DNA from: a virus | Taxonomy: Duplodnaviria > Heunggongvirae > Uroviricota > Caudoviricetes | Length of the DNA: 42,961 bases | IMG/VR virus record: IMGVR_UViG_2531839476_000018 | Reading direction: 5' to 3' (one strand) | Part shown: one piece after another, positions 1-42,961 of the stretch | Position numbering within the stretch: the first letter of the stretch is position 1 | How the letters are laid out: each line of letters opens with the position of its first letter | The notes under the pieces: model-generated | Told to the model about the DNA's origin: nothing | The model's input: only the letters and a program-made list of their open reading frames with translations | Databases searched by the model: none | Made by a program: the position numbers and the translations under genes

Positions 1-507
1 ATGCAAAAATCTATTGGGCAACCAAGTGATAACGAAGAAACTGAGTTCGAGGAAGTTGAGGAAGAGCTAAGTAACGAGATTATCCAAAACCCAGATGCAT
101 TTACTCGCGTGCTTGACCGACCAGAAATTCAGGAAATTGTTGTTGCTCATCACGCGTTCCAGGGACCACTTCCACCACCTTATCTTCTTCGTGGGTATCA
201 GGATATTTTACCTGATGCCCCTGAACGGATTTTCCAGTTGACGGAAAAAGAGTTTGCTCACCGCCAAAAAATGGAAGAAAAGGCCCTTGATGGAGCGATA
301 AACCGGGATAAACGAGGACAATTTTATGGTCTTGCTGCGACTCTTTTTACAGTAACATGTGCAACCATATTGGGGCTAACTGGTCACGAAATTTTGGCAG
401 GAACAGTGATCGGTACTGTTGTCGCAGTTGCGGGTATTTTTGTTCTTCGAAAAAAACCAAGCACTAAAAGCAAATCTAAAAACGACAATACCCACGATGA
501 AGAATAG
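1..507 (+). CDS. Hypothetical protein with acidic N-terminus, proline-rich motif (GPLPPPYLLRGY) and C-terminal hydrophobic segment; cargo gene distal to the invertase. The window starts at its ATG, so the 5' end may be incomplete.
   Basis: 168-aa ORF followed directly by a hairpin plus T-tract; composition resembles DUF2335-type phage-associated membrane proteins (from memory, not verified). Confidence 0.45.
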   Translation: MQKSIGQPSDNEETEFEEVEEELSNEIIQNPDAFTRVLDRPEIQEIVVAHHAFQGPLPPPYLLRGYQDILPDAPERIFQLTEKEFAHRQKMEEKALDGAINRDKRGQFYGLAATLFTVTCATILGLTGHEILAGTVIGTVVAVAGIFVLRKKPSTKSKSKNDNTHDEE

Positions 508-529
508 CCCGCGCTGCGGGCTTTTTTAT
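507..529 (+). terminator. Intrinsic terminator after ORF 1-507
   Basis: Stem gcccgc / gcgggc (507-521) with 3-nt loop, followed by TTTTTTAT (522-529). Confidence 0.55.
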
Positions 530-599
530 GGACGAAACAAAAGTCAGTGCTACACTCATTGACGCCACATTGAGGTGGCTTATAGATGGAAATCTCACA

Positions 600-800
600 A
601 TGAAAAAAGCATTTGCTGCCTGTTCGTTTTGTTGTCTCTGGTGGCTTCAACTCAGGCCTCTGCTGGTCGTTGTCAGCACGACAGCGATACTGCCGCTGAC
701 GGCTCCCGCTGCGGTGGGCGCTCTGCGGATTCCCGCCCGGGAGGTGGTGGCATTCGTTAAAAACAAGATCGCAAAAACGGCCTGTGACATGCCACATTAA
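600..800 (+). CDS. Possible small hydrophobic ORF (66 aa, MKKAFAACSFCCLWW...); weak ribosome-binding site
   Basis: ATG at 600 in a GC-rich segment between the terminator and the invertase 3' end; no recognisable homology. Confidence 0.2.
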   Translation: MKKAFAACSFCCLWWLQLRPLLVVVSTTAILPLTAPAAVGALRIPAREVVAFVKNKIAKTACDMPH

Positions 801-848
801 CTTTTCAGTCAACCGTAGCACGTTCTTGTATACGACGTGTCTGCGGTT

Positions 849-1405
849 TTATATAACCCTAGCTGGAAACCTCTTATACAAAGTCGATTCGCCAACATCA
901 TAGATGATCGCCACCTTCTGGCGAGGAATTCCTGCTGCAATTAATCGTCCGGCCTGTGTGCCCATTGTTCTGGTGTAAGTTTGGGACGACGTCCACCAAT
1001 TCGTCCCTGTACGCGAGCAGCTTCCAGTCCAGCTTTTGTTCGTTCAACAATCAGTTCTCGTTCCATTTCAGCCAGGGCACCCATCACATGAAAGAAAAAG
1101 CGCCCCATTGGGGTACTGGTATCAATTGAATCCGTCAGACTACGAAAGTTGATGCCTCGTTCGCGCAACTCCTCCACCAGCACGACAAGATGCCGCATAC
1201 TGCGCCCCAGTCGGTCAAGTTTCCAGACCACCAGCGTATCACCTGCCGATAATGTCCCGAGCAGTTTTTTCAGTCCCGGCCTTTCGGACTTTGTACCGCT
1301 TATCTTGTCTTCAAAAATCAGCTCGCATCCTGCACAGTTCAGCGCATTACGTTGTAGATCTGTGTTCTGGTCATTTGTTGACACACGTACATAGCCAATA
1401 AGCAT
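849..1405 (-). pseudogene. pin: Serine DNA invertase (Hin/Gin/Pin/Cin family), apparently frameshifted between the catalytic domain and the C-terminal HTH domain
   Basis: N-terminus MLIGYVRVSTNDQNTDLQ...VVWKLDRLGRS is the hallmark resolvase/invertase catalytic domain with a GGAG ribosome-binding site 8 nt upstream of ATG 1405. The ORF stops at 941 (…RPKLTPEQWAHRPDD*), while the HTH (QAGRLIAAGIPRQKVAIIYDVGESTLYKRFPARVI*) is encoded in another frame, 849-955. The frames are consistent with 2 extra bases in a CACA repeat near 956-959. Confidence 0.8.
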
Positions 1406-1459
1406 GGTAGATCTCCCTGACAAAAGCAGGAATGATGCCATTTGCTCGTTATTTCTGCA

Positions 1460-1485
1460 TTTTCATAAACGTTGGTTTGGGAGAA
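1460..1485. repeat. hix/gix-like recombination site (right boundary of invertible segment)
   Basis: tttcataaacgttggtttgggagaa; its reverse complement ttctcccaaaccaacgtttatgaaa matches the site at 3395-3419 in 21 of 25 positions and resembles hix half-sites (TTATCAAAAACC). Confidence 0.7.
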
Positions 1486-1863
1486 GCGGCAACGAGGAAC
1501 GTCGGAACGGATACCGGGCAAGTACCAGATATGAGTAGTTTTACAACGGGGCACTCTGGAGTAGCAGACTGGCCGAATCCTAAATCTGGATGGAGTAAGG
1601 GGCCGGATGGGGTAATTACACAATGGGGCATTTTCGGTTTCCCCGTTGGACAGACAGGGACGAATGTTGTTTTCCCGCTACCTTTCCCCGCGCGGGTCGA
1701 ATCAATTACACTGACAATGGCAGATATCCAGGAGTCTCTGCTTTCTCCAACAACCATGCCTGCTTATGGAGTTAACTCAACTGGTACTTCAAGAACGGGT
1801 TTTACAGCCCGTATGTCAGGCGCCGGTGGGTTTAATCTTTGCTATATAGCGAAAGGGAGATAA
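1486..1863 (+). CDS. Alternative tail-fibre C-terminal variable domain (silent in this orientation; would be fused to the constant N-terminus after inversion)
   Basis: The reading frame continues through the crossover site encoding ...VGLGE|AATRNV..., the same LGLGE junction as the expressed fibre at 3395-3420; no start codon or ribosome-binding site of its own. Confidence 0.6.
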   Translation, partial: AATRNVGTDTGQVPDMSSFTTGHSGVADWPNPKSGWSKGPDGVITQWGIFGFPVGQTGTNVVFPLPFPARVESITLTMADIQESLLSPTTMPAYGVNSTGTSRTGFTARMSGAGGFNLCYIAKGR

Positions 1864-1867
1864 CAGA

Positions 1868-2311
1868 ATGAATAAAGTTAAAAGTGTTTACAGCCCGTCC
1901 GAAAATGCAATCTACAACGCAGCGCTATATGAAAGTTATATCAAGGAGGGGACATGGCCGCAGGATGGTATTGAAATCAGCGATGAGGATGCTGTCAGAT
2001 TTAATGGGGGAAATAAGCCAACAGGAAAAATGCTGGGAATGGTTTCAGGGGCCCTTGCATGGGTTGATGAGCCGCCGCTTTCACCAGAACAGAAAATATC
2101 AGATGCAGAAAACATGAAAGCCACATTTCGTGCAAAAGCTGACAGTGAAATATCCTGGCGTCAGGATGCTGTTGATGCTGATATCGCAACTGATGAAGAA
2201 ACTTCAACTCTCACCGAATGGAAGAAATACCGTGTGCTGCTGATGCGTGTTGATACGTCAACAGCACCCGATATTGAATGGCCTACGCCTCCGGCAGTTC
2301 AGGCCAGATGA
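1868..2311 (+). CDS. Tail-fibre assembly protein (alternative copy, for the silent fibre variant)
   Basis: 147 aa ending ...DIEWPTPPAVQAR, the typical Tfa C-terminal motif; immediately follows the alternative fibre exon. Confidence 0.7.
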   Translation: MNKVKSVYSPSENAIYNAALYESYIKEGTWPQDGIEISDEDAVRFNGGNKPTGKMLGMVSGALAWVDEPPLSPEQKISDAENMKATFRAKADSEISWRQDAVDADIATDEETSTLTEWKKYRVLLMRVDTSTAPDIEWPTPPAVQAR

Positions 2312-2876
2312 CATCCGGCGCGGTGCTGGTATCTGTTGCCGTCACCGCGTCAATGTAATCCAGCACGGCGTTAAGTCGGGTTGTTTCTGCCTGAGTCAGT
2401 TTCCGTCCGGTCTGTAATTTCAGCTGAATCAGACTGATGGAAGCCATTGCAGCATCAATCAGTGACTGGCGCTGTGCTTCTGCCGCTTCTACTGCGGCGC
2501 TATGCTGTGCCTCGGTATCCGTCACCCATTTCTCACCATCCCATTTATCGTATGGCGTTAACGGTGAAAGCGTGACATAACCGTCTTTGATGGCACCGAT
2601 ATAATCCACTGTAACAGCTGCGCCATTTTCAGTTGAGTAAACGGTCTCATTGCGATGGTCTTCTTCATGGCTCCATCCCTTACCCGTAAATACTGCCACT
2701 TTTCCCGGAATGTTTTCGCCCGGGTCAATACCAGTGGAACAGGCGGGTATACTTACGCCAGTATTAATATATTCATCAGACCAGCCGGTATATTCATACG
2801 TTACTGCATTATAATAAAAACAACGCATATCGCCCGGCACTGTAGCCAGCCCATTTTCATCAAAAACAGGTTTCAT
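2283..2876 (-). CDS. Tail-fibre assembly protein (expressed orientation)
   Basis: 197 aa ending ...TSTAPDVIWPELPEA; directly downstream of the fibre gene; 3' end convergent with and overlapping the alternative tfa. Confidence 0.75.
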   Translation of the reverse strand: MKPVFDENGLATVPGDMRCFYYNAVTYEYTGWSDEYINTGVSIPACSTGIDPGENIPGKVAVFTGKGWSHEEDHRNETVYSTENGAAVTVDYIGAIKDGYVTLSPLTPYDKWDGEKWVTDTEAQHSAAVEAAEAQRQSLIDAAMASISLIQLKLQTGRKLTQAETTRLNAVLDYIDAVTATDTSTAPDVIWPELPEA

Positions 2877-3763
2877 TATTTAGCCCTCACCAGAAAGTTA
2901 AATGCAATATTTCGTGGACGGGTTTCTGTACCTACATTTTCACTAATTTCACCATAACGTTTAACACTACGAGAGCTAATAGCTCGTAGTGAGGAAGGCA
3001 CATTAAGACCGGGTTCGTCCGTTTTAACTATTCCCCCGTCACCATATGTAGCCAGTATTCCTGGGTTTACTCCTTCCCGTGCACTTCCTGCGGCAAGCCC
3101 GTCCCCCGTCCACAATTCCATATTGTGTGCATGATCCATAATTGTGTGTGATTGCCCTGAAAGTAGGGTACGTCCGACATCAATCCCGCGCCCGTCATCC
3201 CAGATACGAATGAAATCACCGCGTGCGTCAGGTAATGCCAGAGCCGGAAACACTTTCGCCAGCACAGGGTAATCAGTGGCAGAGAATTTCGCGCCGTTGA
3301 ACTTCAAAAACACCATACCGGACCAGCTATCGATTACGGTATCTGGCATTGCAGCGGACGGCCAGAAGAACGGAACGCCAATAGCTGGAGCTCCTTCTCC
3401 CAAACCAAGGTTTTCGAGAGCCGTTTCCACCGTGCCATCCGATTTGATATCACCAAACGGATTCTTGCGGCTCAGGTATTCAACAGCAAACCCCGATCCC
3501 AGCAATTCAACAAAACCGGGCAGATCACCATTATCAAGCACATCCCGTTGCGTTTTGTCACTTACAAACTGGGCCAGAGCTGCAGCAATAAAGCTGGCCT
3601 GCCGAATAACCTTATTGACTTGCGCACTGGATGCTTTCCCTGCTGTAAATCCGGATAAAAGCGCAGGCAACGCTTCCCATTCCTCCTGCGACATAACATT
3701 GGCATTCCGATCAGTTGCAAACGCTTTAAAGTCATTTTTCGCCATCAGAGTAATACTCCCCAT
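2876..3763 (-). CDS. Tail fibre protein (constant N-terminus about residues 1-115, variable C-terminus inside the invertible segment)
   Basis: 295-aa ORF with a fibre-like N-terminus ([30 protein letters not shown]...); the crossover site lies in-frame at the codons for LENLGLGEG. Confidence 0.75.
3395..3420. repeat. hix/gix-like recombination site (left boundary, inside the tail-fibre gene)
   Basis: ttctcccaaaccaaggttttcgagag, inverted relative to the site at 1460-1485. Confidence 0.7.
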
Positions 3764-3767
3764 GCCC

Positions 3768-4424
3768 CTACATCAAAACCACTGATGAATTCGTTATCCA
3801 TATCAAAACCAAAAATTTTGAACCTTCCGATGGGGTTTCCACCGAAGGTGTTTCAATGCCACCCGCCCATACCCCGGCGGCTTTTACTGTGAGATACCCC
3901 TGTTTAATTGCCGCAATTAACTCACGCGATACATCTGAAATATCAGTATCAGGAAAGACCCAGACCGATATCGTCATGTCATGGTTATCGACTATCTGCA
4001 TTCGCAGTCCGGATCCTGCTGTTGCCGCGTCAAGAATTGCCGGAAGCGAATCATTCCGTCCGTCCCAGTTATTAATCGCAATCTTCGCTTTAAGGATGAC
4101 ACGATAAGTTTCATCGCTGAGGTACATGTATCCGGAATCAGGATCGTATGGCCCCTGCCATACACCCTGATCATATCCAAGCCCGTCGGTATCCCAGCTG
4201 AAATAGACACCTGAAATAGGCTGGCTGACAACACGGCTACGTCCGATCCACAATCCCAGAATGTCAAGTTGCACACCAACCGCAGAGTCAATATCAAATG
4301 CAGTAATCAGCCCTCTGGTGGCAGCCGCAACATCAATAAGCGGCCGGGTCATCAGATCAACATGTGCAAGAAATTTAGGTTTGGTGGCGTGGTAGTTTGT
4401 GATTAGTTCGGTGTATTTGCTCAT
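3768..4424 (-). CDS. Baseplate / tail protein (P2 gpI-like or Mu gp48-like position)
   Basis: 218-aa ORF between the baseplate J-like gene and the tail fibre; the family call rests on position and recollection. Confidence 0.5.
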
Positions 4425-5620
4425 GACTCCACCGTTATAACGATATTTTCCGGGGTACAGGACGCAGATTCGTTGTATCTGATATCAATGTTTGATGACG
4501 ACAAAGCCCCCGGGGATTTCCCAATCGTCAGTTCCTGAATATCGTAATAGCGTGCATTCCCGCCACTCACCACGCCAAGATTCGCCGGTGAGTAAATGCG
4601 ACTTAAAAGGACCGAATCACCGATCGTAAGACTATTGATATAGTCGGAAATAGCCTGCTGGATCTGCTGCCCTATCTGTGAGGTATAACCCGTAAAAACT
4701 TTTAATTTAATCCGGGCATAAACAGGCACATCACTGGAACGCGAGAATTTGATTACATGGGGATTGCCGTATTTATCCGGAACCGTAACGGATGTTGTAC
4801 CGTGAGTGGCTGTCCCCTGGCCTTTATTTCCTCTGATAGCCTGAGCAATATCCGTTACATCACCGCCATCCACAATTACAGCAACAGAGTGTGGCGGTAA
4901 CCCGTTACCGTCCTCCGAACCAGTATCGTTTTCATAGAGTTTGTGGCGGGTTACACCGGTAACATTAGAAACAGCACCATCCAGTGCTTCAAATGGGGTT
5001 ATTGATGGCAACGCAACACTTTGCGACTGGCGGATACGTAACTCCGCATCAGTTTCTGCTGGAGTGCCTACAGTAGCTGCAGCAGGATTGGTTACCGAAA
5101 CCCAGCCACGGGTTGGCGTATTAATTTCAGTGATAGTTCCAGCCAGCGCCGCCACTGCACCACTGACGGAACATTTTGCGGTCACCATCACTGTACCATC
5201 CACGCCGACCACCACTGAAGCAGGCAAACGCCATATCACATTATTACTGTCTTTCACGCTGCCATTAATGATGGTTGTTCCGGCAGTTCCTGTAAGAAGC
5301 AAATCAACCGTAGAATTCGTCGCGCCTTTACGTGAAATACCATTTATTTTCACGTTACTGGTCAGTGCAGCCCCATAGCCGGTTGCCGGTGAAAAACAGT
5401 TGTAGACAGTTATCGCCATATTATTGACATCATGAATCGCCAGCGCCATCAGAGCCACCATCTGGCCGTCTTTGCTGTCCGGTTCGAGGTAGGCATCACT
5501 GCCATAAATCTGCTGAAAATAGCTAATCAGGGTGCTGAGTATCGTCTGATAATCAGGCGCACTGATCCCCTCCGCGGTTACCTTTGCAGATAAACCGAGA
5601 GAATCAAGGTTCAGAGCCAT
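4421..5620 (-). CDS. Baseplate J-like protein
   Basis: 399 aa; position and sequence character of the Baseplate_J family (MALNLDSLGLSAKVTAEGISAPDYQTILS...). Confidence 0.7.
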   Translation of the reverse strand: MALNLDSLGLSAKVTAEGISAPDYQTILSTLISYFQQIYGSDAYLEPDSKDGQMVALMALAIHDVNNMAITVYNCFSPATGYGAALTSNVKINGISRKGATNSTVDLLLTGTAGTTIINGSVKDSNNVIWRLPASVVVGVDGTVMVTAKCSVSGAVAALAGTITEINTPTRGWVSVTNPAAATVGTPAETDAELRIRQSQSVALPSITPFEALDGAVSNVTGVTRHKLYENDTGSEDGNGLPPHSVAVIVDGGDVTDIAQAIRGNKGQGTATHGTTSVTVPDKYGNPHVIKFSRSSDVPVYARIKLKVFTGYTSQIGQQIQQAISDYINSLTIGDSVLLSRIYSPANLGVVSGGNARYYDIQELTIGKSPGALSSSNIDIRYNESASCTPENIVITVES

Positions 5621-5973
5621 TACGCCTCCGATGTAACAGTCGTTATTCCATAGAGAGTGTCGATTTCAGCGGAAAACATGACACGTCGGGTCGTGGTATC
5701 CACCGTCGTATTGAAAGAGAGGATTGATTTAACGCCCTGCGTTTCCAGAATGCGCTTACGGATCGCCAGGTTGTAGGTTTCCGGCTTCTGCTTACCGAGT
5801 ACGGACTGGATCCACGGAGTCCCCTCGGTGGTGTCGAGAAACCATTGCCCATACCACAATTCGAATCGAGTTTTTACCGCCTGCGCCACGGCCTCCGGTG
5901 AGTTAATCAGCCAAGTGTCATCACCGCTGCCAAAGGTGTAATCGCCATCGGCGTCTTCACGTCTGTATCGCAT
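5620..5973 (-). CDS. Baseplate wedge protein (gpW / gp25-like)
   Basis: 117 aa, between the spike and J genes, start overlapping the upstream stop. Confidence 0.55.
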   Translation of the reverse strand: MRYRREDADGDYTFGSGDDTWLINSPEAVAQAVKTRFELWYGQWFLDTTEGTPWIQSVLGKQKPETYNLAIRKRILETQGVKSILSFNTTVDTTTRRVMFSAEIDTLYGITTVTSEA

Positions 5974-6725
5974 CAGTTTACTCCGTCGGTATTGCTTCCA
6001 CCGCGCTGAACACCACCATGAGTGTGCGTATCATCGATTGGCTTGCCGTTAGCCTTCACGCTACCCAAAAACTCAACAGCACCAGTGATTTTTGAAGCCA
6101 CACCAGAAACAACAGACCCCACCATGCCTCCCATCCAGGTTAACAGGCCATGAATGGTTACTTTCTCAGAAAAATCAGCCAGAGGGGCAACCACATCAAG
6201 GCCCCCCGGAGCGACAATTTTAATTTTCCTGGTATCAGGATTAAGCTCAAAATAGGTGCTGCCGTCATCACTACGCAACTGTGTGGCACTGGTATTAATA
6301 CCGCTAATCTTCCTTGCCTGCGACTGGGGACCGACAATACAAAACGCATCCGATAAATCATGCATTCTGTCATCGACCGGCTCCTGTATCCCGCCACTCT
6401 GCCACCAGAAATCAATACAACGATCGGCAAAAATCACCAAACATTCATCACCGGCTTTAACTGGAAACGTTAGCGTACAGCCTCCGCCACGCGGGAATAC
6501 CACTGGCACATCCACCAGCAATGGGTAATTTTTGGTAATGCGGTTGCCGTCGTTATCAATTTCAACGTAACGGATAGCAGGCTGTACAACCGCCGTCACC
6601 GCATCAGGAGCGAATGACTGAACAATGCCAGGCAAGGCGACACGGATCTGGTTCTTTGTTGTTTCCCGTTCAGATTTAAATGTTTCGGCAAGGTCGCCGC
6701 TGCGGGTCTGGTCAGATACTGCCAT
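5973..6725 (-). CDS. Baseplate spike / assembly protein V-like
   Basis: 250 aa with an OB-fold-like N-terminus and a glycine-rich C-terminal tip (HTHGGVQRGGSNTDG); GGAG ribosome-binding site. Confidence 0.6.
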   Translation of the reverse strand: MAVSDQTRSGDLAETFKSERETTKNQIRVALPGIVQSFAPDAVTAVVQPAIRYVEIDNDGNRITKNYPLLVDVPVVFPRGGGCTLTFPVKAGDECLVIFADRCIDFWWQSGGIQEPVDDRMHDLSDAFCIVGPQSQARKISGINTSATQLRSDDGSTYFELNPDTRKIKIVAPGGLDVVAPLADFSEKVTIHGLLTWMGGMVGSVVSGVASKITGAVEFLGSVKANGKPIDDTHTHGGVQRGGSNTDGVN

Positions 6726-6740
6726 TTAGTAGGCTCCAGA

Positions 6741-6770
6741 AAGCAAAAAACCCGCCAAGTGGCGGGTTTG
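6741..6770 (-). terminator. Intrinsic terminator downstream of the 6790-7949 cassette (could also act on the plus strand)
   Basis: Stem cccgcc / ggcggg (6751-6766, loop aagt); on the minus strand it is followed by UUUUUUGCUUU. Confidence 0.65.
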
Positions 6771-6789
6771 AATTTTGAGAAATTTCAGC

Positions 6790-7218
6790 TTATGCAGTTA
6801 ACGAGTCATCACCAATCTTCAGTAATTGATTAACGATTGCATCGACCTCTTCCGCATCCAGAATTACACTTCTCGCGGTAATCCGGTTGATTTTCCGCTC
6901 AAGCTTGTAATCAGAATTAACACGTTGGGCATGCGTCATTTTCAGTTTAACGCCGATTTTCTTTACTGCGTTAACATCAACATCGTTAAGTGCAGCTGCC
7001 TCACCACTACAAAAGGCCGTATAGACTCGCATGTGAACTCCACCTTTTAGTTTTTCACCATCTTGTGTAGCGGTCGGTACCAGATTGTTGGTGATCCGTA
7101 AGGCGGAATGGTACATACCATAGTATGCTCGGCTAATAGCATTTCTCGTCCACATCTCACCGTTTAGAGCCAGGGAATGCTTAGCCAATTCAAGAAAACA
7201 GGTATGCTCAACCGACAT
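6790..7218 (-). CDS. Hypothetical protein, candidate HEPN-like domain (cargo gene B)
   Basis: 142 aa; contains R-x6-H (RAYYGMYH) after an N-terminal helix, compatible with the HEPN Rx4-6H signature; start overlaps the stop of the upstream gene (TAATG). Confidence 0.4.
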   Translation of the reverse strand: MSVEHTCFLELAKHSLALNGEMWTRNAISRAYYGMYHSALRITNNLVPTATQDGEKLKGGVHMRVYTAFCSGEAAALNDVDVNAVKKIGVKLKMTHAQRVNSDYKLERKINRITARSVILDAEEVDAIVNQLLKIGDDSLTA

Positions 7219-7949
7219 TAGAGTTCCCCGGCTTCAAAGCATCCGACGCATTCTGAATCCGCAAGCCCCGCAATAATAATCTCATCAGCCAAGGCATTAT
7301 TCATCTGCGAAAGAAGCACTGGATCGTCTGTTTTGACTTCAACGAACAGCGTATCAAGTTCTGACATTACATAAAAAGCATGAGCGCCAGCAAGACGAGC
7401 GCGGTACTTTTCTGCAACGTTCATCATGAGCCGCCCAATAGTTTTTAGCTCCTGAGCATGATCTTTTTGGGTATGCAGATAATTGAGCGTGTCATACCAT
7501 TTGCCCATATCTTCAGGGCGCGGCACTTCCATTGCAGTTAGCATCGGCATCACCTTTTCAAGCAAATCGATATCAACCCAGTATGCAGAAATTGTAGCAA
7601 CCTCAGCCAATATCGTTGGATTAAGTGAATCAGATGCTTTCTGAATCATCACATACTGGCGAGCATGCAAACCTAAGTTACGCAGCGCAATCGTATAGTT
7701 ACAAAAAGAAACTGGATCGTTAGGCGCTATTCTCAACCCCCGCTCACAGAGTGAACATCCTTCATCTATTTCACCAAGAACAAGCTTAGCTAAGCCTTCA
7801 ATTGATAGCCCCTGATAACGTTCAGGTAGTTTCTTCGCTTCACGAATGATTCGATGGATTTCAAACTCACTCAGAAGGTTTTCACCCTTAGTTAATGAAG
7901 GAGTCAGAAGATCTAACAGTTCTCCTGATTTTGGCTGCGCTAAGCTCAT
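7218..7949 (-). CDS. Hypothetical protein (cargo gene A), translationally coupled to gene B
   Basis: 243-aa alpha-helical ORF; weak GLS-x11-EIDE motif near the N-terminus could be a degenerate nucleotidyltransferase signature (speculative). Confidence 0.35.
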   Translation of the reverse strand: MSLAQPKSGELLDLLTPSLTKGENLLSEFEIHRIIREAKKLPERYQGLSIEGLAKLVLGEIDEGCSLCERGLRIAPNDPVSFCNYTIALRNLGLHARQYVMIQKASDSLNPTILAEVATISAYWVDIDLLEKVMPMLTAMEVPRPEDMGKWYDTLNYLHTQKDHAQELKTIGRLMMNVAEKYRARLAGAHAFYVMSELDTLFVEVKTDDPVLLSQMNNALADEIIIAGLADSECVGCFEAGEL

Positions 7950-8035
7950 GTTTTAGTTATTCCTGGCTTTAATGAAGTAGCATATCGATGGCAATCCACC
8001 ATCAAAAAGTCAGTGCAGTGTAATCGCTCGTCTCA

Positions 8036-8073
8036 AAAAACAACAGTTTTTAGAGCACATTTTGTTGTTTTTC
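8036..8073 (-). terminator. Weak AU-rich hairpin, possible terminator after the lipoprotein gene
   Basis: acaaca / tgttgt stem with a 15-nt loop followed by a T-run on the minus strand; lies in the 150-bp gap upstream of the cassette. Confidence 0.3.
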
Positions 8074-8098
8074 AGGCGTTACGAATTTCAGGTTACCT

Positions 8099-8440
8099 TC
8101 ACCCAGCCACTTTTTTACAAGGGAAAGATCCGATGATTTTCGGCGCATCCATGCTGTTCTGCAGAAGCTGGACATTCAGGAATCGCGTTTCGGTACCAGG
8201 GCGACGAATGTATTCAAAGCCGTAGTTGTTACCGTCTTTGGCAGGCATAAGCCCCATGTCTACTTTCAAACCATTGGTACCCAGTTCGGTGATTTTTTGA
8301 GAGGTAACTCTTTCACCGTTGATAGTCGATAACTCGCCCTGGTTTGCAACCATAGTGTAGCCACCGCATTTAACCGTGAAGCCATCCGCCCACGCGCTGC
8401 ACGCAGAAAAGACAGCTAACAGAAAAATAATACCCCTCAT
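8099..8440 (-). CDS. Small secreted protein or lipoprotein (cargo in the tail operon)
   Basis: 113 aa with an N-terminal signal peptide MRGIIFLLAVFSACSAWA and a lipobox-like FSAC; no virion-protein features. Confidence 0.55.
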   Translation of the reverse strand: MRGIIFLLAVFSACSAWADGFTVKCGGYTMVANQGELSTINGERVTSQKITELGTNGLKVDMGLMPAKDGNNYGFEYIRRPGTETRFLNVQLLQNSMDAPKIIGSFPCKKVAG

Positions 8441-8443
8441 TGC

Positions 8444-9505
8444 TCATCCCCTTTGCAAAGCCGATCGCGTATACAGATCCGCCGCGCCACGCGCTTCGCA
8501 CATCATATCCATGTACCACGCCTGGCCCCTTGTGTCGCCAGTGTACATAATCCCGCGCACAATATAAACGCCATCCGTTGCGATGCTGGCAGGCTGCGAT
8601 GTGGTGCCGCTTAGCGTGATATTTCCATCCGTGTTCTGGTCGGTGATCTGACCACCAGCCATCGCAATATCGTTGTTCGACAAGGCGGTACGATACACGG
8701 AAGCCTGATCCAGCTGAATAAGTCCGTTAACCCGGATGTTCGGATTAATAAGCGCGCGGACGTTTACGCCGTTACCGATAGTCTGCTGCGGCATGCCAAT
8801 AAGCCCGGTAGCGCTGTTGAGCACAATCGCTTCATGAACATATTCGTTATTCGCCACCATCTGGCGCTGACCGTCCACGAATTGCCATGTTGTGCCACAT
8901 TGCCCGGCTACGTTATCCATTAGATGCCGCGTCATGCCAAAGAGTACCCGCCCCCGGGGGAATACAGTAGCAGGCATTTCAGGCGTCAGGCCTTCGGTCG
9001 CGCCTTTGGCTTCGAAGTCTTTCATCAGCGCACGGTTTACATCAGCGACCGTGTAACCGGCAGCCAGCGTCTGTGAGGTTATACTGGTGGCAAAAGCCAG
9101 ATCAGTATCTGCTGCCTGAATCAGGACGTAGGAATCAACCGGACTGTCTTTTCCTGTGACCGAGTAGCGAATTTCACCGCTGAAAATCAGTCCGTAGTTG
9201 CGGCCATCACTCTGACCCACGTCCGCCGCGTCAACTTCCCGCACGGTCCCGACGTCGCTTGCCGACACCTCCGGCGCGATACCGTCGTAACCGGCAATCA
9301 GACGCACTTTCGAAAACTCCTGCCCGGTGATTCGGTTCACAGTATCTGCCGAGAGGTTATAAATTTTGATAGTCCCTACCCGGGACGCGCTGCTGATGTT
9401 GAACCAGTCGATCGTAAAGGTGACTTTAAAATCACTTAGCTCAATTCCCTGACCGTTCCCGTCCACAAGCTGCAGCTCGAAATGTCTCATCCAGTTCTGT
9501 GACAT
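8444..9505 (-). CDS. Baseplate hub / late control D-like tail protein
   Basis: 353 aa, positioned between the tape-measure-proximal genes and the spike gene; family call by position and sequence character. Confidence 0.5.
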   Translation of the reverse strand: MSQNWMRHFELQLVDGNGQGIELSDFKVTFTIDWFNISSASRVGTIKIYNLSADTVNRITGQEFSKVRLIAGYDGIAPEVSASDVGTVREVDAADVGQSDGRNYGLIFSGEIRYSVTGKDSPVDSYVLIQAADTDLAFATSITSQTLAAGYTVADVNRALMKDFEAKGATEGLTPEMPATVFPRGRVLFGMTRHLMDNVAGQCGTTWQFVDGQRQMVANNEYVHEAIVLNSATGLIGMPQQTIGNGVNVRALINPNIRVNGLIQLDQASVYRTALSNNDIAMAGGQITDQNTDGNITLSGTTSQPASIATDGVYIVRGIMYTGDTRGQAWYMDMMCEARGAADLYTRSALQRG

Positions 9506-9507
9506 GC

Positions 9508-9810
9508 TTACTCCGTTGATACCAGTAAATGGCTGCGACCGCCCAGGTCAGTTTTTGTGGGGTAATCCTGTGTGTTGTCATCACAGACCACCACCAGCTT
9601 AAAACCAAGCCCCATACAGGCGTACTGCGCCAGCAGGTCAGCACCAGTGACGAGAGGAATACCGGAGATTACCGGCTCCCCTCTGTCGTTCTGCAGGTCC
9701 ATAATCCAGTACAGATCGCGCCATATGATGCTAATCCGCCAGGTGACACCACCCAGGACGATGCTGAACTGCTGGTTGTCCGCTGTCAGCGGAATTTCCT
9801 GAATTGTCAT
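9508..9810 (-). CDS. Tail protein (small, baseplate-associated)
   Basis: 100-aa ORF tightly packed in the tail operon. Confidence 0.4.
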   Translation of the reverse strand: MTIQEIPLTADNQQFSIVLGGVTWRISIIWRDLYWIMDLQNDRGEPVISGIPLVTGADLLAQYACMGLGFKLVVVCDDNTQDYPTKTDLGGRSHLLVSTE

Positions 9811-10397
9811 TAGCCGCCCCCCAGTAATGACGCCACGTTACCCGTGATGCTTTTCAGCAGTGAAGTATCTGGAGGTTTTGTGGTTTTGTTGCCGCTGTTC
9901 TGTACCGCCGACGTGCTGGCCCCTTCCTTCATGTTGGTTTTATCCGCGACGGTAATCTGCTGTGTCCGGGAGATAATGACCTCCCTCAGGGTGAGGACGG
10001 CGGACAGGACGTTTTCGGTTGTCTTGTCCGTCGTCACTTCCAGCGCCCGGATCAACATGTTGCTGTACAGCCGTTTACCGGTTACCACATCGAAGGGGAT
10101 ACGGCTTTCCTGCAGATCCAGTAGCTCCTGATACGTCTGCTGAGGACTCAGGCCGAGCAGGCTGGTAGCCGTCAGGTTACTGGCAAAATCCAGCAATGCG
10201 CCGCCACCGGCGAAACCAACCTCCATCACCACTTCTGACGGTTTTTTATAGGCATGATCAGCGACAGCGGCCCCGACCTCTACCGGATGCTCTGTTATTT
10301 CAAGCATATCTGTATGCTTCTCTGAAATAACAACACTGGGAACAATCATTCCTATTTTTCTGCTCTGCTGATGAAAAAGTGTAGAGAGAATATCCAC
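9810..10397 (-). CDS. Tail protein (tape-measure-distal baseplate assembly protein)
   Basis: 195-aa ORF whose start overlaps the tape-measure stop. Confidence 0.4.
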   Translation of the reverse strand: MDILSTLFHQQSRKIGMIVPSVVISEKHTDMLEITEHPVEVGAAVADHAYKKPSEVVMEVGFAGGGALLDFASNLTATSLLGLSPQQTYQELLDLQESRIPFDVVTGKRLYSNMLIRALEVTTDKTTENVLSAVLTLREVIISRTQQITVADKTNMKEGASTSAVQNSGNKTTKPPDTSLLKSITGNVASLLGGG

Positions 10398-12382
10398 TAA
10401 CCCACCCTCACCTGATTACTTCGCATGACCTGAGCATTTGCAGACTGTTGCCGACGTGCAACCTCATTACCGACAGCGTGCGGATCTCCGCCACCGTAAA
10501 TATGGTAGGTATTTTGCTGGTTAACCTCTGTCACTTTGCCACTAATTCCCGCCACGGCAGCCTTATTAATCAGCTCTCGAGAATAGATATTTCTTCCATT
10601 CTCATGCTGGATAATGCTGCTCATCAATGCTGACATGGTTTGCGGATCGCTCATATTCAGGGCAGCCCGGGGATCCACTCCCAGTCGTTGCGATACAGCC
10701 CTGATATACGCGGTTGTGTTGTTATTATCAGACGCAGGTGCCCAGGTAGAGATAATTTTCTCCACACTGTTTATTCCCCGTCCGGCGTACAGCATTAACT
10801 GACGAGCAAGAGCCCGTAATCCATCAAAAGCGGTTTCAAATCTGGCAAATCGCCCGCCCGGTCGTTCAAGAGAAGCCCCCGCCTGACCAGCAAAATTAAG
10901 GTTTCCCGGATTGTTATTCCGTTCTCCTCGCTTCGTAGCCTGTGCATGTTGTTCCGGCTCAGCACCTGGAATATCTGACTGAATATTTGCGCCTTTTACG
11001 GTATGAGGATTACGACCAAAATCGGTATCAATGCCAAGCCAGCGCAATGAATCTCCAATATTTTGTTTCGTGTAATCCCAGGATGACTTCGCACTGGCAC
11101 CAATATTTTCGCGATCGGAGTACAAATAAGCAGCATAAGCCATCCAGCCTTTTAACCATGGCGGTACCGGCAAACCAGATATTTTCCCGAAAGCCCCCAG
11201 AACCCTGGATACCCAGACACCCGCGATGAATGTACCGAGGATTTCCAGTGCATTTTGCCAGCCGCCAACACCATCTTTTAGTTCCAGAAGGTGATCACGA
11301 AGCCAGGTGATCGCATCCTTCGCTTTATCTATTGCCGGTTGCCATTTTTCCCAGTCGATAAGACTGTTACCGCCTTCTTTCCATGTTTTGTAGTCTTCCC
11401 ACAAGAGACCGAGAGCCACGATCAGACCGGTAATCAGCCCTATAGGTGACATCCAGAAAGTAGAGTTAAGTATCCGCATGGCGACAACCAGACCGCCGAT
11501 AACCTCTATCAGGGTTTTCGTTTCGGCATCCAGTTTCCCCCACCACTCGATGATATCTCCGACACCATCGACTATCCGAAATGCTACCCGCCCGACTATC
11601 TCACCCAGCCAGAGGATCCCCTTTATGACCTTTGTGATGGTGACTTCAATTTTGGGAAAATTTTCAATTATCTTTTTGCGCAGGTTATCAATCTGCCCCG
11701 CCAGTCCGCCCGCAAGATTCGATCCGATTTTGTCCCGCGCCATCCCGGCCATTTCACCGAGCGATTTCAGCGAGGTCATAAACCGGTTTGACGATAAGGC
11801 AGCCTGATCGGCATTAAATCCGATCGCTTTCACCATTTCTGAATACTGAGCGCTGAACTGCCCCACTCCGCGACGCATAGCCATCAGGGTATTTTCGTCA
11901 ATGCCCAGCATCTGCGCATACTGGTTAGCCCGGTAATACGGCATACCGCTGAGCTTCTGGCCTACACCTGTAAAAATAGCGGCCATGTCACGCATGTTGC
12001 CGCTGGCATCACGGGTCTGTACGCCCAGGCGATTCAGGAAGCCTTCCGCCCCGGGATTGTTACGAATAAACCGGGAGAGGCTTTCCAGAGAAGATCGCGC
12101 AGCGTCCACGCTGCCGCCAACCTGCGAAACCGCATAGCCAATAGACTGAATTCCCTGGACTGTCGCGCCGGTGCGCTGTGACGCCCAGTAAAGATTATCC
12201 AGACCGGAGGCGATCTTAGCCGTAAAGGCCACCACGGACAGCGCAGCTCCTTCAACAGCCAGCCCCATTTTGATGACATTTGCAGTTGTACCGGCGAGGA
12301 CAGAACCGAACTTTTTCGCTCCTGCATCATCCACACTGAAGCCAAGCGAGACGAGGAAATCTTTAATAGTTTCAGCGTTCAT
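10397..12382 (-). CDS. Tail tape measure protein
   Basis: Long, Gly/Ala-rich helical ORF of about 660 aa following the chaperone gene. The ATG at 12382 (MNAETIK) with a GGAGAGAGG ribosome-binding site is preferred over the upstream TTG at 12403 used by the ORF track. Confidence 0.8.
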   Translation of the reverse strand: MNAETIKDFLVSLGFSVDDAGAKKFGSVLAGTTANVIKMGLAVEGAALSVVAFTAKIASGLDNLYWASQRTGATVQGIQSIGYAVSQVGGSVDAARSSLESLSRFIRNNPGAEGFLNRLGVQTRDASGNMRDMAAIFTGVGQKLSGMPYYRANQYAQMLGIDENTLMAMRRGVGQFSAQYSEMVKAIGFNADQAALSSNRFMTSLKSLGEMAGMARDKIGSNLAGGLAGQIDNLRKKIIENFPKIEVTITKVIKGILWLGEIVGRVAFRIVDGVGDIIEWWGKLDAETKTLIEVIGGLVVAMRILNSTFWMSPIGLITGLIVALGLLWEDYKTWKEGGNSLIDWEKWQPAIDKAKDAITWLRDHLLELKDGVGGWQNALEILGTFIAGVWVSRVLGAFGKISGLPVPPWLKGWMAYAAYLYSDRENIGASAKSSWDYTKQNIGDSLRWLGIDTDFGRNPHTVKGANIQSDIPGAEPEQHAQATKRGERNNNPGNLNFAGQAGASLERPGGRFARFETAFDGLRALARQLMLYAGRGINSVEKIISTWAPASDNNNTTAYIRAVSQRLGVDPRAALNMSDPQTMSALMSSIIQHENGRNIYSRELINKAAVAGISGKVTEVNQQNTYHIYGGGDPHAVGNEVARRQQSANAQVMRSNQVRVG

Positions 12383-13012
12383 TATCCTCTCTCCATTTCT
12401 CAATGCGCCGCTGGTTATCCGCTTTTACCGCCAGATGGTCATTCAAAAGAGCAATATCGTACAAATCGACAGAGCCATCTTTAAGTGCTGTATAAGGAAT
12501 TAACCCGGCGTCAACCGGATTGAGAAGGTAGGACAGCCCGTCCGGCAGGCTGTTAAACGTCAGCCATGTTGCAGGCTCTGCGTCGTGCTGGTAAGGGGTG
12601 TAGGCAAAAAATTTCCCAGCGAATCGGCGACCACCCGCGCCACCAGCTGCAGCATGACCAGCAAGTCAATATCATCAAACATCAGTTCGCCCTGGGTAAA
12701 TACCGGAACCCATCCGTCCATATGACGCCGCGATACCACCGCAAGACAGGGATGAATAATCGCATCGGTGTCATCTTCGGTCAGGGAAGACAGTTCCTCA
12801 GCGATACGCGGGAGCATGGTTTCAAACACCGGTTTTAACTGCTCGAATTTCACGGTGTCGATTTTGCCATCAGCAGGCAAACGGGAGCGAATGCTCCCGA
12901 AATCTGACATCATTCCTGCCAGCACCGGCAGAAGTTTGCGGGTCACTTTCAGCTGATCAAAAACGCTGAGTTTTGCCGCGCGATATTTCACGCCTTTGAT
13001 TTCGAATTCCAT
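12372..13012 (-). CDS. Tail assembly chaperone: G product 12560-13012; predicted -1 frameshift GT product extending to 12372
   Basis: 150-aa ORF between the tube and tape-measure genes; the heptamer AAATTTT lies 14 codons before the stop, and the -1 frame stays open for 77 codons, ending at a TGA that overlaps the tape-measure start. Confidence 0.6.
12608..12614 (-). promoter_or_regulatory. Candidate -1 programmed ribosomal frameshift slippery heptamer (A AAT TTT)
   Basis: XXXYYYZ heptamer in the zero frame GGA AAT TTT TTG of the chaperone gene. Confidence 0.55.
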
Positions 13013-13015
13013 GTA

Positions 13016-13456
13016 TTAAAACTCCCCGAGAACCTGGTCAATCTTGCCGCAGTCAAACACCCACGGCATCGTATTACCGGTTTTAGCGTTGGCATTATCC
13101 GGTTGTTTCTGGAACGCAACACTACGTGCCGTGATGATGTCGCCGCTGACCTTGTTTCGGATCACAATAACGTTATTCCCCCATGTGGCAGAAGACTGGC
13201 TCTGTGCGTTATACGCCAGCGACAATTTTTTATTTGTCGGTGATGTCTTCAGAAGGTTAACGGTAATCGTCCCGCTTTTATCTGCATGGAGACTGTGCAT
13301 CACTTCGCCATCAGCACCGATGGTCATGGTGTTTTTAGGACCGCCCATCGCAACCACAATCCCCTCTTCAGAACTTGCAGAACCGTACCCGAGGTCAATC
13401 GAACCGGTCGGCCCGGTCAGCGTCGCAGTAACATCCATAAAAGAATAGGTAGACAT
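13016..13456 (-). CDS. Tail tube protein
   Basis: 146 aa, immediately downstream of the sheath gene. Confidence 0.6.
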   Translation of the reverse strand: MSTYSFMDVTATLTGPTGSIDLGYGSASSEEGIVVAMGGPKNTMTIGADGEVMHSLHADKSGTITVNLLKTSPTNKKLSLAYNAQSQSSATWGNNVIVIRNKVSGDIITARSVAFQKQPDNANAKTGNTMPWVFDCGKIDQVLGEF

Positions 13457-13466
13457 TCACTTCCCC

Positions 13467-14612
13467 TTAGCGAACAACGTTAATCTGTACGTCAGCGTAA
13501 TGAACCGCGCCTGCAAGTTTTATTGCAGCCTGAATCACCGGAGCCTTACGGGCTTCACGTTCTGATTGTGCCTGTTCATCCAGCGGCTGGGCGTATACGT
13601 AATAACCTTTGGGCAGCGTGTCACCTGATGACAACTGGCCAAGGTCGCCCCCGTTCCATACGCCCGGAGCAATCAGTCCATTCTGAACGGCCTGATCCAG
13701 TGATTTTTCAACATTTGATAACAGTCGGGTAATACCGGCTTCAGTCTGGGGAACTTTCGTGGTGCTGGTATAAAGCAGGTTATAGAGGTTGGTCTGCACA
13801 TAATTCTGTAACCAGTCCAGGCCGTGGCGTTCATCAAAGAAATCGCCGTTAGCCATCACTCCCTGCTGGAGGATAGCTGTATCATTCTGGTAGTACACGA
13901 ACACATTGCAGTTTTTTGCATCAAGTGCCGATGCCTGGCTGACTGTCAGTGTTTCATACCCGACACCCGGCTCCTGCTTAAACTTGAGCGTAATCGCGGT
14001 ATTACTGCCATTGAAATTAACCGTGAATGCCCGGCCAAATGCAGATAACGCAGCGTATTTATTACCCGATGAATACTGAATAAAACTGCGTGAATATCCG
14101 GCGGTTTTCAGTTTTGATGCCAAATCATCGCTGGATGCAGTCTGCAGGCATTTATCATCGCTTGTCGTAATCGCCAGAATACGGCTTACAGAAGAGGATT
14201 CGATCGCCGCAGCCACTTTCAGCCAGTCTGCATCCGGAATATCTTCATCGTCTGCAATCCCCAGCCCATACCATGAAGTATAATCGAGCATGGCATTCAC
14301 AGCCTGCTCCAGCGTCTCAGGCGTGGCCTGTTCGCTGTCTCCCTTCGTTTTCACCCAACGACCAACAAAAACCTCCTGAGGTTTCGGTGATTGAGAGAAA
14401 AACACCTGCGCAGCCTTATATTCTGGTGATTCCACGCCAAAATCTTTTCCAATATCTTCCGCGGCAGAATAACGGCGAATGCGCTCACTTACCGGAATGA
14501 TTGTGGACGGGCCGAGAATGAGTAATGCACCAAAATTTCGCCCTGATGCTGCACGCGGCGACATGATCACATCAACATTAACAACGTTTGATACAGGCAA
14601 GCCCTGTGCCAT
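13467..14612 (-). CDS. Tail sheath protein
   Basis: 381 aa upstream of the tube gene; contractile-tail gene order. Confidence 0.7.
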
Positions 14613-14615
14613 AGC

Positions 14616-15182
14616 TTAATCTCCGAAAAAGATGACTGGTGCTTCCACCAGCGATTTAATACCGTACTCGCGCACAACCTTCCGGCGCAGACGCACCGTC
14701 ATATCGTAGCGGCGGACCCATTGCTGATTAATAAGTTCAGGGAAGGGAGTCAGACCTGTGTAATCGCCAAGAGACAGCCCCAGCGCATTCAGTGCTGCAT
14801 TGTTCTGCGGCACAGATATACCGTCACGAAACCGGGACGCATACACCATCCCCGCCGGTCCATAAAACGAAGCCATACACTCAATCGTTTCATGCCGCCA
14901 GAGCTGAGAGCCATCATCGGTCTGTCTGGTGAATGCCGGACTGTCATCACCTGACCATCCGATAACCCCAAACGCACACCAGTTCGTTTCAACCGGTAGC
15001 AGTGGCGGCTGCTCTTTCTGCCAGCGCGGGCGAACCATCCCGGCAGACAGGCCGGAAACGTTACGCATCCACTGGCTTAACAGCCTGTCGAGCGCTTCGT
15101 CATAATCCGGATCGCCACTGGTTGGTATCAGCCATCCGAGCTCTGTACTGGTGTTATTGCTCAACCGGAGTTCCCCCATCAA
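14616..15182 (-). CDS. Virion structural protein (tail completion or sheath-associated)
   Basis: 188-aa ORF in the head-tail joining region; no specific motif recognised. Confidence 0.4.
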   Translation of the reverse strand: MMGELRLSNNTSTELGWLIPTSGDPDYDEALDRLLSQWMRNVSGLSAGMVRPRWQKEQPPLLPVETNWCAFGVIGWSGDDSPAFTRQTDDGSQLWRHETIECMASFYGPAGMVYASRFRDGISVPQNNAALNALGLSLGDYTGLTPFPELINQQWVRRYDMTVRLRRKVVREYGIKSLVEAPVIFFGD

Positions 15183-15543
15183 ACGGCATCAACTCACAAT
15201 GCGCCTGAACGAATCCGGCCCCATAAGCTGTATACGGGTCGACGAAGGTCACACGATAATCACGGCCCTGATACGTCACGATATCGGCATCACGCCCAGT
15301 CTGTCCCTGCGTCAGTCGCTCAGTCGTCACAATCAGAATTGCACCGCTGATTACCTGCCCTGCCTGCATACGGCGGTTTTCCAGAGAGCGATCAACAGTT
15401 ACGACTCCGGCAAACTGCTTTTTAACTTCACTGTCGCTACCGATCCCGTCCTCATCCACCGTTTGCACACGGCGTGTTACCCACAAATTGAAGTCGCAAA
15501 AATCGGGGTCAAAAAGCACATCTGTTACATCAAGAGTCGGCAT
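15154..15543 (-). CDS. Head-tail connector / neck protein
   Basis: 129-aa ORF; short overlaps with its neighbours are typical of this cluster. Confidence 0.4.
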   Translation of the reverse strand: MPTLDVTDVLFDPDFCDFNLWVTRRVQTVDEDGIGSDSEVKKQFAGVVTVDRSLENRRMQAGQVISGAILIVTTERLTQGQTGRDADIVTYQGRDYRVTFVDPYTAYGAGFVQAHCELMPFDGGTPVEQ

Positions 15544-16084
15544 CTTTATCCCTCACAACATGGGTAATAGCTCTGCGATATTGCCCGGTGTCAATTAATG
15601 GTTTCGCCAGATCGGTTCCGGGAGATTCGCCAGCAGCGCGCCGGGCAAGTTCCAGTGTTGCCCCCTTGCGCCCCCGACGAGCCCGGGCTTCAACAGTGCT
15701 GTCAGCAAGCGGCGTAAAGCCGGTAATGGTCATGTAACGCCTGACGCCATTAGCGGCCAGCGTTCCGGCACGGTTGAGTGCGCGTTCTGCTCCCGCAGCA
15801 TTACCATCAAGTGCAGCCTGCGCCGCGGCTTTGAGCTGCGGCACCGTCTGCTCTTCTGCCGATTTAACGCCGGGGACCAGGTGAGGTCGTGGCGGGATGT
15901 TCTGCTCTGGTGAGCCGTATTCGTTGAGGTAACCGATGCCCGCATTACCAAACGGAACATCATCCCGCCCGCTGTCTTCCGAAGGGATGCCGACCAGCAC
16001 ATCTTTTTTGGTTAACGACCTGAGCGCATCCAGAATGGCCTTAGCGTTATCCACCCTCGTTGTTACACCGCTTTTGAAACTCAT
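15530..16084 (-). CDS. Head-tail joining / virion morphogenesis protein
   Basis: 184-aa ORF in the connector cluster. Confidence 0.4.
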
Positions 16085-16488
16085 AGCTGGCGACCGCCTG
16101 CACCGAACATCGTGATCAACTGATAAAATTCAGCGCCATATCGGGTGTTATTCCAGAAACCTGCATCAGGATTCAGCGTCGCGCTGGTGTCATAGCTGAC
16201 GCTTACCTTGTCAACGGACTTGGAGGATTGAACACCATTGGTTGAACCGCCCGGGCCGCCAACCAGCATTGCCCGACTATCTGCCGCCCATAGCGTCATG
16301 TAGTGAGCCACGAACAACCCGGCAAAGTACGGAAACAACTTTTTTCCGGTGACGTTTTCGCTCAGCAGTTCATCGGCCAGATTCAGACGAAACTGGATTT
16401 GCGCTTCGGGATATTTGGCAGGGTCAGCAAACTGCGGGAAGTCGCGGCGAAAATCACTTACCGCTGGCAGACTTTGATTCTTTGGCAT
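16081..16488 (-). CDS. Head completion protein
   Basis: 135-aa ORF in the connector cluster. Confidence 0.4.
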
Positions 16489-16675
16489 TTTTTACCTCGT
16501 TACGCGCGTCTGTGGCTTTGCCAACGGATACCTCCGCGTGCGCACGAGTGAACCAGTGCGTGGCAACGTCTTCCTCCACAGCATGACGGCCTTTAAGAAA
16601 CTCGCGCCGTGAACCGTCGGGAAGCGTGAGCACAAACGGGGTATGTACGTGTATTACTGCATTATTTTTTGCCAT
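16454..16675 (-). CDS. Small protein downstream of the capsid gene
   Basis: ATG at 16675 ([14 protein letters not shown]...) with an AAGGA ribosome-binding site; the ORF-track extension to 16906 overlaps the capsid gene and is rejected. Confidence 0.4.
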
Positions 16676-16715
16676 CAGGTCATCCTTAATGACCCCGCCA
16701 GGGGCCATGTGGCTG

Positions 16716-17657
16716 TTAAATGCCATCAACGTACGAAATGGTTTCTTTGTACACTGGCTCAACCGCACCCAGCTTGCCGTAGTAAGTGACGATCTGATAC
16801 AGACCGCGATACTGCACCGGCACGCTCTGAAGCGGAACCAGCGGGTAGCGGACGTATTTTTTATCGTTGGTGTACGCAACCATGCGATCCTTTTTCCCCA
16901 CACCACGGCCTTTCAGCCATTTAACCGCGCGGATATTCAGCGGAACACCGTTCTGGTGATAGCTGATGGTGTTGGTCTGAAGATACGTCAACAGGGACTG
17001 GTTACCCGCAGATGAAACGATGATGCTGGACAACAGAGCAAACTGCTCAGGCGGGATCAGCAAATCACGCGGAACCACAGAGTAACCGGAAGCGGCCCAC
17101 GCATCAGACAGCACCTGGTTAATGCTTGCGCGGATTTCGTCCGGTGTTGAGGTTGCCCACGTTTTGGCAGCGTTGTTGGCAGGAACACCGTCCAGGGTAA
17201 CAAGACCTTTCAGGTTTAATGCGGAATCGCCAACATACACCTGTTCATCGTTATCCATCTGCCATTTCAGTTGCATCCCGTCATACTTCTGCGTATCGAT
17301 CGGGCGTCCGACCTGCTGAGCAGCCTGCAATTCTATGACCGTCCAGCCAAGCTCCATCCCCCACAGGTTCAGCGGGTTACCGGATTTGCCGATATCCACG
17401 TTTACGCCAGCAATAGCGGTTGAGTCTTTGCCTACCCAGTTTTTGCCATTCGGATTTGCACCAGTACCCGCAGCGGCGAAGCTGGTATTCGTCCAGCTGG
17501 AAATGTCATCTGCGATAGAGACATCTTCACGCAACTGAATATCGCGGGTCCAGGTGTACCCCACCAGTGGCAGGTTCAGCGTCTGGTCGAGTCGCTCCAG
17601 CTCCCCGATGAGAAAGGCACCAGAGCTGTCAACGGTTGCCTGATCAAAAGTAATCAT
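16716..17657 (-). CDS. Major capsid protein
   Basis: 313-aa ORF following the scaffold and decoration-like genes. Confidence 0.65.
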   Translation of the reverse strand: MITFDQATVDSSGAFLIGELERLDQTLNLPLVGYTWTRDIQLREDVSIADDISSWTNTSFAAAGTGANPNGKNWVGKDSTAIAGVNVDIGKSGNPLNLWGMELGWTVIELQAAQQVGRPIDTQKYDGMQLKWQMDNDEQVYVGDSALNLKGLVTLDGVPANNAAKTWATSTPDEIRASINQVLSDAWAASGYSVVPRDLLIPPEQFALLSSIIVSSAGNQSLLTYLQTNTISYHQNGVPLNIRAVKWLKGRGVGKKDRMVAYTNDKKYVRYPLVPLQSVPVQYRGLYQIVTYYGKLGAVEPVYKETISYVDGI

Positions 17658-17668
17658 TCGTCTGTTCC

Positions 17669-18175
17669 TTAAATCTTCCAGGAAATTTCTGCATTGCCGT
17701 CAGCATCACCGGCACCTGTGAATTCAGCGTTGGTCAGCACCACGTTTTTGCCACTGACTGACGTGGACATGAATCCACCCAGCGGCACTTTGATGGATTC
17801 ATCAGTGGAGACGACAACGTATACCGGGTCGCCTTTTTTGATGGTGCTGGCATCAAAATCAGAACCGAGATTAACGGTCACGTAGCCACGCTTCATGGCG
17901 TCGCCCGGGAAGTTCTTGCCACTCCCCACCTGGCGAACCATGTCCGGCTGCGAAGTGGTCGGATAAGGGCGCACGTAGATCCCCTTCACCTTGTCTGCGG
18001 TATCACCATCTGCCAGCGGCACGAAAAAACCGTCATCATCGTATTTACCAGCCAGCCCATAAGCAGCGAAGGCGTTATCGGATTTAAGGACTACCGGTTC
18101 GACGGTTAAGTCCTGCGGGCGAGAGACAGCCCCGGCAATGCCAACAGGCATCCGGTACAGAAATACATTATTCAT
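17669..18175 (-). CDS. Capsid-associated protein (decoration or cement-like)
   Basis: 168-aa ORF between the scaffold and major capsid genes. Confidence 0.4.
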   Translation of the reverse strand: MNNVFLYRMPVGIAGAVSRPQDLTVEPVVLKSDNAFAAYGLAGKYDDDGFFVPLADGDTADKVKGIYVRPYPTTSQPDMVRQVGSGKNFPGDAMKRGYVTVNLGSDFDASTIKKGDPVYVVVSTDESIKVPLGGFMSTSVSGKNVVLTNAEFTGAGDADGNAEISWKI

Positions 18176-18177
18176 TT

Positions 18178-19398
18178 TTACCCTTTACGGTTTGCCCAGA
18201 ATTCAGCGTTTTGTTTGTTCAGGGAAGCGATACTGGTCATGCCCATGTTTGGGCGCTGTGCATCGCCGGTGGTGGCGCGGGTGTTTCGCCCTTTGGCAAT
18301 CTCAGACACGGCATTAAACGCCATGTCGACCGATTGTTTCGGTAATTTGCGGATATCCGCATCACCGACTATCTGGCGAACCAGCGTTTTGTCAGCAGAA
18401 GCCAGAACCTCACGTTTGAACGCGGTCGGTTTCATCTTACGGCTCAGATCGATACCCGGAACGATAACTTCGGCACGCCAGGCTGAGTCACCAGTAATCG
18501 TGGTTTCCTCTTCATCGTCCTCGCCGTCACCGGTCGGATTATCGTCAGGCTTATTGTCGTTATCGCCCGTCGCATTTCCTTCCAGCTTAGCCAGCAGGGC
18601 TTTCAGTAATGTTTTGAGGTCATCATCACTGTCGCCGGTTGGACCTCCGCCCATCTCTGGTGCTTTGTCCGGTAGCGGTTGCTGCGGGGACAGGTTGATG
18701 TTGAGATTAACGCCCTGCGGCAAATCCCCCTCATCTCCTGTAACCGATGCGGGAGCCGACTCCACCAGTTCGTTCATGGTGTCAGCGTCACCCGTTTTGA
18801 TGGCCGTGCGCATGCGGGTCCACCAGCTTTTCTTTTGATTTGCCATTGTGTCTCTGTCTCCAATTGCACAACGATTTCCGGCTCTGCCTTTAGGGACAAG
18901 AGCCACATGGTTTCCGGTAATATCGACCTGCTGAGCCTTACCCGGCTCAGCCTGTTTATATTCCGCGTCATAGCCACACGACACTTCGCGCAGGCCATCT
19001 TCGATCAGCTGAATGGCGTTTTCGTCTTTGACGATAAGGTCAGCCAGCATCAAATCAGACTGCACACCCGCCCCGCGCCGGACATTCTGAAGATGCCCGA
19101 CCGCGAGCTCTTTCCAGTTCTCTGGATTCACCAGCCGCACATCCCCGTTTTCATCCTCGGGATGCAACACCGTGATACTCATTCCTTCGAATGAGGCAAG
19201 CGTGGCGGGATGGAATACCTGCTCAGGAGAACGCGTGACGACTATTTCACCGAACTTATCGGGTTTCAGTTTTGGCAGGTCATCAGCACCATAGAGCTGC
19301 TTACCTGTTCGTCCTATCGGCACGTCTTTGCACAGCAACGAGCCGTCAGCCAGCTGATAGCGGGTTTCCCCCAGCCGGGTATTGAAAAAATATTTCAT
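18178..19398 (-). CDS. Scaffolding or prohead protease-like protein
   Basis: 406 aa with an acidic, low-complexity central region (GDSDDDLK...DGEDDEEE), typical of scaffolds. Confidence 0.5.
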   Translation of the reverse strand: MKYFFNTRLGETRYQLADGSLLCKDVPIGRTGKQLYGADDLPKLKPDKFGEIVVTRSPEQVFHPATLASFEGMSITVLHPEDENGDVRLVNPENWKELAVGHLQNVRRGAGVQSDLMLADLIVKDENAIQLIEDGLREVSCGYDAEYKQAEPGKAQQVDITGNHVALVPKGRAGNRCAIGDRDTMANQKKSWWTRMRTAIKTGDADTMNELVESAPASVTGDEGDLPQGVNLNINLSPQQPLPDKAPEMGGGPTGDSDDDLKTLLKALLAKLEGNATGDNDNKPDDNPTGDGEDDEEETTITGDSAWRAEVIVPGIDLSRKMKPTAFKREVLASADKTLVRQIVGDADIRKLPKQSVDMAFNAVSEIAKGRNTRATTGDAQRPNMGMTSIASLNKQNAEFWANRKG

Positions 19399-19412
19399 GT
19401 GTTACCTGCGAT

Positions 19413-20201
19413 TCAGGCGGGATAAGAATGGGAGGTGGGAAAAACGATTTCTTTATAACAGCGACAATTCGGGAGCTCTCCAGCGTGACCGGTCATGCCA
19501 TCAAGCGTTGGAGGTTTGCCCCATTCGACAAATTTACCTTCCATTTCCCGATGAGAATGCCTGACGTCACCATCTTCGGCTGTACGCCAGATATAACCAT
19601 TCGAACCAATTGACAGCGCACGCGCCTGATCCAGCGCGCCGGTTGCACGTCCAAGTTCAGTACGGGCAATCAGGTCAGCTCTGGACTTTGCTATATCACC
19701 CGATGCGGCTATTTCTTTAGCAAAATGTTCCGCTCTCCCACCGGTCACAACAGCTTCTGTCGCCCGATTCTGGATGTCGTACACCCTGTCAGCCGCCTCG
19801 AGGGGGAGCGATTTGATGTACTTAACCTGTTCAGCAACGATGGATTTCATCACCTGCCCTGGAGGGGCACTGTTTACCAGATTGCGTAGCTCACGGCTGA
19901 TGGTTTTGCTGTGTTTACGCCACTGCTCATCATTCTTGCGCACAATGTCGGCAGTAAAGTTTTCCGCGACCTTTGTCGCCCAGGGGGTGATGATTTCACT
20001 GTAGCGTTCCAGCGCCTCAATAATTTCCGTGATACTGTCATTTGAACCATCGTAGCGACCATTTACGATGTCCCCGACCGCCCGCGCTATCCTGCGTAGG
20101 CTGGTTCGATAGCGGATTTCCGCCTGACGGTTCCTGCGGTTCGTCATCAGGTTCGCCGATGCCGGGCGGCGCTTCGTCTTCGGCATTCTCGATGTCCTCA
20201 T
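19413..20201 (-). CDS. Head morphogenesis protein (Mu F / SPP1 gp7 family); 5' end uncertain
   Basis: C-terminal region with ...RTELGRA... and HSHREM...CRCY motifs typical of Mu-F-like minor head proteins; the ORF-track start overlaps the portal 3' end. Confidence 0.65.
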   Translation of the reverse strand: MRTSRMPKTKRRPASANLMTNRRNRQAEIRYRTSLRRIARAVGDIVNGRYDGSNDSITEIIEALERYSEIITPWATKVAENFTADIVRKNDEQWRKHSKTISRELRNLVNSAPPGQVMKSIVAEQVKYIKSLPLEAADRVYDIQNRATEAVVTGGRAEHFAKEIAASGDIAKSRADLIARTELGRATGALDQARALSIGSNGYIWRTAEDGDVRHSHREMEGKFVEWGKPPTLDGMTGHAGELPNCRCYKEIVFPTSHSYPA

Positions 20202-21504
20202 CGGTAATGGATGCCCCGATGCCGGTTACGTCAGAATTTTCGCGCAAATCGGTCATAGCGGCTTTCAGTGTCATCAGACCATCACCCAGCGCTGTACTGA
20301 TTGCGTTGGTGGTGTTTAACGCCACCGTTGAGCGATCGACATCAGACATTTGCCAGAGCGGGTTAAACTCAAACGTGAAATCATCCGGGAGCGGCTTGCC
20401 AAGTTCCGAACGATGCATGATGTCCAGTATCCGACGCACCGGAAGACGTAAACGCCTCTCCTGCAACGAACTGATGCGGTCGTAATAGTTGGCAAGGTCT
20501 GCATCACCGGTAGAAAATCCTTTCGGGGACTGTCCGAACAACCGCACCAGTGGGATACCAACAGCGCCACTAATCTGTTCTGCAAACTGTGATAGGATGT
20601 CATCCAGACCACTGAAGCTGTACTGATGCGTTTCAAACTTATCCCGCGAGTCCATGAGCGTCATGCCTTCATTGCTCTGGAACTGTCGAATCAGGTCGAT
20701 ATTCTTCAGCAACGCTTCATACGCAGGACCACCAAGTGCGATAAGCTCGCGTAGCTTCTCCACGCTGTAGGTACGCAAATGCGCTTTGTAGACCAGCTGC
20801 GCCGCGCCGACAGTAGCGCTGTCGAACGCGGTAAGACGATCCCAGATACGCTCTACAACCGACATTCCCCATTCGTTCTCGGTCATCTTCTGCTGAAATG
20901 GCAGCGTGACGCCATCAAAGCGAATCAGTCGACTGTGATGAATGCGCCAGGCAGGAATTCCCGTTGCTGTGGTCACCACATCGTAAAACTCAGGTTTACC
21001 CAGGTCCGGCCCCATATCTTTAATGCGGCGGGTCAGTACCGGGTCAATCATCCAGCGGTCGAGCGGGAGAATCCCCTTAAACTTGCCCTTACCGATGGTT
21101 TCGGGTCGCAGCGGGGTCATTGGTGCCTGCCCCTCAATCATGATGAAACCCACCGCGCCGCCGTAGAGGCGCGACCATTTCAGCACGTCATTCAGCGCAT
21201 CCCAGATTTGCAACTCATCCAGTTGTGATTCGAGAATGCCGCGATCTTTTGCATCAATTTCCGAAGTGATGCGAATGCCTTTGCGGGTCATATCATCCGG
21301 GATAGCATCGACTGCTTCGCCGATGATCCAGGATGAACGATAGGACCATTCCACCAGCATGCGGTTACGACTGGTGAAATTAGCCCGGTAGGTGGATGCT
21401 GAGTGCTGGTTAGGTGTCTGCATCCCTACGCGGGCAATAAAATTCTCATAACCATCAGCTGTAGCCTGCGCAGTTCGCCGCAGGGCTTGTTTGTTTCGTG
21501 CCAT
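20038..21504 (-). CDS. Portal protein
   Basis: 488-aa ORF immediately downstream of the large terminase, portal-like in size and character. Confidence 0.8.
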   Translation of the reverse strand: MARNKQALRRTAQATADGYENFIARVGMQTPNQHSASTYRANFTSRNRMLVEWSYRSSWIIGEAVDAIPDDMTRKGIRITSEIDAKDRGILESQLDELQIWDALNDVLKWSRLYGGAVGFIMIEGQAPMTPLRPETIGKGKFKGILPLDRWMIDPVLTRRIKDMGPDLGKPEFYDVVTTATGIPAWRIHHSRLIRFDGVTLPFQQKMTENEWGMSVVERIWDRLTAFDSATVGAAQLVYKAHLRTYSVEKLRELIALGGPAYEALLKNIDLIRQFQSNEGMTLMDSRDKFETHQYSFSGLDDILSQFAEQISGAVGIPLVRLFGQSPKGFSTGDADLANYYDRISSLQERRLRLPVRRILDIMHRSELGKPLPDDFTFEFNPLWQMSDVDRSTVALNTTNAISTALGDGLMTLKAAMTDLRENSDVTGIGASITDEDIENAEDEAPPGIGEPDDEPQEPSGGNPLSNQPTQDSAGGRGHRKWSLRWFK

Positions 21505-23126
21505 CAGGCCTGTCTCCCTAGCAGCTCCCAGATGTTCAGGGCTGAATTCATTGGGGCATAGTTGATCATCACCGAGTCGGCAAGGTTTGGCGATCGGGTT
21601 CCATCAGGCTGTTTATCAATAACGATTTTTCCCACACCATTAATGGAATAGGTCGGCTGCGAAAGCTCGATGATGAGTTTATCTTTGAGTGCCATGCTAC
21701 TGCTGATTGAGATGATTTCGTCCGGGTTGTAAGCCATACCTTCAACCACGGCGCGCCAGGTATTCTGAAAAAGTTTACGTAACCGCCACCAGCTCTGGGC
21801 TTTGGCGTTAGCGAAGAAGTCCTTGTTCAGACGTGCTGCTTGCCCGTTGTCCCCGCGAACAGCTTCATCATCCGGATCAAATACCGCGCCACTACCTCGA
21901 AACGGTGTGGCAAGTATTGACGGTCGACGCGCAGCGTTACGCAGTTCGTTGATAGCGCGTGCATCGCCGCGAACGCCAGCGCCCAGCCCGTCCTCGTCAA
22001 AGCGAAACTCTTCGAGGTTGTCCTGTTCGCAAAAGCCGAAAACCTTCTCGACGGACTGATAAATGTCGCTGCCCACACCGGACCATTCCCGCACATTTTC
22101 CAGGAGGAAGCCATGACGGGTGGAAAAGGCATTTTTGTCCCTGCCTTCGTCGGCGACATCCATCGCGCCAAGTCGTTTGCCTGTTGGCTGGATACCCAGT
22201 TTGATATGCGCATCAACGGCAGCCTGTACCCATTCGGATGGAATCAGAACGCCTTCCGCTGATGCGCTGTAGTTCAGATCAAGTTCCTGTGCCACCACCA
22301 CCGGATTATCGATTTTCTCGCATTCCCTGCGATACCACTCTTCATCCTTGCGAGGATCATCCCGCCAGTGGAATGTGAATACCGGTATCTTCCCGCCATG
22401 ACGCTTCTGAGCGAACGGGTTAGCCATGCCGTTAACTGAACTCAGGTCGATACGGCAACGCGTCGTTTGTGACAACGCCGCATCAATCAGCAGAGGACGC
22501 TGAAGGAATGCAGCCTCATCAACCAGATAAAGCGTGGTACGGTCACCACGACCAATATTATCGCCAGCCTCGCCTTTGATAACGGCACCAGTTTCAGGAA
22601 ACTCAACACGCATATATGGCGCGTGCTTCTTCTCACTCCACGAACCGCGAAACTCTACAGGTAGCGTTTCCACGAACTTGCGTGCCTTCCAGAACAATGC
22701 TTTCGGGTCACCAGTGCTGTCGACGTATTCCTCTTTACGGGAGCCGAAACCGATAACCATTTCTTTGTTGAAGAGACAAAGCGAGCAGGCCAGTCCGATC
22801 GCGGTCCAACTGAGCCCCATTTCACGGGATTTTTCGGTAATACCATTCTCCCGATTGCCCCAGCGTTCCATAATCCAGTGGATCCACTCCTCCTGCTTAG
22901 GGAAGAGTAAAAACGGAATGGTCACCGGCAGGCCATAATCAATATTACGCGGGTCCGTTGTCATGCCCCAGTCGATGATGAACTGAGCCGGATTGGTTCG
23001 GTAAAACTGCTTCAATACGGGCAATATTTCAGGATTCTGGCGAATGCGCTGTAGGCGTTCCATCCGCCATTCAAAAACCATCTGGTAATCAGGATGTTTA
23101 AAATCGAAGGGGAATGGTAACGGCAT
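21504..23126 (-). CDS. Terminase large subunit
   Basis: 540 aa with an ATPase-like N-terminal half and a nuclease-like C-terminal half, between the small subunit and the portal. Confidence 0.85.
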
Positions 23127-23128
23127 AC

Positions 23129-23701
23129 TTAGCCCATCATTTTTCTATACGCCTCTGCAGCCTGCTCCGGCGTTAAGTTGGTAATTTCTGTTCTGACGGG
23201 TCCTCCATCAGCGCCAGTCACTTCATTTTTGACGTTGTCTTTAAACGCCTGAACAGAAACATGACGCCCAAGCAACTCAAGGTTTTTAACCTTATCAGGC
23301 CACTTAATCTTTTTAAGGATCCCGACCATTTCTCTGTCATCTCCTCGCCCCTCAAACATTTCAGCGAGGTTAAATCCACTCAGGTACCGACGCCACGATT
23401 CCGGCCACGCAGACAGAGGCTTAATACTTAAATCGTCCTCCAGGATGTCAGCCACATCGAGCCTGTCGATCTCAACCAGTCGCATCAGCACATAATTCGC
23501 ATCAATGCCCAGTTGATCAATACGCTCCTGCTTTAGCTCGTTAATACGGGCGCGTATCTCAGGTTTACCGTATAGTTCAGCCCCCGTAACATGTGCTCGA
23601 CTGGAGACGTAGCCTGCGCGAATAGCTGCTTGTGTAGCATTCAGATCGACAAGAAACTCGCGACAAAACACCTCGTGTTTTGCTTTCAGCTTCTTAGTCA
23701 T
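23129..23701 (-). CDS. Terminase small subunit
   Basis: 190-aa ORF immediately upstream of the large subunit, with an N-terminal HTH-like region. Confidence 0.65.
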
Positions 23702-23762
23702 TTTATTTTCCAGTTATCAGGTCATTATCGAAGCCCCTCCTGGAAGAGCTTCTGTAATGCTA

Positions 23763-24287
23763 TTACCGGGACTGTTCTATTTGTCGGACACCAGCCAACT
23801 GGTTATTCGCCTTCTCGATGGCAGCCAACAATGGGTTAATCCACAGAACAGCCTGGCAATATGTCAACGTTCTGGTGGTAGTGGCACGATCACCGGCTGA
23901 GTCAATGTCCCCGGAATCGGCGTGCAATGCGCTGGCGCGTAAACGGTTCGCGTAGTTGAGCAACCCGACAGCAATATCAACAGGAACAGGGAAATCACAG
24001 TTCTTTTCACGGAGCAGAACCTCACGGTATTTGATGACTGTCTTCTCGTGACCGATGTCGACCAGAGAATTTAATCGGCTTGCGTTTTCTGCTATCTGGT
24101 TAAAACGATTGAAGTTTAATGCCTGATTAGCTATCACTTTCCCTTGATATTCAGCTTCACCTTCCGCTTTATCAGCCCGCAACTTTTCTGCCTGATACTT
24201 GCTGTGGTAATGGTTTGCAGACCAGACGAGCGCCCCAAAGGCAGAGAAGAAAAATGCCGCGATGACAATCTTATAAGTCAGCTTCAT
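23763..24287 (-). CDS. i-spanin (Rz-like)
   Basis: 174 aa with an N-terminal transmembrane helix (MKLTYKIVIAAFFFSAFGALVW) and a coiled-coil body; start overlaps the endolysin stop. Confidence 0.65.
   Translation of the reverse strand: MKLTYKIVIAAFFFSAFGALVWSANHYHSKYQAEKLRADKAEGEAEYQGKVIANQALNFNRFNQIAENASRLNSLVDIGHEKTVIKYREVLLREKNCDFPVPVDIAVGLLNYANRLRASALHADSGDIDSAGDRATTTRTLTYCQAVLWINPLLAAIEKANNQLAGVRQIEQSR
23864..24010 (-). CDS. o-spanin (Rz1-like) embedded in the +1 frame of Rz; GTG start at 24010 (alternative 24025)
   Basis: Translation gives (M)KRTVISLFLLILLSGCSTTRTVYAPAHCTPIPGTLTQPVIVPLPPER*: a lipoprotein signal with lipobox LSGC and a proline-rich tail; GAGG lies 9 nt upstream. Not in the ORF track (under 60 aa). 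Confidence 0.55.
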   Translation of the reverse strand: MKRTVISLFLLILLSGCSTTRTVYAPAHCTPIPGTLTQPVIVPLPPER

Positions 24288-24747
24288 TTACCACCCCACC
24301 AGCATCTTTAAACCTGGAAATCAGGTCACCGATTTTATGTTCATACTGACCGTAACCTGCACCAGGTAACGACGCCCAGATATTGCTGCAACGGTCGATT
24401 GCCTGACGAATATCGCCACGGTCAATCATCGGTAAAGCGCCACGCTCTTTAATCTGCTGCAGCGCCACAGCGTCCTGACTTTCTGGCGAAAAATCTTTCA
24501 GGCCAAGCTGCTTACAGTAGGCATCCCACCAGCGTGAAAGAAGCTGATACCGGCCTGCGGCTGTTGATTTAAGCTTCGGGTTTAGCGTGACAAGTTTGCG
24601 AGGGTGATCGGAGTAATCAGTGAACAACTCACCTCCGACGATAACGTCATAACCGTGATTACGTGTCGGTTGTCGCCCGTTATCCGTTCCTTCTGACCAT
24701 GCCACCATATCCAGGAAAGCTTTACGTTGGGAATTTAGTGTCTGCAT
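24271..24747 (-). CDS. R: Endolysin, lambda R-type lytic transglycosylase
   Basis: 158 aa nearly collinear with lambda R as recalled (…QRKAFLDM.AWSEGTDNGRQ.TRNHGYDVIVGGELFTDYSDHPRKLVTLNPKLKST…RCSNIWASLPGAGYGQ). Confidence 0.9.
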   Translation of the reverse strand: MQTLNSQRKAFLDMVAWSEGTDNGRQPTRNHGYDVIVGGELFTDYSDHPRKLVTLNPKLKSTAAGRYQLLSRWWDAYCKQLGLKDFSPESQDAVALQQIKERGALPMIDRGDIRQAIDRCSNIWASLPGAGYGQYEHKIGDLISRFKDAGGVVNEADL

Positions 24748-24750
24748 GAA

Positions 24751-25092
24751 TTACTCCTTAGAGCCACCAAACTTGTTACCGATTACTCGCATTGCAGCCC
24801 CACGAATAGCATCGACACCGATCAGCCCAACACCACCACCAATGGCAACAGAAAGCGATTTAGGCCATCCGACATACTCAAGAGCGGATGCAAAAGTCAG
24901 CGTCAGAGCACCACAGAGCAAAATCTCAAGCGTTTTTCGTTTCCAGCCGCCGCCACCGCCAAAATAGGCAATGCGCAAGCCAGCCATAACAATTGACATA
25001 ACCACTGCGCCCAACGGCGTATCTCCACGCCACCAACTTTGTAAGAGTTCCAGTAAGTCAGGCCAGGAATGAGGAGCATTGTGCATTTTCAT
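24751..25092 (-). CDS. Holin with a Met-Lys-Met dual-start motif (holin / antiholin)
   Basis: Hydrophobic protein with 2-3 predicted TM segments; GGAGGTGG ribosome-binding site 7 nt upstream of the ATG at 25092 (MKMHNAPHSW…), as in lambda S107/S105; the ORF-track start at 25110 is less likely. Confidence 0.6.
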   Translation of the reverse strand: MKMHNAPHSWPDLLELLQSWWRGDTPLGAVVMSIVMAGLRIAYFGGGGGWKRKTLEILLCGALTLTFASALEYVGWPKSLSVAIGGGVGLIGVDAIRGAAMRVIGNKFGGSKE

Positions 25093-25193
25093 ACTTCCCA
25101 CCTCCGCCATTACGGGGTGTTGTTGAAAGGCGGGCCCTGCGTATACGCCCGTAGGATTGGGTTATGAGCCGTCCTTCGGTGGGCCCTGAATAC

Positions 25194-25216
25194 AAAAAAA
25201 GTTCGCCATAGCGAAC
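25194..25216 (-). terminator. Strong intrinsic terminator on the late-transcript strand
   Basis: Minus-strand RNA GUUCGC-UAUG-GCGAAC followed by U7 (plus-strand A7 at 25194-25200). Confidence 0.6.
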
Positions 25217-25537
25217 CTTGTTAAATTTGTTAAAAAAGGAGGTTATTTAACATAATGTACGTTATAGGAACCACACGATCCCCGCTCGCAATAGATTTGC
25301 GATGAAAGGCCTATTTAATCAACTTAAGTGGTCCAGAATGACGAAATTCGAGTGAATAAAAGGTGCATAAAAAAGGGCAAAAACTGCATAGCGTTTTTTC
25401 GCAGCGAAAGCCCTGTTTTATTAACTTTTCCCCAGAATGGGGCAATAAAAAAGGCCCCCTTGCGGAAGCCTCTTCGTGATGAACTGTTTTCAACAGATAT
25501 CAGGCTAATCGGCTTTTTGGAATTCCACAACTATTTT
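25217..25537 (-). promoter_or_regulatory. Late regulatory region (candidate pR'-like promoter and Q-utilisation segment); exact elements not resolved
   Basis: About 430 bp of AT-rich non-coding DNA between the Q region and the holin, containing two intrinsic terminators on the transcribed strand. Confidence 0.35.
25444..25470 (-). terminator. Intrinsic terminator (candidate tR'-like, or end of the early-right transcript)
   Basis: Minus-strand RNA GGCUUCC-GCAA-GGGGGCC (7-bp stem with two G-U pairs) followed by UUUUUUAUU. Confidence 0.55.
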
Positions 25538-25879
25538 TTATCTTACCTTGATGCCTGATGCCGTCAGATGTTTACGACAGTCCTGAATACCTTCGTTATA
25601 ACCCGCATCGTAGAAGCTATCCGGCTTTGCCTTCAGCGCAGGAAGCGTAACGCTGGTAGCTCTTCGTTCGGCCAGAACACCTGCCTGAAAGAGTGTCCAC
25701 ATCAACTGAACTGCTGAATCACAGTAAGTAACATCTTCACTGTACAATTCTCGTTCAATCCTGATGCCAAGTTGAGCCTTCATTGATGCGCCAATATTAC
25801 CTTTGACCTGCAACGACAGGTCTGGGTACCTCTGTTCCATGAAGCTTTCAAATCTGTTGCGAACGCTGATCAGAGCCAT
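25538..25879 (-). CDS. Hypothetical protein between Q and the late regulatory region
   Basis: 113-aa ORF; no recognisable family. Confidence 0.45.
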   Translation of the reverse strand: MALISVRNRFESFMEQRYPDLSLQVKGNIGASMKAQLGIRIERELYSEDVTYCDSAVQLMWTLFQAGVLAERRATSVTLPALKAKPDSFYDAGYNEGIQDCRKHLTASGIKVR

Positions 25880-25910
25880 CTGGTTCCCTTACGTGATTGA
25901 TTGCTGGATA

Positions 25911-26333
25911 TTATGCCGCCGAGCAGCTCCTACGCAAAGTCCTGATAGCCTGAGGCTTTGACTGAACCGACTGATCCATTTCGAGCACCACATCCAGCAT
26001 GGCTAAGCAACCGTCAATAAATCCCTCTGCCGCCTGAAGCCTCTTCAGAACGTGGGTGTGAGATACGCCGAGCTTCTCACCCATCGCCCGCACGGGCATG
26101 GCCTGGACGTAATGCCACTCAAGGAGCGTGCACAGATACGGATCTTTTTTCTTCAGGCAGCTCATAGCGGAGTTGATGATAAGACCGTCATTGTCACTGC
26201 ATTTCAGCCTTCCAGACTGCGTCGCGGGTAGCAGATTCTTAAACCCGGCTGCAACAGGAGGAAAGTAGACGCTACCACCTTCACTCGCTGCCCAGCCACC
26301 CCAGCGCTCTAAAACCTGTTGAATATTACGCAT
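25911..26333 (-). CDS. Q: Late-gene antiterminator Q (phage 82 / QuuD type)
   Basis: 140 aa beginning MRNIQQVLERWGGWAA and containing ...KKKDPYLCTLLEWHYV...; resembles the DLP12 QuuD protein as recalled; sits upstream of the lysis cassette. Confidence 0.75.
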   Translation of the reverse strand: MRNIQQVLERWGGWAASEGGSVYFPPVAAGFKNLLPATQSGRLKCSDNDGLIINSAMSCLKKKDPYLCTLLEWHYVQAMPVRAMGEKLGVSHTHVLKRLQAAEGFIDGCLAMLDVVLEMDQSVQSKPQAIRTLRRSCSAA

Positions 26334-26378
26334 AGCTCTGACCTCTACGTTTTGCTACGTTTGGAAATTTTCTACTAC

Positions 26379-26609
26379 TCAATACTCGTTGAATGTCAGG
26401 TGGCCGCTAACACTGACGTTTGGCCCGTCAGATAACACAAGCTGGAAATTGTCGTCGCAAACAGAGCAGCCGAGGTCAATAACTACCGTTTTGTCGTGTT
26501 TATGCGCTCGCATGGCGACATCGCGAATAAACACGCTGTTACTAGCGCAGCGTGGGCAGGTAATTTCGTTATTTCCGTCGATATGATTTTTTAATCCTGA
26601 AACTTTCAT
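26379..26609 (-). CDS. Small zinc-ribbon protein
   Basis: 76 aa with CPRC ... CSVC pairs spaced about 27 residues apart. Confidence 0.45.
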   Translation of the reverse strand: MKVSGLKNHIDGNNEITCPRCASNSVFIRDVAMRAHKHDKTVVIDLGCSVCDDNFQLVLSDGPNVSVSGHLTFNEY

Positions 26610-26631
26610 GTTGTTTACTCCAGCTAGTTAT

Positions 26632-26954
26632 TTGCAAATATTTGCAAGTTAATTTCCGGGTGACGGCTAGGTGACGCGTAATTACATATCCGTCACCTGC
26701 TGCAAAGCGCGCCATATAAAGCCTGAAGATGTTTTAGGTGACAGGTGACGGTTGATTTTAGTTCTATATATATATAAGCGATCGTATAATACCTAAAATA
26801 CACACTCTCGCGTATATAGTTTTAAATTCTGCCGTCACCTGTCACCTTTAGCACATTCCCCATTGTTTTATATATACTTTTTAAGGTGACGCTTAAGCGT
26901 TTTGCCGTCACCTAGCCGTCACCTTTTTACAATCCAGATTGCAAAATTTCGCAA
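26632..26954. repeat. Putative replication origin: iteron cluster around an AT-rich core, bracketed by TTGCAA-N4-TTGCAA palindromes
   Basis: About ten copies of the core GGTGAC(G/A)G / C(C/T)GTCACC in both orientations (26659-26751 and 26832-26923) flanking an AT-rich stretch (26760-26830, tatatatatata). Perfect palindrome ttgcaaatatttgcaa at 26632-26647 and imperfect ttgcaaaatttcgcaa at 26939-26954. Adjacent to the primase-type gene. Confidence 0.6.
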
Positions 26955-29188
26955 GATTTATATATTTCGCGCAATTCTTCGTTGCTGAAATCGTTATTTT
27001 TTACAAGAATCCAAATCCTATATACAAACCCGTCAATTTTTACGCGTACGGGTTCCCGCTTTGTTCTTTCTTTCAAAATGCGAGTAATATGCTTCTGGTT
27101 AATTTCTACATCCATTCCTGCTTCTGCCAGTATTGCGTTAACAATTTGTTGATAAGTCATTGCTGGCACAGGCGGATTATCCAGGATTTCAATAAGAGCA
27201 GCCTCCACATCGCTCTTATTGCTTTCAATCATCAGAAGGCGTTCTTTCGTCTCGGGGGCGCGCTGCCAGTTAAAGCGAGACAGGTCAACGCCCATTAGAT
27301 ACCAGTACACCTGGGCGATAAAGTCGCTGTCGCTTAGCGCACCGTACAGGCTGGCGTAATGCTCTTCAGTTGCGGCGAAGTCAGGGCCCCCCAGCACAGC
27401 TATACGTCGGTCTTCCTCTGGCAGCGCCAGCGCATCAAAGTGGTTGGTGTAGAACAGAAAGCCGGTGTATATATCCATCGTTTTTTTGCTGCCATATTTG
27501 CGGTTCACTTCAAACCGTGGTTCTGTCAGCACGTCACGGATCTTATCGTTCACCTCATACCGCTTATCGTTTTCGCGCACCTCGTCAATGGTGCATAGAA
27601 GTGTATTGTACAGATAGTCATGGAACTGGTTATCGCACAGGATCTTCATGCGAGTACGAGCACAGTTCCACGGGCCAAGCACGCGCTCCATTAACTGACT
27701 GACCCATCCTCTGCCCGTACCATGTGCGGTAGCCACATGCAGAATAGAAATCGGGCATCGACGCTCCGGACGCTGAACCATCCACCCCAGACGGGCGATG
27801 AAAAACTCGCGCTGCCAGGCATCAGGTACCAGATACGCCATATGATTAAGGAACGTGGACACCTTACTTGTATCCGCTGTACGTGGATGCTCAGGCATAT
27901 AAAATTCGTTTATCTCAAACCGCCCGTCGAAACGCTCGATAATACGTCCCGCACCGGGCTTATAGCCTGTCGTCTCAGCAATCTTCTTATGCCGATGCTC
28001 TATCCACCGTTTGGTTGCGGGAGTTGGTTGTCCTTTCCCTTCTGGCGGGAACTGGTAAGGCGCCATCAGGTTTTTGAACGACTTCATATCCATCATGCAC
28101 TGATATGGCGGTCGGCTAAGATCACATACCTGGTCACCCTCGATGACGTAGATAAAGCGTTCCAGAAAATGAGCTGTCATATCTGTATTAATATCGGTAA
28201 ATTCAGGCTTATCGCCATCTTCAGCCACCGTGAGATCTTCGAACAGGGATTGCGTATAGCCGTAGCCTTCCAGCCAGTCGGCATCAGTAAGCCCCGCATC
28301 GGTGTTGTGCATGCTTTTAAAATGTCCCTGTTCAAATCCCCCCGTCCCTTTTGGGAAATACTTAATGGATGTTTCGCTGCAACCGTTGCTGTATTCTGAC
28401 TCATCCCGAAACGGTTTCAGATTGCGGGAACCATCAGAGCTGACTGACAGAGTCCACCCGTTCGCGTCAAGCCAGTCGGCGACATCATCTGTCGCGGAAG
28501 GATCAACACAGGAAAGGTCACGCTGACGTCCTGCACCTGCGGTATAGCTGTCTTTCACGGGTAAGTTATCCGCCAGACGCTGCCACAGGCTTTCGAGCTG
28601 TTCAGATGTAATTTTCAGAGGTTCGCCGGGCAAACCGCTGTCCCACTGAATACGTTCGCCTGCCGGATGGGTACCACAAGCCACAAACTGCTGGCCCTTA
28701 GCGAGCAGCTCTATTTGTTTGTTTTCGCCTTCCAGGCGGTGACCACGTTTACGGTAGTCGCCATCAACAGCAATCAGGTACAGGCATTTATGACTGTCAG
28801 CCCGCCAGCGACGTGGCGGAAGTTCCCCCAGGCATGATAGGATAATATTGCGTACGATCTCCTGCATCCCGGCGTCATTGATATCGCAGTCCAGAGCCAC
28901 CACCCCGTCGCCAGTACGAACGCAAATACCGTAATCGGGTTCGTTCGACCACCGGGCAAAATCGTTTTCCGTAACAACATAGTTAGCCCAGTCGGGGATA
29001 CCAACAACCTTACGTTGGCCATTGTAGCGACTGGGGGTTTTGCCGAAATTATGAGACAGCTTGCTATTAGGCGACAGTTCTGCACAGGGATTGGACACCA
29101 CAGGTAAAAGCCTGTCTGTCATCCCCAACACCAGATCGAAGTGGAACCACTCATCGGGCGTAGCTCCCCATGGTTTGTTATCAGACAT
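26927..29188 (-). CDS. Replication protein, primase-polymerase type with a large C-terminal domain (P4 alpha-like architecture)
   Basis: 753-aa ORF directly downstream of the cro-like gene and upstream of the iteron cluster; N-terminal region has a prim-pol-like character (…GICVRTGDGVVALDCDINDAG…). No GxxxxGK[ST] P-loop was seen by eye. Confidence 0.65.
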   Translation of the reverse strand: MSDNKPWGATPDEWFHFDLVLGMTDRLLPVVSNPCAELSPNSKLSHNFGKTPSRYNGQRKVVGIPDWANYVVTENDFARWSNEPDYGICVRTGDGVVALDCDINDAGMQEIVRNIILSCLGELPPRRWRADSHKCLYLIAVDGDYRKRGHRLEGENKQIELLAKGQQFVACGTHPAGERIQWDSGLPGEPLKITSEQLESLWQRLADNLPVKDSYTAGAGRQRDLSCVDPSATDDVADWLDANGWTLSVSSDGSRNLKPFRDESEYSNGCSETSIKYFPKGTGGFEQGHFKSMHNTDAGLTDADWLEGYGYTQSLFEDLTVAEDGDKPEFTDINTDMTAHFLERFIYVIEGDQVCDLSRPPYQCMMDMKSFKNLMAPYQFPPEGKGQPTPATKRWIEHRHKKIAETTGYKPGAGRIIERFDGRFEINEFYMPEHPRTADTSKVSTFLNHMAYLVPDAWQREFFIARLGWMVQRPERRCPISILHVATAHGTGRGWVSQLMERVLGPWNCARTRMKILCDNQFHDYLYNTLLCTIDEVRENDKRYEVNDKIRDVLTEPRFEVNRKYGSKKTMDIYTGFLFYTNHFDALALPEEDRRIAVLGGPDFAATEEHYASLYGALSDSDFIAQVYWYLMGVDLSRFNWQRAPETKERLLMIESNKSDVEAALIEILDNPPVPAMTYQQIVNAILAEAGMDVEINQKHITRILKERTKREPVRVKIDGFVYRIWILVKNNDFSNEELREIYKSCEILQSGL

Positions 29189-29191
29189 GGG

Positions 29192-29392
29192 TTACGCCTT
29201 TTGTCTAGCTGTCACTTCCTGAAAAAGCTTTTCTATCGCACGTACTGTAGAAAAGCGAGGGTCAGAATGAACCCCGGTGAGAAGCCGACTAATAGAAGAC
29301 TGCTTCACGCCTGCAATTTCGGCAATTTGGTTTTGGGTATACCCTGAATCAATCAAGCTTTTGACCATCTCTTGTGGTGTTAGTCCGGACAT
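29192..29392 (-). CDS. cro: Cro-like HTH regulator
   Basis: 66 aa with HTH TQNQIAEIAGVKQSSISRLL; divergent from cI; GGAG ribosome-binding site; first gene of the early-right operon. Confidence 0.65.
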   Translation of the reverse strand: MSGLTPQEMVKSLIDSGYTQNQIAEIAGVKQSSISRLLTGVHSDPRFSTVRAIEKLFQEVTARQKA

Positions 29393-29533
29393 ATTTAAGT
29401 CTCCACTTTCGTCTATAGCGCAAATTTATACGAAAACGGATTATTCAGCAATACGGCAATTCTATATCATCCTGTATTAAAATATCCGATAACGCATAAT
29501 CACCGTCCCTGTATACAACATGGATGAATCCAA
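29393..29533. promoter_or_regulatory. Immunity switch region (divergent cI / cro promoters and operators); individual operators not resolved
   Basis: 141-bp AT-rich intergenic region between divergent repressor genes; candidate promoter toward cro (ATTGCT-16-TATAAA) and CATAAT 24 bp upstream of the cI start. Confidence 0.5.
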
Positions 29534-30208
29534 ATGATTGATACTACCGATATCCTTTCTCAAAACATCAAGTACCTGATGGACAAAACCAAGATAAGCT
29601 CGATAACTGAGCTGGCACGTCGGTTACAGCTGAACCAACCAACGCTACACAGGCTGGTATCAGGAGAGGTGAAAGATCCGAAATACGCAACGTTAAAGCA
29701 GATCGCCGACTACTTCCACGTGTCACCAATAGACCTGGCAGAAAGGAGCCTTCAAGAAATGGAGAAAGAGGACGCGACAGGTATAAAAACGTATATTTCT
29801 CTTAGGTTTAATAAAGTACCTGTTTTGGGAAACACTCAGCTAGGCGTTGGAGGACTTTGGAGCGACACCCAATATTCAGTAGGTAGCAGTGATGGTTTCA
29901 TATACTGGCCGACAAAGGATGAAGATGCATACGCCCTGAAATGTGTTGGTGATTCAATGATGCCTAGAATCAAAGAGGGTGAGTTCGTAATCGTCGAACC
30001 CAACCACGACTACACTCCTGGTGATGAAGTACTTGTGGTTACCCGGGACGGTGAGGTCATGGTTAAAACCTTCTTGTTCGAACGCGATGGCCTGTTCCAT
30101 CTAATGTCTGTAAATGAAGATCATCCACCAGTCAGAGTACCACGCGAAAACATTGAAAAAATCCATTACGTGGCGGGGATCGCCAAATCCGCGCTACGCA
30201 TGTACTAA
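29534..30208 (+). CDS. cI: CI-type repressor (HTH plus LexA-like S24 autopeptidase domain)
   Basis: 224 aa; N-terminal HTH; C-terminal domain with GDSMMP (catalytic Ser) and a downstream Lys (EVMVKTF), as in lambda cI / LexA. Confidence 0.85.
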   Translation: MIDTTDILSQNIKYLMDKTKISSITELARRLQLNQPTLHRLVSGEVKDPKYATLKQIADYFHVSPIDLAERSLQEMEKEDATGIKTYISLRFNKVPVLGNTQLGVGGLWSDTQYSVGSSDGFIYWPTKDEDAYALKCVGDSMMPRIKEGEFVIVEPNHDYTPGDEVLVVTRDGEVMVKTFLFERDGLFHLMSVNEDHPPVRVPRENIEKIHYVAGIAKSALRMY

Positions 30209-30239
30209 CCTTTACAGTCTGATAACTTACCTCTGATCA

Positions 30240-30271
30240 AACCGCTCTCCACAAGGGCGGTTTTCTTATTT
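30240..30271 (+). terminator. Possible terminator after cI
   Basis: aaccgc ... gcggtt stem with a long loop, followed by TTTCTTATTT. Confidence 0.35.
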
Positions 30272-30292
30272 GCAAAATAATTCATTTTTGTA

Positions 30293-30321
30293 TTGACACA
30301 AAATCCCATAACGCATATAAA
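30293..30321 (+). promoter_or_regulatory. Near-consensus sigma-70 promoter (pL-like), TTGACA-17 bp-TATAAA
   Basis: TTGACA at 30293-30298, 17-bp spacer, TATAAA at 30316-30321; directed away from cI into the early-left region. Confidence 0.6.
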
Positions 30322-30356
30322 TACGATACCGCATAATTAATGCATTTTCTAATACC

Positions 30357-30369
30357 AGCTCTTTAACAA
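30357..30369 (+). promoter_or_regulatory. boxA-like element (AGCTCTTTAACAA), candidate nut / antitermination site
   Basis: 12 of 13 match to the rrn boxA consensus TGCTCTTTAACAA (lambda nut boxA is CGCTCTTA); about 30 nt downstream of the predicted start site. Confidence 0.45.
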
Positions 30370-30514
30370 ACAGAACCGCGTGACAGGTAAGCCGCAGTGC
30401 TCCTGGCAAAACGAAATAGCACCCGATGGGATCGAGGTAAGCGCCGAGTCCGTATGCGTACGGTAAGCGTAGAGGACAACACCGCGACGAACTGATAAGT
30501 CACGCAAGTTGAAA

Positions 30515-30532
30515 CGCCCCGATGATGGGGCG
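30515..30532 (-). terminator. Hairpin cgcccc-gatgat-ggggcg; possible terminator for the convergent 172-aa gene, or a boxB-like stem-loop of the pL leader
   Basis: Perfect 6-bp GC stem; on the minus strand it is followed by TTTCAACTT (moderate T-tract). Confidence 0.3.
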
Positions 30533-30635
30533 CTTAGTTCCTTTAACTCTGGGTGACCGGAAGGGTACCCATGCTTAAAGAAATTACTGGTTGTAAGGAT
30601 CGTAATCCGTGATTGCCTTCCCCGGATTTTCATCT

Positions 30636-31154
30636 TCAGAAGGCAGTCGGGCCTCTAAAGCATTTCGGGTTGAACAGATAGGAAGCCCTACAGTACGAAC
30701 AAACCATATTAACGACTCGCCCAAGGCCTGGCTTAGTAACCAGACCTTCCGCTTGCAATATAGATTTTCTCTTTTGCTCGTAGCAATTGGGACAAATATA
30801 AACCGGAGATTGGTCAGCATCTGCAGAAAGCTTGCTGCGATAGACCAGAGTACCCCGCATAGGCTGGTAAAGTTCATAGCTCGCCGCTTCAGCGGCCCAG
30901 TTCTCTTGCTTTACTTTCTCATTTTCCAGTTCAACAATTTTCTCCTTAGCCGCAATCAGCAGCTCCTGAAGCGACATTTGCTGCATCTGAACATCCATTA
31001 GCTTATCGAGTAAGATGTGCGTCTTCTCTTTAACTGCATAGTCGACAGTCAGATTCTGAATCTCTCTTGCTGCTCCAACCGCGCTTTTAATTGCTCCTCC
31101 CACACCGGATAACGATTCAGTTATCCGGGAAAGAATTCCTTTTTCTTCAGACAT
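30636..31154 (-). CDS. Hypothetical coiled-coil protein with a C-terminal zinc ribbon; cargo gene convergent with cI
   Basis: 172 aa; helical N-terminal two-thirds (…LQELLIAAKEKIVELENEKVKQENWAAEAAS…) and CPNCYEQ…CSYCRAS near the C-terminus; has its own upstream region with direct repeats. Confidence 0.55.
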   Translation of the reverse strand: MSEEKGILSRITESLSGVGGAIKSAVGAAREIQNLTVDYAVKEKTHILLDKLMDVQMQQMSLQELLIAAKEKIVELENEKVKQENWAAEAASYELYQPMRGTLVYRSKLSADADQSPVYICPNCYEQKRKSILQAEGLVTKPGLGRVVNMVCSYCRASYLFNPKCFRGPTAF

Positions 31155-31164
31155 ATCTAATCTC

Positions 31165-31220
31165 TCTCAAACTGTAGGGGTGAAGAGATATTAGACGATT
31201 TCTCACTGTAGGGGTACAAG
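31165..31220. repeat. Direct repeats (core ACTGTAGGGGT twice, 34 bp apart) in the putative promoter of the 172-aa gene
   Basis: actgtaggggt at 31171-31181 and 31205-31215, each preceded by tctc(a); candidate regulator binding sites. Confidence 0.4.
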
Positions 31221-31293
31221 GAGAACCACCTCGCCTGATGTGGTTAAAAGCAGGCACTCGATGATATCCATGTAATTGCTGTGTGTAGTCTTT

Positions 31294-31320
31294 GCCCGCC
31301 GCAAGTGACGGGCTTTTTTA
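31294..31320 (+). terminator. Intrinsic terminator (tL1-like) on the plus strand upstream of the early-left genes
   Basis: gcccg-ccgcaagtga-cgggc followed by TTTTTTAT. Confidence 0.55.
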
Positions 31321-31345
31321 TGTCTGAAAGCGCACTCGCAACAGC

Positions 31346-31528
31346 GTGCTCCCCGATATGAAAAAAGGAATACAACCGATGAAACCTGAACACATCCATC
31401 GACTGACGGGGCGCGATGTTCTCCGTTATCGCCGTAAAAACTTCGATTTGATGACCGGTCTGGCCGTTGCCACTGCGCTCGGTCTGATCATCACTTTCAT
31501 TCTCCTTGTAGCGAGGACCACAGTATGA
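31346..31528 (+). CDS. Small membrane protein with an arginine-rich N-terminus
   Basis: 60 aa: basic segment RLTGRDVLRYRRKNF followed by one transmembrane helix (LAVATALGLIITFILLV). Confidence 0.4.
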   Translation: MLPDMKKGIQPMKPEHIHRLTGRDVLRYRRKNFDLMTGLAVATALGLIITFILLVARTTV

Positions 31529-32427
31529 GTTTAGAAACCAGTCTAGAACTTAATAATCAACTTCTGGCACAACATAATGCGCTGCTTGAACGTCTTATCC
31601 GCACAATGGCATCAGGTATTGTTATGCATCCTGACACGATTTCACGAGTGCAGGAATGTCGGGATACAGCAACTGAAACTGAAAATATGTCAGCGGCAAT
31701 GACACTGGATGATCTGGAGTTCAGCGACGTTATCGCACTGGCTGGTTTCTACCCGGTAGCCACCCCTATCACAGAAGATATGCTGCAACGTGCTGTTGCC
31801 TACCGTGATGCTGAAGGCGATAAACGAGTAGTTCAGATTGATGCTCTCGACAGCGCATTGCAGGGCGTCAAACGAGCCAGGGCGCTGCTTAAACCTGCTC
31901 TCCTGGACCTGTCCCGTAACATCCTTAAGTTCTGGGACGACCTGCCAACCATCGGCGAGCGACGTGCTTTTGCCGAGCAGCTACTTGATGCACCTGCAGA
32001 TGGGCGTGATGAAGTTAAGCCGAAAAAGGCCAGTAACAAAGATGGAGAACGCACGGGGCCGTTTTACGTCAAAAATGTATCCGGCACAGCAGCCAGTGAA
32101 CTCCACACCTTACGCAAGTTGAACGAGATGCTTAAAAAAGGCCATATCGAGATCAACCGTGTTGAGTACCTTCAGCTGCAGGAAGAATTTGCACGCAGAG
32201 ACGCAGCAAATTCCAGCCAGAATAATGACGCCAAAGATGACCATACAATTGATTTCGCGGCACTACGCAAACAAGCTGAAGGGTTGATCCTCCAGTTAGC
32301 AAAAGGGGGCTACCGGGCAGAAGCTATTGCAATTCTGGAAAAACAGGGAGCCAGGAAACTTGGTGAAGTAACGGATGAAAATCTCGCTGAAGTAATCACC
32401 CTGGCTGAAAAAGCACTGGAGGGTTAA
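31525..32427 (+). CDS. Hypothetical protein (early-left operon)
   Basis: 300-aa ORF, start overlapping the upstream stop; no family recognised. Confidence 0.55.
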
Positions 32428-32429
32428 TC

Positions 32430-33731
32430 ATGCCAGACGTTCACGCACAACTTTCTCCATCATCAGCGCATCGATGGATGCGCTGCCCAGGAAGTCTGGC
32501 GCTGGAGGCCACACAACCGGATAAAGAAACAACTTTTGCAATCGAGGGCACTACAGCGCACGCGCTTGCTGAAAAAGTTCTACGAAACAGGCAAAGCCAC
32601 CCGGAACACTACGCCGGATGCAATGTTTCTATGTTTCTCGGCTCATACCCCCTTCGCGAAAATCCTGATGATACATCTGGCCCACAGGTGGATGATGAAA
32701 TGGTCGAAGCCGTCGGCCGGTATGTTGATACGGTCTGGACTCTTGCACAGAATAATGAACTATTGGTTGAACAACGTGTTGATTTCTCACATATAACGGG
32801 TGTGGAAGAATCTTTCGGAACTGCCGACGGCATAATCATCGCTGGTAACGAATTACAAATCCACGACCTGAAATATGGCAAAGGCGTCCGCATTGATGCA
32901 GAACAAAATGAGCAACTACAACTGTATGCTCTGGGTGCTCTCGAACAATTCAGCATGCTGTATGACTTTGAGACTGTAAGATTATTTATTCACCAGCCAA
33001 GGCTCAACCACGTTTCAGAATGGTCGTTAACCGTACAGGAACTTCAGTCTTTCGGTGAACGGGCACTGGAGGCCGCAACCAGTGCGATCCTTGTTCTCAA
33101 TATTGCTGAATGCGAAGGCATTGAGACACTACCGCTGGAAAACTTCATACCTGGAGAAAAACAGTGCCGCTTCTGTAAAGCAAAAGCTATTTGCACTGCC
33201 CAGAAAATGCAGCATTTACAAACAGCGGCCAGCGATTTTGAAGATCTGACAAAGCCTGTCAGCGAAATAATCACCAATGCCAGCGCACGTGTACCTCTGT
33301 TAACCATTGAGCAGCTTGCAGAGATCTATAGCCAGGCCGACTTTATTGAATCCTGGCTAAAGGCAGTACGGGACCGGGTTCACGATGAACTCAATGCCGG
33401 ACATCCGGTACCGGGGTTTAAACTGGTAACAGGAAAACAAGGTAACCGGGCCTGGAGTGATGAAGAGGCAGCTCGCGCACTTCTGAAGGACCAGTTCAGG
33501 TACAAAACTGAAGAAGTATTCGACTTTAAACTTATTAGTCCCACAAAAGCCGAAAAACTTATCAAAAAGGCCAGTCCGCGCCGTTGGTCAAAAGTCGAGG
33601 CACTGATAACACGAGCTGATGGAAAACCCACCGTCGTTCCCGAGTCAGACCCACGCCCCGCACTCAATATCAACCCTGTAAATGATTTCGACGACGTATC
33701 CGACGATACGCTAACCGCAGACCTCATCTGA
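32430..33731 (+). CDS. PD-(D/E)XK-type nuclease (DUF2800 / Cas4-like) with a C-terminal Cys cluster
   Basis: N-terminal [15 protein letters not shown] signature and a C-terminal [10 protein letters not shown] cysteine cluster, as recalled for DUF2800 phage exonucleases. Confidence 0.65.
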
Positions 33732-33746
33732 TTTAAGGAAATACCC

Positions 33747-34295
33747 ATGAAACTGAAGCTGAACAATGTTCGTCTGGCCTTCCCGTCTCTGTTTGAAGCT
33801 AAAACTGTAAACGGCGAAGGCGATCCGCGTTTCTCCGCAGTATTTTTAATGTCTCCCAAACACCCACAACTGGAAGAAATCCGTAAAGCTATGAAGCAGG
33901 TAGCGAAGGAAAAATGGGGAGAGAAGTGGGAGCCCATTTATAACCAGCTGGAGAAAAAACTCAATCTGTGCCTGCATGATGGTGATGAAAAAGCAGAGTA
34001 TGAAGGCTTCCCCGGTAATTTCTTCCTGAATGCTGCTAACAAAGCGCGCCCAGCTGTTCTTGATCGCGATCGTTCGCCACTTATTCAGGCTGACGGACGT
34101 CCCTATGCAGGGTGCTATGTAAACGCCGTTATCGATATCTGGGCACAGGACAATAATTTCGGTAAACGCATTAATGCCTCACTCGGCGGAGTCCAGTTCC
34201 TGCGAGACGGCGATGCATTCGCTGGCGGCGGAGTGGCAAGCGCTGACGATTTCGACGATATCAGCGAAGGTGCTGATGCTGAAGCACTAATTTAA
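33747..34295 (+). CDS. DUF2815-type phage protein (putative ssDNA-binding partner of the DUF2800 nuclease)
   Basis: N-terminus MKLKLNNVRLAFPSLFE typical of DUF2815 as recalled; directly follows the nuclease. Confidence 0.6.
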   Translation: MKLKLNNVRLAFPSLFEAKTVNGEGDPRFSAVFLMSPKHPQLEEIRKAMKQVAKEKWGEKWEPIYNQLEKKLNLCLHDGDEKAEYEGFPGNFFLNAANKARPAVLDRDRSPLIQADGRPYAGCYVNAVIDIWAQDNNFGKRINASLGGVQFLRDGDAFAGGGVASADDFDDISEGADAEALI

Positions 34296-34310
34296 CCCTA
34301 CTTCATAGAC

Positions 34311-34329
34311 GCCCGGTTAAACACCGGGC
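34311..34329. other. Hairpin between convergent genes (gcccgg-ttaaaca-ccgggc)
   Basis: Perfect 6-bp stem between the 3' ends of the DUF2815 gene and AT-rich island 1; no strong T-tract on either side. Confidence 0.3.
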
Positions 34330-34347
34330 TACTGATTAGGCGTATAA

Positions 34348-34542
34348 TCACTCAGGAATCTTAATCTTTCTCAATTCTTTATTTAGTTCACAGATCTTTT
34401 TCTTAGACGGGAAAGTATCATACATCCAAAAACCAACAGTCTCTAAAACTATTATCATAACCATATACACAAGATAATTTAAAAGGCCTTCATTTTGCCC
34501 TATGGAAATAATGCAGATAATAGAAAAAAGGGTAAACAGCAC
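34348..34542 (-). CDS. AT-rich island 1, distal ORF (membrane protein fragment); possibly the frameshifted C-terminal part of one gene
   Basis: 64-aa hydrophobic ORF overlapping the upstream ORF in another frame across an A6/T6 homopolymer (34524-34529). Confidence 0.4.
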   Translation of the reverse strand: MLFTLFSIICIISIGQNEGLLNYLVYMVMIIVLETVGFWMYDTFPSKKKICELNKELRKIKIPE

Positions 34543-34976
34543 AAAACACAGAAAGGAAAACAGACGACTAATAATAAATAAAAAACCTGAAAAATCAACA
34601 TTAATAAAAACACTCCGTTATCTTTCTCTATATAATTCTGAAGCTTAATCAACTGATTTATATACTGTCTTTTTTCTAATCTATTGCAAATGTAAATAAC
34701 ATCTCTTCGGTTATAAGATGATTGCAATTTCAGCGCATCACGAATAATTTTATCATTTATTCTTTTTTCTATGGCACTCTTATCCTCCTCATCCAGATAA
34801 CGTTCATACTTAACTAAATATAAAATTAACTTCTTAACATATTTAGGCTCTTTATACTTATAATTAAAAATGATCTTTCTTATCCAGACTCCCATAACAA
34901 TCAAACATGAAAAAATATATCCAGCTATTTTCTCCAGATGCTCTGTATGGTCAATCAAGTATTGGATCATATGCAT
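34500..34976 (-). CDS. AT-rich island 1, proximal ORF: membrane protein of unknown function (cargo, antisense to the early operon)
   Basis: 158 aa with an N-terminal TM helix, a charged middle and a hydrophobic C-terminus; flanking intergenic DNA and the gene are visibly more AT-rich than neighbouring genes. Confidence 0.5.
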   Translation of the reverse strand: MHMIQYLIDHTEHLEKIAGYIFSCLIVMGVWIRKIIFNYKYKEPKYVKKLILYLVKYERYLDEEDKSAIEKRINDKIIRDALKLQSSYNRRDVIYICNRLEKRQYINQLIKLQNYIEKDNGVFLLMLIFQVFYLLLVVCFPFCVLCCLPFFLLSALFP

Positions 34977-35022
34977 AATTAATCTTTTAATCAGTTAATA
35001 GAATAAAAACCAAGGTAAACAC

Positions 35023-37086
35023 ATGTCCAATATACTATGGGGCGACCTGGAAACCTATTGCGAAATCCCTATTACGAACGGTACCCATGCGTATGCCGAA
35101 GGCGTTGAAGTGATGCTTTTCGCATGGGCTATCAACGACGGGCCAGTAAACGTGTGGGATATCACTGCCGGTGGTGGTATTCCACACGGCTTATACGAAG
35201 CAATCGCAGACCCTGAAACCCTGCTTTATTTCCATAACTCTCACTTCGACCGCACCGTTCTGCGTTATGCAATGCCGCGCCTGGCACCGCCAGTCGAACG
35301 TTGGCGCGACACAATGGTGCAGGCGCTGGCGCACGGCCTCCCGGGGTCTCTGGGGGAACTCTGCGAAATACTCGGCGTCCCGCAAGACAAAGCGAAGGAC
35401 AAAGAAGGTAAAGCGCTGATCCAGCTGTTCTGTAAGCCACGCCCGAAAAACAGCAAACTGCGTCGGGCCACCAGTAAAACCCACCCGGAAGAATGGCGGC
35501 GCTTTGTTGCTTACGCCGGACTGGATATCGAGGCAATGCGCGAAGTCTATAAACGTCTGCCGAAGTGGAATTATCAGGGGACAGAACTGGCGCTCTGGCA
35601 TCGTGATCAGCAGATCAACGACCGGGGCGTCTGCATGGACATTCAACTCGCGCGCGCTGCGATCGAAGCGGTAGACCAGGAGCAAAAGCGCCTGGCAAAG
35701 CGTACACAGGAAATGACTGATGGCGAAGTGCAGGCAGCCACACAACGAGACGCGTTGATTAAGCACATTGTTGAATCCTACGGTGTGGAGCTACCAGACA
35801 TGCAACGCAGTACTCTGGAACGTCGTATTGCCGACCCCGATTTACCATCTGCCGTGAAAGAACTGCTGGCTATCCGCCTGCAGGCCAGTACTACCAGCAC
35901 CAGTAAATACAAGGCACTGATGAAAGGCGTAAGCCACGACGGGCGCTTACGCGGTACGCTACAGTTCTGCGGGGCGTCACGTACCGGTCGTTGGGCCGGA
36001 CGGCTATTCCAGCCCCAGAACCTTCCCCGCCCTTCACTAAAACAGGAACAAATAGACGAAGGCATCGAAGCACTGAAAGCCGGATGTGCAGACCTGCTGT
36101 TTGACAATATCATGGAACTAACCAGTTCAGCGTTACGTGGCTGCATTATCGCGCCAACAGGCAAAAAGCTGGTGGTAAGTGACTTGTCGAACATTGAAGG
36201 CCGTATGCTGGCATGGCTGGCGGGAGAAGAATGGAAACTGAATGCATTCAGAGAGTACGACGCCGGAACGGGTCCGGACTTATATAAACTGGCGTATGCA
36301 AAAGCTTTCGATATTGCACCAGATGATGTTGATAAACACATGCGTCAGATCGGTAAAGTCATGGAACTCGGTCTGGGTTATGGTGGTGGTGTGTCGGCCT
36401 TCATCACTTTTGCACTGGTTTACGGTCTCGATCTCGACGAGCTGGCGAACGCCGCACTACCAAACATTCCCCGCGATGTTATCCGCGAGGCGAAAAGCTG
36501 GTACGACGAATCGGTTAAACGCAAGTCAACCTACGGGCTTTCTGAACGGGTATTTATCGCCTGCGACTCACTTAAACGTCTCTGGCGCCGGGCGCATCCC
36601 GCGACCTGTGATTTCTGGTACGAACTGGAGCGCACCGTCCGCACTGCAATCGCCACACCGCAAAAAACATTGTATTGCGGTTATCTTAAAATCCGCCGCG
36701 ATGGCGCGTGGCTGCGCATACAGCTACCATCCGGACGCGCTGTATGCTACCCGTCTCCGGTTATCGAAAAAGGGAATATCACCTACATGGGGGTTAACTC
36801 TTATTCGCGTAAATGGCAACGACTCAAAACCTACGGCGGAAAGCTGGTGGAGAACATCACCCAGGCGGCCGCCCGCGACATTCTGGCCGGAAACATGCCG
36901 CTTATCGAAGATGCCGGTTACAGCATTGTGCTGACGGTACACGACGAGGTGATCACCGAAGCACCTGACACAGAAGATTTCAACGATAAAGCGCTTTCCG
37001 CGCTTCTCTCCACTGACCCCGAATGGGCGCCCGATATCCCACTGAACGCTGGCGGTTTTGAGGCGTACCACTACAAAAAAGATTGA
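35023..37086 (+). CDS. Family A DNA polymerase (phage type, with N-terminal 3'-5' exonuclease-like domain)
   Basis: 687 aa; polymerase motifs recognisable: motif A-like [15 protein letters not shown], motif B-like [16 protein letters not shown], motif C LTVHDEV. Confidence 0.85.
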
Positions 37087-37150
37087 TATAACTCACCTTA
37101 TCGAGCTATGGCGACATGCTGAATTCGAGTAAATTAAAGGAACAATACTT

Positions 37151-37912
37151 ATGCAGGAACTAACTGAAATGCCGATCACCTATCCATACCCGAGAGAAAC
37201 TTTTCCTGACTTTTTGAGGGAGTGTGGGTTCACCAATTTTTCCCACGAACAGCGTGAGACTTGTGACTGCTATCGTTTAACGAATGGCGTAATTGTTAAC
37301 CTTTACACCACCCGGACCATTCAGTTTCAAGGTAACCCTCAAGAACGTCCCAATGTTGAAACTGCAATAATGACCCATTTAGGAACGCCGCCCACGGCAA
37401 CACCACTAGCCGTAGAACAGCCATCTGAGCTCCCCAAAAAGATATTCATTGTTCACGGCCATGACCATACTGCAAAGGAGCAACTTGAGCTAATCCTTCA
37501 TAAACTTGGATTACCAGACCATTTCATTTTGCAGAATACGGGAGGGACTGGACTCACCATTATTGAAGAGCTTGAACGTGAAATTGGGCAAGGACAAACT
37601 GCTACCCGTTTCGGGATTGTTCTTTTGACACCTGATGATATGGGATACTCAAAGCGCGCCGGTGAAGCAGAAATCCAACCCCGCGCAAGACAGAACGTTG
37701 TACTCGAGATGGGTATGCTTCTTTCGTCCTTAGGGCGCAGCAATGTAGCAATCCTTCAGAAACAGCACCTAGAACAGCCTTCTGATGCTAACGGGATTTT
37801 GTATCTGAATTTCAACGACCATGTACGTGAAACAGTTCCTCGTCTAGTGCAACGGTTACAAAATTCTGGTTTCGAATTTACACAAGCTCAAATAGCTAAC
37901 GCTTCCTCGTAA
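37151..37912 (+). CDS. Hypothetical protein with a C-terminal TIR-like / nucleoside-deoxyribosyltransferase-like motif set; candidate defence effector
   Basis: 253 aa; residues about 100-250 contain KIFIVHGHDHTAKEQLELIL … GIVLLTPDD … NVVLEMGML, resembling TIR-like (COG4271-type) domains as recalled; unknown N-terminal 95 aa; AAGGA ribosome-binding site; own terminator. Confidence 0.4.
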   Translation: MQELTEMPITYPYPRETFPDFLRECGFTNFSHEQRETCDCYRLTNGVIVNLYTTRTIQFQGNPQERPNVETAIMTHLGTPPTATPLAVEQPSELPKKIFIVHGHDHTAKEQLELILHKLGLPDHFILQNTGGTGLTIIEELEREIGQGQTATRFGIVLLTPDDMGYSKRAGEAEIQPRARQNVVLEMGMLLSSLGRSNVAILQKQHLEQPSDANGILYLNFNDHVRETVPRLVQRLQNSGFEFTQAQIANASS

Positions 37913-37935
37913 TTACCCCTTATTGTTGATTACAA

Positions 37936-37960
37936 CCCTGCATCGCGGGGTTTTTTATTT
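37936..37960 (+). terminator. Intrinsic terminator after the TIR-like gene
   Basis: ccctgc-atc-gcgggg stem (one G-U pair) followed by TTTTTTATTT. Confidence 0.55.
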
Positions 37961-37975
37961 GGGAATAAAAACCCT

Positions 37976-38110
37976 ATGTCATTTAAATACCGGGACAGTC
38001 CGCTTTATTACCGGACTGTGCGGGAGGCTTTGCACCTTGAACAGTCCGGCGGGTACGACCGGGCGATGCAGGTCTGGGCCAAAGCGAACGTCGGTTTGAT
38101 TTTTGTCTGA
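37976..38110 (+). CDS. Possible small ORF (44 aa)
   Basis: ATG at 37976, stop TGA at 38108-38110; weak ribosome-binding site; not in the ORF track (under 60 aa). Confidence 0.2.
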   Translation: MSFKYRDSPLYYRTVREALHLEQSGGYDRAMQVWAKANVGLIFV

Positions 38111-38146
38111 TGCAGAACATGCGCGAAAAGCGTAAGGAGGTGGACG

Positions 38147-38341
38147 ATGTCTAATATCGATAATAAGGGTTGGGGGTTCCCCGCTCTGTCAAAAAAAGCA
38201 CATTTCTTTAATTCGGGGGAAGCCATATCACTATGCGGAAAATGGATGTTCATAGGTATCAGGATTGATGAATGGCATGACCATCCTGAGAACTGCGCTA
38301 TCTGCATGAAGAAACGCAAAAAGCAGGAAGGCGAAAGCTAA
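38147..38341 (+). CDS. Small Cys-rich protein
   Basis: 64 aa with C…C…CAIC; stop overlaps the VRR-NUC start. Confidence 0.4.
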   Translation: MSNIDNKGWGFPALSKKAHFFNSGEAISLCGKWMFIGIRIDEWHDHPENCAICMKKRKKQEGES

Positions 38342-38628
38342 TGGCCTATGAACGTGAAAACCTAATCGAAAAGCACCTCGTCGCTGAAGTAAAAAAGGCT
38401 GGCGGGGTTGCCTTTAAGTTCGTATCCCCCGGTCGCCGCTCGGTACCAGATCGCATTGTTCTGCTACCCGGCGGTCGTATCATTTTCGTTGAATGTAAAT
38501 CCCCCGGCAAGCCACCACGGCCTGACCAGTTGCGCGAACACGGACGGTTGCGCGCGCTGGGCTTTACCGTAGTGGTGCTGGATAGCAAAAATCTGGAGGC
38601 CATTATTTTAAGCCGCAATAAAGGATAA
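38341..38628 (+). CDS. VRR-NUC domain nuclease
   Basis: 95 aa with PDRIVLLPGGRIIFVECK (PD…(D/E)xK core) as recalled for VRR-NUC. Confidence 0.7.
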   Translation: MAYERENLIEKHLVAEVKKAGGVAFKFVSPGRRSVPDRIVLLPGGRIIFVECKSPGKPPRPDQLREHGRLRALGFTVVVLDSKNLEAIILSRNKG

Positions 38629-38640
38629 AAGACTTATGCT

Positions 38641-39273
38641 TTAATCCGTATTTTTAACACGTATTTCGAAACACCCTTTTAATTTAGCTATTTCCTTTTT
38701 AGAGGACATGATTGTGAATCTCATCCCTTTTAAATCATTAACAAATTCAAATTTTGCGCTATTTGACTCACAATCACCAACAACAAAACCACTACCAAAT
38801 GAATTGAGCAACACTTTAGTATTACTACCATCTACCATATAATATTCGTTATTTTTAAATGCAGTAACCTTCCCGAATGTATAGCTCAATATCAACAACG
38901 TTATCACCCCTAAAGGAAAAGCTGACTTTAGGATTTTTAAATCGATATAATAAAATACGTTCTTATACTCTGCAAGCCTCCCAAATTTTCTAATGCTCTC
39001 CATATGATGTTCGTGTCTCTTACTATGGATTGGCATGGACACCACATTGTGATAATTCAACAAAAGCATAGCAAATAATAAAATATCCTGAACACTCATC
39101 ACAGAAGTTTCGGAGAAATAACCAAAAGGCCAATGAAATCCTATTATACAAATATTAGCCATTAGCATAACAACTATAAATACAATAAATGGAACATAAT
39201 ATTTCCCTTTCAAATCAAACATCAACGCCGCATATAAGGCGCCGAGAAATAAAAAACTAAAAACAAAAGCCAC
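38641..39273 (-). CDS. AT-rich island 2, distal ORF: polytopic membrane protein of unknown function (cargo, antisense)
   Basis: 210 aa with several TM helices followed by a soluble C-terminal domain; AT-rich. Confidence 0.5.
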   Translation of the reverse strand: MAFVFSFLFLGALYAALMFDLKGKYYVPFIVFIVVMLMANICIIGFHWPFGYFSETSVMSVQDILLFAMLLLNYHNVVSMPIHSKRHEHHMESIRKFGRLAEYKNVFYYIDLKILKSAFPLGVITLLILSYTFGKVTAFKNNEYYMVDGSNTKVLLNSFGSGFVVGDCESNSAKFEFVNDLKGMRFTIMSSKKEIAKLKGCFEIRVKNTD

Positions 39274-39437
39274 ACAGCCGAATACAATAGCGTATTTAAG
39301 TCTATTTTAATAAAAAGGTCTGGATAGCCATAATACGATGCAACACCTTTCTGAAAAGAATATGCCATCGCATAAGCTAACGCTGAAAACATAGTTAATA
39401 AAGAAACTTGCTTTGTAAATATTTTCGCCAGGGGCAT
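39222..39437 (-). CDS. AT-rich island 2, proximal ORF (membrane protein fragment); possibly the frameshifted N-terminal part of one gene
   Basis: 71-aa hydrophobic ORF overlapping the 210-aa ORF in another frame across A/T homopolymer runs (39247-39269). Confidence 0.4.
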   Translation of the reverse strand: MPLAKIFTKQVSLLTMFSALAYAMAYSFQKGVASYYGYPDLFIKIDLNTLLYSAVWLLFLVFYFSAPYMRR

Positions 39438-39500
39438 ACCCGCCTCCGTTAGTTATATATATAGAGAGAGAAGTGACCATATTCTACCATAGGTGTATTA

Positions 39501-40895
39501 ATGAATAGCATATTCCACCCCAGAGTTTATCAAAACCTCATAATCAATCACCAAACTAACATTCTGCGCGGCAACATCTGGGCGGGTATGGGAATGGGTA
39601 AAACCGTGGCAACGCTCACTGCGCTGGAAGATCTCTTTATGGCAGGGGCAGAAACATGCCCCGCACTGGTCCTCGCGCCGCTGCGCGTGGCTGCCAGCAC
39701 ATGGCCGGATGAAGCACTGAAGTGGGGACATTTGCGCAATATCGAGGTGCAGCCAATTATTGGTAATGCCAAAGCGCGCTCTATGGCGCTGACGAACAGC
39801 AACGCAAGCGTGTTCACCATCAACTACGATAACCTTGTCTGGCTGATTGAAGAATTGGGAGAACGATGGCCGTTCGGTACTGTCATTCCAGATGAAAGCA
39901 CCCGGCTAAAATCCTTCCGGCTGCGCGGTGGTGGTAAGCGCGCGGCGGCGCTGGGCAAAGTGGCGCATAAGTATGTCCGGCGCTGGATAAATCTCACCGG
40001 TACGCCAGCACCGAACGGCCTGGTAGATTTGTGGGGACAATCGTGGTTTGTGGACCAGGGGCAACGTCTCGGGCGCACTTACGGCGCGTTTACCTCACGC
40101 TGGTTCAACTCGATACAGTTTCCGGGGCAGAGCTGGACCAAACTGGAGCCTTTTGCTCACTCACAGGGTGAAATACAGCGAGCGTTAGCCGATGTAACCC
40201 TCTCGCTGGATGCGGCCGACTGGTTCGATATCAAAGACCCCATCCATAACGTAATCCGCGTGGATATGCCACCGAAGGCCCGTCAGCAGTATCGTGAAAT
40301 GGAAAAGGAAATGTTCCTCGAGCTGAATGGCGAAGGCATCGAAGCACCGAACGCCGCGGCAAAGACACTGAAGTGTCTGCAAATCGCCAGCGGCGCAGTA
40401 TACACAGATGACACCGGAAGTTGGTCAGAACTGCATGACACCAAACTACAGGCGCTGGACAGCATACTGACCGAAGCAGCTGGCGCACCTGTGCTGGTTG
40501 CTTATCACTGGAAACACGATCTTGAACGCTTGCTTAAAGCATTCCCTCGCGGTCGTCACCTCGACCAGGATCCACAGACACTGCGCGACTGGAATTCCGG
40601 AAAGATTCCTGTTCTCTTTGCACACCCAGCCAGCGCGGGCCACGGCCTGAACATGCAGGACGGCGGAAATATACTGGTATTTTTCTCACACTGGTGGGAC
40701 CTGGAGCAATATCAGCAAATTATTGAACGTATCGGCCCCACCAGGCAGATACAGGCCGGACACAATCGTCCGGTATTTATTCACCACATTATTGCTGCCG
40801 ACACTATGGATGAAATGGTGATGGAGCGGCGCAACTCAAAACGAACAGTGCAGGACATCCTGCTCGATGCCATGAAAAAGAGAGGTATAGCATGA
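39501..40895 (+). CDS. SNF2-family helicase / ATPase
   Basis: 464 aa; Walker A GMGMGKT, DEXx-like VIPDEST, and C-terminal helicase motifs. Confidence 0.8.
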   Translation: MNSIFHPRVYQNLIINHQTNILRGNIWAGMGMGKTVATLTALEDLFMAGAETCPALVLAPLRVAASTWPDEALKWGHLRNIEVQPIIGNAKARSMALTNSNASVFTINYDNLVWLIEELGERWPFGTVIPDESTRLKSFRLRGGGKRAAALGKVAHKYVRRWINLTGTPAPNGLVDLWGQSWFVDQGQRLGRTYGAFTSRWFNSIQFPGQSWTKLEPFAHSQGEIQRALADVTLSLDAADWFDIKDPIHNVIRVDMPPKARQQYREMEKEMFLELNGEGIEAPNAAAKTLKCLQIASGAVYTDDTGSWSELHDTKLQALDSILTEAAGAPVLVAYHWKHDLERLLKAFPRGRHLDQDPQTLRDWNSGKIPVLFAHPASAGHGLNMQDGGNILVFFSHWWDLEQYQQIIERIGPTRQIQAGHNRPVFIHHIIAADTMDEMVMERRNSKRTVQDILLDAMKKRGIA

Positions 40896-41092
40896 GCGAG
40901 AAACCCGACGATTTACTCACCCCGGATGAAGTATGCCAAAAGTTAGGTATTACACAGAAAACGCTATGTGAGTGGAATATTAAGCATCGTCATCGGGCTA
41001 TCCTGGCACCAATTCGTTTCAGTGCAAAAGTAGTTCGTTATGAGCGCCGAAATATCGACGCTTTTATTCAAAAATGTCGCAGCCAGTATTAA
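40892..41092 (+). CDS. Excisionase / AlpA-like HTH regulator
   Basis: 66 aa with HTH LLTPDEVCQKLGITQKTL; adjacent to and convergent with the integrase. Confidence 0.6.
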   Translation: MSEKPDDLLTPDEVCQKLGITQKTLCEWNIKHRHRAILAPIRFSAKVVRYERRNIDAFIQKCRSQY

Positions 41093-42492
41093 CCTCGCCG
41101 CCGTAGCAATGCCACCTGCGCAAGTATGCTCCGCTCGTGAGCCTCGAAAGCTTCGCGCTTCAACGCAATCTCTTCCTGTAAAATCTCATCAGAAAAGTCG
41201 TAATGTTCTGCCATCGGGTCATCTGACTTGCTGGAGTGGTGAAGGCAAAGGAGGCTGATTTCCCTTCGGTCTGAGCGGGAATAGCCTCTTTCCTTCATCA
41301 AGGCAATAACATTGCTCTTAAGGAATTTACGGCACATCGTATTAAATGCACCGTCTTTCCCTTTAACAGTCCCATCATGTTTTATTCCTTTTACAGCCCC
41401 GTCCGGGCTGTATGTTTTCACCAGCTTATCCAGTGATCGTTTTGAAAATGGCTGCATTGGATCACGTGGCTGCAAAAATACATAATCCCTGTTGCACTCA
41501 GGAACTGAATCACGCCAGGCTTTCTGCTCGTCGATAATCCGCCGGATCTCAGGGGTTATCGGCAGGCGGAAAGCCTTTTGTGTTTTCATAGCCCCTCGCA
41601 TGCCGATAACCCCTTCCGGATAAACAATTTCACCAGCCTCCTCGTGAACGTAGTCCCAGCGCAGGTTATGGACATTAATCGGACGAACACCAGTGATGAT
41701 CATGAAGCGAACAGCATTCTTCTGGTGTACAGAGGTGCAGGCAGCAACATTGAGCCAGAGTCGGGCGATTGATTCAATATCGGTAAAAAGCCGTGTGGGG
41801 GTAGGTTTCTGTACGCGGGAGGAAACATAATCATCTGGCAGACTGGCGGCAACATTGCGGCCGTTGCAAAGAGTAGGTGCGCAGAACTTCCAGAACCGAC
41901 GGAGCTCGGCAAACAACTCCAGGGCGTTATTGTTCGAGCGAGTAGCGATCCACTCGTCCAGCACTTCCACCAGCCGATTGTATGTTACGTCGCTGAACAC
42001 CTCGCGCTCGCCGAACGTTGCTTTAATCCGGTCGATACGCACCCCGTAGGTTGTGAAACTGTCCGGGCTCAGCTTCTGCCGGGCGACTTTGGCTTTGAGG
42101 TCATCCCGGTACATTTCCAGCGCTGCATGTACGGACTCTGCCCGCAGGCCACCGTCAGCCATACCTAGCGCTTTTTCGCGCGCCAGCTGGATAGCGAGCT
42201 CCGGCCACTCGCCGAGCTTTTTACCTTTGAGGCCCATCTTTTTTGGAAACTCGGCGTAAAATGTAACCTTACCGGCTTTGCTGAAATCGATACGGAGATA
42301 GTTCTCTTTTTCGTATTTGGAACGGCGAGCCACGCCGGAAGCAGCGAGGATGATTTTGGCGGCAGCAACACAGATTTTCATGTGTGCGCTAGTATAGGGG
42401 GGTTTACAGGCGTCCCATTTTTCAGAAGCGGCTAAAACATCGTCATTATTGGGGCTATCCGGATTATGTGTTACAGTGCGCGGCATTCTCAA
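41089..42492 (-). CDS. int: Tyrosine site-specific integrase
   Basis: 467 aa; C-terminal catalytic region with …LCLHHSSK… and …AEHYDF… (candidate catalytic Tyr); located at the prophage end beside host yfhL. Confidence 0.8.
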   Translation of the reverse strand: MRMPRTVTHNPDSPNNDDVLAASEKWDACKPPYTSAHMKICVAAAKIILAASGVARRSKYEKENYLRIDFSKAGKVTFYAEFPKKMGLKGKKLGEWPELAIQLAREKALGMADGGLRAESVHAALEMYRDDLKAKVARQKLSPDSFTTYGVRIDRIKATFGEREVFSDVTYNRLVEVLDEWIATRSNNNALELFAELRRFWKFCAPTLCNGRNVAASLPDDYVSSRVQKPTPTRLFTDIESIARLWLNVAACTSVHQKNAVRFMIITGVRPINVHNLRWDYVHEEAGEIVYPEGVIGMRGAMKTQKAFRLPITPEIRRIIDEQKAWRDSVPECNRDYVFLQPRDPMQPFSKRSLDKLVKTYSPDGAVKGIKHDGTVKGKDGAFNTMCRKFLKSNVIALMKERGYSRSDRREISLLCLHHSSKSDDPMAEHYDFSDEILQEEIALKREAFEAHERSILAQVALLRRRG

Positions 42493-42691
42493 TCCTTATC
42501 TGCGTAGGCGCAGAAAACAAGCTCACACATACAAGTCTTTTCTACGGGACAAAATGCAATGTGTTGCGGTTTAGTGTTGCTGGACTGAGTTTATCAAGGT
42601 TAAATACACTGGATCAACATACAGTAAGTTAATGACAGTAAAGCATACAAACTCGATACAACTTACTGATTTTAAAATGATTTAACGGTAA

Positions 42692-42961
<270 letters not shown>

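Follow-up and report, generated by a model that had tools for sequence, protein, structure and literature searches.

A recent 2-bp insertion disrupts the pin invertase gene of an Escherichia coli prophage whose fibre segment still inverts, most likely in trans

The window that we analysed, a stretch of 42,961 nucleotides from a tailed-phage record (IMGVR_UViG_2531839476_000018), contains a pinE-type serine DNA invertase gene next to an invertible tail fibre segment (Table 1). The catalytic frame of the invertase starts at an ATG at 1405 on the minus strand, reads MLIGYVRVSTNDQ... and ends at a TAA stop (941-943) after 154 codons. Its product matched the Resolvase family (Pfam PF00239, E=1.4e-50), and the catalytic domain with its serine nucleophile (YVRVS9T) was aligned to residues 1-149 of Gin. 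The DNA-binding domain, HTH_7, was found solely out of frame (-1/+2), past the (CA)3 tract, in a 38-aa open reading frame (E=5.8e-9) whose first codon is an in-frame ATG (963-965). Aligned at the DNA level with pinE of E. coli O55:H7 DEC5B, which is intact, the window gene differed in length solely by a 2-bp CA insertion (GGGCACACAGG in the window vs. GGGCACAGG in DEC5B). Deletion of one CA in silico gave a 184-aa protein, which showed 93-95% identity to the intact PinE proteins used for comparison and aligned over its full length with Gin of phage Mu (PDB 3UJ3, E=3.7e-93). Because HTH_7 is out of frame, the gene is a pseudogene of the Fis-dependent serine invertase family and not a functional member of it.

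An earlier note on this DNA, made from the sequence alone, had proposed that the invertase is frameshifted where the catalytic domain meets the HTH domain and that the resulting protein is devoid of its DNA-binding part. The open reading frames, the Pfam matches and the DEC5B alignment agree with both proposals, HTH_7 being encoded only in the other frame beyond the CA repeat. The alignment with known invertases that the note had recommended bears this out as well, since the repaired protein is highly identical to PinE and can be aligned with Mu Gin over its whole length. Two positions need correction. The two extra bases in the CA repeat are indeed there, but the tract occupies 955-960 rather than about 956-959; the reading frames are as the note described them, but the start that it gave at 1441 is an upstream in-frame ATG, the homologous start being the ATG at 1405. 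The frameshift itself is already known, as the public PGAP annotation flags the identical DEC5E sequence as "pinE, frameshifted".

Replication slippage would, most simply, have turned (CA)2 into (CA)3. The truncated product keeps the whole catalytic domain and loses the HTH that binds the crossover sites. Helix 1 of the lost HTH domain is also the part that contacts Fis: in Hin, Fis contacts helix 1 of the DNA-binding domain at Q151, R154 and L155 (PMC3798978), and the equivalent residues of Pin, Q150, R153 and L154, are encoded just past the frameshift.

Table 1. Coordinates of the invertase gene, its lesion and the invertible fibre segment (positions in the window)
Feature	Position	Strand	Remarks
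pinE-type serine DNA invertase pseudogene	849..1405	-	557 nt vs. 555 nt in intact alleles
Out-of-frame HTH_7 DNA-binding domain remnant	849..956	-	QAGRLIAAGIPRQKVAIIYDVGESTLYKRFPARVI, then stop (849-851); Pfam HTH_7
Open catalytic-domain frame, 154 aa	941..1405	-	Ser9 in YVRVSTNDQ; C-terminal end ...PEQWAHRPDD, then stop
(CA)3 tract (2-bp insertion)	955..960	-	TGTGTG on + strand; (CA)2 in intact alleles
Codon 50, Arg to Gly (R50G)	1256..1258	-	Second private change; taken as equivalent of Hin Lys51, helix B
Putative recombinational enhancer	1321..1383	-	Two Fis-consensus 15-mers at gene nt 30 and 78, 48 bp apart
pin-proximal crossover site (pix)	1461..1486	.	TTTCATAAACG-TT-GGTTTGGGAGAAG
Invertible segment	1474..3406	.	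1933 bp between core dinucleotides; inverted in other contigs
Alternative fibre C-terminus Sv', silent here	1487..1863	+	Pfam Gp53-like_C, E=1.9e-10
Alternative tail fibre assembly protein (TAP'), 147 aa, silent here	1868..2311	+	Pfam Caudo_TAP, E=6.5e-33
Tail fibre assembly protein paired with Sv, 197 aa	2283..2876	-	Pfam Caudo_TAP, E=1.8e-28
Tail fibre expressed in present orientation, 289 aa	2876..3745	-	Constant part 3421-3745 plus variable Sv
Distal crossover site (pix)	3395..3420	.	TTCTCCCAAACC-AA-GGTTTTCGAGAG; inside fibre gene, encodes ENLGLGE

The segment is bounded by two 26-bp pix sites, which are inverted with respect to each other and have complementary TT and AA cores; the positions are 1461-1486 and 3395-3420, and the earlier note was right in where it had placed the two junctions. 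Both sites are identical to those beside the intact pinE of a second prophage of DEC5E and of Sakai Sp1. Within pin, two matches to a degenerate Fis consensus mark a putative enhancer. Matches at equal positions and with equal spacing were found in Mu gin and in Sakai pinE; the Mu GenBank record has no annotated enhancer, and this comparison was made by a Fis-consensus scan. The 289-aa fibre showed a weak match to Collar (Pfam) and is present in the databases as the exact protein EIQ69709.1/STI84367.1. When the segment 1474-3406 was inverted in silico, the fibre gene remained in frame and encoded an alternative fibre of 242 aa (Sc+Sv'), and this exact 242-aa fibre was found in public assemblies.

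The closest known systems are PinE with the P segment of e14 and the pinE of prophage Sp1 of O157:H7 Sakai; the repaired protein has 93-95% identity to those intact PinE proteins that were compared. The layout (pin, pix, Sv', TAP', TAP, Sv, pix, constant fibre part) is common to all three, and the crossover inverted repeat, TTGGTTTGGGAGAAG, is that of the e14 P segment (PMC12529663). Unlike the e14 and Sp1 genes, the window copy has the CA frameshift and R50G, and it lies in a 43-kb myovirus-type prophage inserted between yfhL and yfhH. Gin and the G segment of Mu are also close: over its full length, the repaired protein can be aligned with Gin (PDB 3UJ3/4M6F, E about 1e-93), the Fis-consensus matches fall at equal gene positions, 48 bp apart, and the G segment has the same Sc-Sv-U / U'-Sv' architecture. 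However, the DNA identity with Mu is only about 72%, the fibre cassettes are other ones and the window phage is not transposable. Among other phages, vB_EcoM-689R2, -611R5 and -606R2 matched the 24.6-kb structural region of the window at 98% identity over 91% of its length, and Salmonella phage SEN34 was 81% identical to this region. The related phage vB_EcoM-689R6 has an annotated DNA invertase, the gene of which is 92% identical to that of the window.

The (CA)3 allele is rare. It was present in 1 of the 1032 complete E. coli records holding our 86-mer, namely that of O55:H7 DEC5E. By exact-sequence look-up, the exact 154-aa product was nevertheless traced to at least 24 contigs of independently made assemblies, which comprised NCBI drafts, a PacBio assembly of NCTC type and Illumina-based Logan assemblies of SRA runs (product accessions EHV47279.1, EIQ69706.1, STI84370.1, and CTS53122.1). 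All of these contigs showed the same prophage end, adjoining yfhH-tadA-mltF-purL. The 2012 draft of DEC5E and its later complete genome, which are two separate sequencings, were 100% identical at the locus. The window was 100% identical over 7.4 kb to AKNI01000032.1 (GCA_000268205.1; proteins labelled E. coli EPEC C342-62), and it was set apart from the DEC5E prophage by 71 mismatches and 3 gaps in 37 kb of alignment, together with a replaced module. The earlier note had left room for a sequencing error; this is ruled out by an allele that is identical in many independent assemblies, including two of DEC5E, and is thus real and inherited.

The allele was found next to diverged chromosomal sequences. 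The chromosomal flank of contig L012 had 55 mismatches in ~4.5 kb when compared with L005, 54 of them beyond the prophage end, and the prophage end was identical apart from one mismatch. Similarly, the yfhH-purL flank of contig L009 differed from that of L005 by 13 substitutions, while the prophage end with (CA)3 was identical. Diverged flanks around a near-identical prophage end indicate that the allele has reached at least three chromosomal backgrounds. Such a spread suggests, most simply, lysogenisation, and suggests that the phage can still be transmitted without an invertase of its own.

Besides the CA insertion, the pin allele carries two private substitutions, R50G and a change at nt 189 that does not affect the protein. 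Among complete genomes, DEC5E alone has both. The three changes occur together, as they would on a single inherited haplotype, and this speaks against a sequencing artefact. The intact allele of STEFF_1, which occupies the same chromosomal site, differed over nt 148-557 by R50G, nt 189, and CA only, and its HTH is identical to the HTH remnant of the window. The first 147 nt of pin did not differ from the intact alleles of DEC5A, DEC5B, and Sakai in any base, and the putative enhancer is thus unchanged. With so few differences from STEFF_1, the lesion must be recent, and it is the young age of the allele, not selection, that accounts for the intact HTH frame. Some unusual residues in the 3' part (A132V, E172, and the C-terminal ARVI) were considered as possible decay after the frameshift; this was rejected because intact STEFF_1 shares them. 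No (CA)2 version of the privately marked haplotype was found among complete genomes.

R50G concerns the basic residues of helix B, of which K46 and K47 are present while position 50 is Gly instead of Arg/Lys. We take codon 50 to be the equivalent of Hin K51, from the Gin alignment and an assumed one-residue offset of the Hin numbering. Residue 51 of Hin is invariably K or R among invertases and is required for activation by Fis and the enhancer (PMC3798978). R50G would thus strip the protein of a basic helix-B residue conserved in all invertases and is probably damaging. Reversion of the CA insertion alone, with R50G kept, might not restore full activity.

Other parts of the prophage also differ among carriers. 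The baseplate wedge gene (DUF2612/Phage_Wedge1; 3768-4424, minus strand), which lies just 5' of the fibre gene, has suffered separate damage in two of them. In the window and in L005, one base is missing from a T6 run (A5 at 3811-3815), which replaces the last 22 aa by 14 and shifts the stop away from the fibre start codon; this homopolymer deletion could be a draft-assembly error. In DEC5E, the same gene has a premature stop (W119*), and it encodes the full 226 aa in L004 and in relatives with an intact pin. The window and the DEC5E prophage were 99.8% identical outside a replaced module of ~2.5 kb (37074-39537) and a far end with 97% identity. A second prophage of the same family is present at pphA in DEC5E (L019, 3039574-3050873) and in DEC5A. 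Together, the replaced module and the pphA siblings point to mosaic exchange among sibling prophages.

Both orientations of the fibre segment were linked to the (CA)3 allele. The insertion and an inverted segment were found on one and the same contig in L011 (GCA_000690985.1), L023 (GCA_003333865.1), and L022/L027 (GCA_900449145.1), and the segment was also inverted relative to the window in L024, L025, L026, and DEC5B. The junction in L011, AATAGCTGGAGCTC|CTTCTCCCAAACCAACGTTTATGAAA, is exactly the one predicted by in-silico inversion at the core and falls at the 1461-1486 site. In the PacBio assembly GCA_900449145.1, the window orientation (A) was present on a 5.19-Mb contig (L004, UGCP01000002.1) and the inverted one (B) on a 23-kb contig (L022/L027, UGCP01000003.1), with (CA)3 on both. 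UGCP01000003.1 duplicates the junction between chromosome and prophage, and its main difference is the inversion of the fibre segment, in addition to many small indels. This single, indel-rich PacBio contig thus appears to be an alternative-orientation haplotig, as from a mixed culture.

A further line of evidence came from an IS66-family insertion at window position 2202, in the TAP' gene (1868-2311), which has the same junction in five contigs. Within this marked sublineage, orientation A was found in L006, L008, and L010, each with (CA)3, and orientation B in L024 and L026. The element consists of TnpB_IS66 and DDE_Tnp_IS66 genes and lies in the silent chaperone gene. Another insertion, at a CTAA target in Sv (window 2966-2969), was seen at positions 1-100 of L011 and at the end of L025, a sublineage in the inverted orientation; from its ends we take it to be IS5. 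Contigs that break exactly at pix (L012 and L013) were also considered as a sign of mixed orientation, but were rejected as ambiguous because the identical pix-plus-leader sequence in a second prophage would cause the same break in the assembly graph.

Since any mutation first appears in a single molecule with the segment in a single orientation, the inversion must have happened after the frameshift, and repeatedly. It cannot be credited to the own product of the window gene. The earlier note had considered that the fibre segment might be locked, with a fixed host range, and had stated that finding both orientations in a clonal population without another invertase would speak against this. Both orientations were indeed found with (CA)3, across assemblies, within GCA_900449145.1 and within the IS66-marked lineage, so the idea of a locked segment does not stand, though DEC5E does have another invertase.

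This other invertase belongs to the sibling prophage at pphA in DEC5E, which encodes an intact 184-aa PinE (E3158_RS14855, 93% identical) and has an invertible fibre segment of its own. In the crossover sites and the pin leader, this prophage does not differ from the window. A candidate position of the second DEC5E pin at the Sp1/CP-933H site proved to be the wrong place, and the gene was located via the pphA-site prophage of DEC5A; at the Sp1-like remnant of DEC5E (tRNA-Thr/proA), no pin was found. The latter region (L017, 4418935-4429688) is a degraded Sp1/CP-933H equivalent next to tRNA-Thr/proA, with effector genes and part of a tail-fibre assembly gene; unlike its counterpart in O157:H7 Sakai, it lacks pinE. 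More generally, a close pin homologue was present in 2555 of 5426 complete E. coli genomes, and a tblastn search of the window found no second serine recombinase. Experimentally, the P segment of e14 is inverted by both PinQ (from the Qin prophage) and PinE (from e14 itself), and PinR has been added as a further inverter in the discussion of the same work (PMC12529663). The situation described here is similar to that of PinQ and PinR (Qin, Rac) acting on the e14 P segment, in that the inverted repeats are the same and flipping in trans is proposed (PMC12529663). The difference is that the published system has an intact resident PinE, and the flipping by PinQ and by PinE was measured in experiments, whereas the resident gene of the window is dead and its helper would be that of the second DEC5E prophage.

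Several other explanations were weighed against inversion in trans of a segment with a truly broken pin. An error of sequencing or assembly, the true sequence being (CA)2 and the invertase intact, would fit with an insertion that is seen in just 1 of 1032 complete-genome records and with the fact that assembly errors are often indels. Its probability becomes negligible, however, in view of the exact truncated protein on at least 24 contigs from several projects and platforms (Illumina-based Logan, NCBI drafts, and PacBio), the agreement of two independent DEC5E sequencings and the two further private substitutions that travel with the CA insertion. It is also very improbable that, without its invertase, the fibre segment is locked in a single orientation and the host range thereby fixed. 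K-12 pinE mutants do have a locked e14 P segment under ordinary conditions (PMC12529663), and the window is without another serine recombinase (tblastn), but both orientations occur on (CA)3 contigs, and they do so within one assembly (L004 vs. L022) and within one IS-marked lineage. Locking is thus refuted for the lineage overall; an individual host without a helper invertase could still be locked.

The prophage might also supply the activity itself, if ribosomes now and then shifted by -1, or slippage occurred, at GCA-CAC-AGG to give full-length Pin, if (CA)3 reverted to (CA)2 in subpopulations, or if separate catalytic and HTH polypeptides cooperated. This would agree with the finding of inversion in each carrier sublineage examined and with an HTH frame that is fully intact and begins with the in-frame ATG at 963-965. 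Yet GGGCACACAGG contains no slippery heptamer (X XXY YYZ), the ATG at 963-965 is not preceded by a Shine-Dalgarno sequence and the recent origin of the allele accounts for its intact HTH frame. Furthermore, the insertion is not conserved in other pin alleles (1 of 1032 records), which argues that it is not a recoding signal; with an unconserved shift site and no slippery motif, the locus does not qualify as a programmed ribosomal frameshift. Nor does it behave as a simple-sequence-repeat contingency locus, as there are 3 units only and the carriers all encode the identical 154-aa product. The residue affected by R50G is required for activation by Fis (PMC3798978), and the complete genomes yielded no (CA)2 revertant that bears the private markers. 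Having lost the DNA-binding and Fis-contact domain, and carrying R50G in addition, the gene is therefore unlikely to be the source of the activity, and we give this explanation a low probability. Similarly, we hold it for very doubtful that a catalytic-only protein has been kept for a new role, such as heterodimers with a co-resident Pin that damp or bias inversion. The allele is present in several chromosomal backgrounds, the dimerisation helix E is kept and residues 1-150 are 98% identical to intact DEC5B PinE (tblastn), but there was no sign of selection in an allele that is very young, rare and burdened with the probably damaging R50G, and phage genes nearby are also decaying. On the whole, there is a slight chance that the Pin fragment modulates a co-resident Pin, for example in heterodimers with one DNA-binding domain, or that (CA)3 is occasionally read through. 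If this were true, the lineage would tune fibre switching via a "broken" gene instead of losing control of it.

We are thus left with inversion in trans as the preferred explanation. The cis machinery appears to be untouched, with its two 26-bp pix sites, a putative Fis enhancer and two in-frame fibre/chaperone cassettes, so that the 1.93-kb segment still inverts, this activity most likely being supplied in trans by the intact Pin-family invertases of co-resident prophages. We infer that the 154-aa protein is inactive and that a paralogue performs the inversion, a gene for such a helper having been located in DEC5E. Complementation in trans is most likely the mechanism, being the one best supported by the data. 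Taken as a whole, we are quite confident that a real, recent and heritable 2-bp insertion has turned pin into a pseudogene and that the segment continues to invert, most likely in trans.

In itself, this is an ordinary case of recent pseudogenisation in a well-known family, with a known kind of cross-complementation, and its importance is small outside annotation hygiene. What it adds is that a fibre switch outlives its own invertase. It provides a small natural example of complementation across prophages, with a datable lesion ((CA)3 and R50G) and both orientations of the segment, and it fits with the recent experiments in which several prophage invertases flip one e14 segment. A frameshifted invertase does not mean a fixed host range where the host has other Pin-family invertases. 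The competence to switch would be decided by the cis sites, about half of complete E. coli genomes having a close homologue of pin.

Follow-up and report, generated by a model that had tools for sequence, protein, structure and literature searches.

The window, by which we mean the whole 42,961-bp stretch of DNA analysed here, carries a tail-fibre cassette at the late-operon end of a complete, 40-kb, SEN34-like temperate myovirus prophage. By position, the locus comprises:

849-1405, minus strand: Pin-family serine DNA invertase gene (pinE-like), read here as a pseudogene; its frame stops at 941-943 after 154 aa

955-960: (TG)3 run, (CA)3 on the coding strand, with a 2-bp insertion; intact alleles have (CA)2

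1321-1383, minus strand: candidate recombinational enhancer (a positional guess), two Fis-like 15-bp cores with a 48-bp spacing, at nt 30 and nt 78 of pin

1460-1485, plus strand: left 26-bp crossover site, core TT at 1472-1473, heading the silent exon, 55 bp upstream of the pin start codon

1472-3408: invertible segment, 1,937 bp core to core, bounded by both sites

1474-1863, plus strand: silent alternative fibre C-terminus (P-type), Pfam Gp53-like_C (E 7e-10), 36% identity to the StfP C-terminus

1868-2311, plus strand: tail-fibre assembly gene of the silent (P-type) C-terminus, Caudo_TAP (E 6.5e-33)

2283-2876, minus strand: tail-fibre assembly gene of the expressed (E-type) C-terminus, Caudo_TAP (E 1.8e-28), 63% identity to TfaE

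2876-3406, minus strand: expressed variable fibre C-terminus (E-type), 42% identity to e14 StfE

3395-3420, minus strand: right 26-bp crossover site, core AA at 3407-3408 (plus strand), inside the expressed fibre gene at the codons for LENLGLGEG

3409-3745, minus strand: constant N-terminal fibre part, with a SEN34-type domain for baseplate attachment (residues 1-90) and a portable "joint" (residues 92-117)

3768-4424, minus strand: DUF2612 baseplate-wedge gene (Pfam DUF2612, E 1e-45), immediately upstream of the fibre gene in the late operon, 3' end frameshifted

The original prediction had placed two inverted 26-bp sites at 1460-1485 and 3395-3420; they are present exactly there, and an inverted-repeat search finds the pair (20 nt, 95% complementary). 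The left site reads TTTTCATAAACG TT GGTTTGGGAGAA on the plus strand and the right one, as its reverse complement, CTCTCGAAAACC TT GGTTTGGGAGAA. They share the TT/AA core and are identical at 21 of 26 positions (the 21 identities had been counted correctly, but out of 25), the inner half-site and core being the same throughout (14/14). Each has a 2-bp core flanked by a pair of imperfect 12-bp half-sites, and the two sites are inverted relative to each other, as in known invertase switches. The 19-mer that they share, AAACSTTGGTTTGGGAGAA, occurs at these two places only in the 42,961 bp, against 0.01 occurrences expected from shuffled sequences. A search of the whole window for a third crossover site, with up to 3 mismatches allowed, returned only the 2 site-core matches, and other AAACCNNGGTTT-like matches in the window lie far from the sites and are at chance level. 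A multi-site system (Min of p15B, the R64 shufflon or a three-site P2-like switch) was considered and rejected, the window having 2 sites only.

The roles of the two sites are the reverse of those first proposed. It is the right site (3395-3420) that lies within the expressed fibre gene, which runs on the minus strand from 3745 to 2876 and passes through the site at ...LENLGLGEG, and it is the left site (1460-1485) that heads the silent exon (plus strand, ...INVGLGE/AATRNV..., stop codon at 1861-1863; the slash marks the junction). The start of the expressed fibre, MAKNDF, agrees with the annotation of E. coli DEC5E. When the segment is inverted in silico between the core dinucleotides (1472-3408), the reading frame is kept, so that the predicted continuity of the alternative exon with the constant region holds: the recombined fibre has 242 aa from the annotated start (248 aa if counted from the ATG that precedes it, at 3763), with the junction ...LENLGLGE/AATRNVGTDTG...IAKGR. 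Each C-terminus has, as had also been proposed, its own assembly gene, and these two genes, both Caudo_TAP, converge with a 29-bp overlap. The P-type assembly protein is 42% identical to the C-terminal part of TfaP over 74 aa, and the two proteins end in the same 15 residues (APDIEWPTPPAVQAR). The expressed E-type C-terminus gives a weak Pfam match to Collar, under the curated cut-off (E 0.0036).

This arrangement suggests how the cassette would work. The in-frame site would end the constant part of the fibre, and inversion at the TT/AA core would exchange the C-terminal receptor-binding part, together with the assembly gene downstream of it, for the alternative fibre/assembly pair, which lies in reverse at the opposite end. 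A scan finds no sigma-70-like promoter inside the segment, which speaks for this reading. Such an inversion would be expected to alter the adsorption specificity of the phage; in the orientation of the window, the constant part would be joined to the StfE-type C-terminus.

The system itself is already known, this being one more textbook Gin/Pin tail-fibre switch. The P segment of e14 in E. coli K-12 (stfP-tfaP / tfaE-stfE'-pinE), with its invertase PinE, was described by Plasterk & van de Putte (1985), whose work we take as it is cited in PMC4272514, and more recently by Kirigo et al. (2025, PMC12529663). Both 26-bp sites of e14 are identical to those of the window (26/26), the left one corresponding to the pinE-proximal site and the right one to the site internal to stfP, and the published e14 repeat, TTGGTTTGGGAGAAG (PMC12529663), is contained in the window sites. 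The genes follow one another as in e14, down to the 29 bp by which the convergent tfa genes overlap; the same joint stands ahead of the site, and both cassettes have a leader ORF of the stfE type. The window has pix-type sites, a PinE-type invertase (once repaired) and StfP/StfE C-termini with TfaP/TfaE genes, and DNA similarity to e14 comes in islands: 92% over pin and the left site, 93% over the 3' ends of both tfa genes and 96% over the right site and joint, the last 28 residues of the constant part being 96% identical to StfP. It amounts to a nearly exact copy of the switch of the E. coli e14 element in a different prophage. There are nevertheless differences from e14: the segment has 1,937 bp against 1,797 bp, the variable fibre domains are only 36-42% identical, the N-termini of the Tfa proteins differ, fibre residues 1-90 and the baseplate are of the SEN34 type (DUF2612) instead of the e14 type (DUF2313 YmfQ), the cassette resides in a complete myovirus prophage of 40 kb instead of a 15-kb remnant, and the invertase gene is frameshifted, unlike that of e14.

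The G segment of phage Mu with its invertase Gin (Sc-Sv-U / U'-Sv'-gin) has the same plan: an in-frame crossover site at which the constant part of the fibre ends, two module pairs of the Sv/U type arranged head to head, and an invertase gene just beyond the segment. The gix site also encodes ...NLGL..., and the window site matches it at 18 of 26 positions, but the Mu core is TC/GA and not TT/AA, the G segment measures ~3 kb, and its fibre and Tfa sequences show no close relationship to those of the window. hixL agrees with the two sites of the window at 19-20 of 26 positions. The Hin/hix system (the flagellar switch of Salmonella; PMC3798978) has 26-bp sites with 12-bp half-sites and a 2-bp core, and a recombinase of the same family; however, what Hin inverts is a promoter, and its gene is part of the inverted segment, whereas the window cassette swaps coding exons and has its invertase gene outside. 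In P2-like prophages of pathogenic E. coli, sequencing has shown that tail-fibre segments phase-vary by inversion (Goldberg et al. 2014, PMC4272514); one published P2-like case has three sites and four variants where the window has two sites. Finally, the pinE cassettes of O157:H7 are 96% identical to the window over 64% of a 2.9-kb query and occur in both orientations among strains; these O157:H7/P2-like loci have another phage backbone and, unlike the window, adjoin a phage replication protein gene.

Switching does occur in a close homologue. A homologous cassette (~94.5% identical), its pinE intact, is found in BH100N and BH100, two substrains of E. coli BH100. The two differ by an exact inversion, identity after reverse-complementing breaking exactly at the TT/AA core. 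Both orientations of the segment also occur among O55:H7, RIVM and O157:H7 isolates. In DEC5B, at the same chromosomal site, the E-type module lies in the opposite orientation to that of the window, whose expressed E-type C-terminus is 98% identical to the silent copy of DEC5B. Homologues are in this way found in both orientations, with the exchange at the core dinucleotide; the window copy is seen in one.

The invertase gene next to the segment is a member of the Pin family by descent and appears from its sequence to be a pseudogene in the present copy. Alignment with the intact pinE of O55:H7 DEC5B places a 2-bp insertion (GGGCACACAGG in the window and in DEC5E, GGGCACAGG in DEC5B) just ahead of helix 1 of the DNA-binding domain, where it shifts the frame. 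Pfam recognizes Resolvase (E 1e-50) in the window protein, whose motif YVRVSTNDQ surrounds the expected catalytic serine, and no HTH_7, whereas the Pin of DEC5B has both; an adjacent recombinase joining Resolvase to a C-terminal HTH_7 is thus lacking in the window. Once repaired, the protein is 97% identical to K-12 PinE, and its top match among solved structures is Mu Gin (3UJ3, 182 aa aligned, E 4e-93). RefSeq labels the near-identical locus of O55:H7 DEC5E "pinE, frameshifted". Of 5,426 E. coli genomes, DEC5E alone gives a 100% match, and the runner-up stands at 97.1%; the window and the DEC5E RefSeq sequence both carry the insertion and yet differ at 6 other positions in 7.8 kb. This insertion had been overlooked in the original prediction. 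A frameshift within a short (CA)n run could, in principle, also be an assembly error.

The description of the locus as a host-range switch of the Mu/e14 type consequently survives as regards the architecture, and can be narrowed to the e14 type because the sites are identical to those of e14 and the repaired invertase is so close to PinE; the assumption that the switch works finds no support, the invertase being frameshifted and without HTH_7. We think it very probable that we are dealing with an e14-type P-segment cassette in a SEN34-like prophage, whose cis invertase is inactive and whose switch is frozen unless an invertase is supplied in trans. Truncated after 154 aa, the enzyme would lack the domain that binds the sites, and since the insertion removes HTH_7, the present copy probably stays locked as long as no second enzyme of the Pin family is supplied in trans. 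Flipping could be restored by another Pin/Gin-family invertase made in the cell: PinQ and PinE supplied in trans do invert the e14 P segment (PMC12529663), and DEC5E has 2 pin-like places by count, that is, one further pin-like sequence. Since the invertase gene is a pseudogene, the orientation in this lineage is best treated as fixed unless another Pin is present.

Flipping, where it takes place, would presumably also depend on Fis and on a recombinational enhancer, for which the 5' part of the invertase gene had been suggested as the place to look. The location that we can offer there (1321-1383) is tentative. In a scan of pin for Fis cores, the pair at nt 30 and nt 78 (TGTCAACAAATGACC and GTGCAGGATGCGAGC) is the best-scoring one with a 48-bp spacing and was chosen for its match to the geometry of Hin; several cores score comparably, for instance a second 48-bp pair at nt 90/138. 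The nearer core lies ~100 bp from the left site, and both position and spacing fit the Hin enhancer, which lies ~100 bp from hixL inside the recombinase gene (PMC3798978; further enhancer details were taken from PMC4784862). On the other hand, position -7 of the first core is not a G, and the centre of the second is rich in G/C. Both are conserved among pin, e14 pinE and Mu gin, but this conservation proves nothing because the cores coincide with conserved codons.

It seems unlikely to us that the switch is nevertheless autonomous and active, with the adjacent invertase flipping the segment in cis and lysogens releasing both types of fibre. Both sites and both fibre/Tfa modules are intact, homologous cassettes with an intact pinE do flip, and an error of sequencing or assembly in a dinucleotide run is conceivable; but the insertion is present in the window and in the independent RefSeq assembly of DEC5E, HTH_7 is lost, and the window Pin carries in addition the change R50G, at a position where K-12 PinE and the DEC5B Pin have Arg and Gin has Lys. 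Moreover, a second late gene is damaged: the DUF2612 gene has a 1-nt deletion in an A4T6 run (near 3810-3816 by alignment) relative to DEC5B, DEC5E and BH100N. This bears on the reading that we prefer as well: with the gene damaged the prophage may make no virions, and host-range switching would then be moot.

Another scenario, which we also consider improbable, is that the cassette is kept for the benefit of the host in a decaying prophage, the silent exon yielding, in the lysogen and in the present orientation, a free Gp53-like receptor-binding protein that blocks the adsorption of other phages, as is reported for StfE2 of e14, with the orientation set in trans by another Pin. The exon had been described as promoterless. 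A promoter scan of 800-4000 indeed detects no sigma-70-like promoter inside the segment and none able to serve the silent exon or pin, the sole match (924-897, minus strand) lying within the 3' end of pin; the promoter of pin itself is presumably weak and to be expected near the left site, and the scan neither supports nor excludes it. The exon does not lack a start altogether, however: at 1432/1435, beyond the segment, stands an ATG from which an ORF of 143 aa (1432-1863) runs through the exon, with a leader of 14-17 aa (MMPFARYFCIFINVGLGE) that is homologous to the stfE leader of e14 (MPFACYFFIFINVGLGE). The window is in a state analogous to the inverted state of e14, which is reported to create StfE2 (the stfE leader followed by the gp53-like C-terminus of StfP), a protein that blocks adsorption of T2 (Kirigo et al. 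2025, PMC12529663), and the cis invertase would be dispensable in such a model. An orientation set by a Pin-family enzyme encoded elsewhere would even explain why this invertase was lost while the sites and modules stayed intact. Against this, besides the missing promoter-like site, the Shine-Dalgarno sequence is poorly spaced (AGGA, 0-3 nt ahead of the ATGs), the variable domain shares no more than 36% identity with StfP, the leader DNA must be conserved anyway (crossover site and pin 5' region), and the activity of StfE2 was shown by over-expression from a plasmid (PMC12529663). That the inverted repeat might be a chance match, or the remnant of a tail-fibre gene duplication, without any function in recombination, has nothing but its short length to speak for it and is already refuted by the 0.01 matches expected by chance, by the identity of the sites with the experimentally defined ones of e14 (PMC12529663) and by the exact inversion at the same sites between the BH100 substrains.

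For the e14-type cassette with an inactive cis invertase, which we prefer, the importance lies mostly in annotation. RefSeq already labels parts of it (pinE, and tail fiber assembly protein twice), and the correct model of the fibre gene is a constant part with two alternative C-termini. Beyond annotation, the conserved unit of joint, sites and pin on a fibre base of the SEN34 type illustrates the movement of receptor-binding modules between unrelated tails: in tblastn comparisons, fibre residues 1-90 share 68% identity with the tail fibre of SEN34, whereas residues 92-117, the joint common to e14 StfP and the short fibres of the SfV family, are 96% identical to SfV, SfII and SfI.

The two inverted 26-bp crossover sites placed at 1460-1485 and 3395-3420 by the original prediction were recovered from a sequence reading and a repeat search of the window (inverted repeat with arms 1467-1486 and 3394-3413); they agree at 21 of 26 positions, with all 14 matching across the core and inner half-site. 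A search of the 42,961 bp that tolerated up to 3 mismatches placed their common 19-mer at these two sites alone (0.01 expected), and a looser search with AAACCNNGGTTT gave nothing further of note, so that there are exactly two sites and a shufflon is ruled out. The roles proposed for them were the reverse of those observed: the right site lies in the expressed fibre gene, and the left one heads the silent exon.

Features of the cassette (gene order from the ORF list and Pfam)
849-1405, minus: pin, the pinE-like invertase gene, starting at 1405 just outside the left site
1460-1485: left site, TTTTCATAAACG TT GGTTTGGGAGAA
left site to stop at 1863, plus: silent exon, headed by the left site (...FINVGLGEAATRNV...), with a Gp53-like_C domain in its product (E 7e-10)
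1868-2311, plus: second Caudo_TAP gene
2876->2283, minus: Caudo_TAP assembly gene
3395-3420: right site, reverse complement CTCTCGAAAACC TT GGTTTGGGAGAA
3745->2876, minus: expressed fibre gene, containing the right site
3768-4424, minus: DUF2612 gene
4421-5620, minus: Baseplate_J gene

The silent exon and the second Caudo_TAP gene are stored backwards relative to the minus-strand fibre operon, and a promoter scan found no sigma-70-like promoter inside the invertible segment. When 1472-3408 is inverted in silico, ...LENLGLGE is fused in frame to AATRNVGTDTG..., giving a fibre of 242 aa from the annotated start MAKNDF; the alternative exon is indeed continuous with the constant region, as had been expected. 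It was also correctly proposed that each C-terminus has its own assembly gene: the two tfa genes converge, with a 29-bp overlap, and both fibre-tip/chaperone modules are complete. If the analogy with Mu and P1 holds, the two pairs of tip and Tfa would differ in receptor specificity (PMC12529663; PMC4272514).

When 5,426 complete E. coli genomes were queried with the window and with its inverted version, the two sets of best matches were disjoint. A cassette with about 94.5% identity to that of the window, and with pinE intact, is present in the E. coli substrains BH100N and BH100; the base-by-base check of this one pair found them identical save for the reverse-complemented DNA between the sites, the identity breaking exactly at the TT/AA core, a pattern characteristic of Hin/Gin-type exchange with a 2-bp stagger. 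In E. coli O55:H7 DEC5B, where the prophage occupies the same location in the chromosome, pinE is intact and the silent position is taken by an E-type module (resembling StfE/TfaE of e14); this prophage's P-type (StfP/TfaP-like) module is unlike that of the window, so module replacement occurs too.

The window is 99.9% identical to the prophage adjoining yfhH in another O55:H7 strain, DEC5E. Its cassette is laid out as the mirror image of K-12 e14 (ymfQ-stfP-tfaP / tfaE-stfE'-pinE), and both 26-bp sites are letter-for-letter those of e14 and include the repeat that has been published for its P segment of 1,797 bp (PMC12529663). A chance origin of the repeat is excluded by this identity, by the 0.01 expectation and by the exact inversion between BH100N and BH100. 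At the protein level, PinE is 97% identical to the repaired window invertase, StfE 42% to the expressed variable part and TfaE 63% to its Tfa, the StfP C-terminus 36% to the silent part and TfaP 42% to its Tfa. The DNA shared with e14 is confined to three islands.

Islands of DNA shared with e14
826-1486: pin and left site, 92%
2249-2564: 3' ends of both tfa genes, 93%
3390-3472: right site and last 28 codons of the constant part, 96%

With pin as the reference point, the invertible DNA is flipped compared with e14 in the MG1655 reference, which corresponds to the state that Kirigo et al. call 'StfP2/StfE2' (PMC12529663). The locus is an already known system, specifically of e14/Pin type; the original prediction of a Mu/e14-type switch recognised it correctly, apart from exchanging the sites and overlooking that the invertase is a pseudogene. 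The Mu G segment follows the same logic, its gix sites matching those of the window at 18 of 26 positions, with a TC/GA core, and likewise encoding NLGL; among solved structures, the repaired Pin matches Gin best (182 residues aligned, E 4e-93).

Fibre residues 1-90 are not e14-like; they share 68% identity with the Salmonella phage SEN34 tail fibre and are found again in myoviruses of Klebsiella and Burkholderia. The joint, residues 92-117, is 96% identical to the short fibres of SfV, SfII and SfI. The structural module shows 98% identity to the phage records vB_EcoM-689R2/606R2 and 81% to SEN34; a repressor, replication genes and an integrase are encoded elsewhere in the window. Thus a different, complete myovirus carries, as a graft, an e14-type unit of joint, segment and pin. 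The 26-28 residue joint (DNA 3390-3472) is 96% conserved among fibres with unrelated N-termini (SEN34-type in the window, e14 StfP, SfV/SfII/SfI) and looks like a portable recombination linker bearing the crossover site. The window also has its own replication set at 26927-37086 (Prim-Pol/DUF5906 protein, DUF2800 PD-(D/E)XK nuclease, Enc34-type ssDNA-binding protein, family A DNA polymerase), with an SNF2-type helicase at 39501-40895; temperate myoviruses of E. coli do not usually have such a set, which is typical of the SEN34 group.

Aligned with DEC5B, the pin coding strand has a 2-bp insertion (GGGCACACAGG versus GGGCACAGG; on the plus strand, a (TG)3 run at 955-960), and the frame stops after 154 aa (...PEQWAHRPDD*). 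Position 50, which we take to correspond to Hin Lys51 in our own numbering, is Gly (Arg in PinE, Lys in Gin). By Pfam, only the Resolvase domain is left, whereas the intact orthologue adds HTH_7 (residues 138-179); the lost part spans the region aligned with helix 1 of the Hin DNA-binding domain, in which Gln151, Arg154 and Leu155 contact Fis (PMC3798978). An autonomously active switch would require this frameshift to be an error, and we think such a switch very improbable. The insertion allele was found in DEC5E only among the 5,426 genomes, its gene is marked 'frameshifted' in RefSeq, and the window differs from DEC5E RefSeq by 5 SNPs and 1 indel over 7.8 kb; the two are not the same sequence, so the insertion has been seen twice. 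Its predicted product indicates that the cis invertase cannot bind its sites, and we infer from this that the switch of the window copy is locked unless complemented. Complementation in trans is plausible, as Gin, Cin, Hin and Pin are mutually substitutable, and a second pin-like place in DEC5E might provide such activity. PinQ and PinE supplied in trans invert the e14 P segment (PMC12529663).

In the related Escherichia phage vB_EcoM-606R2 (ON470579.1), a record whose end includes host genes (yfhH), the invertase gene (L002 2953-3267) keeps only about 90 native codons and then diverges to a stop, with both crossover sites kept; more than one member of the prophage group has therefore lost its invertase independently.

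A host-defence role after Kirigo et al. 2025 (PMC12529663) could be sought in ORF 1432-1863, which combines a leader, MMPFARYFCIFINVGLGE, homologous to that of e14 stfE with a Gp53-like domain, as in StfE2; the ORF lacks a promoter-like site, however, its ribosome-binding site is poor, and we give this reading very little credit beside a locked e14-type switch.

The Fis-binding enhancer suggested for the 5' part of the invertase gene is tentative. Of the Fis-like 15-bp cores spaced by 48 bp, the best pair occupies window 1321-1383 (nt 30 and nt 78 of pin); its distance from the core of the left site, about 100 bp, agrees with the native arrangement of Hin. Both cores are conserved in Mu gin, but they are imperfect Fis motifs and coincide with the conserved codons for VSTNDQ and CAGCE. 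Inversion would presumably depend on Fis and an enhancer.

The DUF2612 baseplate gene (3768-4424), just upstream of the fibre gene, is damaged differently in the window (1-nt deletion in an A4T6 run, ~3810-3816, changing the last ~20 residues) and in DEC5E RefSeq (W120*, TGG->TAG at 4066 of the window). These lesions and the pin frameshift common to both sequences point to a prophage lineage in decay or, for the window indel, to a homopolymer sequencing error. The gene at 37151-37912 (plus strand) encodes 253 aa with a TIR domain of CAP12/Pycsar type (Pfam E 3e-31); the full length of the protein matches the PADLOC candidate defence family PDC-S35 (E 7e-109), and it is probably anti-phage cargo in the prophage early region. 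Finally, the stretch from pin to the end of the prophage resembles a moron slot of variable content beside the invertase: it holds a DUF2335 membrane protein and a 90-aa ORF in the window (1-800), two unrelated hypothetical proteins in DEC5B (L003 395-1369), and a GIY-YIG LEM-3-like protein in Eco_23-2667 (L005 616-1389).

Follow-up and report, generated by a model that had tools for sequence, protein, structure and literature searches.

What is a coupled pair of small genes doing within the baseplate operon of a prophage, and does it serve the phage or the lysogen that carries it? The question was raised by a window of 42,961 nucleotides, by which we mean the whole stretch of DNA that was analysed. 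The host of the cassette is a SEN34/Brunovirus-like E. coli prophage, in whose baseplate operon the two genes lie. An earlier note, made from the letters of this DNA alone, had suggested a toxin/antitoxin or abortive-infection module, possibly of the MNT-HEPN kind. The elements of the locus are the following:

5973-6725, minus strand: conserved baseplate spike gene (P2 gpV-like), the downstream anchor
6748-6769, minus strand: hairpin of an intrinsic terminator (9-bp GC-rich stem, tetraloop), spanning 6738-6769 with its T-tract
6770-8102, strand not given: exchangeable cargo segment between the 113-aa gene and the spike gene, delimited by pairwise blastn, flanks and a GC dip
6790-7218, minus strand: gene B, 142 aa, predicted minimal HEPN-fold protein of the AF0298/UPF0332 (PF05168, 'HEPN-T') type
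7218-7949, minus strand: gene A, 243 aa, predicted TPR-like solenoid with a small C-terminal domain
7950-8098, minus strand: cargo-specific upstream spacer, 149 bp, with a weak AT-rich hairpin
8099-8440, minus strand: conserved 113-aa protein with a signal-peptide or lipobox-like N-terminus, the upstream anchor

An exchangeable cassette between conserved baseplate genes

The two genes share the minus strand, and the tight junction that had been noted between them was borne out by the open reading frame coordinates: the stop codon of gene A and the start codon of gene B overlap as TAATG within ...CTCTAATGTCG..., with base 7218 common to both. Downstream, the spike gene matched TIGR01644 phage_P2_V (4e-8) and is annotated in RefSeq as a membrane-puncturing spike protein; upstream, the cassette is preceded not only by the 113-aa gene but also by a 353-aa hub-like gene. 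The GC content of the cassette is 40-46%, compared with 49-57% in the flanks. A gene for an antiterminator Q family protein precedes the late genes of the prophage.

Pairwise blastn of the window against related prophages (L002-L006) placed sharp homology breaks at 6769/6770 and at ~8103-8112. The flanks are common to 316 E. coli genomes, the window allele being present in only 33 of 5,426. Among the genes that take this place in other prophages are a YafO-family toxin gene and its upstream partner, a gene for a DUF4282 membrane protein, and more distant alleles of the pair itself, whose A and B proteins were only 30% and 37-48% identical, respectively, inside flanks that were ~95% identical. 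The segment 6770-8102 is therefore a mobile two-gene accessory cassette ('moron'), present or replaced between conserved anchors and provided with a terminator of its own. The view of the pair as inserted, exchangeable cargo held up in this comparison of syntenic prophages, in which the slot was variable and relatives carried other cargo; far from being conserved in all related phages, the pair was absent from most relatives that share the baseplate genes. No description of a cargo hotspot in a SEN34-like baseplate operon was found in the literature.

The hairpin that closes the cassette has the sequence AAACCCGCC-ACTT-GGCGGGTTT, followed by the T-tract; the terminator as a whole ends 16 nt before the start codon of the spike gene. 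Its folding energy was -15.7 kcal/mol (z = -4.3), equally good folds were obtained in 0 of 200 shuffles, and a scan of all 43 kb for CCCGCC-N3-6-GGCGGGT gave a single occurrence where 0 were expected; folding energy, shuffles and motif count all substantiate the strong terminator described in the earlier note. An identical hairpin closes every alternative cargo of the slot and is also found 3' of the pair in unrelated prophages.

At the upstream end, an intergenic region with a weak hairpin is indeed present (149 bp), but the hairpin, at ~8035-8073, reached only -8.2 kcal/mol (z = -2.1) with a loop of 17 nt. It is weaker still in Citrobacter and Pseudocitrobacter, whose copies have a T-to-C change that is uncompensated, and for these reasons we do not count it among the functional elements. 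A search of the 149-bp spacer of the window for sigma-70-like promoters, at a cut-off of at least 8 of 12 consensus positions, gave none. Promoter-like sites matching 9 of 12 positions lie 5' of other alleles (L006, L007 and L009), those of L007 and L009 being accompanied by a palindrome in the spacer. Hence, of the 'autonomous insertion' envisaged for the pair, the insertion stands on the homology breaks, whereas autonomous expression of the window allele is unsupported, given the spacer in which no sigma-70-like promoter was found.

Predicted folds and a candidate active site

In the predicted structure, compared by Foldseek, the product of gene B falls within the HEPN superfamily and is modelled as a minimal HEPN fold, with AF0298, TT1696, ST0689 and sacsin as its nearest structural relatives; a demonstrated nuclease activity was not found in the literature for any of these four. 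Neither window protein scored above threshold in Pfam or NCBIfam, and a profile of the close gene B family reached the PDB entry 2hsb only at E 0.11. The link to PF05168 became significant only after the family was widened to 1,144 cluster representatives, of which 56 diverse members were sampled: PF05168 was matched in 17 of these 56 (best 7.8e-7), and the wider-family profile reached 2hsb at 2.5e-6 and 9xbd, for which we found no paper, at 1.5e-11. HepT-like_2 was matched weakly (0.0053) by a single one of the 56. In PADLOC-DB 2.0, gene B gave a weak HEPN_IX match (E 0.009 for the window, 1.6e-4 for the L006 allele), and its L005 allele matched PDC-M05B at 0.021. The structure model and the wider-family matches thus agree with the HEPN-like nature first suspected for the small protein. 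Four stretches of gene B matter for its possible activity:

7144-7158, minus strand: codons of E21-x3-R25 (E21-MWT-R25), an Ex3[KR] motif at the start of helix 2
7108-7131, minus strand: codons of R30-AYYGMY-H37, the helix-2 signature of PF05168-type HEPN domains
7033-7035, minus strand: codon of H62, a candidate 'alternative' catalytic histidine
6907-6924, minus strand: codons of R99-V-N-S-D103-Y104, at the end of helix 3, the canonical Rx4-6H position, with D replacing H

The HEPN assignment had originally been based on R-x6-H (RAYYGMYH, residues 30-37 of gene B) as an RNase signature. The Rx4-6H motif of HEPN domains is located at the end of helix 3 (PMC3710099), whereas RAYYGMYH lies in the middle of helix 2, modelled as residues 21-43, and because of this location we rejected it as a catalytic Rx6H. 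It aligns instead with STAYYAMFHAA of AF0298 and SRAYYAMFYIA of 9xbd, in which R or H is replaced; within the gene B family, R30 and H37 are at least 90% conserved.

At the canonical position, where the modelled helix 82-104 ends, the R99-D103-Y104 stretch aligns with LRNRSDY of 9xbd and LREESDY of 2hsb, and D103 is found where a His is expected, which is a known deviation of AF0298-type domains (PMC3710099). An alternative conserved His of AF0298-like and AbiV HEPN domains sits in the insert between helices 2 and 3 (PMC3710099). H62, at least 90% conserved and aligned with the histidine of the SSHS insert of 9xbd, corresponds to it, in line with HEPN-T domains in which D takes the place of the motif His. 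Likewise, the Ex3[KR] of HEPN helix 2 lies proximal to the active site (PMC3710099); E21 and R25, which provide the conserved acidic feature of this helix, were invariant in the 56 diverse family members, as were R99, D103 and Y104. Judged by these alignments, gene B keeps a conserved polar constellation of E21/R25, H62 and R99/D103/Y104. The RNase activity of AF0298-type HEPN domains is itself a prediction (PMC3710099), of which no demonstration was found in the literature.

In the model of gene A, residues 7-181 make up about ten helices arranged as a TPR-like solenoid, and residues 186-240 a small C-terminal domain of beta-beta-alpha-beta topology; the protein is accordingly predicted to be a TPR-repeat binding protein. 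It had previously been read as a degenerate nucleotidyltransferase on account of a G-L-S…E-I-D-E pattern. Both elements are present (G47-L-S49 and E60-I-D-E63), but no conserved GS...DxD was found in gene A, and the MNT/nucleotidyltransferase assignment is ruled out by fold, profile and lack of motif conservation. No HTH, RHH or AbrB domain was found in it either. In PADLOC-DB 2.0, gene A matched PDC-M71B at 0.037 only and its diverged alleles had no match; no significant system-model match was obtained for the components of the cassette. Yersinia phage YP3 (L022), which is propagated lytically, has a distant A-like gene and no B beside it, so that gene A may also function independently.

Distribution of the pair

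Across many different prophages, the two genes move together. An A-like gene of ~240-270 aa lies directly 5' of B at 19 individually inspected loci and at 43 of 43 evaluable IMG/VR loci, the A-B junction ranging from -11 to +14 nt (15 pairs), and B was never observed without A in ~60 loci. Four motifs are retained down to ~30% identity, and A always diverges faster than B. Carriers are enterobacterial prophages and some from Vibrio; a search of species genomes for related loci returned only Citrobacter braakii, Pseudocitrobacter and Yokenella, and a B homologue is encoded in only 3 of 50,697 sequenced phage records.

In unrelated phages the pair occupies sites that are classic for lysogen-expressed or accessory genes. 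In L021 and L071 it lies immediately 3' of the gene for a CI/S24 repressor, in L020 and L072 next to the integrase gene, in Klebsiella phage Chronis (L027) within the nin-like region, and in a P2-like Vibrio phage (L028) in the interval from gpA to the portal gene. Chromosomal islets outside phages (L012, L025) have it too. Tail gene clusters of both myoviruses and siphoviruses also harbor it (the window, L008, L009, L013, L017, L019), and those of L008, L017 and L019 are lambda-like tail operons. Its neighbours include Fic, YafO, KilA-N, pRha and Bro-N morons.

Functional readings and known systems

From this context we lean, by slightly more than an even chance, towards a putative lysogen-borne, TA-like abortive-infection module, and the TA/abortive-infection hypothesis of the earlier note remains the best reading. 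The architecture is that of type II TA loci, with two small genes, the partner upstream and an overlapping junction. Several features run against a TA-like reading, namely the absence of the canonical catalytic His (D103), the spacer in which no sigma-70 promoter was detected, the weakness of the PADLOC matches, the solo A-like gene of YP3 and the nature of gene A: a classical type II antitoxin is usually smaller and has a DNA-binding domain, whereas gene A lacks such a domain and is larger than gene B.

Under the TA-like reading, translational coupling would set a fixed ratio of A to B, and the two would form a complex in which the TPR protein would keep inactive a HEPN dimer acting as RNA-targeting effector; the TPR protein might in addition sense a protein of the incoming phage. 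Once infection set in or the partner was lost, the HEPN activity would be released and translation arrested, with TA-like abortive infection or superinfection exclusion as an outcome from which the lysogen would benefit. The terminator would stop non-antiterminated transcription before the spike gene, and late transcription modified by Q would pass it. Since the TPR protein evolves fast and the HEPN protein more slowly, escape mutants offer a direct way to ask what the trigger is.

The closest known family is that of the AF0298/UPF0332 minimal HEPN proteins (PF05168; 'HEPN-T', Anantharaman et al. 2013; PDB 2hsb, 9xbd, 1ufb, 1wol). These are typically standalone, or paired or fused with MNT nucleotidyltransferases (PMC3710099), whereas the invariable partner here is a TPR protein of ~245 aa, and no description of such a pairing was found in the literature. 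We put forward tentatively, and with some doubt, the wider proposal that TPR proteins and AF0298-type HEPN proteins constitute a widespread undescribed abortive-infection family (>1,000 clusters at 50% identity), in which the TPR protein would replace MNT as keeper and sense a phage protein, and R99/D103/Y104, H62 and E21/R25 would form a working RNase centre. If the site is such a centre, it would offer the first functional demonstration for the AF0298-type HEPN branch. A defensive role would make the pair a compact two-gene addition to prophage-encoded immunity and would tell us what the AF0298/UPF0332 branch does, for which an activity was first predicted in 2013.

Abortive infection by prophage HEPN proteins has precedents in HepS of Gifsy-1 (PMC13043305) and in the Tha protein of S. 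aureus phages, whose inhibitor is Ith (PMC11087260); like gene B, HepS and Tha occupy accessory positions of temperate phages. Ith, itself a phage protein, holds the HEPN RNase Tha in check to avoid autoimmunity, and this is our working analogy for gene A. In other respects the systems differ: HepS and Tha have a canonical RX4-6H (R100-H105 and R265-H270, respectively) and are unrelated in sequence to gene B, HepS is a single gene unlike the A+B pair, and Ith is a small antisense-encoded protein whereas gene A encodes a co-translated TPR protein. The known triggers of HepS and Tha are tail proteins. AbiV of Lactococcus was grouped with AF0298-type HEPN-T domains by Anantharaman et al. because both have the alternative conserved His at the same position, and RNase activity on rRNA has been reported for it (bioRxiv 10.1101/2024.05.05.592566). 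Its structure (9bj7) is only weakly similar to gene B (Foldseek E 1.9), and its antitoxin is reportedly an RNA, in contrast to the TPR partner here. Comparative genomics also provides a precedent for HEPN coupled to TPR-like repeat proteins, in the operons AbiU2 + Sel1 and LA2681 + TPR (Table 1, PMC3710099). AbiU2 and LA2681 belong to other HEPN families with a conserved Rx4-6H and no homology to the present pair was detected; no mechanistic characterisation of either operon was found in the literature.

The Asp in place of the canonical His, together with nearest structural relatives for which no demonstrated nuclease activity was found, would also fit a non-catalytic ligand- or RNA-binding HEPN module (cf. 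sacsin and nucleotidyltransferase-associated HEPN) that, with the TPR protein, serves the phage and not the host, be it as a counter-defence sponge or decoy for a host immune signal or RNA, or as a regulator of lysogeny or late genes. Since the window cassette lies in a late operon in which no promoter of its own was found, it may be expressed mainly in lytic growth, which agrees with such a service to the phage, as does the solo A-like gene of the lytically propagated L022. We nevertheless regard this reading as unlikely: E21, R25, H62, R99, D103 and Y104 are strictly conserved at the alternative-site positions of PMC3710099, the positions 3' of cI and beside integrases favour expression in the lysogen, and the slot is also used by a YafO toxin pair. 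Still lower in probability, in our estimation, is a selfish addiction module that acts by post-segregational killing, stabilising the prophage or persisting by hopping between hotspots, with no phage defence. The coupled two-gene architecture, the occurrence of B exclusively with A when an A-like gene can stand alone, and the non-phage islets L012 and L025 are compatible with addiction; against it, the pair resides mostly in prophage accessory hotspots known for defence genes, and the rapid divergence of A fits an arms race more readily, although it is possible under both.

A role of A and B in tail or baseplate assembly, or as minor components of the virion, to which their location inside the tail gene clusters of several phages could point, is very improbable and was rejected on the distribution of the pair, which is missing from most relatives with the same baseplate genes, is also present 3' of cI, next to int, in nin-like regions and in islets outside phages, and has a B homologue in just those 3 phage records. 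The order of the genes, partner first and HEPN second with stop and start overlapping, is also that of type VII MNT-HEPN (MntA/HepT-like) TA systems, in which gene A would be a degenerate nucleotidyltransferase AMPylating a HEPN toxin; the invariant Y104, which adjoins a conserved Arg, recalls the Tyr that is AMPylated in HepT (PMC13000451). MNT proteins are defined by a GSx10DxD motif (PMC13000451), and this alternative, to which we give a barely perceptible probability, is refuted at the level of the fold, as gene A is modelled as a TPR solenoid. Compared with HepT/MntA, the partner is not a minimal nucleotidyltransferase and has no Pol-beta-like fold, and the HEPN protein is not of the DUF86 class, with RVNSDY and no R-phi-xxxHxY / RxxxxHxY motif, so neutralisation by AMPylation is not expected.

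As regards its setting, the slot resembles the old/tin defence hotspot in the gpA-gpQ interval of P2 (PMC9122126), in that a small high-turnover site between conserved phage genes receives alternative accessory systems, and differs from it in lying inside the baseplate operon of a SEN34-like myovirus. Defined by the spike gene, the 113-aa gene and the shared GC-rich terminator hairpin, this hotspot could be mined for further systems, as those of P2/P4 have been. The homologous pair of L028 occupies exactly the gpA-portal interval of its P2-like Vibrio phage.

Layout of the cassette and its surroundings

E. coli O55:H7 DEC5E carries, between yfhL and yfhH, a prophage to which the region was 100% identical; this prophage is a myovirus, with Salmonella phage SEN34 (Brunovirus) and Yersinia phage YP3 among its relatives. 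The gene pair under study is preceded, in order, by genes for the tape measure, a baseplate protein, the plug, a 353-aa hub-like protein and a 113-aa protein, and is followed by the P2 gpV-like spike gene, then by a 117-aa gene (its counterpart in related prophages carries the annotation sheath initiator), baseplate J, a DUF2612 wedge, and tail fibre genes with an invertase. An antiterminator Q family gene lies upstream of the lysis and structural genes.

Features of the cassette
7218-7949, minus strand: gene A, ORF of 243 aa, the upstream partner
6790-7218, minus strand: gene B, ORF of 142 aa, directly after gene A
6769-6738, minus strand: terminator hairpin and T-run, AAACCCGCC-ACTT-GGCGGGTTT then TTTGCTTTCT

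Analysis of ORFs and folding bore out the first description of a coupled two-gene cassette with a TAATG overlap, a terminator and a spacer with a weak hairpin. At the junction, the TAA stop of gene A and the ATG of gene B share base 7218. The terminator hairpin starts 20 nt past the gene B stop (-15.7 kcal/mol, z = -4.3; 0 of 200 shuffles as stable), and 16 nt separate the terminator from the start codon of the spike gene (6725). The core pattern of the hairpin occurred once in the 43-kb window versus zero expected. Upstream of gene A, the 149-bp spacer (7950-8098) holds a weak AT-rich hairpin (-8.2 kcal/mol, z = -2.1, 17-nt loop); in the copies from Citrobacter and Pseudocitrobacter, a substitution without compensation weakens it further. 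The GC content of the cassette was 40-46% compared with 49-57% in the flanks.

A search of 7950-8098 found no promoter in the window allele, and promoter-like sites were present upstream of other alleles of the pair. In two comparison loci from other genomes, L007 (~5182-5210) and L009 (~5176-5204), the site reads TTGAAA-17-TAAACT/TACACT and encloses a palindrome (ATTGCC...GGCAAT vs ATTACCC...GGGTAAT). As the sequence differs between both loci yet remains palindromic, this suggests an operator; the window spacer has no equivalent of this promoter-palindrome site.

Folds and motifs of the two products

Gene B of the window matched no Pfam or NCBIfam model at threshold, with a weak match to PADLOC HEPN_IX (E 0.009); the L005 allele weakly matched PF05168 (E 0.017), some homologues are named 'UPF0332 family' by JGI, and the lone PDB match of a close-family profile was AF0298 (2hsb, E 0.11). 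Weak as they were, these signals agreed with one another. Among 1.84 billion cluster representatives, a profile search recovered 1,144 relatives at E <= 1e-3. PF05168 was matched by 17 of 56 sampled relatives (best 7.8e-7), and the profile of these 56 matched 9xbd, a solved 'HEPN domain-containing protein', at 1.5e-11 and 2hsb at 2.5e-6.

According to Anantharaman et al. (PMC3710099), helix 3 of HEPN domains ends in the Rx4-6H motif, the H of which is often replaced by D in the PF05168 'HEPN-T' family (type member AF0298). A second conserved H, contributed by the helix 2-3 insert, could then make up an alternative active site, which the Ex3[KR] motif of helix 2 adjoins.

Corresponding positions in gene B
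E21-x3-R25, start of helix 2: Ex3[KR]
H62, insert between helices 2 and 3: candidate alternative His
R99-VNS-D103-Y104, end of helix 82-104: Rx4-6H position

Across the 56 members, E21, R25, R99, D103 and Y104 were invariant and H62 was at least 90% conserved. Fold and motifs place gene B in the HEPN-T/PF05168 branch, of which its lack of a canonical Rx4-6H is typical. The earlier note had called the small protein HEPN through an Rx6H motif, RAYYGMYH: the family assignment stood, on the PF05168, 9xbd and 2hsb profiles, while the motif was rejected, since it lies in helix 2 and not at the end of helix 3. RAYYGMYH (R30-H37) is a helix-2 signature, aligning with STAYYAMFHAA (AF0298) and SRAYYAMFYIA (9xbd) and well conserved inside the TPR-associated subfamily; we infer that R30 and H37 are putative structural or interface residues. 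The best two solved relatives, 9xbd and 9xbc, differ by Y to F in R-x-S-D-Y, which suggests that the depositors consider this Tyr (Y104 in gene B) functionally critical; a literature search yielded no paper on either entry.

Gene A had been suggested as a possible degenerate nucleotidyltransferase in an MNT-HEPN order. In its model (pLDDT 90.5), ten helices (7-181) precede a beta-beta-alpha-beta unit (186-240), and on this model the product is a TPR protein. Conservation among 26 homologues extends to the G-L-S of YQGLSIEGL and not to the 'E-I-D-E' positions, and GSx10DxD, the motif defining minimal nucleotidyltransferases (PMC13000451), is absent. The MNT-HEPN reading is thus refuted, and we consider it the least probable of all. 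HepT/MntA shares the gene order (partner first, HEPN second), but A+B falls outside that family because its partner is a TPR protein rather than a nucleotidyltransferase; nor did the pair significantly match any PADLOC-2023 system.

The slot and the distribution of the pair

The flanks of the slot (6770-8102) were matched by 316 of 5,426 complete E. coli genomes, and only 32-33 carried the cassette (28 at >= 99% identity, 5 at 88%), always with both genes. Pairwise alignments broke at 6769/6770 and 8103-8112, which delimits a variable segment with one end just past the 113-aa gene's stop codon and the other at the terminator hairpin's 5' edge. Comparison of syntenic prophages, with these sharp breaks and other occupants, supported the proposal of an inserted cassette, which is also exchangeable.

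Other occupants of the slot
L003: YafO-family toxin (PF13957, 4e-17) with 190-aa upstream partner
L004: DUF4282 membrane protein
L002, phage vB_EcoM-606R2: 170-aa protein containing IRNNLFHG
SEN34: 138-aa protein
YP3: 266-aa protein
L005, L006: two strongly diverged A+B alleles (A 30-31%, B 37-48% identity; flanks about 95% identical)

The same hairpin type ends every cargo of the slot. Its form, CCCGCC-N4-GGCGGGT plus T-run, occurs singly in the window (6748-6769), and homology among cargo variants breaks exactly at its 5' edge. It also stands behind the TPR+HEPN pair of unrelated prophages and behind neighbouring morons, i.e., the pRha gene (L009-L011), DUF551 (L007) and the SEN34 cargo gene; copies lie at L008 6455-6472, L009 6435-6452 and 7391-7408, L012 6435-6452, L021 3408-3425, L023 2935-2952 and L027 4432-4449. 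The hairpin may serve both as terminator and as a common joint for swapping cargo.

Several occupants merit description. The L002 cargo (5887-6399, minus strand) carries in IRNNLFHG a canonical-looking R-x4-H after the usual polar residue; it had no match in Pfam, PADLOC or PDB sequence searches and may be a second, unrelated HEPN-like protein. The YafO cassette (L003 2369-3359, minus strand; L017 and L018 1121-2118, plus strand), with an upstream neighbour of 190-198 aa, directly adjoins the TPR+HEPN pair in another prophage, and both cassettes appear to use common hotspots. In YP3 (L022 2454-3254, minus strand), the single protein of the slot is distantly related to gene A over its full length (hmmsearch 5.7e-7; hhalign probability 71%, E 3.6e-5), has no HEPN gene downstream and could be an orphan partner, possibly a phage-borne anti-toxin. 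In L005, a 75-nt remnant (3622-3696) of the window-type 113-aa gene, from its 3' end (window 8099-8173, 93% identity), separates the cargo from a different upstream gene and looks like a scar of recombination in cargo or flank exchange.

Wherever the upstream region was readable (19 loci one by one, plus 43 of 43 evaluable IMG/VR loci, often with the same allele), an A-like gene of 236-270 aa lay immediately upstream of B, with junctions of -11 to +14 nt. The four gene B motifs persist down to about 30% identity, and gene A is always more diverged than B (e.g., 41 vs 55%, 31 vs 48%, 27 vs 38%).

Contexts of the pair
L013-L015: same baseplate slot
L007, L009-L011: another myovirus tail cluster, pRha gene adjoining
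L008, L019: lambda-like tail operons
L017, L018: upstream of tape-measure gene, YafO pair adjoining; Fic gene near in L017
L026: antirepressor moron cluster
L021, L071: directly downstream of CI/S24 repressor, same strand
L020, L072: prophage ends beside integrases
L027: nin-like region of Klebsiella phage Chronis
L028: between gpA and the portal gene in a P2-like Vibrio phage; Rousset et al. (PMC9122126) define this interval as the old/tin defence hotspot of P2
L012, L025: two chromosomal islets without phage genes

A gene B homologue was present in only 3 of 50,697 sequenced phage records. These scattered contexts and this rarity exclude a structural role, and the pair is not a conserved virion component of all relatives, in keeping with the earlier note; a virion role accordingly retains hardly any probability. 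Such a distribution would be expected for a lysogenic-conversion or defence cassette.

Proposed action of the pair and state of the prophage

Both folds, the coupling and co-inheritance, the cargo status, the terminator and the Q-type antiterminator gene are counted as observed. From these we propose that the two products form a complex in which A would restrain B, the B dimer being an RNA-targeting effector acting through the AF0298-type site. A may sense a phage protein via its fast-evolving TPR surface, and freed B would arrest translation. The terminator would keep transcription in the lysogen within the cassette, and, given the established read-through behaviour of Q antiterminators, Q-modified late transcription would pass it into the spike and baseplate genes.

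We lean towards a putative toxin-antitoxin-like abortive-infection module, analogous to Tha/Ith and HepS and, in gene order, to HepT/MntA. The absence of the canonical His from gene B and of a detectable promoter from the window spacer are weak points of this reading. A non-catalytic, phage-serving role of the pair is a clearly less probable alternative; a pure addiction module seems slightly less probable still.

Operons with TPR or Sel1 proteins exist in other HEPN families (PMC3710099). No description of this TPR + HEPN-T pair or of the baseplate hotspot was found in the searchable literature, although journals outside it may contain one. New here is a putative HEPN effector with a new partner type in a prophage hotspot; the TPR+HEPN family is large and coherent, and the concept already familiar.

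Regarding neighbouring genes, the 113-aa protein (8099-8440, minus strand), whose gene is the conserved upstream anchor of the hotspot, has a signal-peptide or lipobox-like N-terminus, MRGIIFLLAVFSAC. In the identical DEC5E prophage, RefSeq flags the pinE invertase as frameshifted (window ~850-1400, L001 2949-3505) and the DUF2612 wedge gene as having an internal stop (window 3744-4424, L001 5845-6525), the window ORF stopping 24 nt before the annotated end; the prophage may be partly defective. A Pin-type invertase and, next to it, two oppositely oriented tail-fibre assembly genes make up a Mu/P1-like invertible host-range segment at window ~900-2900.

Follow-up and report, generated by a model that had tools for sequence, protein, structure and literature searches.

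A gene behind the baseplate hub gene of temperate myophage tail modules in Enterobacterales encodes a predicted periplasmic beta-barrel protein

The 113-residue protein encoded at positions 8099–8440 of the 42,961-nucleotide stretch of DNA analysed here (the window), an Escherichia coli prophage, is the product of a real gene that forms a fixture of its tail module: the gene lies directly behind the baseplate hub gene, and mobile cargo starts only after it. Export of the protein is well supported by the features of its sequence and of its family. By analogy with phage proteins of known function, a role in superinfection exclusion at the envelope is plausible.

The open reading frame occupies exactly 8099–8440 on the minus strand, as the first-pass annotation of the window had delimited it, and in a PHROG HMM scan its translation matched phrog_3443 with E=8.4e-48 over residues 2–112 of 113. 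Searches for homologues returned 396 clusters at 90% identity with a single sequence and 705 with a profile, and these clusters together with the PHROG match establish the reading frame as a gene. An identical protein, WP_001214055.1, is recorded at the identical locus under the current PGAP name "STY1065/STY2022 family phage-derived protein"; the protein of the window is a full-length member of this family, from which we saw no difference, and the family is confined to Enterobacterales. Relatives have been labelled 'Secreted protein' or 'Putative exported protein' independently by UniRef and NCBI sources. There were zero matches in Pfam (E<=0.1), NCBIfam release 20 and PADLOC; since NCBIfam release 20 lacks a match, the model behind the PGAP name is probably newer than that release. 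A literature search on STY1065, STY2022, WP_001214055, phrog_3443 and the SEN34 protein returned nothing relevant, and the paper on SEN34 contains no virion proteomics. The family is already catalogued, with no function assigned to it, and it belongs to a familiar kind, that of phage accessory envelope proteins encoded among tail genes.

Two observations concern the annotation and retrieval of homologues. In the GenBank records of SEN34 (L002, NC_028699, 5506–5847; SEN34_20) and Klebsiella phage ST340-VIM1phi10.1 (L004, MK422455, 4989–5330) only the last 77 codons of the gene are annotated, so that the signal peptide was missed; the full reading frames encode 112–113 residues including this peptide, and the annotated starts are wrong. 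Giant proteins of 1,700–5,300 residues (P0124, P0143, P0149, P0159) that appeared as homologues were rejected as spurious, because each repeat contributed about 6 bits and the significance was the sum over 17 copies. Summed in this way, the scores of the repeat proteins against the family profile gave E-values as low as 1e-35, and whole-sequence E-values call for caution when a protein is repetitive.

The 2.9-kb stretch around the gene, from hub to spike, is 100% identical to the chromosome of the O55:H7 strain DEC5E and was matched in 336 of 5,426 complete E. coli genomes (~6%). The features of the locus are as follows.

5973..6725, minus strand: baseplate spike gene with a gpV-like N domain and Apex motif, the downstream boundary of the hub–spike insertion slot
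6748..7949, minus strand: variable two-gene cargo cassette (243 aa + 142 aa, GC3 ~0.40) with a strong intrinsic terminator at 6769–6748
7950..8098, minus strand: AT-rich spacer of 149 nt (GC 0.38) between the gene and the cargo, with a weak A/U-rich hairpin followed by U's
8099..8440, minus strand: coding sequence of the predicted exported protein (WP_001214055.1; phrog_3443), stop codon at 8099–8101
8102..8386, minus strand: predicted mature periplasmic domain, residues 19–113, modelled as a seven-strand all-beta barrel with the invariant Cys25 and Cys108
8387..8440, minus strand: predicted Sec signal peptide, codons 1–18, MRGIIFLLAVFSACSAWA, with the family-conserved AxA (A16, A18) and a predicted SPase I cut before D19
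8441..8452, minus strand: hub junction, with AGGGGA at 8447–8452, the hub stop codon TGA at 8444–8446 and GCA before the ATG
8444..9505, minus strand: baseplate hub gene (353 aa), the constant neighbour upstream
9508–9810, minus strand: Pam3-gp18-like plug
9810–10397, minus strand: Dit-like tube initiator
10397–12403, minus strand: tape measure (668 aa) with a C-terminal NNPGNLNF motif

The gene order continues past the spike with a sheath initiator and baseplate J on the minus strand. A Q-like antiterminator followed by holin, endolysin, Rz and terminase genes lies upstream on the same strand, which places the gene within one long late operon. Its ATG is found 3 nt past the hub stop codon with the Shine–Dalgarno-like AGGGGA 7 nt upstream, a tight spacing typical of translational coupling. 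No sigma-70-like site was found upstream of the gene on the minus strand and no G+C-rich terminator downstream of it, and neither a strong terminator nor a consensus promoter was detected in the spacer at 7950..8098. From the tight hub coupling and the missing promoter we infer late-operon expression rather than the expression in the lysogen that is typical of morons. Elsewhere in the window, a DNA-invertase reading frame (941–1441, minus strand; phrog_125), two small plus-strand reading frames beside it (1432–1863 and 1868–2311) and a tail-fibre-assembly gene (2283–2876, minus strand; phrog_105) suggest that positions 941–2876 form a Gin/Cin-type invertible host-range segment.

The order plug, hub, 113-residue protein gene, variable stretch and spike was found in all 88 phage or viral loci compared, which comprised YP3, SEN34, Mulock, vB_EcoM-683R1, Omnitron and ST340-VIM1phi10.1 among others and 80 IMG/VR contigs of the 518 encoding a relative. 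The variable stretch ranged from ~65 nt with zero cargo (L058 and L077) up to ~1.85 kb. A scan of one-genome-per-species contigs (Pantoea, Photorhabdus, Yersinia, Serratia, Rahnella, Enterobacter and others), run with a narrower alignment, showed the hub upstream in 37 of 42 loci, and the five exceptions lay at contig ends, were 3′ remnants or came from a decayed prophage carrying an inserted integrase. The plug–hub–gene order was kept even at 28% identity, and in the phage and genome loci examined no member of the family was found outside the hub slot save in decayed prophage fragments. When measured by an ATG-only start rule, the distance from the hub stop codon to the first ATG fell between −8 and +7 nt for 70 of the 107 loci and was +35 nt for another 30; the latter probably start at a putative GTG nearer the hub. 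It is this constant adjacency to the hub in the 88 and the 37 loci that makes the gene a fixture of the tail module. Thus, the first-pass annotation had placed the gene correctly between the hub gene and the cargo cassette, but had wrongly called it cargo, as it is fixed, hub-coupled and upstream of the truly variable genes.

The neighbouring cassette at 6748–7949 has a moron-like terminator, low GC content and variable presence, and no promoter was detected for it. Its 243-residue product belongs to phrog_22649 and gave a weak TPR match, and the 142-residue product belongs to phrog_5176 and gave a weak HEPN_IX match (PADLOC, E=0.009). Related cassettes with 30–50% identity fill the same hub–spike slot in other prophages, and elsewhere the slot holds unrelated genes or none; it resembles an exchangeable site for morons or defence genes.

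The ratio dN/dS was ~0.09 for the mature part of the protein (0.03 in its C-terminal third), as against values of 0.09 (hub), 0.11 (plug) and 0.15 (spike). Purifying selection on the gene is as strong as on the hub, which argues that the gene is functional and not a decaying passenger; no diversifying selection or arms-race signature was seen in the dN/dS values. Among the locus pairs with a hub divergence below 6%, the mature protein was more than 20% different in 17% and the spike in 28%, and Dit and plug never were. The zone downstream of the hub thus reads as a mosaic in which old alleles have been swapped, sometimes within the gene (e.g. P0046 and P0005). Protein distances tracked those of the hub most closely (rho 0.86), as adjacency predicts, and the co-variation of allele distances showed no excess coupling to the spike or to the tape-measure C-terminus; this comparison is uninformative on the partner of the protein.

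A Sec signal peptide cut by SPase I has a positively charged n-region, an h-region of 7–15 hydrophobic residues and small residues at −3 and −1. A rule-based check of the sequence found each of these in the protein, with MR as the n-region, the 11-residue hydrophobic core GIIFLLAVFSA and the c-region CSAWA|D, where DG stands right after the predicted cut. A crude signal filter passed 6 of the 172 window reading frames of >=60 aa, and the one under study has the most hydrophobic core; the recognisable gene among the others encodes an Rz-like spanin. We then aligned 68 diverse sequences falling into two clades ~28% identical to each other (alignment A3). Columns 1–18 of this alignment had 40% identity and a mean hydropathy of +2.1, and the mature part 59% and −0.6. 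Across 191 near-full-length members, a hydrophobic 9-mer with a KD value >= 2.0 was present in 181 and a −3/−1 site in 186, so the signal region is conserved as a property and not as a sequence. Its best-conserved positions in A3 are the small residues at −3 and −1 (A16 in 45/68 and A18 in 48/68 sequences); in clade 1, A18 does not vary and A16 hardly does, and homologues usually read SFGATA|G, SFSAAA|S or similar at the cleavage region. The signal peptide that had been proposed for the window's protein is therefore borne out, both in its features and in their conservation. Family conservation and the rules for the two peptidases served to choose between SPase I and SPase II, and on these grounds processing by SPase I to a soluble periplasmic protein is the likelier fate and a fairly probable one.

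A3 has just three invariant columns, two of which hold the mature-part cysteines Cys25 and Cys108. We infer that these residues form a periplasmic disulfide, and such a pair fits an oxidising compartment. AlphaFold on a shallow alignment gave an unusable model (pLDDT 46), and the two-clade alignment, used instead, gave a pLDDT of 85.3 (>90 over most of residues 21–111) and a pTM of 0.71. This model has seven beta-strands arranged as an up-and-down meander barrel. Foldseek searches against PDB and BFVD returned nothing at E<=0.001, only generic small barrels; the nearest neighbours were avidin/streptavidin-like and lipocalin/FABP-like barrels together with two uncharacterised Bacteroides proteins, all at TM ~0.45–0.54. 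A profile search against all PDB sequences gave 0 matches. The predicted fold class would be a small calycin/avidin-like barrel, an assignment that carries no function with it. Neither homology nor structure matching pointed to a function in Pfam, NCBIfam 20, PADLOC, the PDB sequence profile search or Foldseek at E<=0.001.

The exclusive fidelity of the family to one tail module suggests that its function concerns that tail. In our proposal, the protein would be expressed from the late operon together with the tail genes and leave the cytoplasm through Sec. SPase I would most likely cleave it behind AWA, and the ~95 residues left would fold in the periplasm into a beta-barrel locked by a disulfide. 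Its gene would be an accessory gene and not one for a virion component, placed at the hub–spike junction of SEN34/Brunovirus-type temperate myophage tails across Enterobacterales. Within the envelope of a cell that is infected or induced, the protein may hinder tails of its own kind from penetrating the envelope or delivering DNA; its target might be a component of the tail tip reaching into the periplasm (the hub, the spike or the end of the tape measure) or an envelope component on which the tip depends. It would thus be a self-directed exclusion or protection factor, with a logic like that of T4 Spackle and unlike that of the outer-membrane masks Llp and Cor. We hold this reading, envelope-level exclusion of or protection against tails of the same kind by action in the periplasm, as a tentative one that is possible rather than probable. 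Because no consensus promoter was found upstream of the gene, expression in the lysogen, where exclusion would be most useful, is not indicated. The lack of diversifying selection and of any special coupling of alleles to the spike or the tape-measure C-terminus likewise speaks against exclusion.

Spackle (Sp, gp61.3) of T4 is a periplasmic inhibitor of the gp5 tail lysozyme. The likeness is that both are, in the present case by prediction, soluble periplasmic proteins of ~10 kDa with a cleavable signal peptide from contractile-tail phages, and that the present protein, too, could conceptually act on the tail tip in the periplasm. However, Spackle is all-helical whereas the present model is all-beta, the two have no sequence relation, and Spackle is not encoded beside the hub; nor was a lysozyme domain detected in the hub, spike or tape measure of the window's phage. 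A second comparison is with gp15 of HK97, which blocks DNA entry; it is an inner-membrane protein and a classic moron. Like the present gene, gp15 is an accessory gene within the tail operon of a temperate phage and its product is thought to act at the envelope, but the 113-residue protein has a predicted cleavable signal, and no promoter or terminator of its own was detected.

The protein could instead act in the periplasm to help the phage through its own lytic cycle, by affecting lysis timing or envelope integrity, restraining muralytic activity of the virion or the host, or binding envelope debris so as to spare progeny. Hub coupling without an own promoter implies late expression in every lytic cycle, and the strong purifying selection fits such a role as well. 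The same-length tape measures of related modules (yong1, ST340-VIM1phi10.1, L137) are annotated or precomputed as SLT-domain proteins, and the presence of SLT or lysozyme-like domains in the tape measures of relatives speaks for this role; in the window's own 668-aa tape measure, however, no SLT or lysozyme Pfam domain was detected. The format also deserves comparison, since a small disulfide-bonded periplasmic beta-barrel is that of the lysozyme inhibitors MliC/PliC too. Like these and other calycin/avidin-like barrels, the protein would be an extracytoplasmic meander beta-barrel of ~100 residues with a conserved cysteine pair, but there was no match to the MliC family PF09864 (Pfam E<=0.1), and MliC/PliC were outside the 50 best Foldseek PDB matches. 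With a complete cassette of holin, endolysin and Rz found elsewhere in the window, the gene can be explained without a function in lysis, which was disfavoured as a candidate. Relatives lacking the gene are viable. On balance, we find a helper of the lytic cycle doubtful.

A role in lysogenic conversion or host fitness, e.g. as an envelope protein for serum or stress resistance or colonisation like lambda Bor, would suit a predicted exported protein whose gene is restricted to, and common in, temperate phages and prophages of host-associated Enterobacterales, as in the ~6% of complete E. coli genomes given above. Fitness morons usually move between phage types and carry their own signals. By contrast, the present family was never found outside one tail-module slot, its gene has no promoter or terminator of its own, and truly mobile cargo sits in the neighbouring slot. 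The base composition is also that of the phage backbone, as the GC3 value of the gene (0.53) lies among those of the hub (0.61), tape measure (0.51) and spike (0.47), and the cargo genes have 0.39–0.41. With neither own signals nor atypical composition nor variable presence, the gene does not look like a moron, and a host-fitness role appears improbable.

T5 Llp and the Cor proteins of phi80, N15 and HK022 are phage lipoproteins that mask FhuA. The first-pass annotation had likened the protein to these and read FSAC as lipobox-like. The protein would then be lipidated at Cys14, cut by SPase II and, with Ser at +2, sorted to the outer membrane, where it would mask the phage's own receptor. Llp and Cor share with the protein a small size, an export signal at the N-terminus, a place in the envelope (predicted in the present case) and a gene among those of the tail, and self-exclusion is plausible for it. 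The string FSAC is indeed present and matches the permissive PROSITE lipobox pattern, but it fails the strict pattern [LVI][ASTVI][GAS]C and G+LPP because of the Phe at −3, and a lipoprotein signal peptide ending before Cys14 would measure only 13 residues. Among the 191 members, a permissive lipobox-like string was found in 15 and the strict pattern in one. Cys14 itself is restricted to the allele group of >90% identity and a few scattered alleles, and it is missing from most of the family, so that a conserved lipidated cysteine was not found among the 191 members; a few other alleles have better lipoboxes (LMAC, IASC) with Cys at or near the same column. As the AxA motif downstream and the two cysteines of the mature part are conserved and the lipobox cysteine is not, lipidation is, for the family, the less likely of the two fates. 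Lipidation of the window's own allele at FSAC by Lgt and LspA we consider rather unlikely.

A lipid-anchored form does seem to exist within the family. A 292-residue variant with a canonical VLSGC lipobox occupies the same genomic slot directly after the hub gene (L137, 6001–6879; also L138 and L139, all Logan contigs with the same tail module). Its N-terminal domain of ~190 residues had no match in Pfam or PDB, and its C-terminus is formed by the family barrel, which suggests that this barrel is extracytoplasmic whether free or tethered. This variant, and one weak BFVD neighbour of the model that is annotated as a lipoprotein (TM 0.51, E=0.014), would speak for the Llp/Cor-type reading. Against it, neither sequence nor fold relates the protein to Llp or Cor: phrog_3443 was its sole match in the PHROG scan at E<=0.1, with no similarity to the PHROGs annotated as Llp, Cor or superinfection exclusion, and Pfam gave nothing. 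Moreover, the family site is AxA (SPase I) and not a lipobox, the ~95-residue mature barrel is larger, and the gene is linked to the hub and not to the receptor-binding fibre genes. An outer-membrane mask of the Llp/Cor type is accordingly quite improbable, and the label does not fit the protein.

Hub homologues were found in 152 phage records, and comparison of these shows tail modules that lack the gene. The hub is followed directly by the spike in Pam3, the virulent Salmonella phage BP63, Providencia PSTCR3 and Acinetobacter Ab105-1phi. The solved Pam3 baseplate is described as complete with six components, including hub gp19, spike gp20, plug gp18, wedge gp22–23 and fibres gp24, and none is of the kind studied here (PMC9942802). 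In Burkholderia phage Magia an unrelated reverse-strand gene sits at the hub–spike position. Hafnia phage yong1, with a hub 77% identical to that of the window, encodes an unrelated protein without a signal peptide there and retains a 23-codon 3′ remnant of the gene (L089, 4523–4591), its last codons standing beside different cargo. Remnants of this kind, in which only the last 13–36 codons are left next to different cargo, were seen in L089, L130, L132 and L133, and suggest that the exchange of cargo at times involves recombination within the conserved 3′ end of the gene.

The gene is thus neither present in all phages with the module nor represented in the solved baseplate, and its absence from Pam3, BP63, PSTCR3 and Ab105-1phi and its reduction to a remnant in yong1 show that it is dispensable for tail building; as judged from these genomes, it is an Enterobacterales-specific addition at the hub–spike junction. 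The contrast drawn earlier between an exported protein and the structural proteins of the tail is upheld by these solved and sequenced relatives. A role in the baseplate or in tail assembly, with a hydrophobic N-terminus that does not serve as a signal peptide, might be suggested by the location inside the baseplate block and the translational coupling to the hub, but is extremely improbable, given the solved Pam3 baseplate and several sequenced relatives that are complete without the gene, its loss from yong1, and a conserved n/h/c layout, AxA motif and invariant cysteine pair that argue for export.

Returning to exclusion in the periplasm, a wider reading is that the family represents a new class of exclusion factor, a hub-coupled, Sec-exported periplasmic beta-barrel that would neutralise incoming tips of the same module, exist in soluble and lipid-anchored versions, be widespread among the temperate myophages of Enterobacterales and be a functional analogue of Spackle. 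We regard such a new class as somewhat doubtful.

The results correct the boundary of the cargo in these tail modules, as the mobile hotspot begins past the gene and swaps sometimes cut its 3′ end. The family is found in many prophages of Klebsiella, Salmonella, Pantoea, Photorhabdus and Yersinia and is selected as strongly as essential tail proteins. Even if exclusion is not its function, it is a clean orphan, one small gene in one conserved position that is easily tested. If envelope-level exclusion or protection is true, the family would explain part of the resistance of lysogens and infected cells to related phages, would be relevant to phage therapy against Klebsiella and E. coli, and would add a new fold to the few periplasmic anti-phage proteins.

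Follow-up and report, generated by a model that had tools for sequence, protein, structure and literature searches.

A predicted programmed −1 ribosomal frameshift joining a phage tail assembly chaperone to a DUF6889 domain

The tail assembly chaperone gene on the minus strand of IMGVR_UViG_2531839476_000018 (Caudoviricetes), whose full 42,961 nucleotides are referred to here as the window, very probably yields a short and a long chaperone through an ordinary programmed −1 ribosomal frameshift in the run at 12617-12605, as indicated by comparison of sequences from diverse relatives. A minority of the ribosomes on the chaperone mRNA would slip back by 1 nt on G GGA AAU UUU UUG (12617-12605), with the slip timed to the decoding of UUU by Phe-tRNA at codon 135 and with either an Asn/Phe tRNA pair on A_AAU_UUU or a Phe/Leu pair on U_UUU_UUG. 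The shifted ribosomes would read 77-78 more codons in the −1 frame and stop at the TGA at 12374-12372, just inside the tape measure gene. Two proteins sharing their N-terminal 135 residues would result: an abundant chaperone of 150 amino acids (aa) and a rarer one of 213 aa with a C-terminal DUF6889. By analogy with gpG/gpGT of lambda and gpE/gpE+E' of P2, the two proteins would coat the tape measure protein with their common N-terminal region, the long one would use its DUF6889 extension to recruit the tube protein, and both would be absent from the virion.

Gene order and reading-frame geometry

Profile matches to Pfam and PHROG families revealed the 5'→3' order sheath, tube, chaperone, −1 open reading frame (ORF) and tape measure, all on the minus strand. 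The tail sheath gene (13467..14612; 381 aa) matches Pfam DUF3383 (E=3.9e-101) and the tail sheath family phrog_205 (E=1.2e-135). It is followed by a tail tube or virion structural protein gene (13016..13456; 146 aa) that matches KPP10_Orf10 (E=8.8e-61) and phrog_280 and is named 'DUF3277 family protein' in RefSeq. The chaperone gene (12560..13012), whose short 0-frame product of 150 aa ends at the TGA at 12562-12560, belongs to Phage_TAC_15 (PF21822; E=3.3e-31, 108.9 bits against a gathering cut-off of 22) and to the tail assembly chaperone family phrog_1688 (E=7.6e-65). The −1-frame extension (12372..12608), with 78 codons and the TGA at 12374-12372, matches DUF6889 (PF21829; E=1.2e-20, 73.4 bits against a gathering cut-off of 23.9) and phrog_4364 (E=1.8e-23). 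It is the putative T-like C-terminal domain of the long product, a predicted chaperone-DUF6889 fusion of 213 aa (12372..13012) that would arise from a −1 slip within 12617-12605. The tape measure gene (10397..12382; 661 aa) matches phrog_2276 (E=1.4e-265), and its C-terminal region is transglycosylase-like, with phrog_873 and phrog_7182 matching residues ~407-649. Its proposed start, the ATG at 12382, is corroborated by the Shine-Dalgarno sequence GGAGAGAGG (12386..12394, minus strand), which lies inside the W-R-E codons of the extension and is kept in related loci, by the identical RefSeq start, and by an N terminus, M-x-x-x-x-I-[KR]-[DE]-F-L-V-x-L-G-F, that is common to even distant phages.

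Re-translation gave the chaperone 0-frame codons CTG GGA(12616-14) AAT(12613-11) TTT(12610-08) TTG(12607-05), which contain the composite slippery run G GGA AAT TTT TTG (12605..12617, minus strand). This run comprises three overlapping, in-frame X_XXY_YYZ heptamers, the only ones in the chaperone gene: G_GGA_AAT (12617-12611), A_AAT_TTT (12608..12614; Asn AAT in the P site and Phe TTT in the A site) and, one codon downstream and overlapping the latter, T_TTT_TTG (12605..12611; Phe TTT in the P site and Leu TTG in the A site). The original prediction had named A_AAT_TTT as the slippery heptamer, and it was indeed found at 12614-12608 in the correct register on the minus strand. Some details of that prediction needed adjustment: the chaperone stop (TGA 12562-12560) comes after 15 sense codons and not 14, and the −1 frame, although open as claimed, is 78 codons long and not 77. 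After A_AAT_TTT this frame reads TTT(12608-06) GCC TAC ... CGC(12377-75) before the TGA at 12374-12372, and it overlaps the last 16 chaperone codons. Its stop does overlap the tape measure gene, the two ORFs sharing 11 nt, but lies 8 nt beyond the A of the ATG (12382-12380); it does not overlap the ATG itself, as had been described, and no ATGA overlap is formed. Among the real genes of the window, a six-frame scan found an in-frame heptamer close to the gene end, followed by a long −1 ORF, in the chaperone gene alone. The second scan candidate, T_TTA_AAG at 3725 on the plus strand, was rejected, its ORF being spurious and antisense to a real gene at 2876..3763.

Conservation of the slippery run and the −1 ORF

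A first scan of viral contigs returned loci that were 94-100% identical and was useless for synonymous-site analysis for that reason; among 80 such near-identical loci, the T6 run was unaltered in the 75 where the motif pattern matched, and the other five gave no match. A genome scan and a tblastn search of phages supplied the diversity. The comparison set consisted of 80 non-identical, diverse enterobacterial loci from other species, picked without using the G-N-F-L codons. Synonymous sites within the run are frozen in this set (AAT in 76/76, TTT in 79/79, TTG in 73/74 and GGA in 75/80), and the flanking codons drift, with a synonymous entropy of 0.6-1.7 bits. The slippery nucleotides are under selection. 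A_AAT_TTT was found in 74 and T_TTT_TTN in 79 of the 80 loci, with T_TTT_TTG as the sole remaining heptamer in L134, L147, L153, L154 and L155.

The −1 ORF spans 76-78 codons in most of the 80 loci and always ends just past the tape measure ATG. In seven loci the −1 frame has a stop 1-2 codons before the run, and in L154 and L147 a stop falls within it. Over the 10 codons directly after the T-run, mean pairwise identity is 0.59 in the −1 frame versus 0.34 in the 0 frame, and the −1-frame residues right after the T-run include A (68/80), R (79/80) and P (78/80). Since −1 stops lie upstream of or inside the run and conservation switches frame after the T-run, the predicted shift would be confined to these 13 nt. 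A complete absence of recoding, in which the −1 ORF would be in decay or open by chance and the 150-aa protein would be the only one made, retains hardly any probability and is effectively refuted by the conservation data. Decay is visible in a few loci (the −1 ORF is truncated in L119 and reads through in L138, and the chaperone is disrupted in L092 and L160), whereas the ORF matches Pfam and PHROG profiles, is preserved in length and in sequence in dozens of genera and is better conserved than the 0 frame.

More distant phages, with chaperone identities of 27-39%, still show slippery motifs at the corresponding codon, together with a DUF6889-like −1 ORF of 77-82 codons; homologous slip motifs and −1 ORFs were found in phages of Burkholderia, Acinetobacter, Ralstonia, Providencia and Bordetella. 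At the position of A_AAT_TTT, Burkholderia phages Magia and BgManors32 have C_CCT_TTT and Acinetobacter phage AbTJ has A_AAT_TTT, in no case followed by T_TTT_TTG. G_GGA_AAT is the only heptamer kept in L107 and in a Bordetella phage, and the motif in Edwardsiella phage ZHS is just a T_TTT tetramer. All that stays invariant across the wider family is an NNT_TTY tetramer at codon 135, with the flanking heptamer swapped among lineages. Both the arrangement and the slip site are kept in the 80 loci and the distant phages beyond what the protein sequence requires. The long/short chaperone pair of the original prediction is thus backed by gene order, the DUF6889 match, the frozen run and recurrence in most of the 80 loci.

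The T-run also varies in length in public assemblies, with seven T's (T7) in P0001 and five (T5) in P0003, and is indel-prone, as these variants show; the T7 variant encodes exactly the 213-aa fusion, with the junction ...SLGNFFAYTP.... Such variants and the conserved T6 homopolymer are compatible with transcriptional slippage, in which RNA polymerase would add an extra U in the U6 run and the mRNA would encode ...GNFFAYTP... in one frame, a product equal to that of a slip on A_AAT_TTT. This route is nevertheless improbable. Efficient transcriptional slippage takes runs of about 7-9 or more, and the six T's here are shorter. Moreover, the two-frame arrangement is kept with four T's or none (CCT TTT ATC in Magia and BgManors32, AAT TTT ATT in AbTJ and AAT ACT TTC in the Bordetella phage), and the conserved GGA and AAT fit the heptamer rules of ribosomal slippage, not homopolymer length.

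The DUF6889 extension as coding sequence

In the window, the −1 ORF has its first canonical start (ATG/GTG/TTG) at a TTG 49 codons in, past most of the conserved domain. In 77 loci the position of the first start ranges from −46 to +61 codons, without conservation of the start codon, and in 56 of them it lies downstream of the conserved LPDG motif. Judged by these features and its conservation, the −1 stretch is real coding sequence, a C-terminal domain that has no conserved start of its own.

Database records treat DUF6889 differently, and it might be translated independently as a small free-standing protein (54 aa; 12536..12372, minus strand) that needs no frameshift. RefSeq carries a separate 'DUF6889 family protein' coding sequence (CDS), many stand-alone entries of 43-78 aa exist, and in Edwardsiella phage ZHS the domain is covered by an ATG-initiated ORF of 69 aa. 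However, the RefSeq CDS starts with CTG and lacks a Shine-Dalgarno sequence, and the N termini of the database entries are ragged (43, 46, 50, 54, 58, 62, 63, 73 and 78 aa), which is typical of arbitrary start calls. Independent translation is also opposed by the late first start, both here and in the 56 loci mentioned above, and by −1-frame conservation that begins directly after the T-run, and it leaves the frozen synonymous sites of the run unexplained. It is accordingly given very little probability, slightly below that of transcriptional slippage, and a frameshift product remains the preferred reading of DUF6889.

An AlphaFold2 model of the extension, based on a 21-sequence alignment, showed a first segment of ~28 residues that looks disordered and helices at residues 39-44 and 49-77, but its mean pLDDT of 56 made it too poor for a fold search. 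A PDB sequence search with the fusion protein gave chance matches only (E of at least 0.77).

Slip site and RNA structure

The slip may take place on A_AAT_TTT or on the overlapping T_TTT_TTG, and sequence data back each. A_AAU_UUU is within the efficient E. coli class H_HH.U_UU.Y (PMC4066793), and T_TTT_TTG is the most widely kept heptamer of the three. G_GGA_AAT is probably the weakest here, because AAT (Asn) in the A site re-pairs poorly in E. coli. The junction peptide ...ADSLGNFFAYTPYQ... would be expected from a slip on A_AAT_TTT or G_GGA_AAT, or from transcriptional slippage, and ...ADSLGNFLAYTPYQ..., 34 Da apart from it, from a slip on T_TTT_TTG.

The 13-nt run could conceivably be a deliberately compound site, although we regard this as doubtful. 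A_AAU_UUU and then U_UUU_UUG would offer successive slips sharing the Phe-tRNA at codon 135, giving rise to two proteoforms (Phe or Leu at residue 136), and their combined effect might be enough for the required shift rate even with no RNA stimulator. If so, the phages would represent a natural series in which to study how −1 frameshift efficiency depends on re-pairing in the P site, and DUF6889 would have to be redefined, from a free-standing gene to the T-like domain of a frameshift product.

A downstream stimulatory structure, suggested earlier as a check on the frameshift, was not found near the site by single-sequence folding or RNAalifold. The single-sequence fold of 12620-12480 had z=−1.3 and no stem adjoining the site; its only solid hairpin begins ~52 nt past the run and was dismissed as a stimulator, being too far away to act. 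RNAalifold analysis of 19 diverse sequences (−1.6 kcal/mol, 0 covarying pairs) gave no consensus structure. Neither the window fold nor the 19-sequence consensus fold had a hairpin or pseudoknot at the distance of 5-9 nt downstream of the heptamer known from dnaX or IS-type sites. Shift efficiency may be low because no such structure lies downstream, though lambda and P2 are also without one.

Annotation of the locus

Of 5,426 complete E. coli genomes, at least 300 have the locus. All 20 RefSeq records among the matches listed show a feature of its own for DUF6889 ('DUF6889 family protein'), which in the one examined in detail is a CDS of 54 aa that starts with CTG. In older records this ORF is called 'NTP pyrophosphohydrolase', and the closest phage records, those of the vB_EcoM-606R2 group of close E. 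coli relatives, have only 'hypothetical protein' at the locus. The locus would be modelled correctly as a joined CDS with ribosomal slippage, the long chaperone having DUF6889 as its C-terminal domain. The main value of the finding lies in this correction, and current understanding is unchanged. The tail-chaperone frameshift is near-universal in tailed phages, it is already annotated in the related phages Mulock and Magia, and the feature is ordinary. The locus represents one further well-supported example, from a myovirus lineage with DUF3383 sheath and DUF3277 tube proteins, and its natural slip-site variants could serve studies of frameshift efficiency.

Comparison with known systems

The G/GT-type arrangement of tail assembly chaperones was reportedly set out by Xu, Hendrix and Duda in 2004. 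Its sequence hallmarks are seen here: a gene pair between the tube and tape measure genes, a second ORF that lacks a conserved start and overlaps the first at its 3' end in a different frame, an in-frame X_XXY_YYZ heptamer inside the overlap, and conservation of arrangement and slip site in diverged relatives. Two phages with proteins of the same family show close parallels. Klebsiella phage Mulock (CPT_Mulock_014/015) has a chaperone that is 59% identical, the identical GGGAAATTTTTTG run and an 80-codon −1 ORF with the same overlap with the tape measure ATG, and in Burkholderia phage Magia (gp15/gp16) the motif at the corresponding codon is C_CCT_TTT. The GenBank records of both phages join the ORFs at this place into a 'tape measure chaperone frameshift product'; these are annotation calls and not experiments. 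A literature search found no mass-spectrometry, reporter or genetic study of this Phage_TAC_15/DUF6889 chaperone family.

In P2, gpE/gpE+E' involves a −1 frameshift on TTTTTTG without a 3' structure (PMC3091744). The two systems have in common an E. coli contractile-tail phage, a chaperone between the tube and tape measure genes (the FETUD tail operon in P2), a T_TTT_TTG heptamer with no downstream structure and similar product sizes (91/142 aa in P2 and 150/213 aa here). Unlike in P2, T_TTT_TTG is here fused to two more heptamers upstream, and the P2 frameshift was demonstrated by experiment, the present one being a prediction. Lambda slips on G_GGA_AAG, and the run described here opens with the near-identical G_GGA_AAT; however, the lambda tail is non-contractile, and its A-site AAG (Lys) is very shifty in E. 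coli, in contrast to the AAT (Asn) found here. The additional domain of the long lambda product is believed to interact with the tail tube protein (PMC5009743). No homology to the lambda gpG/gpT or P2 gpE/gpE' families was detected, a Pfam scan at E<=0.01 giving only PF21822 and PF21829. By all these comparisons, the locus appears to work like the lambda and P2 systems but is not a member of either at the sequence level.

Three overlapping slip heptamers at the end of the chaperone gene

The chaperone ORF (13012..12560, minus strand; 150 aa) belongs to Phage_TAC_15 and phrog_1688 ('tail assembly chaperone'). Near its end, the 0-frame codons CTG, GGA (12616-14), AAT (12613-11), TTT (12610-08) and TTG (12607-05) are followed by 15 sense codons and the TGA at 12562-12560. 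The slip site is a 13-nt compound run, GGGAAATTTTTTG, in which A_AAT_TTT (12614-12608, minus strand) is flanked by two further in-frame heptamers of the same strand, G_GGA_AAT (12617-11) and T_TTT_TTG (12611-05); the rest of the gene contains none. The original prediction had placed a −1 frameshift at A_AAT_TTT, and re-translation confirmed both the position of AAATTTT and its X_XXY_YYZ register. The −1 frame is open beyond it, from TTT (12608-06) to CGC (12377-75) on the minus strand, giving 78 codons after the slip before TGA 12374-12372. The prediction erred only in detail: its distances of 14 codons to the chaperone stop and 77 codons in the −1 frame were each about one codon off, and the −1 stop does not form an ATGA overlap with the tape-measure ATG (12382-12380), the two ORFs overlapping by 11 nt.

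The window was scanned for ORFs of at least 80 aa with an in-frame heptamer no more than 40 codons from the stop and a −1 frame open for at least 30 codons beyond, and the chaperone locus was the sole match in a real gene. The remaining matches fell in spurious ORFs, one of them antisense and one inside the tape-measure gene, or in an ordinary overlap between genes. T_TTA_AAG at 3725 (plus strand; 55-codon −1 frame) is no candidate frameshift because its 169-aa ORF (3276-3785, plus strand) is antisense to a real gene (2876..3763, minus strand).

Conservation confines the frame change to the compound run

The −1 translation matched Pfam DUF6889 (E=1.2e-20; 73 bits, cut-off 23.9) and phrog_4364 (E=1.8e-23); the chance that this ORF goes without expression is practically nil. 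Its neighbors encode a DUF3383 sheath, a KPP10_Orf10/DUF3277 tube protein and a phrog_2276 tape measure, which is the canonical position of the chaperone gene pair.

A genome scan seeded with the peptide patterns KLSVFDQLK and VARVVADSL, upstream of the slip site and leaving the G-N-F-L codons unconstrained, recovered 80 loci from other species with chaperone identities of 38-85%. Across these non-identical sequences, codon use in the run was nearly invariant (Asn AAT 76/76, Phe TTT 79/79, Leu TTG 73/74, Gly GGA 75/80), while the six codons upstream had synonymous-codon entropies of 0.6-1.7 bits, Asp being encoded by 51 GAT and 29 GAC and Ser by six different codons. The −1 ORF was 76-78 codons long in most of the loci compared, always ended a few bases past the tape-measure ATG and kept the motif ...LPDGEDYL.RPV...DG.VDL.DIA.MND.L..KADN..RI..WRE.NER. 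In the first ten codons past the T-run, protein identity averaged over sequence pairs was 0.59 in the −1 frame and 0.34 in both the 0 and +1 frames, with Ala (68/80), Arg (79/80) and Pro (78/80) following the T-run in the −1 frame. In seven loci a −1-frame stop precedes the run by one or two codons, and in two it falls inside it (L154, GGG TGA TTT; L147, CGG TAA TTT). Together, codon freezing, −1 ORF conservation, the identity switch and the −1-frame stops place the frame change within these 13 nt. The programmed −1 site is real, strongly conserved and entirely conventional, and the long chaperone-DUF6889 fusion is very probably made by ribosomal slippage within 12617-12605; the predicted long and short chaperone products are supported by family matches of the −1 ORF, codon conservation and gene order.

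Transcriptional slippage, which would also yield the fusion, has a slim chance of being the source. Of 80 close viral contigs, 75 matched the motif pattern, and in these the run (12605-12610) is T6. Public read-archive assemblies include T7 variants, in which a single frame encodes the 213-aa fusion (P0001, 16 members), and T5 variants that shift to the +1 frame (P0003, 24 members). Either sequencing errors at the homopolymer or genuine polymorphism in its length could account for them.

A few related prophage copies look decayed or altered: the −1 ORF is shortened to 37-41 codons in L119 and continues for ~260 codons in L138, and the chaperone ORF is disrupted in L092 and L160. Enterobacterial-type chaperone loci were also found in records labelled as Flavobacteriia or Bacillus: Chryseobacterium sp. 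18061 (L096; slip run CGGAAATTTTTTG) and Bacillus sp. AFS073361 (L163; AGGAAATTTTTTG), with 69-75% protein identity, and Elizabethkingia phage EKP1 (OM284015; 51% protein and ~70% nucleotide identity). L163 in particular, a 395-bp contig, looks like contamination or mislabelling.

Candidate heptamers and distant phages

A_AAT_TTT belongs to H_HH.U_UU.Y, one of the most efficient slip classes in E. coli, where cognate A-site re-pairing (UUU to UUU) counts most (Sharma et al., PMC4066793). The conserved third base of GGA is required solely by A_AAT_TTT or G_GGA_AAT. T_TTT_TTG, the experimentally established site of P2 E/E+E' (PMC3091744), is the most widely retained heptamer (79/80 loci) and the lone one left where Asn is replaced or GGA changed (L134, L153, L154, L155 and L147). 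G_GGA_AAT, for which A-site re-pairing by tRNA-Asn is poor, is the only heptamer remaining in a Bordetella phage and in a Salmonella locus (L107) whose T-run is broken (AAT ATT TTG). Slippage at either main candidate, A_AAT_TTT or T_TTT_TTG, would give a 213-aa product differing solely at residue 136, Phe or Leu.

In tblastn searches of phage genomes, chaperone matches ended at residue 134-135, the slip codon, in nearly every record. In each distant phage the homologous codons were followed by a DUF6889-like −1 ORF, of 77-82 codons in the six with a canonical heptamer. Positional equivalents of A_AAT_TTT are the sole heptamers in Burkholderia phages Magia and BgManors32 (GGC CCT TTT ATC; C_CCT_TTT), while Acinetobacter AbTJ (GGA AAT TTT ATT) has A_AAT_TTT and G_GGA_AAT without T_TTT_TTG. 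Ralstonia PY059YO380 (GGT TTT TTC) has G_GGT_TTT and T_TTT_TTC, Providencia PSTCR3 (AGT TTT TTT) has T_TTT_TTT, Bordetella IFTN9 (GGA AAT ACT TTC) has G_GGA_AAT and a T_TTC tetramer, and Edwardsiella ZHS (GAT TTT ATG) has only a T_TTT tetramer. All these phages share an NNT_TTY tetramer, located at the slip codon or beside it, that allows Phe-tRNA to re-pair one base back; the surrounding heptamer varies by lineage.

Annotation of the DUF6889 extension and the tape measure

RefSeq/PGAP annotates a separate 54-aa 'DUF6889 family protein' (12536..12372, minus strand; L002:2065-2229) with a CTG start and no Shine-Dalgarno sequence. Independent initiation of this ORF is unlikely, its chance being very slim: in the window's −1 ORF the first ATG/GTG/TTG is a TTG 49 codons past the T-run, beyond most of the conserved domain, and across 77 loci the first start varies from −46 to +61 codons, lying downstream of the LPDG motif in 56. 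Database entries for the domain span 43-78 aa and have uneven N-termini, as is typical when gene callers must guess where an ORF reached by frameshifting begins, and some in older records are misnamed 'NTP pyrophosphohydrolase'. The separate gene looks like a systematic mis-annotation of the frameshift extension. Each of the 20 E. coli RefSeq records among the matches listed carries it. The frameshift is unannotated in RefSeq E. coli genomes, where at least 300 of 5,426 contain the locus, and likewise in the Escherichia phages of the vB_EcoM-606R2 group, which are near-identical here. The practical value of the result lies in correcting annotation.

The predicted tape-measure start at ATG 12382 holds: it is preceded by GGAGAGAGG (12394-12386), is also the RefSeq start and opens an N-terminus (MNAETIKDFLVSLGF) whose pattern is kept in phages as distant as those of Burkholderia, Acinetobacter and Ralstonia. 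An upstream TTG (12403) would add the unconserved MRNGERI. The C-terminal part (~407-649) of this 661-aa protein (10397-12382, minus strand) matches endolysin and tail-injection transglycosylase PHROGs, and RefSeq names the whole 'lytic transglycosylase'; the protein is apparently a tape measure that also bears a cell-wall-degrading domain. In Edwardsiella phage vB_EpM_ZHS (L167), the gene directly after the pair (1378-1787) is labelled 'portal protein', probably a mis-annotation of the tape measure protein, judging by position and N-terminal sequence (…ILREYLVRVGFSVD…).

Comparison with known chaperone frameshifts

A downstream stimulatory structure, which the original prediction had proposed to search for, was found neither in the window fold (no significant local RNA structure, z=−1.3) nor in the RNAalifold consensus of 19 diverse sequences (−1.6 kcal/mol, no covarying pairs). 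P2 is alike in this respect, no hairpins having been found downstream of its frameshift site (PMC3091744). The locus adds little new, being one more case of the known tail-chaperone frameshift. Burkholderia phage Magia already has it annotated as a joined CDS, as does Klebsiella phage Mulock, in which the chaperone is 59% identical and the 13-nt run exactly the same. It follows the same logic as lambda gpG/gpGT (PMC5009743) and P2 gpE/gpE+E' (PMC3091744), but at the sequence level it is solely Phage_TAC_15 plus DUF6889.

Follow-up and report, generated by a model that had tools for sequence, protein, structure and literature searches.

The segment at 26659-26923 of the DNA analysed here (the window, 42,961 bp in all) is very probably the vegetative replication origin of a lambdoid-type E. 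coli prophage, with the 753-aa protein encoded beside it as the initiator, as judged from comparative sequence analysis. Origins of this type are already known from SaPI and PICI satellites; here the type is found in a full-size phage. The core of the original prediction, iterons around an easily opened centre that lie directly 3' of a primase-type gene and are bound by its product, is strongly supported by the comparative evidence, because the layout is conserved, the 8-mer and the wing of the protein change together, and the SaPI and EcCICFT073 modules are proven origins. This reading would assign an origin and an initiator to the PrimPol-DUF5906-winged helix module, which is widespread in enterobacterial temperate phages. 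Our literature search turned up no experimental study of the element itself or of any protein in this family.

A mirror-symmetric array of ten iterons

The motif GGTGACRG occurs 13 times in the window, compared with 2.2 copies expected from shuffled sequences, and eight of the 13 lie within 26659-26923. When the motif was relaxed to GGTGAC[AG][GC], 10 of the 19 window copies were packed into one 281-bp span, for which the density outside predicts 0.06 copies (Poisson P ~1e-19); the maximum per 281-bp span in Markov simulations (n=200) was two. These ten copies occupy 265 bp, again with an expectation of ~0.06. All five window copies of the perfect 9-mer AGGTGACGG fall within the cluster, while outlying copies of GGTGACGG are single, lie within coding sequence and lack the 5' A. 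No second (crr-like) iteron cluster was found in the 42,961-bp window. The genome-wide motif count suggested with the original prediction thus revealed enrichment, and its description of about ten 8-bp copies in both orientations flanking an AT-rich stretch was borne out by ten copies, five on either side of a centre of 26% G+C.

The ten sites have exact two-fold symmetry about position 26791. Midpoints of the mirrored pairs fall at 26791.0-26791.5, and the centre-to-centre distances, in order of position, are 11, 20, 47, 7, 88, 7, 46, 20 and 11 (Table 1). This exact mirror symmetry had gone unnoticed in the original prediction. The expected primase-type gene is indeed directly beside the array, with 3 nt separating the end of the first iteron from its stop codon.

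Table 1. Coordinates of the iterons and associated features in the window
Feature	Position	Strand	Remark
Iteron 1, GGTGACGG	26916..26923	- (gene sense)	3 nt past the stop codon
Iteron 2, GGTGACGG	26905..26912	-	11 bp from iteron 1
Iteron 3, GGTGACGC	26885..26892	+	Opposite orientation to iterons 1-2; 20 bp from iteron 2
Iteron 4, GGTGACAG	26839..26846	-	Outer member of the overlapping inner pair
Iteron 5, GGTGACGG	26832..26839	-	7 bp from iteron 4; borders the centre
Centre, presumed opening and priming zone	26752..26831	.	80 bp, 26% G+C
Iteron 6, GGTGACGG	26744..26751	+	Mirrors iteron 5
Iteron 7, GGTGACAG	26737..26744	+	Mirrors iteron 4
Iteron 8, GGTGACGG	26690..26697	-	Mirrors iteron 3
Iteron 9, GGTGACGC	26670..26677	+	Mirrors iteron 2
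Iteron 10, GGTGACGG	26659..26666	+	Mirrors iteron 1
Left palindrome TTGCAAATATTTGCAA, perfect	26632..26647	.	Between the array and a 76-aa ORF
Right quasi-palindrome TTGCAAAATTTCGCAA	26939..26954	.	Inside the 753-aa CDS, codons C-E-I-L-Q
Gene of the 753-aa putative initiator	26927..29188	-	PrimPol + DUF5906/SF3 + winged helix
Predicted recognition helix QKHITRILKERT and beta-hairpin wing VRVKI-DG-FVYRIWI	26984..27097	-	Codons 698-735

The 80-bp centre contains (TA)6 (TATATATATATA, 26765-26776) and the block CTCTCGCGTATATA (26805-26818; TATATACGCGAGAG in gene sense), which is conserved in eight of 11 aligned loci. Alternating purine-pyrimidine runs of 22-50 nt are present in the centres of relatives. 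Those of Xenorhabdus reach 44-50 nt, G+C included, and VapE-type related modules carry the alternating tract CGCGCGTGCGCGCGT. The centre in the window is only modestly unusual, in that its longest alternating run, 12 nt, is just as long as the longest in control windows. Over the whole window, GC skew showed no inflection at the array, a measure that is uninformative for phages; locally, the skew merely mirrors iteron orientation.

The adjoining gene and its operon

The 753-aa protein combines a PrimPol (AEP) primase domain (aa 75-185), a DUF5906/SF3 helicase core (aa 488-595) and a C-terminal winged helix (~aa 676-735) that is followed by a terminal helix. A Pfam search of the protein returned Prim-Pol (PF09250) and no Toprim domain. 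The PrimPol-DUF5906-winged helix protein has so far been annotated only as a hypothetical or DUF5906 protein. The recognition helix and wing were assigned from the secondary structure of a model of the protein, and codons 698-735 are the segment that varies with iteron class. The Walker A lysine is replaced by arginine (GTGRGW; R493 in the window protein) in 50 of the 50 DUF5906-type homologues retrieved; NrS-1 has GTGKG. In many P-loop ATPases this lysine-to-arginine change cripples hydrolysis. Because of it, self-loading of a helicase is a less certain step than binding; recruitment of a helicase from the host may take its place.

No other replication gene could be identified between the repressor and Q, and the early rightward operon runs cro, putative initiator, array, small ORF, Q. 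The array lies inside the operon, so early transcription would pass through the proposed origin. A promoter and terminator scan found no terminator in the array, and the sole promoter-like site, which is on the + strand, was inside the end of the gene.

The location of the array, after the initiator gene and ahead of Q, the antiterminator gene on the same strand, would also suit a transcriptional control site at which the winged helix or another protein blocks or times read-through into the small ORF and Q. Ten occupied sites could block RNA polymerase, and the co-variation of iteron and protein described below speaks to binding by the neighbouring protein but is silent on what the binding does. 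We nevertheless consider a transcriptional control site very improbable as the explanation. Symmetry and an easily opened centre 3' of an SF3 primase-helicase gene make up the proven layout of SaPI/PICI origins (PMC9371898, PMC6092414), and a primase-helicase of its own obliges a phage to have an origin to match, for which the window has no other iteron cluster. A role in gating Q could exist alongside that of an origin.

Conservation of the layout at homologous loci

We compared the array with those beside homologous genes. Some 36 full-length homologues (from at least eight genera, plus viral contigs) share the ten sites with the window, along with their order, orientation and spacing, and in every full-length homologue examined the gene is followed by a ~315-bp gap with this layout. 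Eleven loci from seven genera could be aligned collinearly; none had more or fewer than ten sites, order and orientation did not vary, and the flank spacings were 10-12, 20, 46-48 and 7 bp. Scans of these 11 origins for DnaA, IHF and Fis sites and for GATC revealed nothing conserved.

The iteron itself comes in lineage-specific 8-mers (GGTGACGG, GGTGACAG, GGTGTCAG, GGTAACAG, GGTGGCAG and GGTTGCAG). Positions 1-3, 6 and 8 of the iteron are fixed, and positions 4, 5 and 7 switch in all copies of a locus together. Close relatives include the vB_EcoM-606R2 group, four isolated phages that carry the 753-aa gene at 99.6% identity and match 26300-27300 with 98.1% identity over 73% of its length; the origin region of vB_EcoM-606R2 itself (L001) is nearly identical to that of the window. 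Since isolated phages carry the gene, the module is compatible with a viable phage.

Iteron class and wing change together

Among near-identical backbones, the iteron class switches together with aa 703-745. Of the 753 residues in the protein of locus L027, 15 differ from the window protein, and 13 of these fall in aa 713-745. At the DNA level L027 is 100% identical to the window up to ~codon 700 and then 60-85% identical through the gene end and origin, and all ten of its iterons are GGTGGCAG. L031 and L043 differ from the window protein at 16-17 residues, 14 of which lie in the aa 701-750 bin, and use the iteron GGTAACAG. Their wing motif (GMGYRFW) and iteron are those of Serratia L003, which is only 69% identical overall. 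Pairs with backbones at least 95% identical yet different iterons were found on three separate backbones. A larger exchange is seen in L019, where a PrimPol half 97% identical to that of the window is joined to a VapE helicase and a different C-terminal domain; the repeats there (TTACTCAACC) are unrelated in sequence but have the same position and layout.

These exchanges provide strong indirect support for specific reading of the cognate iterons by the winged helix. The wing is not a one-to-one code, because GGTGGCAG is paired with at least five different wing variants, and a simple code of that kind was rejected. What makes the finding most useful is the set of natural cassette swaps: ~13 residues of one beta-hairpin separate proteins that use GGTGACGG, GGTGGCAG or GGTAACAG. 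The swap series is ready-made material on how a winged helix reads DNA, and it could yield primase/origin pairs that do not cross-react, as in conditionally replicating delivery vectors (bioRxiv 10.1101/2022.09.30.509847).

The co-variation also bears on whether the array might be a partition (centromere-like) or packaging (pac/cos) site. The array resembles the centromeres of plasmids and prophages, and some pac sites, in being a cluster of short repeats in both orientations. However, no ParA/ParB-type gene adjoins the array, the terminase genes (21504-23701) are ~3-5 kb away, and the repeat class tracks the C-terminal domain of the primase-helicase rather than a packaging or partition gene. 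A partition or packaging site is thus extremely improbable.

Base pairing alone is unlikely to account for the repeats

Inverted repeats that change in concert would also preserve base pairing, and a single strand of the region folds as one long hairpin (-55.6 kcal/mol, z = -7.7 against shuffles). The repeats might accordingly be the stems of a folded nucleic acid, either a hairpin in ssDNA or early RNA or a cruciform, which would act as a stem-loop origin, a terminator or a processing site. A large stem-loop located 3' of the gene for an AEP+SF3+winged-helix protein has been put forward as the origin of pRN1 and of phage BIP-1 (PMC4234260). Searched at a permissive threshold, Rfam returned only sub-threshold, hairpin-like microRNA-precursor hits; these were caused by the long inverted repeat, and a known RNA family was rejected.

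We reasoned that base pairing leaves stems free to evolve singly. Yet a single 8-mer recurs in all five 'stems' of a locus, the stems switch together across six iteron classes, and the direct-repeat copies likewise change in concert. Complementarity between the arms was 90-100% at the iterons in 10 of 11 loci (the exception, L005, gave 62%, with site calling shifted there), as compared with 46-61% elsewhere in the arms, and this test rejected a hairpin-only reading. Moreover, the iteron switch coincides with wing substitutions in the neighbouring protein, and no terminator-like site was found in the region. We conclude that stems as the reason for the repeats are very unlikely. A folded structure is excluded only as the sole explanation, because cruciform extrusion could assist a protein-driven origin.

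A model for initiation

We infer binding, oligomer loading, melting, priming and directionality for the proposed origin as follows. The C-terminal winged helix would read the 8-bp GGTGAC(G/A)(G/C), mainly with its beta-hairpin wing and the last part of the recognition helix (aa ~698-735). The array would act as two mirror-image half-origins, each made up of two direct, one inverted and two overlapping iterons, and each half would nucleate an SF3-type helicase oligomer, presumably a hexamer, on its own side of the centre. The 80-bp A+T-rich centre with its alternating purine-pyrimidine sequence would then open, primers would be laid by the PrimPol domain of the initiator itself, and extension of these by a host polymerase would result in bidirectional replication.

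A variant in which supercoiling, not ATP-driven melting, opens the alternating tract, which is prone to form Z-DNA or a cruciform, and two initiator assemblies capture the opened DNA seems unlikely to us. It would set this origin family apart from SaPI, PICI and P4 origins in the way DNA is opened. We propose it because the conserved core of the family would be the alternating tract, not a generic A+T-rich unwinding element, and because the Walker A arginine is invariant. As part of this variant, occupancy of the array might also time late gene expression, given the place of the array after the initiator gene and ahead of Q.

Relation to satellite origins

The closest parallels to the proposed origin are in SaPIs and PICIs. 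In SaPIs, a C-terminal winged helix is the part of Rep that binds the iterons, of which 6-12 flank an AT-rich centre directly 3' of rep (PMC9371898). [quoted passage not shown] In its origin sequence we found 11 GGTAGAYAG sites in a 2-1-3 | 2-1-2 layout within a 288-bp gap, preceded by a D5_N+DUF5906+Pox_D5 gene. As in these elements, the array of the window and of all homologues is immediately 3' of the initiator gene, two opposed sets of short iterons (5+5 and mirrored in the window) surround an easily melted centre, and the candidate initiator joins an SF3/DUF5906-type helicase to a primase and a C-terminal winged helix. Allelic specificities are a further feature of the SaPI/PICI origins (PMC9371898, PMC6092414) that the window family probably shares.

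There are also clear differences. Whereas satellites span 10-15 kb, the window and its relatives are temperate phages of full size, ~42.7 kb, that encode the cI repressor, cro, Q and the lysis and terminase proteins. They do not qualify as PICIs, which are small, helper-dependent islands lacking a full set of virion genes. Because of this, the match is one of origin type and not of element class. The primase of the window protein is a PrimPol (AEP), whereas that of EcCICFT073 is of the D5_N type, and BLASTP between the window protein and EcCICFT073 Pri-Rep detected no similarity, the shared part being the Pfam DUF5906 core only. Iteron polarity relative to the centre is reversed between the two, and the Walker A motif of the window protein has arginine in place of lysine. 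An iteron/centre/iteron origin 3' of the initiator, described as a hallmark of PICI satellites, would thus serve full-size phages as well.

Comparison with other replication modules

[quoted passage not shown] The window protein likewise has primase, SF3 helicase and C-terminal winged helix in one polypeptide, next to octamer iterons in both orientations. However, it is a PrimPol protein without Toprim, unlike the DnaG/Toprim-like primase of P4, and P4 needs crr several kb away, while the window has no second cluster. P4 ori is not known to lie directly 3' of alpha or to have a strict ten-site mirror layout. The likeness to P4 alpha ori/crr in the original prediction accordingly holds for the general logic, but not for the primase class or the second cluster. 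P4 alpha and its cis site are mentioned in PMC6092414.

The domain order AEP PrimPol, SF3 helicase and winged helix is that of pRN1 ORF904. An essential cis element with dyad symmetry lies just 3' of the pRN1 gene; it is described as a ~100-nt stem-loop conserved in its structure but not in any repeated motif, and it has no defined iterons (PMC4234260). In the array of the window, pairing between the arms is confined to the iterons, and the repeat varies in step with the wing of the protein. The array has hairpin potential, but the confinement of arm complementarity to the iterons points to a dyad of binding sites.

In lambda, ori is inside the O gene and has four direct 19-bp iterons, and O recruits host DnaB via P. 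The window resembles lambda in having an early-operon module between cro and Q, with iterons by an A+T-rich region and transcription through it. Unlike in lambda, the proposed origin is intergenic and mirror-symmetric and its initiator has primase and helicase domains of its own; no O- or P-like gene was found between cro and Q of the window.

The large T antigen of SV40 and polyomavirus and papillomavirus E1 are SF3 initiators with a separate origin-binding domain, which assemble head-to-head double hexamers on short sites set in inverted groups around the opening zone. Their likeness to the window is an analogy of layout only, as the origin-binding domains are unrelated, the viruses are eukaryotic and the sites far fewer.

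Stx phages have a lambdoid early-operon replication region (PMC7466680), and in those of type Eru10 only a PF09250 primase-polymerase protein and Q lie between cI and stx (PMC8951638). The gene order of Eru10 is that of the window, a likeness in gene content and order; the catalogue in PMC8951638 describes no origin, and the PrimPol-DUF5906 module is not covered in the paper on Eru replication types (PMC8044961).

Flanking palindromes

Two palindromes, one perfect (left) and one imperfect (right), had been described as bracketing the array and as possible sites for a second protein. Both are present, and the left one is perfect. A role as bracketing sites for a second protein found no support, since the right palindrome is coding sequence and the left one is perfect only with the 76-aa downstream gene (in the window and L021). 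L021 has the same downstream ORF as the window and an identical left-palindrome core but different iterons, and the palindrome is degenerate in L001 and L023, where other downstream genes follow. The left palindrome probably belongs to the cassette of the downstream gene and not to the origin. The right quasi-palindrome, close to the stop codon at 26927-26929, encodes the conserved C-terminal C-E-(K/I)-L-Q, of which C746, E747 and L749 are nearly invariant among homologues.

A mirror-symmetric iteron cluster follows a putative initiator gene

The window represents a lambdoid-type temperate phage of E. coli, whose nearest sequenced relatives are four phages of ~33-43 kb (the vB_EcoM-606R2 group); prophages resembling it are present in 45 complete E. 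coli genomes. Among the genes annotated between its repressor and Q, Pfam assignments included, there is no second replication gene beside that of the proposed initiator, a 753-aa protein.

Coordinates of features in the window and of the EcCICFT073 origin
Feature	Position	Strand
cI-like repressor	29534-30208	+
cro-like gene	29192-29392	-
753-aa gene	26927-29188	-
PrimPol N-terminal half	28200-29188	-
Walker A motif (codons 488-493 region)	27709-27726	-
Promoter-like match	26939-26966	+
Right palindrome	26939-26954	
Non-coding gap	about 26610-26926	
Iteron cluster	26659-26923	
Centre of cluster	26752-26831	
Asymmetric block	26805-26818	
Left palindrome	26632-26647	
76-aa ORF	26379-26609	-
Q antiterminator	25911-26333	-
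Lysis and terminase genes	beyond Q	-
EcCICFT073 origin (E. coli CFT073)	L104 18997-19284 = NC_004431.1 1383996-1384283	

The original prediction was of an iteron origin, with about ten repeats in both orientations, bound by the primase-type protein; the repeats are borne out by counting. The window has 13 copies of GGTGACRG where 2.2 are expected, and eight of them fall inside the cluster; two GGTGACGC variants bring the total to ten sites in 265 bp, where the density outside the cluster predicts 0.06. Simulations never placed more than two sites in a comparable span, and all five perfect 9-mers (AGGTGACGG) lie inside. A feature absent from that prediction is the exact mirror arrangement: the midpoints of paired sites fall at 26791.0-26791.5, and spacings along the cluster are 11, 20, 47, 7, 88, 7, 46, 20 and 11. 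Read in the gene sense, two direct sites, one inverted site and two overlapping direct sites precede an 80-bp centre (26% G+C), followed by their mirror image. The stop codon of the 753-aa gene is 3 nt from the end of the first site.

Conservation of the element

Homologues came from genomes, assemblies and viral contigs. In each full-length homologue of the DUF5906 type, 8-10 copies of GGTnnCnG lie no more than 330 bp past the stop codon. Eleven loci, from Escherichia, Salmonella, Enterobacter, Erwinia, Izhakiella, Serratia, Arsenophonus and Xenorhabdus, are collinear over the whole element, all with ten sites of matching order and orientation and with flank spacings of 10-12, 20, 46-48 and 7 bp. 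The repeats are lineage-specific (GGTGACGG, GGTGACAG, GGTGTCAG, GGTAACAG, GGTGGCAG, GGTTGCAG; TGACACAG in Limnobaculum, whose protein is 46% identical), and one variant occupies nearly all copies within a locus. Iteron positions 1-3, 6 and 8 are fixed; 4, 5 and 7 vary in concert. Such concerted change of ten dispersed copies would need a common trans-acting reader, since base pairing alone would not make five mirror pairs share one sequence. A purely structural hairpin, as in the pRN1 stem-loop model (PMC4234260), is very unlikely as the sole explanation: the arms are 90-100% complementary at the iterons in 10 of 11 loci (62% in L005, where site calling is shifted) and 46-61% elsewhere, and the sites share an 8-mer. 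Cruciform extrusion could still assist.

In three loci the initiator frame is broken, the ORF read from the start being 135-191 aa long. L010 (Erwinia tracheiphila) keeps all ten iterons, whereas in L011 and L017 (Arsenophonus endosymbiont) just the inner pairs survive; either prophage decay or indels from assembly could explain these loci.

Long alternating purine-pyrimidine runs mark the centre of these origins (the window, L006, L007, L019 and the regions downstream in L012-L102). Across 69 unique origins the run has a median length of 15 nt, and in 78% it is longer than that of every same-locus control window. The Xenorhabdus loci (L006, L007) have runs of up to 44-50 nt made of CA/CG/TA steps, and many VapE-type modules have CGCGCGTGCGCGCGT in the centre; the window holds only (TA)6 plus TATATACGCG. 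On the side of the centre nearer the gene, an asymmetric block (TATATACGCGAGAG when read with the gene) is kept in 8 of 11 aligned loci regardless of iteron class and could be a priming or opening signal. No DnaA, IHF or Fis site is conserved in the aligned origins, which fits a self-sufficient initiator.

Two palindromes had been proposed to bracket the cluster; we count neither as part of the origin. The right one lies within coding sequence, encoding a conserved C-E-(K/I)-L-Q. The left one (TTGCAAATATTTGCAA), about 25 nt upstream of the 76-aa ORF start, is perfect only where that ORF follows, namely in the window and in Enterobacter L021 (whose iterons differ). In vB_EcoM-606R2 and the Salmonella locus, which carry other genes there, it is degenerate, and in Xenorhabdus it is absent. 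Close phage relatives have an unrelated 96-aa gene in place of the ORF, with a mosaic junction at the left palindrome. A related motif, TTG-A-AAA--T---CAAATAAC, is retained in most enterobacterial loci. The 76-aa ORF has two CxxC pairs, is zinc-ribbon-like and has no match in Pfam or PHROG. The region has a single promoter-like match (TTGCAA-16-TATATT, 9/12), which overlaps this right, coding quasi-palindrome; transcription from it would run antisense into the initiator gene's 3' end.

Natural swaps link iteron specificity to the C terminus of the putative initiator

In the 753-aa protein, Pfam assigns residues 75-185 to a PrimPol domain (archaeo-eukaryotic primase) and residues 488-595 to the DUF5906 core of SF3 helicases. 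By sequence, its sole relative with a solved structure is the phage NrS-1 primase-polymerase, matched in the helicase region (profile, E 5e-19). In an AlphaFold2 model (pLDDT 82), residues 600-753 form a C-terminal strand-helix-helix-hairpin unit, then a terminal helix, so primase, helicase-type ATPase and DNA-binding domain are combined in one polypeptide. Its Walker A motif is HGTGRGW (R493). GTGRGW, with arginine for the Walker A lysine, occurs in 50 of 50 DUF5906-type homologues retrieved, compared with GTGKG in NrS-1 and canonical GK[ST] in VapE-type relatives and the EcCICFT073 Pri-Rep. DUF5906-type homologues do conserve the Walker B, sensor and arginine-finger positions; given the Walker A arginine, helicase action is the weakest step of the proposed mechanism. 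The PrimPol half is common to DUF5906-type and VapE-type proteins, at up to 97% identity (L019/L020 and L055-L102 against the window), and each helicase type is paired with an iteron family of its own (GTTGAGTA, GGAACCAC, GTACCAAC, GTAACCAC, TGGTAACA, GTTGTCTA). The initiator is itself a mosaic whose primase, helicase and DNA-binding parts are exchangeable.

The main value of the finding is a clean natural specificity series. Over 753 residues the L027 protein shows 15 differences from that of the window, 13 lying in 713-745; its DNA is identical up to about codon 700, then 60-85% identical through the origin, and its iterons are GGTGGCAG (10/10). L031 and L043 show 16-17 differences, 14 in the aa 701-750 bin, and have GGTAACAG; their wing motif, GMGYRFW, also accompanies GGTAACAG in L003 of Serratia, a locus whose protein has only 69% overall identity. 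Comparable exchanges occur in Salmonella-type and Izhakiella-type backbones, and proteins with GGTGACGG or GGTGTCAG can be six hairpin residues apart in that segment (GFVYRIWILVKNN vs GFTNRFWLLEKNR). L019 combines a 97% identical PrimPol half with a VapE-type helicase and a different C-terminal domain; its repeats (TTACTCAACC) are unrelated to the window iterons, yet have the same place and layout. The swap loci and L019 indicate that specificity tracks the last ~50 residues, modelled as the beta-hairpin wing together with the end of the recognition helix, and that this segment travels with the origin as a single cassette. As judged from this covariation, they show protein and sites to be a cognate pair. 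A simple wing-iteron code is ruled out, as GGTGGCAG is found with several wing variants.

Relation to known origins

The pairing in the original prediction is supported by these swaps; replication function is suggested by layout and precedent. The cluster is probably an origin, considering its inverted half-arrays, easily opened centre and position directly 3' of the only replication gene between repressor and Q. The Rep proteins of SaPIs use their C-terminal winged helix to bind 6-12 iterons, which immediately follow rep and surround an AT-rich centre; two hexamers are presumed to load there (PMC9371898). [quoted passage not shown] That the array between the early genes and Q is purely regulatory is improbable, as the phage would be left without an origin for its own primase-helicase, and a partition or packaging site, for which gene context offers no support, is less probable still.

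As an origin, the cluster matches the SaPI/PICI type in layout and logic and the pRN1/NrS-1 type in protein architecture. The proposed P4-like logic holds as a looser analogue: the P4 primase is of another class, and crr has no equivalent here. The EcCICFT073 origin has eleven GGTAGAYAG sites, resembling GGTGACAG plus one extra base, in a 288-bp gap after a D5_N+DUF5906+Pox_D5 gene; its 2-1-3 / 2-1-2 layout is very like the 2-1-2 / 2-1-2 of the window. The two initiators have only the DUF5906 core in common, and BLASTP found no similarity between them. The gene arrangement matches the 'Eru10' type of Stx phages, which is listed without any origin described (PMC8951638), and our literature search found no paper describing the origin reported here. 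The window element is not a PICI. Its carriers are viable phages of full size, so the claim that no other bacterial replicon has this origin organisation (PMC6092414) needs qualifying.

Follow-up and report, generated by a model that had tools for sequence, protein, structure and literature searches.

A phage replication module divided by the cI/cro switch, with arginine in place of the Walker A lysine of its predicted primase-helicase

The window analysed here is a stretch of 42,961 nucleotides from a Caudoviricetes virus record (IMGVR_UViG_2531839476_000018), in which replication genes lie on both sides of a phage repressor switch. This arrangement raises the question of whether the prophage carries two distinct replication systems, as the initial annotation proposed, or one system in two parts, and, since the same annotation found no recognisable P-loop in the primase-type protein of 753 aa, which of its products would act as the helicase.

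The genes listed by the initial annotation are all present by Pfam and PHROG annotation. The two sets diverge at a switch formed by a Cro-like HTH regulator (29192..29392, minus strand; Pfam HTH_3), whose position is kept in the neighbourhoods of relatives, and a CI-like repressor with HTH and S24 peptidase domains (29534..30208, plus strand; profile matches), with a terminator-like hairpin 3′ of the repressor gene (30239-30263). The Cro-like gene opens the rightward operon, which runs into the gene for the 753-aa protein (26927..29188, minus strand) and continues to Q and the late genes, and which thus places the primase-helicase and its origin across the switch from the other set. In the leftward operon, the first large gene (31525..32427, plus strand) encodes a conserved 300-aa protein (PHROG 6784, E 1e-179), and in nearly all relatives a homologue of it precedes DUF2800. 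It is followed, on the same strand, by a DUF2800 PD-(D/E)XK nuclease (32430..33731; Pfam E 2e-110, PHROG 69 ‘exonuclease’), a DUF2815/Enc34-type (T7 gp2.5-like) single-stranded DNA-binding and annealing protein (33747..34295; E 8e-44), a family-A DNA polymerase (PolA) with a 3′-5′ exonuclease (35023..37086), a VRR-NUC nuclease that is a probable junction resolvase (38341..38628; PHROG 93 ‘endonuclease’, E 8e-31, with a weak Pfam match of 17.2 bits, under the cut-off of 23.8), and a SNF2-family ATPase (39501..40895; profile matches). The polymerase carries a full set of catalytic motifs, with DLET, NSHFD, and YAGLD in the exonuclease and DLSNIE, RQIGK..GLGYG, and HDE in the polymerase domain.

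Profile annotation of the 753-aa protein gave significant matches to both a Prim-Pol domain (Pfam E 2e-7, 31.8 bits, cut-off 22.8) and DUF5906 (Pfam E 1e-13, 52.4 bits, cut-off 27.6), as well as to PHROG 1156 ‘DNA primase’. An N-terminal AEP Prim-Pol domain occupies about residues 1-330, with a catalytic DxD and histidine (D100, D102, and H174) that do not vary among ten homologues. A D5/NrS-1-like collar with an SF3 helicase domain follows at about 331-640, and a tail predicted to be winged-helix-like at about 640-753. Conservation is highest in the helicase half, with ~80% identity to the Serratia and Izhakiella proteins versus ~55% for the N-terminal part. The AlphaFold model of residues 331-753 (pLDDT 90) finds its best Foldseek match in the C-terminal region of NrS-1 polymerase (6K9C; E 3e-22, TM 0.64), which is also the best sequence match in the PDB (E 6e-8, ~16% identity), and its next matches in poxvirus D5/E5 and SaPI5 PriRep. 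NrS-1 polymerase has the same order of parts, with its AEP Prim-Pol at the N terminus and the collar, DUF5906 helicase domain, and tail after it. The NrS-1 tail fold, however, has been described as unique, whereas the tail of the window protein is modelled with the topology H-E-H-H-E-E, and its top Foldseek matches are winged-helix domains, none of them significant (best E 0.011).

The gene is adjoined by a candidate replication origin, a feature absent from the accessible part of the NrS-1 description. A repeat scan located ten GGTGAC[GA][GC] iterons at 26659..26923, in an array that starts 4 nt past the stop codon. The iteron origin of the initial annotation thus stands, but it lies just outside the interval 26927-40895 to which it had been assigned. 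The two arms are mirror images, with five iterons on each side (+,+,-,+,+ on the left and -,-,+,-,- on the right) of an AT-rich centre (26752-26831, 74% A+T). For the one-mismatch pattern GGTGACGG, the remaining 42.7 kb holds 48 further, scattered matches, a density at which ~0.3 matches would be expected in 265 bp, such that the iterons are enriched at a single site. In the origins of SaPIs, which are bound by the winged-helix domains of Rep, 6-12 iterons follow directly on the 3′ end of the gene, and an AT-rich centre divides them into two halves of opposed orientation (PMC9371898); the iterons of the window array are placed, divided, and oriented in this same way. SaPI Rep and PriRep5 (PDB 7OLA and 7PDS) are self-loading initiators with a downstream iteron origin in which, as here, primase and helicase are fused, and the SaPI PriRep fold matches the window model with E about 1e-9 and TM 0.55. 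SaPIs differ from the window in host and in type of element, being satellites that rely on the host polymerase, whereas the phage of the window is temperate and complete and encodes a PolA. In all relatives of the 753-aa gene an iteron array occupies this position, and its core, of the form GGTNNCRG, varies with lineage. Among the Xenorhabdus relatives the C-terminal tail and the iteron type are linked, for which shared ancestry alone could account.

As the initial annotation had noted, GxxxxGK[ST] is absent from the 753-aa protein: a regex scan of the whole protein found neither G.{4}GK[ST] nor [AG].{4}GK[STG], and GxxGxGK[STGN], the pattern of a Walker A with its catalytic lysine, does not occur either. 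The sole match to GxG[KR][STG] is GTGRG at residues 490-494, within the segment ATAHGTGRGW (residues 486-495; 27704..27733, minus strand). In the alignment to NrS-1, HGTGRGW falls on the Walker A, with only the lysine of GTGKG changed, and in the model a strand at 481-485 and a helix from 493 give it the strand-loop-helix form of a Walker A. Arg493 (codon AGA, 27710-27712, minus strand) stands where NrS-1 has its catalytic Lys453, within 447-GKQGTGKG-454. By alignment and structure model, the site is a variant P-loop with lysine changed to arginine, and not the missing one of the earlier claim.

The arginine is shared by 259 of 262 related sequences (protein-cluster representatives and partial sequences) that were aligned across the column. 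The first search, partial sequences included, gave 54 homologues, of which 53 have the arginine and one, the 454-aa fragment P0053, is misaligned at this point. Of 92 cluster representatives, 91 have it and P0182 has GDGKS instead; of 116 profile matches, 115 have it and the remaining one has a gap. Five codons from both arginine codon families (AGA, AGG, CGC, CGT, and CGA) encode it. Arginine in place of this ATP-binding lysine, which is normally invariant, marks a large and apparently undescribed clade with the motif GxGR[GN]W; the relatives of lysine type include those of Chi, BcepNazgul, LP.1, and S1. The Walker B (D535/E536), hairpin lysine (K564), and arginine fingers (R594/R595) of the window protein align with those of NrS-1. 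In NrS-1, the counterparts of the hairpin lysine (K525) and the fingers (R555/R556) are functional, and K453A abolishes NTPase activity and unwinding. The Walker A lysine of SaPI proteins (K186 and K521) is likewise needed for replication, which a change of this lysine to alanine abolishes (PMC9371898), whereas the window protein has arginine. Among the homologues, E536, N562, K564, N582 (motif C), D593, R594, and R595 are invariant, and D535 is found in >90% of sequences; these residues have NrS-1 counterparts of demonstrated function. The fold of the helicase domain is intact, and its SF3 active site is complete but for the lysine. Because purifying selection on the remainder of the site is so strong, it appears most likely that the arginine-type site still binds and turns over NTP, a reading to which we would give about an even chance.

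It is possible, if rather doubtful, that the arginine P-loop instead binds nucleotide without hydrolysing it, in which case the 753-aa protein would serve as origin binder, melter, and primase while host DnaB or another partner unwinds the fork. In P-loop ATPases, a change from lysine to arginine in the Walker A is the textbook hydrolysis-dead mutation, and usually keeps nucleotide binding while strongly reducing hydrolysis, as in RecA K72R and Rad51 K191R. A non-hydrolysing protein would also agree with the literature searched, in which no characterised arginine-type protein was found, and with the ability of SaPI Reps to bind and melt origins without ATP (PMC9371898). However, the Walker B glutamate, the motif C asparagine, the hairpin lysine, and both arginine fingers stay invariant even in distant members. 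Degenerate AAA+ sites, in contrast, usually lose residues of all these kinds. Furthermore, profile searches detected no DnaB-loader-like gene in the region.

Loss of hydrolysis is also less easily reconciled with a comparison to the prophage of E. coli IAI1 (WP_001284069.1), which lies in the same integration neighbourhood and has in common with the window its cro, cI, DUF2800, DUF2815, PolA, TIR, VRR-NUC, SNF2, and integrase genes. The C-terminal P-loop domain in IAI1 is VapE (PF05272) rather than an arginine-type DUF5906, and its iterons are GGAACCAC where those of the window are GGTGACGG. VapE-type proteins keep the Walker lysine, in the form GPQGCGKS or SQQGKNKS. In the VapE-type cluster P0046, from the same E. 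coli prophage family, the N-terminal Prim-Pol is up to 97% identical to that of the window protein, a figure that refers to P0046 and not to the IAI1 protein. Modular exchange, as the initial annotation had supposed, does therefore occur, but what changes hands is not a whole replication system; it is the C-terminal helicase domain and, with it, the origin. As the arginine-type and lysine-type VapE domains alternate in otherwise near-identical prophages, their function would seem to be equivalent.

The SNF2 protein was proposed by the initial annotation as the possible seat of helicase function, and would then be the replicative helicase making up for a dead SF3 domain. Its ATPase motifs, GMGKT and DEST, are intact, and it is conserved within the module in relatives. 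SNF2 enzymes, however, are double-strand DNA translocases that remodel branches, and do not separate strands at forks. Nor is the SNF2 protein a specific compensation for the arginine variant, because SNF2 is equally present beside the lysine-type primase-helicases of IAI1, phi2958PVL, and SETP7. Conversely, arginine-type proteins occur in islands that have no SNF2: in small integrase-AlpA islands with neither SNF2 nor a polymerase, an arginine-type relative is the only recognisable replication protein. The proposal is thus considerably weakened and appears very unlikely, and the SNF2 protein of the window is probably a remodeller of forks or branches.

Whether the two gene sets belong together was addressed by comparing relatives. 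The divergent layout with DUF2800, DUF2815, PolA, and VRR-NUC is found at 16 of 17 GTDB genome loci from about 9 genera, among them Izhakiella, Serratia, Arsenophonus, Xenorhabdus, Limnobaculum, Erwinia, Symbiopectobacterium, and Sodalis, and again in an Avibacterium prophage. PolA itself is present at 15 of the 17; of the two loci without it, one has DUF2800 and DUF2815, and the other, a short contig, offers no informative flank. Among IMG/VR loci that extend at least 8 kb upstream, the divergent layout recurs at 65 of 66; PolA is present at 65 of 66, and DUF2800 and DUF2815 at 66 of 66. A duf2800-gp2.5-polA phage module has already been described (PMC8093625), and the order DUF2800, DUF2815, PolA, and then VRR-NUC and SNF2 is identical in the window, its relatives, Staphylococcus phi2958PVL, and Salmonella SETP7. 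The last two are unrelated phages that have the same gene set, including a SNF2-type helicase, plus a primase-helicase, but in a single co-directional operon, whereas the primase-helicase and origin of the window lie across cI/cro, as they do throughout this Enterobacterales/Pasteurellales prophage family. Pfam and PHROG profile searches found no initiator, origin-binding protein, or primase in the leftward operon, and therefore the two gene sets would be complementary parts of one replisome. Judged by gene content and synteny, they are one conserved replication machine split across the repressor switch and not the two distinct systems of the initial annotation. Two independent systems joined by modular exchange, a primase/iteron replicon and a PolA system each able to work alone, would fit the separate divergent operons and the arginine-type DUF5906 proteins without Prim-Pol that stand alone in small betaproteobacterial islands, but this explanation is largely refuted by synteny and scarcely credible, given the near-exceptionless co-occurrence within the prophage family, the lack of an initiator, origin-binding protein, or primase within the PolA set, and its constant pairing with a primase-helicase in the other phage lineages examined.

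The locus is thus likely to encode one phage replication and recombination machine in two divergent operons around cI/cro. The 753-aa protein is best read as a SaPI PriRep-like initiator-primase-helicase that has its own origin and feeds a PolA replisome. As in SaPI PriRep and NrS-1 polymerase, it would act as initiator, primase, and probably fork helicase. It would bind the ten iterons 3′ of its own gene, probably through the winged-helix-like tail, and would load as hexamers to the left and right of the AT-rich centre, which it would then open. Priming would fall to the N-terminal AEP Prim-Pol domain and elongation to PolA from the leftward operon, while the gp2.5-like DUF2815 protein would coat and anneal single strands. 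The leftward operon would also supply the DUF2800 nuclease, the VRR-NUC resolvase, and the SNF2 translocase, the last of which may serve in recombination-dependent replication and branch processing.

A further observation concerns the cysteine and histidine residues of a central motif, which are kept in relatives and missing from the window protein. Should they make up a zinc site on which priming depends, the primase activity of the window protein could be altered.

The 753-aa protein encoded at 26927-29188 (minus strand) carries two Pfam domains, Prim-Pol at residues 75-185 and DUF5906 at residues 488-595, and its helicase half is conserved more than its primase half. A motif scan bears out the initial annotation in that no GxxxxGK[ST] occurs in the protein; the further claim that a recognizable P-loop is absent does not hold, as alignment and modeling place a conserved arginine-type P-loop at this site. 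By sequence, the only solved relative is the helicase region of the phage NrS-1 polymerase (E 6e-8), with 489-HGTGRGW-495 aligning residue for residue with NrS-1 449-QGTGKG-454. Residues 331-753 were modeled with AlphaFold (pLDDT 90, pTM 0.81); the best fold match extends over the whole C-terminal region of NrS-1 (E 3e-22, TM 0.64), with poxvirus D5/E5, SaPI5 PriRep, PriRep1, and ASFV PrimPol next, and in the model HGTGRGW comes after a strand (481-485) and ahead of a helix starting at 493. In NrS-1, Lys453 touches the bound phosphate, and K453A removes dCTPase activity and unwinding (PMC7102993). The alignment, the model, and the role of Lys453 together indicate that the P-loop is present and differs only in having Arg493 in place of the lysine. 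The remaining catalytic residues are kept, namely Walker B D535/E536, hairpin N562/K564 (K564 being equivalent to NrS-1 K525), motif C N582, and R594/R595 (NrS-1 R555/R556). Across 35 aligned sequences, whose columns average 27% identity, E536, N562, K564, N582, D593, R594, and R595 are invariant; the AEP site (D100, D102, H174) is invariant too.

Arginine occupies the Walker A column in more than 250 diverse representatives overall. A first search found it in 53 of 54 homologues down to 43% identity, partial sequences included, the exception being a 454-aa fragment (P0053) that is misaligned at this column. An exhaustive search at E up to 0.001 gave 9040 representatives, of which the best 150 were used; among the matches listed, 91 of the 92 fifty-percent-identity cluster representatives covering the column have arginine, and the remaining one, at 23% identity, reads GDGKS. 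Of the proteins found by profile, 115 of 116 have arginine and one has a gap. The codon used varies by lineage (AGA, AGG, CGC, CGT, CGA) and includes both arginine codon families, and no lysine was seen inside the clade among the sequences aligned, though a single transition would turn AGA or AGG into a lysine codon. Two sub-clades can be distinguished, one with GTGRGW fused to Prim-Pol, as in the window, and one with GxGRNW in proteins of approximately 500 aa without Prim-Pol, hosted by Burkholderia, Ralstonia, and Bordetella. The alignments indicate that the arginine is a clade character and not a lesion, and that GxGR[GN]W is the signature of a large natural clade among D5/NrS-1-like SF3 helicases, which ranges over enterobacterial and pasteurellacean prophages and betaproteobacterial integrative islands. 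Lysine is present in the characterized or isolated-phage relatives NrS-1, Chi, BcepNazgul, Vibrio LP.1, and Stenotrophomonas S1. Literature searches for GTGRG and for arginine replacing the Walker A lysine found no description of the arginine form, the accessible parts of the DUF5906 literature do not describe such a variant, and nothing relevant was found on phages vB_EcoM-606R2, 611R5, and 689R2. The variant represented by the arginine clade is real and widespread and, so far as could be found, undescribed, while the replisome itself is of a known kind.

Replacement of the Walker A lysine by arginine is a textbook route to a hydrolysis-dead ATPase. Since a large family of replication proteins has fixed this very change, two readings are possible. 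Arginine may do the job of lysine in the SF3 active-site geometry; NTP hydrolysis at the arginine site is favored by the intact remainder of the site and disfavored by the textbook effect of the substitution. Alternatively, the "primase-helicases" of the clade would be nucleotide-gated origin openers rather than motors. Judged from sequence, it is conceivable, if somewhat doubtful, that the clade proteins are fully active replicative helicase-initiators using arginine for the "invariant" lysine. Were this so, the rule that a Lys-to-Arg change abolishes hydrolysis at a P-loop would have a naturally occurring exception in this clade, and nucleotide preference or kinetics might be altered. A sequencing error at codon 493 is ruled out, because all relatives encode this arginine, as do 46 complete E. 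coli genomes. The arginine P-loop, and not the presence of "two systems," is the part that merits attention, as it combines a large clade with an otherwise intact SF3 catalytic site.

The helicase domain has been exchanged among close relatives. The first ~330 residues of the 753-aa protein are found again, at identities of up to 97%, joined to VapE (PF05272) instead of DUF5906, and among 5426 complete E. coli genomes the polymerase gene is found in 159 and the arginine-type domain in only 46. The E. coli IAI1 prophage (NC_011741.1 2748257-2769320; locus coordinates 1207-3679) encodes a VapE-type protein within a gene set that otherwise matches. VapE forms retain the Walker lysine, as GPQGCGKS or SQQGKNKS. 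The VapE form in IAI1 comes with GGAACCAC iterons around TATATATATA, iterons that differ from those of the window, and Xenorhabdus VapE forms have a repeat of the GGTTGGTA / CTGTACCA type. Because the VapE forms carry different iterons, the swappable cassette comprises the helicase/DNA-binding domain together with the origin. The swap implies a shared function for the arginine-type and lysine-type domains, and the paired exchange of domain and iterons in near-identical E. coli prophages provides a natural control.

The initial annotation took the 753-aa protein and the leftward operon for two distinct replication systems, a reading to which it opposed constant co-occurrence, and co-occurrence is what synteny gave. 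When loci encoding relatives of the 753-aa protein were taken and their flanks searched with the leftward-operon proteins, 16 of 17 GTDB loci (~9 genera) shared the divergent layout of cI/cro followed by DUF2800, DUF2815, PolA, and VRR-NUC, one of the 16 without a PolA match; the remaining locus is a 7.5-kb contig without an informative flank. An Avibacterium prophage (36% identity) has the identical layout, SNF2 included. In IMG/VR, contigs with 8 kb or more of upstream sequence have DUF2800 and DUF2815 in 66/66 cases and PolA in 65/66. No initiator or primase of its own was found in the polymerase gene set. More distant PolA contexts were drawn from a phage collection, because a word-indexed protein search returned relatives only at 88% identity or higher. 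Staphylococcus phi2958PVL and Salmonella SETP7 carry the polymerase set in a single operon with VirE and with a "primase/helicase," respectively, and the partner of the polymerase in Chi-like and Nazgul-like phages is a DR0530-like primase, a homologue of the C-terminal domain of the 753-aa protein. The duf2800-gp2.5-polA module has already been named (PMC8093625). Because the sets co-occur and the polymerase set lacks an initiator or primase, the two operons are best read as complementary halves of one replisome. This gene set is a known, widespread phage replisome that is lineage-specific only in its split around the immunity switch. The proposal that helicase function resides in the SNF2 protein fares no better, as SNF2 stands equally beside lysine-type primase-helicases (IAI1, phi2958PVL, SETP7), and GxGRNW islands bear a replication protein yet lack SNF2. 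In integrase-AlpA islands of ~9 kb in Bordetella petrii (AM902716.1, locus coordinates 8097-17700) and Burkholderia cepacia (LPIF01000004.1, locus coordinates 7713-18050), both ordered integrase, AlpA, DUF5906, the GxGRNW protein (GTGRNW-type, 500-537 aa, without Prim-Pol) is the only recognizable replication protein, and polymerase and SNF2 are absent. These islands look like P4- or PICI-like satellites that would replicate with an arginine-type helicase.

The putative origin lies at 26659-26923, where ten GGTGAC[GA][GC] copies form an array starting 4 nt past the stop codon of the 753-aa gene. Copies run +,+,-,+,+ in the left arm and -,-,+,-,- in the right, around a 74% A+T center containing TATATATATA; the remaining 48 one-mismatch matches are scattered across the other 42.7 kb of the window. 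In SaPI origins, six to twelve iterons follow directly downstream of rep; an AT-rich center divides them into two halves of opposite direction, and the Rep or PriRep helicase reads them with its winged-helix domain (PMC9371898). The layout in the window matches this description. The modeled last 114 residues of the 753-aa protein have the H-E-H-H-E-E order of a winged helix; the assignment is tentative, because a Foldseek search with the isolated C-terminal 114 residues returned winged-helix domains on top (Cdt1, cullin, ORC2, Fur), none of them significant. Among four Xenorhabdus proteins, residues 646-724 track iteron type best (identity 0.92-0.97 within and 0.72-0.80 between types), a contrast that may reflect shared ancestry because the whole C-terminal half trends alike. 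Every relative examined has an iteron array at the corresponding place, with a core that differs by lineage: GGTGACGG in the window, GGTGACAG in Izhakiella and Erwinia, GGTAACAG in Serratia and Arsenophonus, GGTTGCAG or GGTGGCAG in Xenorhabdus, and TGACACAG in Limnobaculum. From GGTGACGG to GGTGGCAG, the cores in the interval between the primase stop codon and Q drift in an orderly way among genera, even inside Xenorhabdus, and offer a ready series for work on protein-DNA specificity.

The window is a temperate E. coli phage or prophage. Phages vB_EcoM-606R2, 611R5, and 689R2 are 98% identical to it over the replication region, and the IAI1 member of the family is integrated beside yfhL. Every replication gene was found as initially listed. 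Genes diverge outward from the cro (29192-29392, minus strand) / cI (29534-30208, plus strand) switch. Rightward, on the minus strand, cro is followed by the 753-aa gene, the 265-bp repeat region, a small ORF, antiterminator Q (25911-26333), and the lysis and late genes. Leftward, on the plus strand, a terminator-like hairpin after cI and a reverse-strand gene precede a conserved 300-aa protein, the DUF2800 nuclease, the DUF2815 / Enc34 ssDNA-binding protein, the family-A polymerase with all exonuclease and polymerase motifs kept, a TIR-like protein, VRR-NUC, and the SNF2 ATPase, which keeps GMGKT and DEST. Next come an excisionase-like 66-aa protein (40892-41092, plus strand; Pfam HTH_17) overlapping the SNF2 stop codon and a 467-aa integrase (41089-42492, minus strand; Phage_integrase weakly matched, E 4e-7). 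NCBIfam has no family for the 753-aa, DUF2800, DUF2815, or VRR-NUC proteins. Promoter-like sites in the cI/cro and origin regions did not exceed those in shuffled sequence, so the promoter/terminator scan was not interpreted except for the clean hairpin after cI.

At residues ~258-300 (28290-28420, minus strand), Citrobacter, Serratia, Xenorhabdus, and Arsenophonus relatives have a Cys/His motif, CPFEDGHS...HFKCLHASCAH, that resembles a zinc site. In its place, the window protein and one relative (P0022) have the Cys-less PFRDESEYSN...HFKSMHNTDAG, which might matter for priming. The TIR-like gene (37151-37912, plus strand), within the replication operon between PolA and VRR-NUC, matches the PADLOC candidate defense system PDC-S35 (E 7e-109) and Pfam CAP12/Pycsar TIR (E 3e-31); its presence in only 12/66 related viral loci marks it as accessory. 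Between DUF2815 and PolA lies a low-GC (~0.37) moron (34348-34976, minus strand) with no family match, intact (209 aa) in phage 606R2 and E. coli IAI1 and divided in the window into 158-aa and 64-aa ORFs by a 1-nt deletion in a T6 run near 34610. A hydrophobic 210-aa ORF (38641-39273, minus strand), for which no family matched, lies between VRR-NUC and SNF2; this slot behaves as a variable moron site, since 606R2 and IAI1 carry other genes there.
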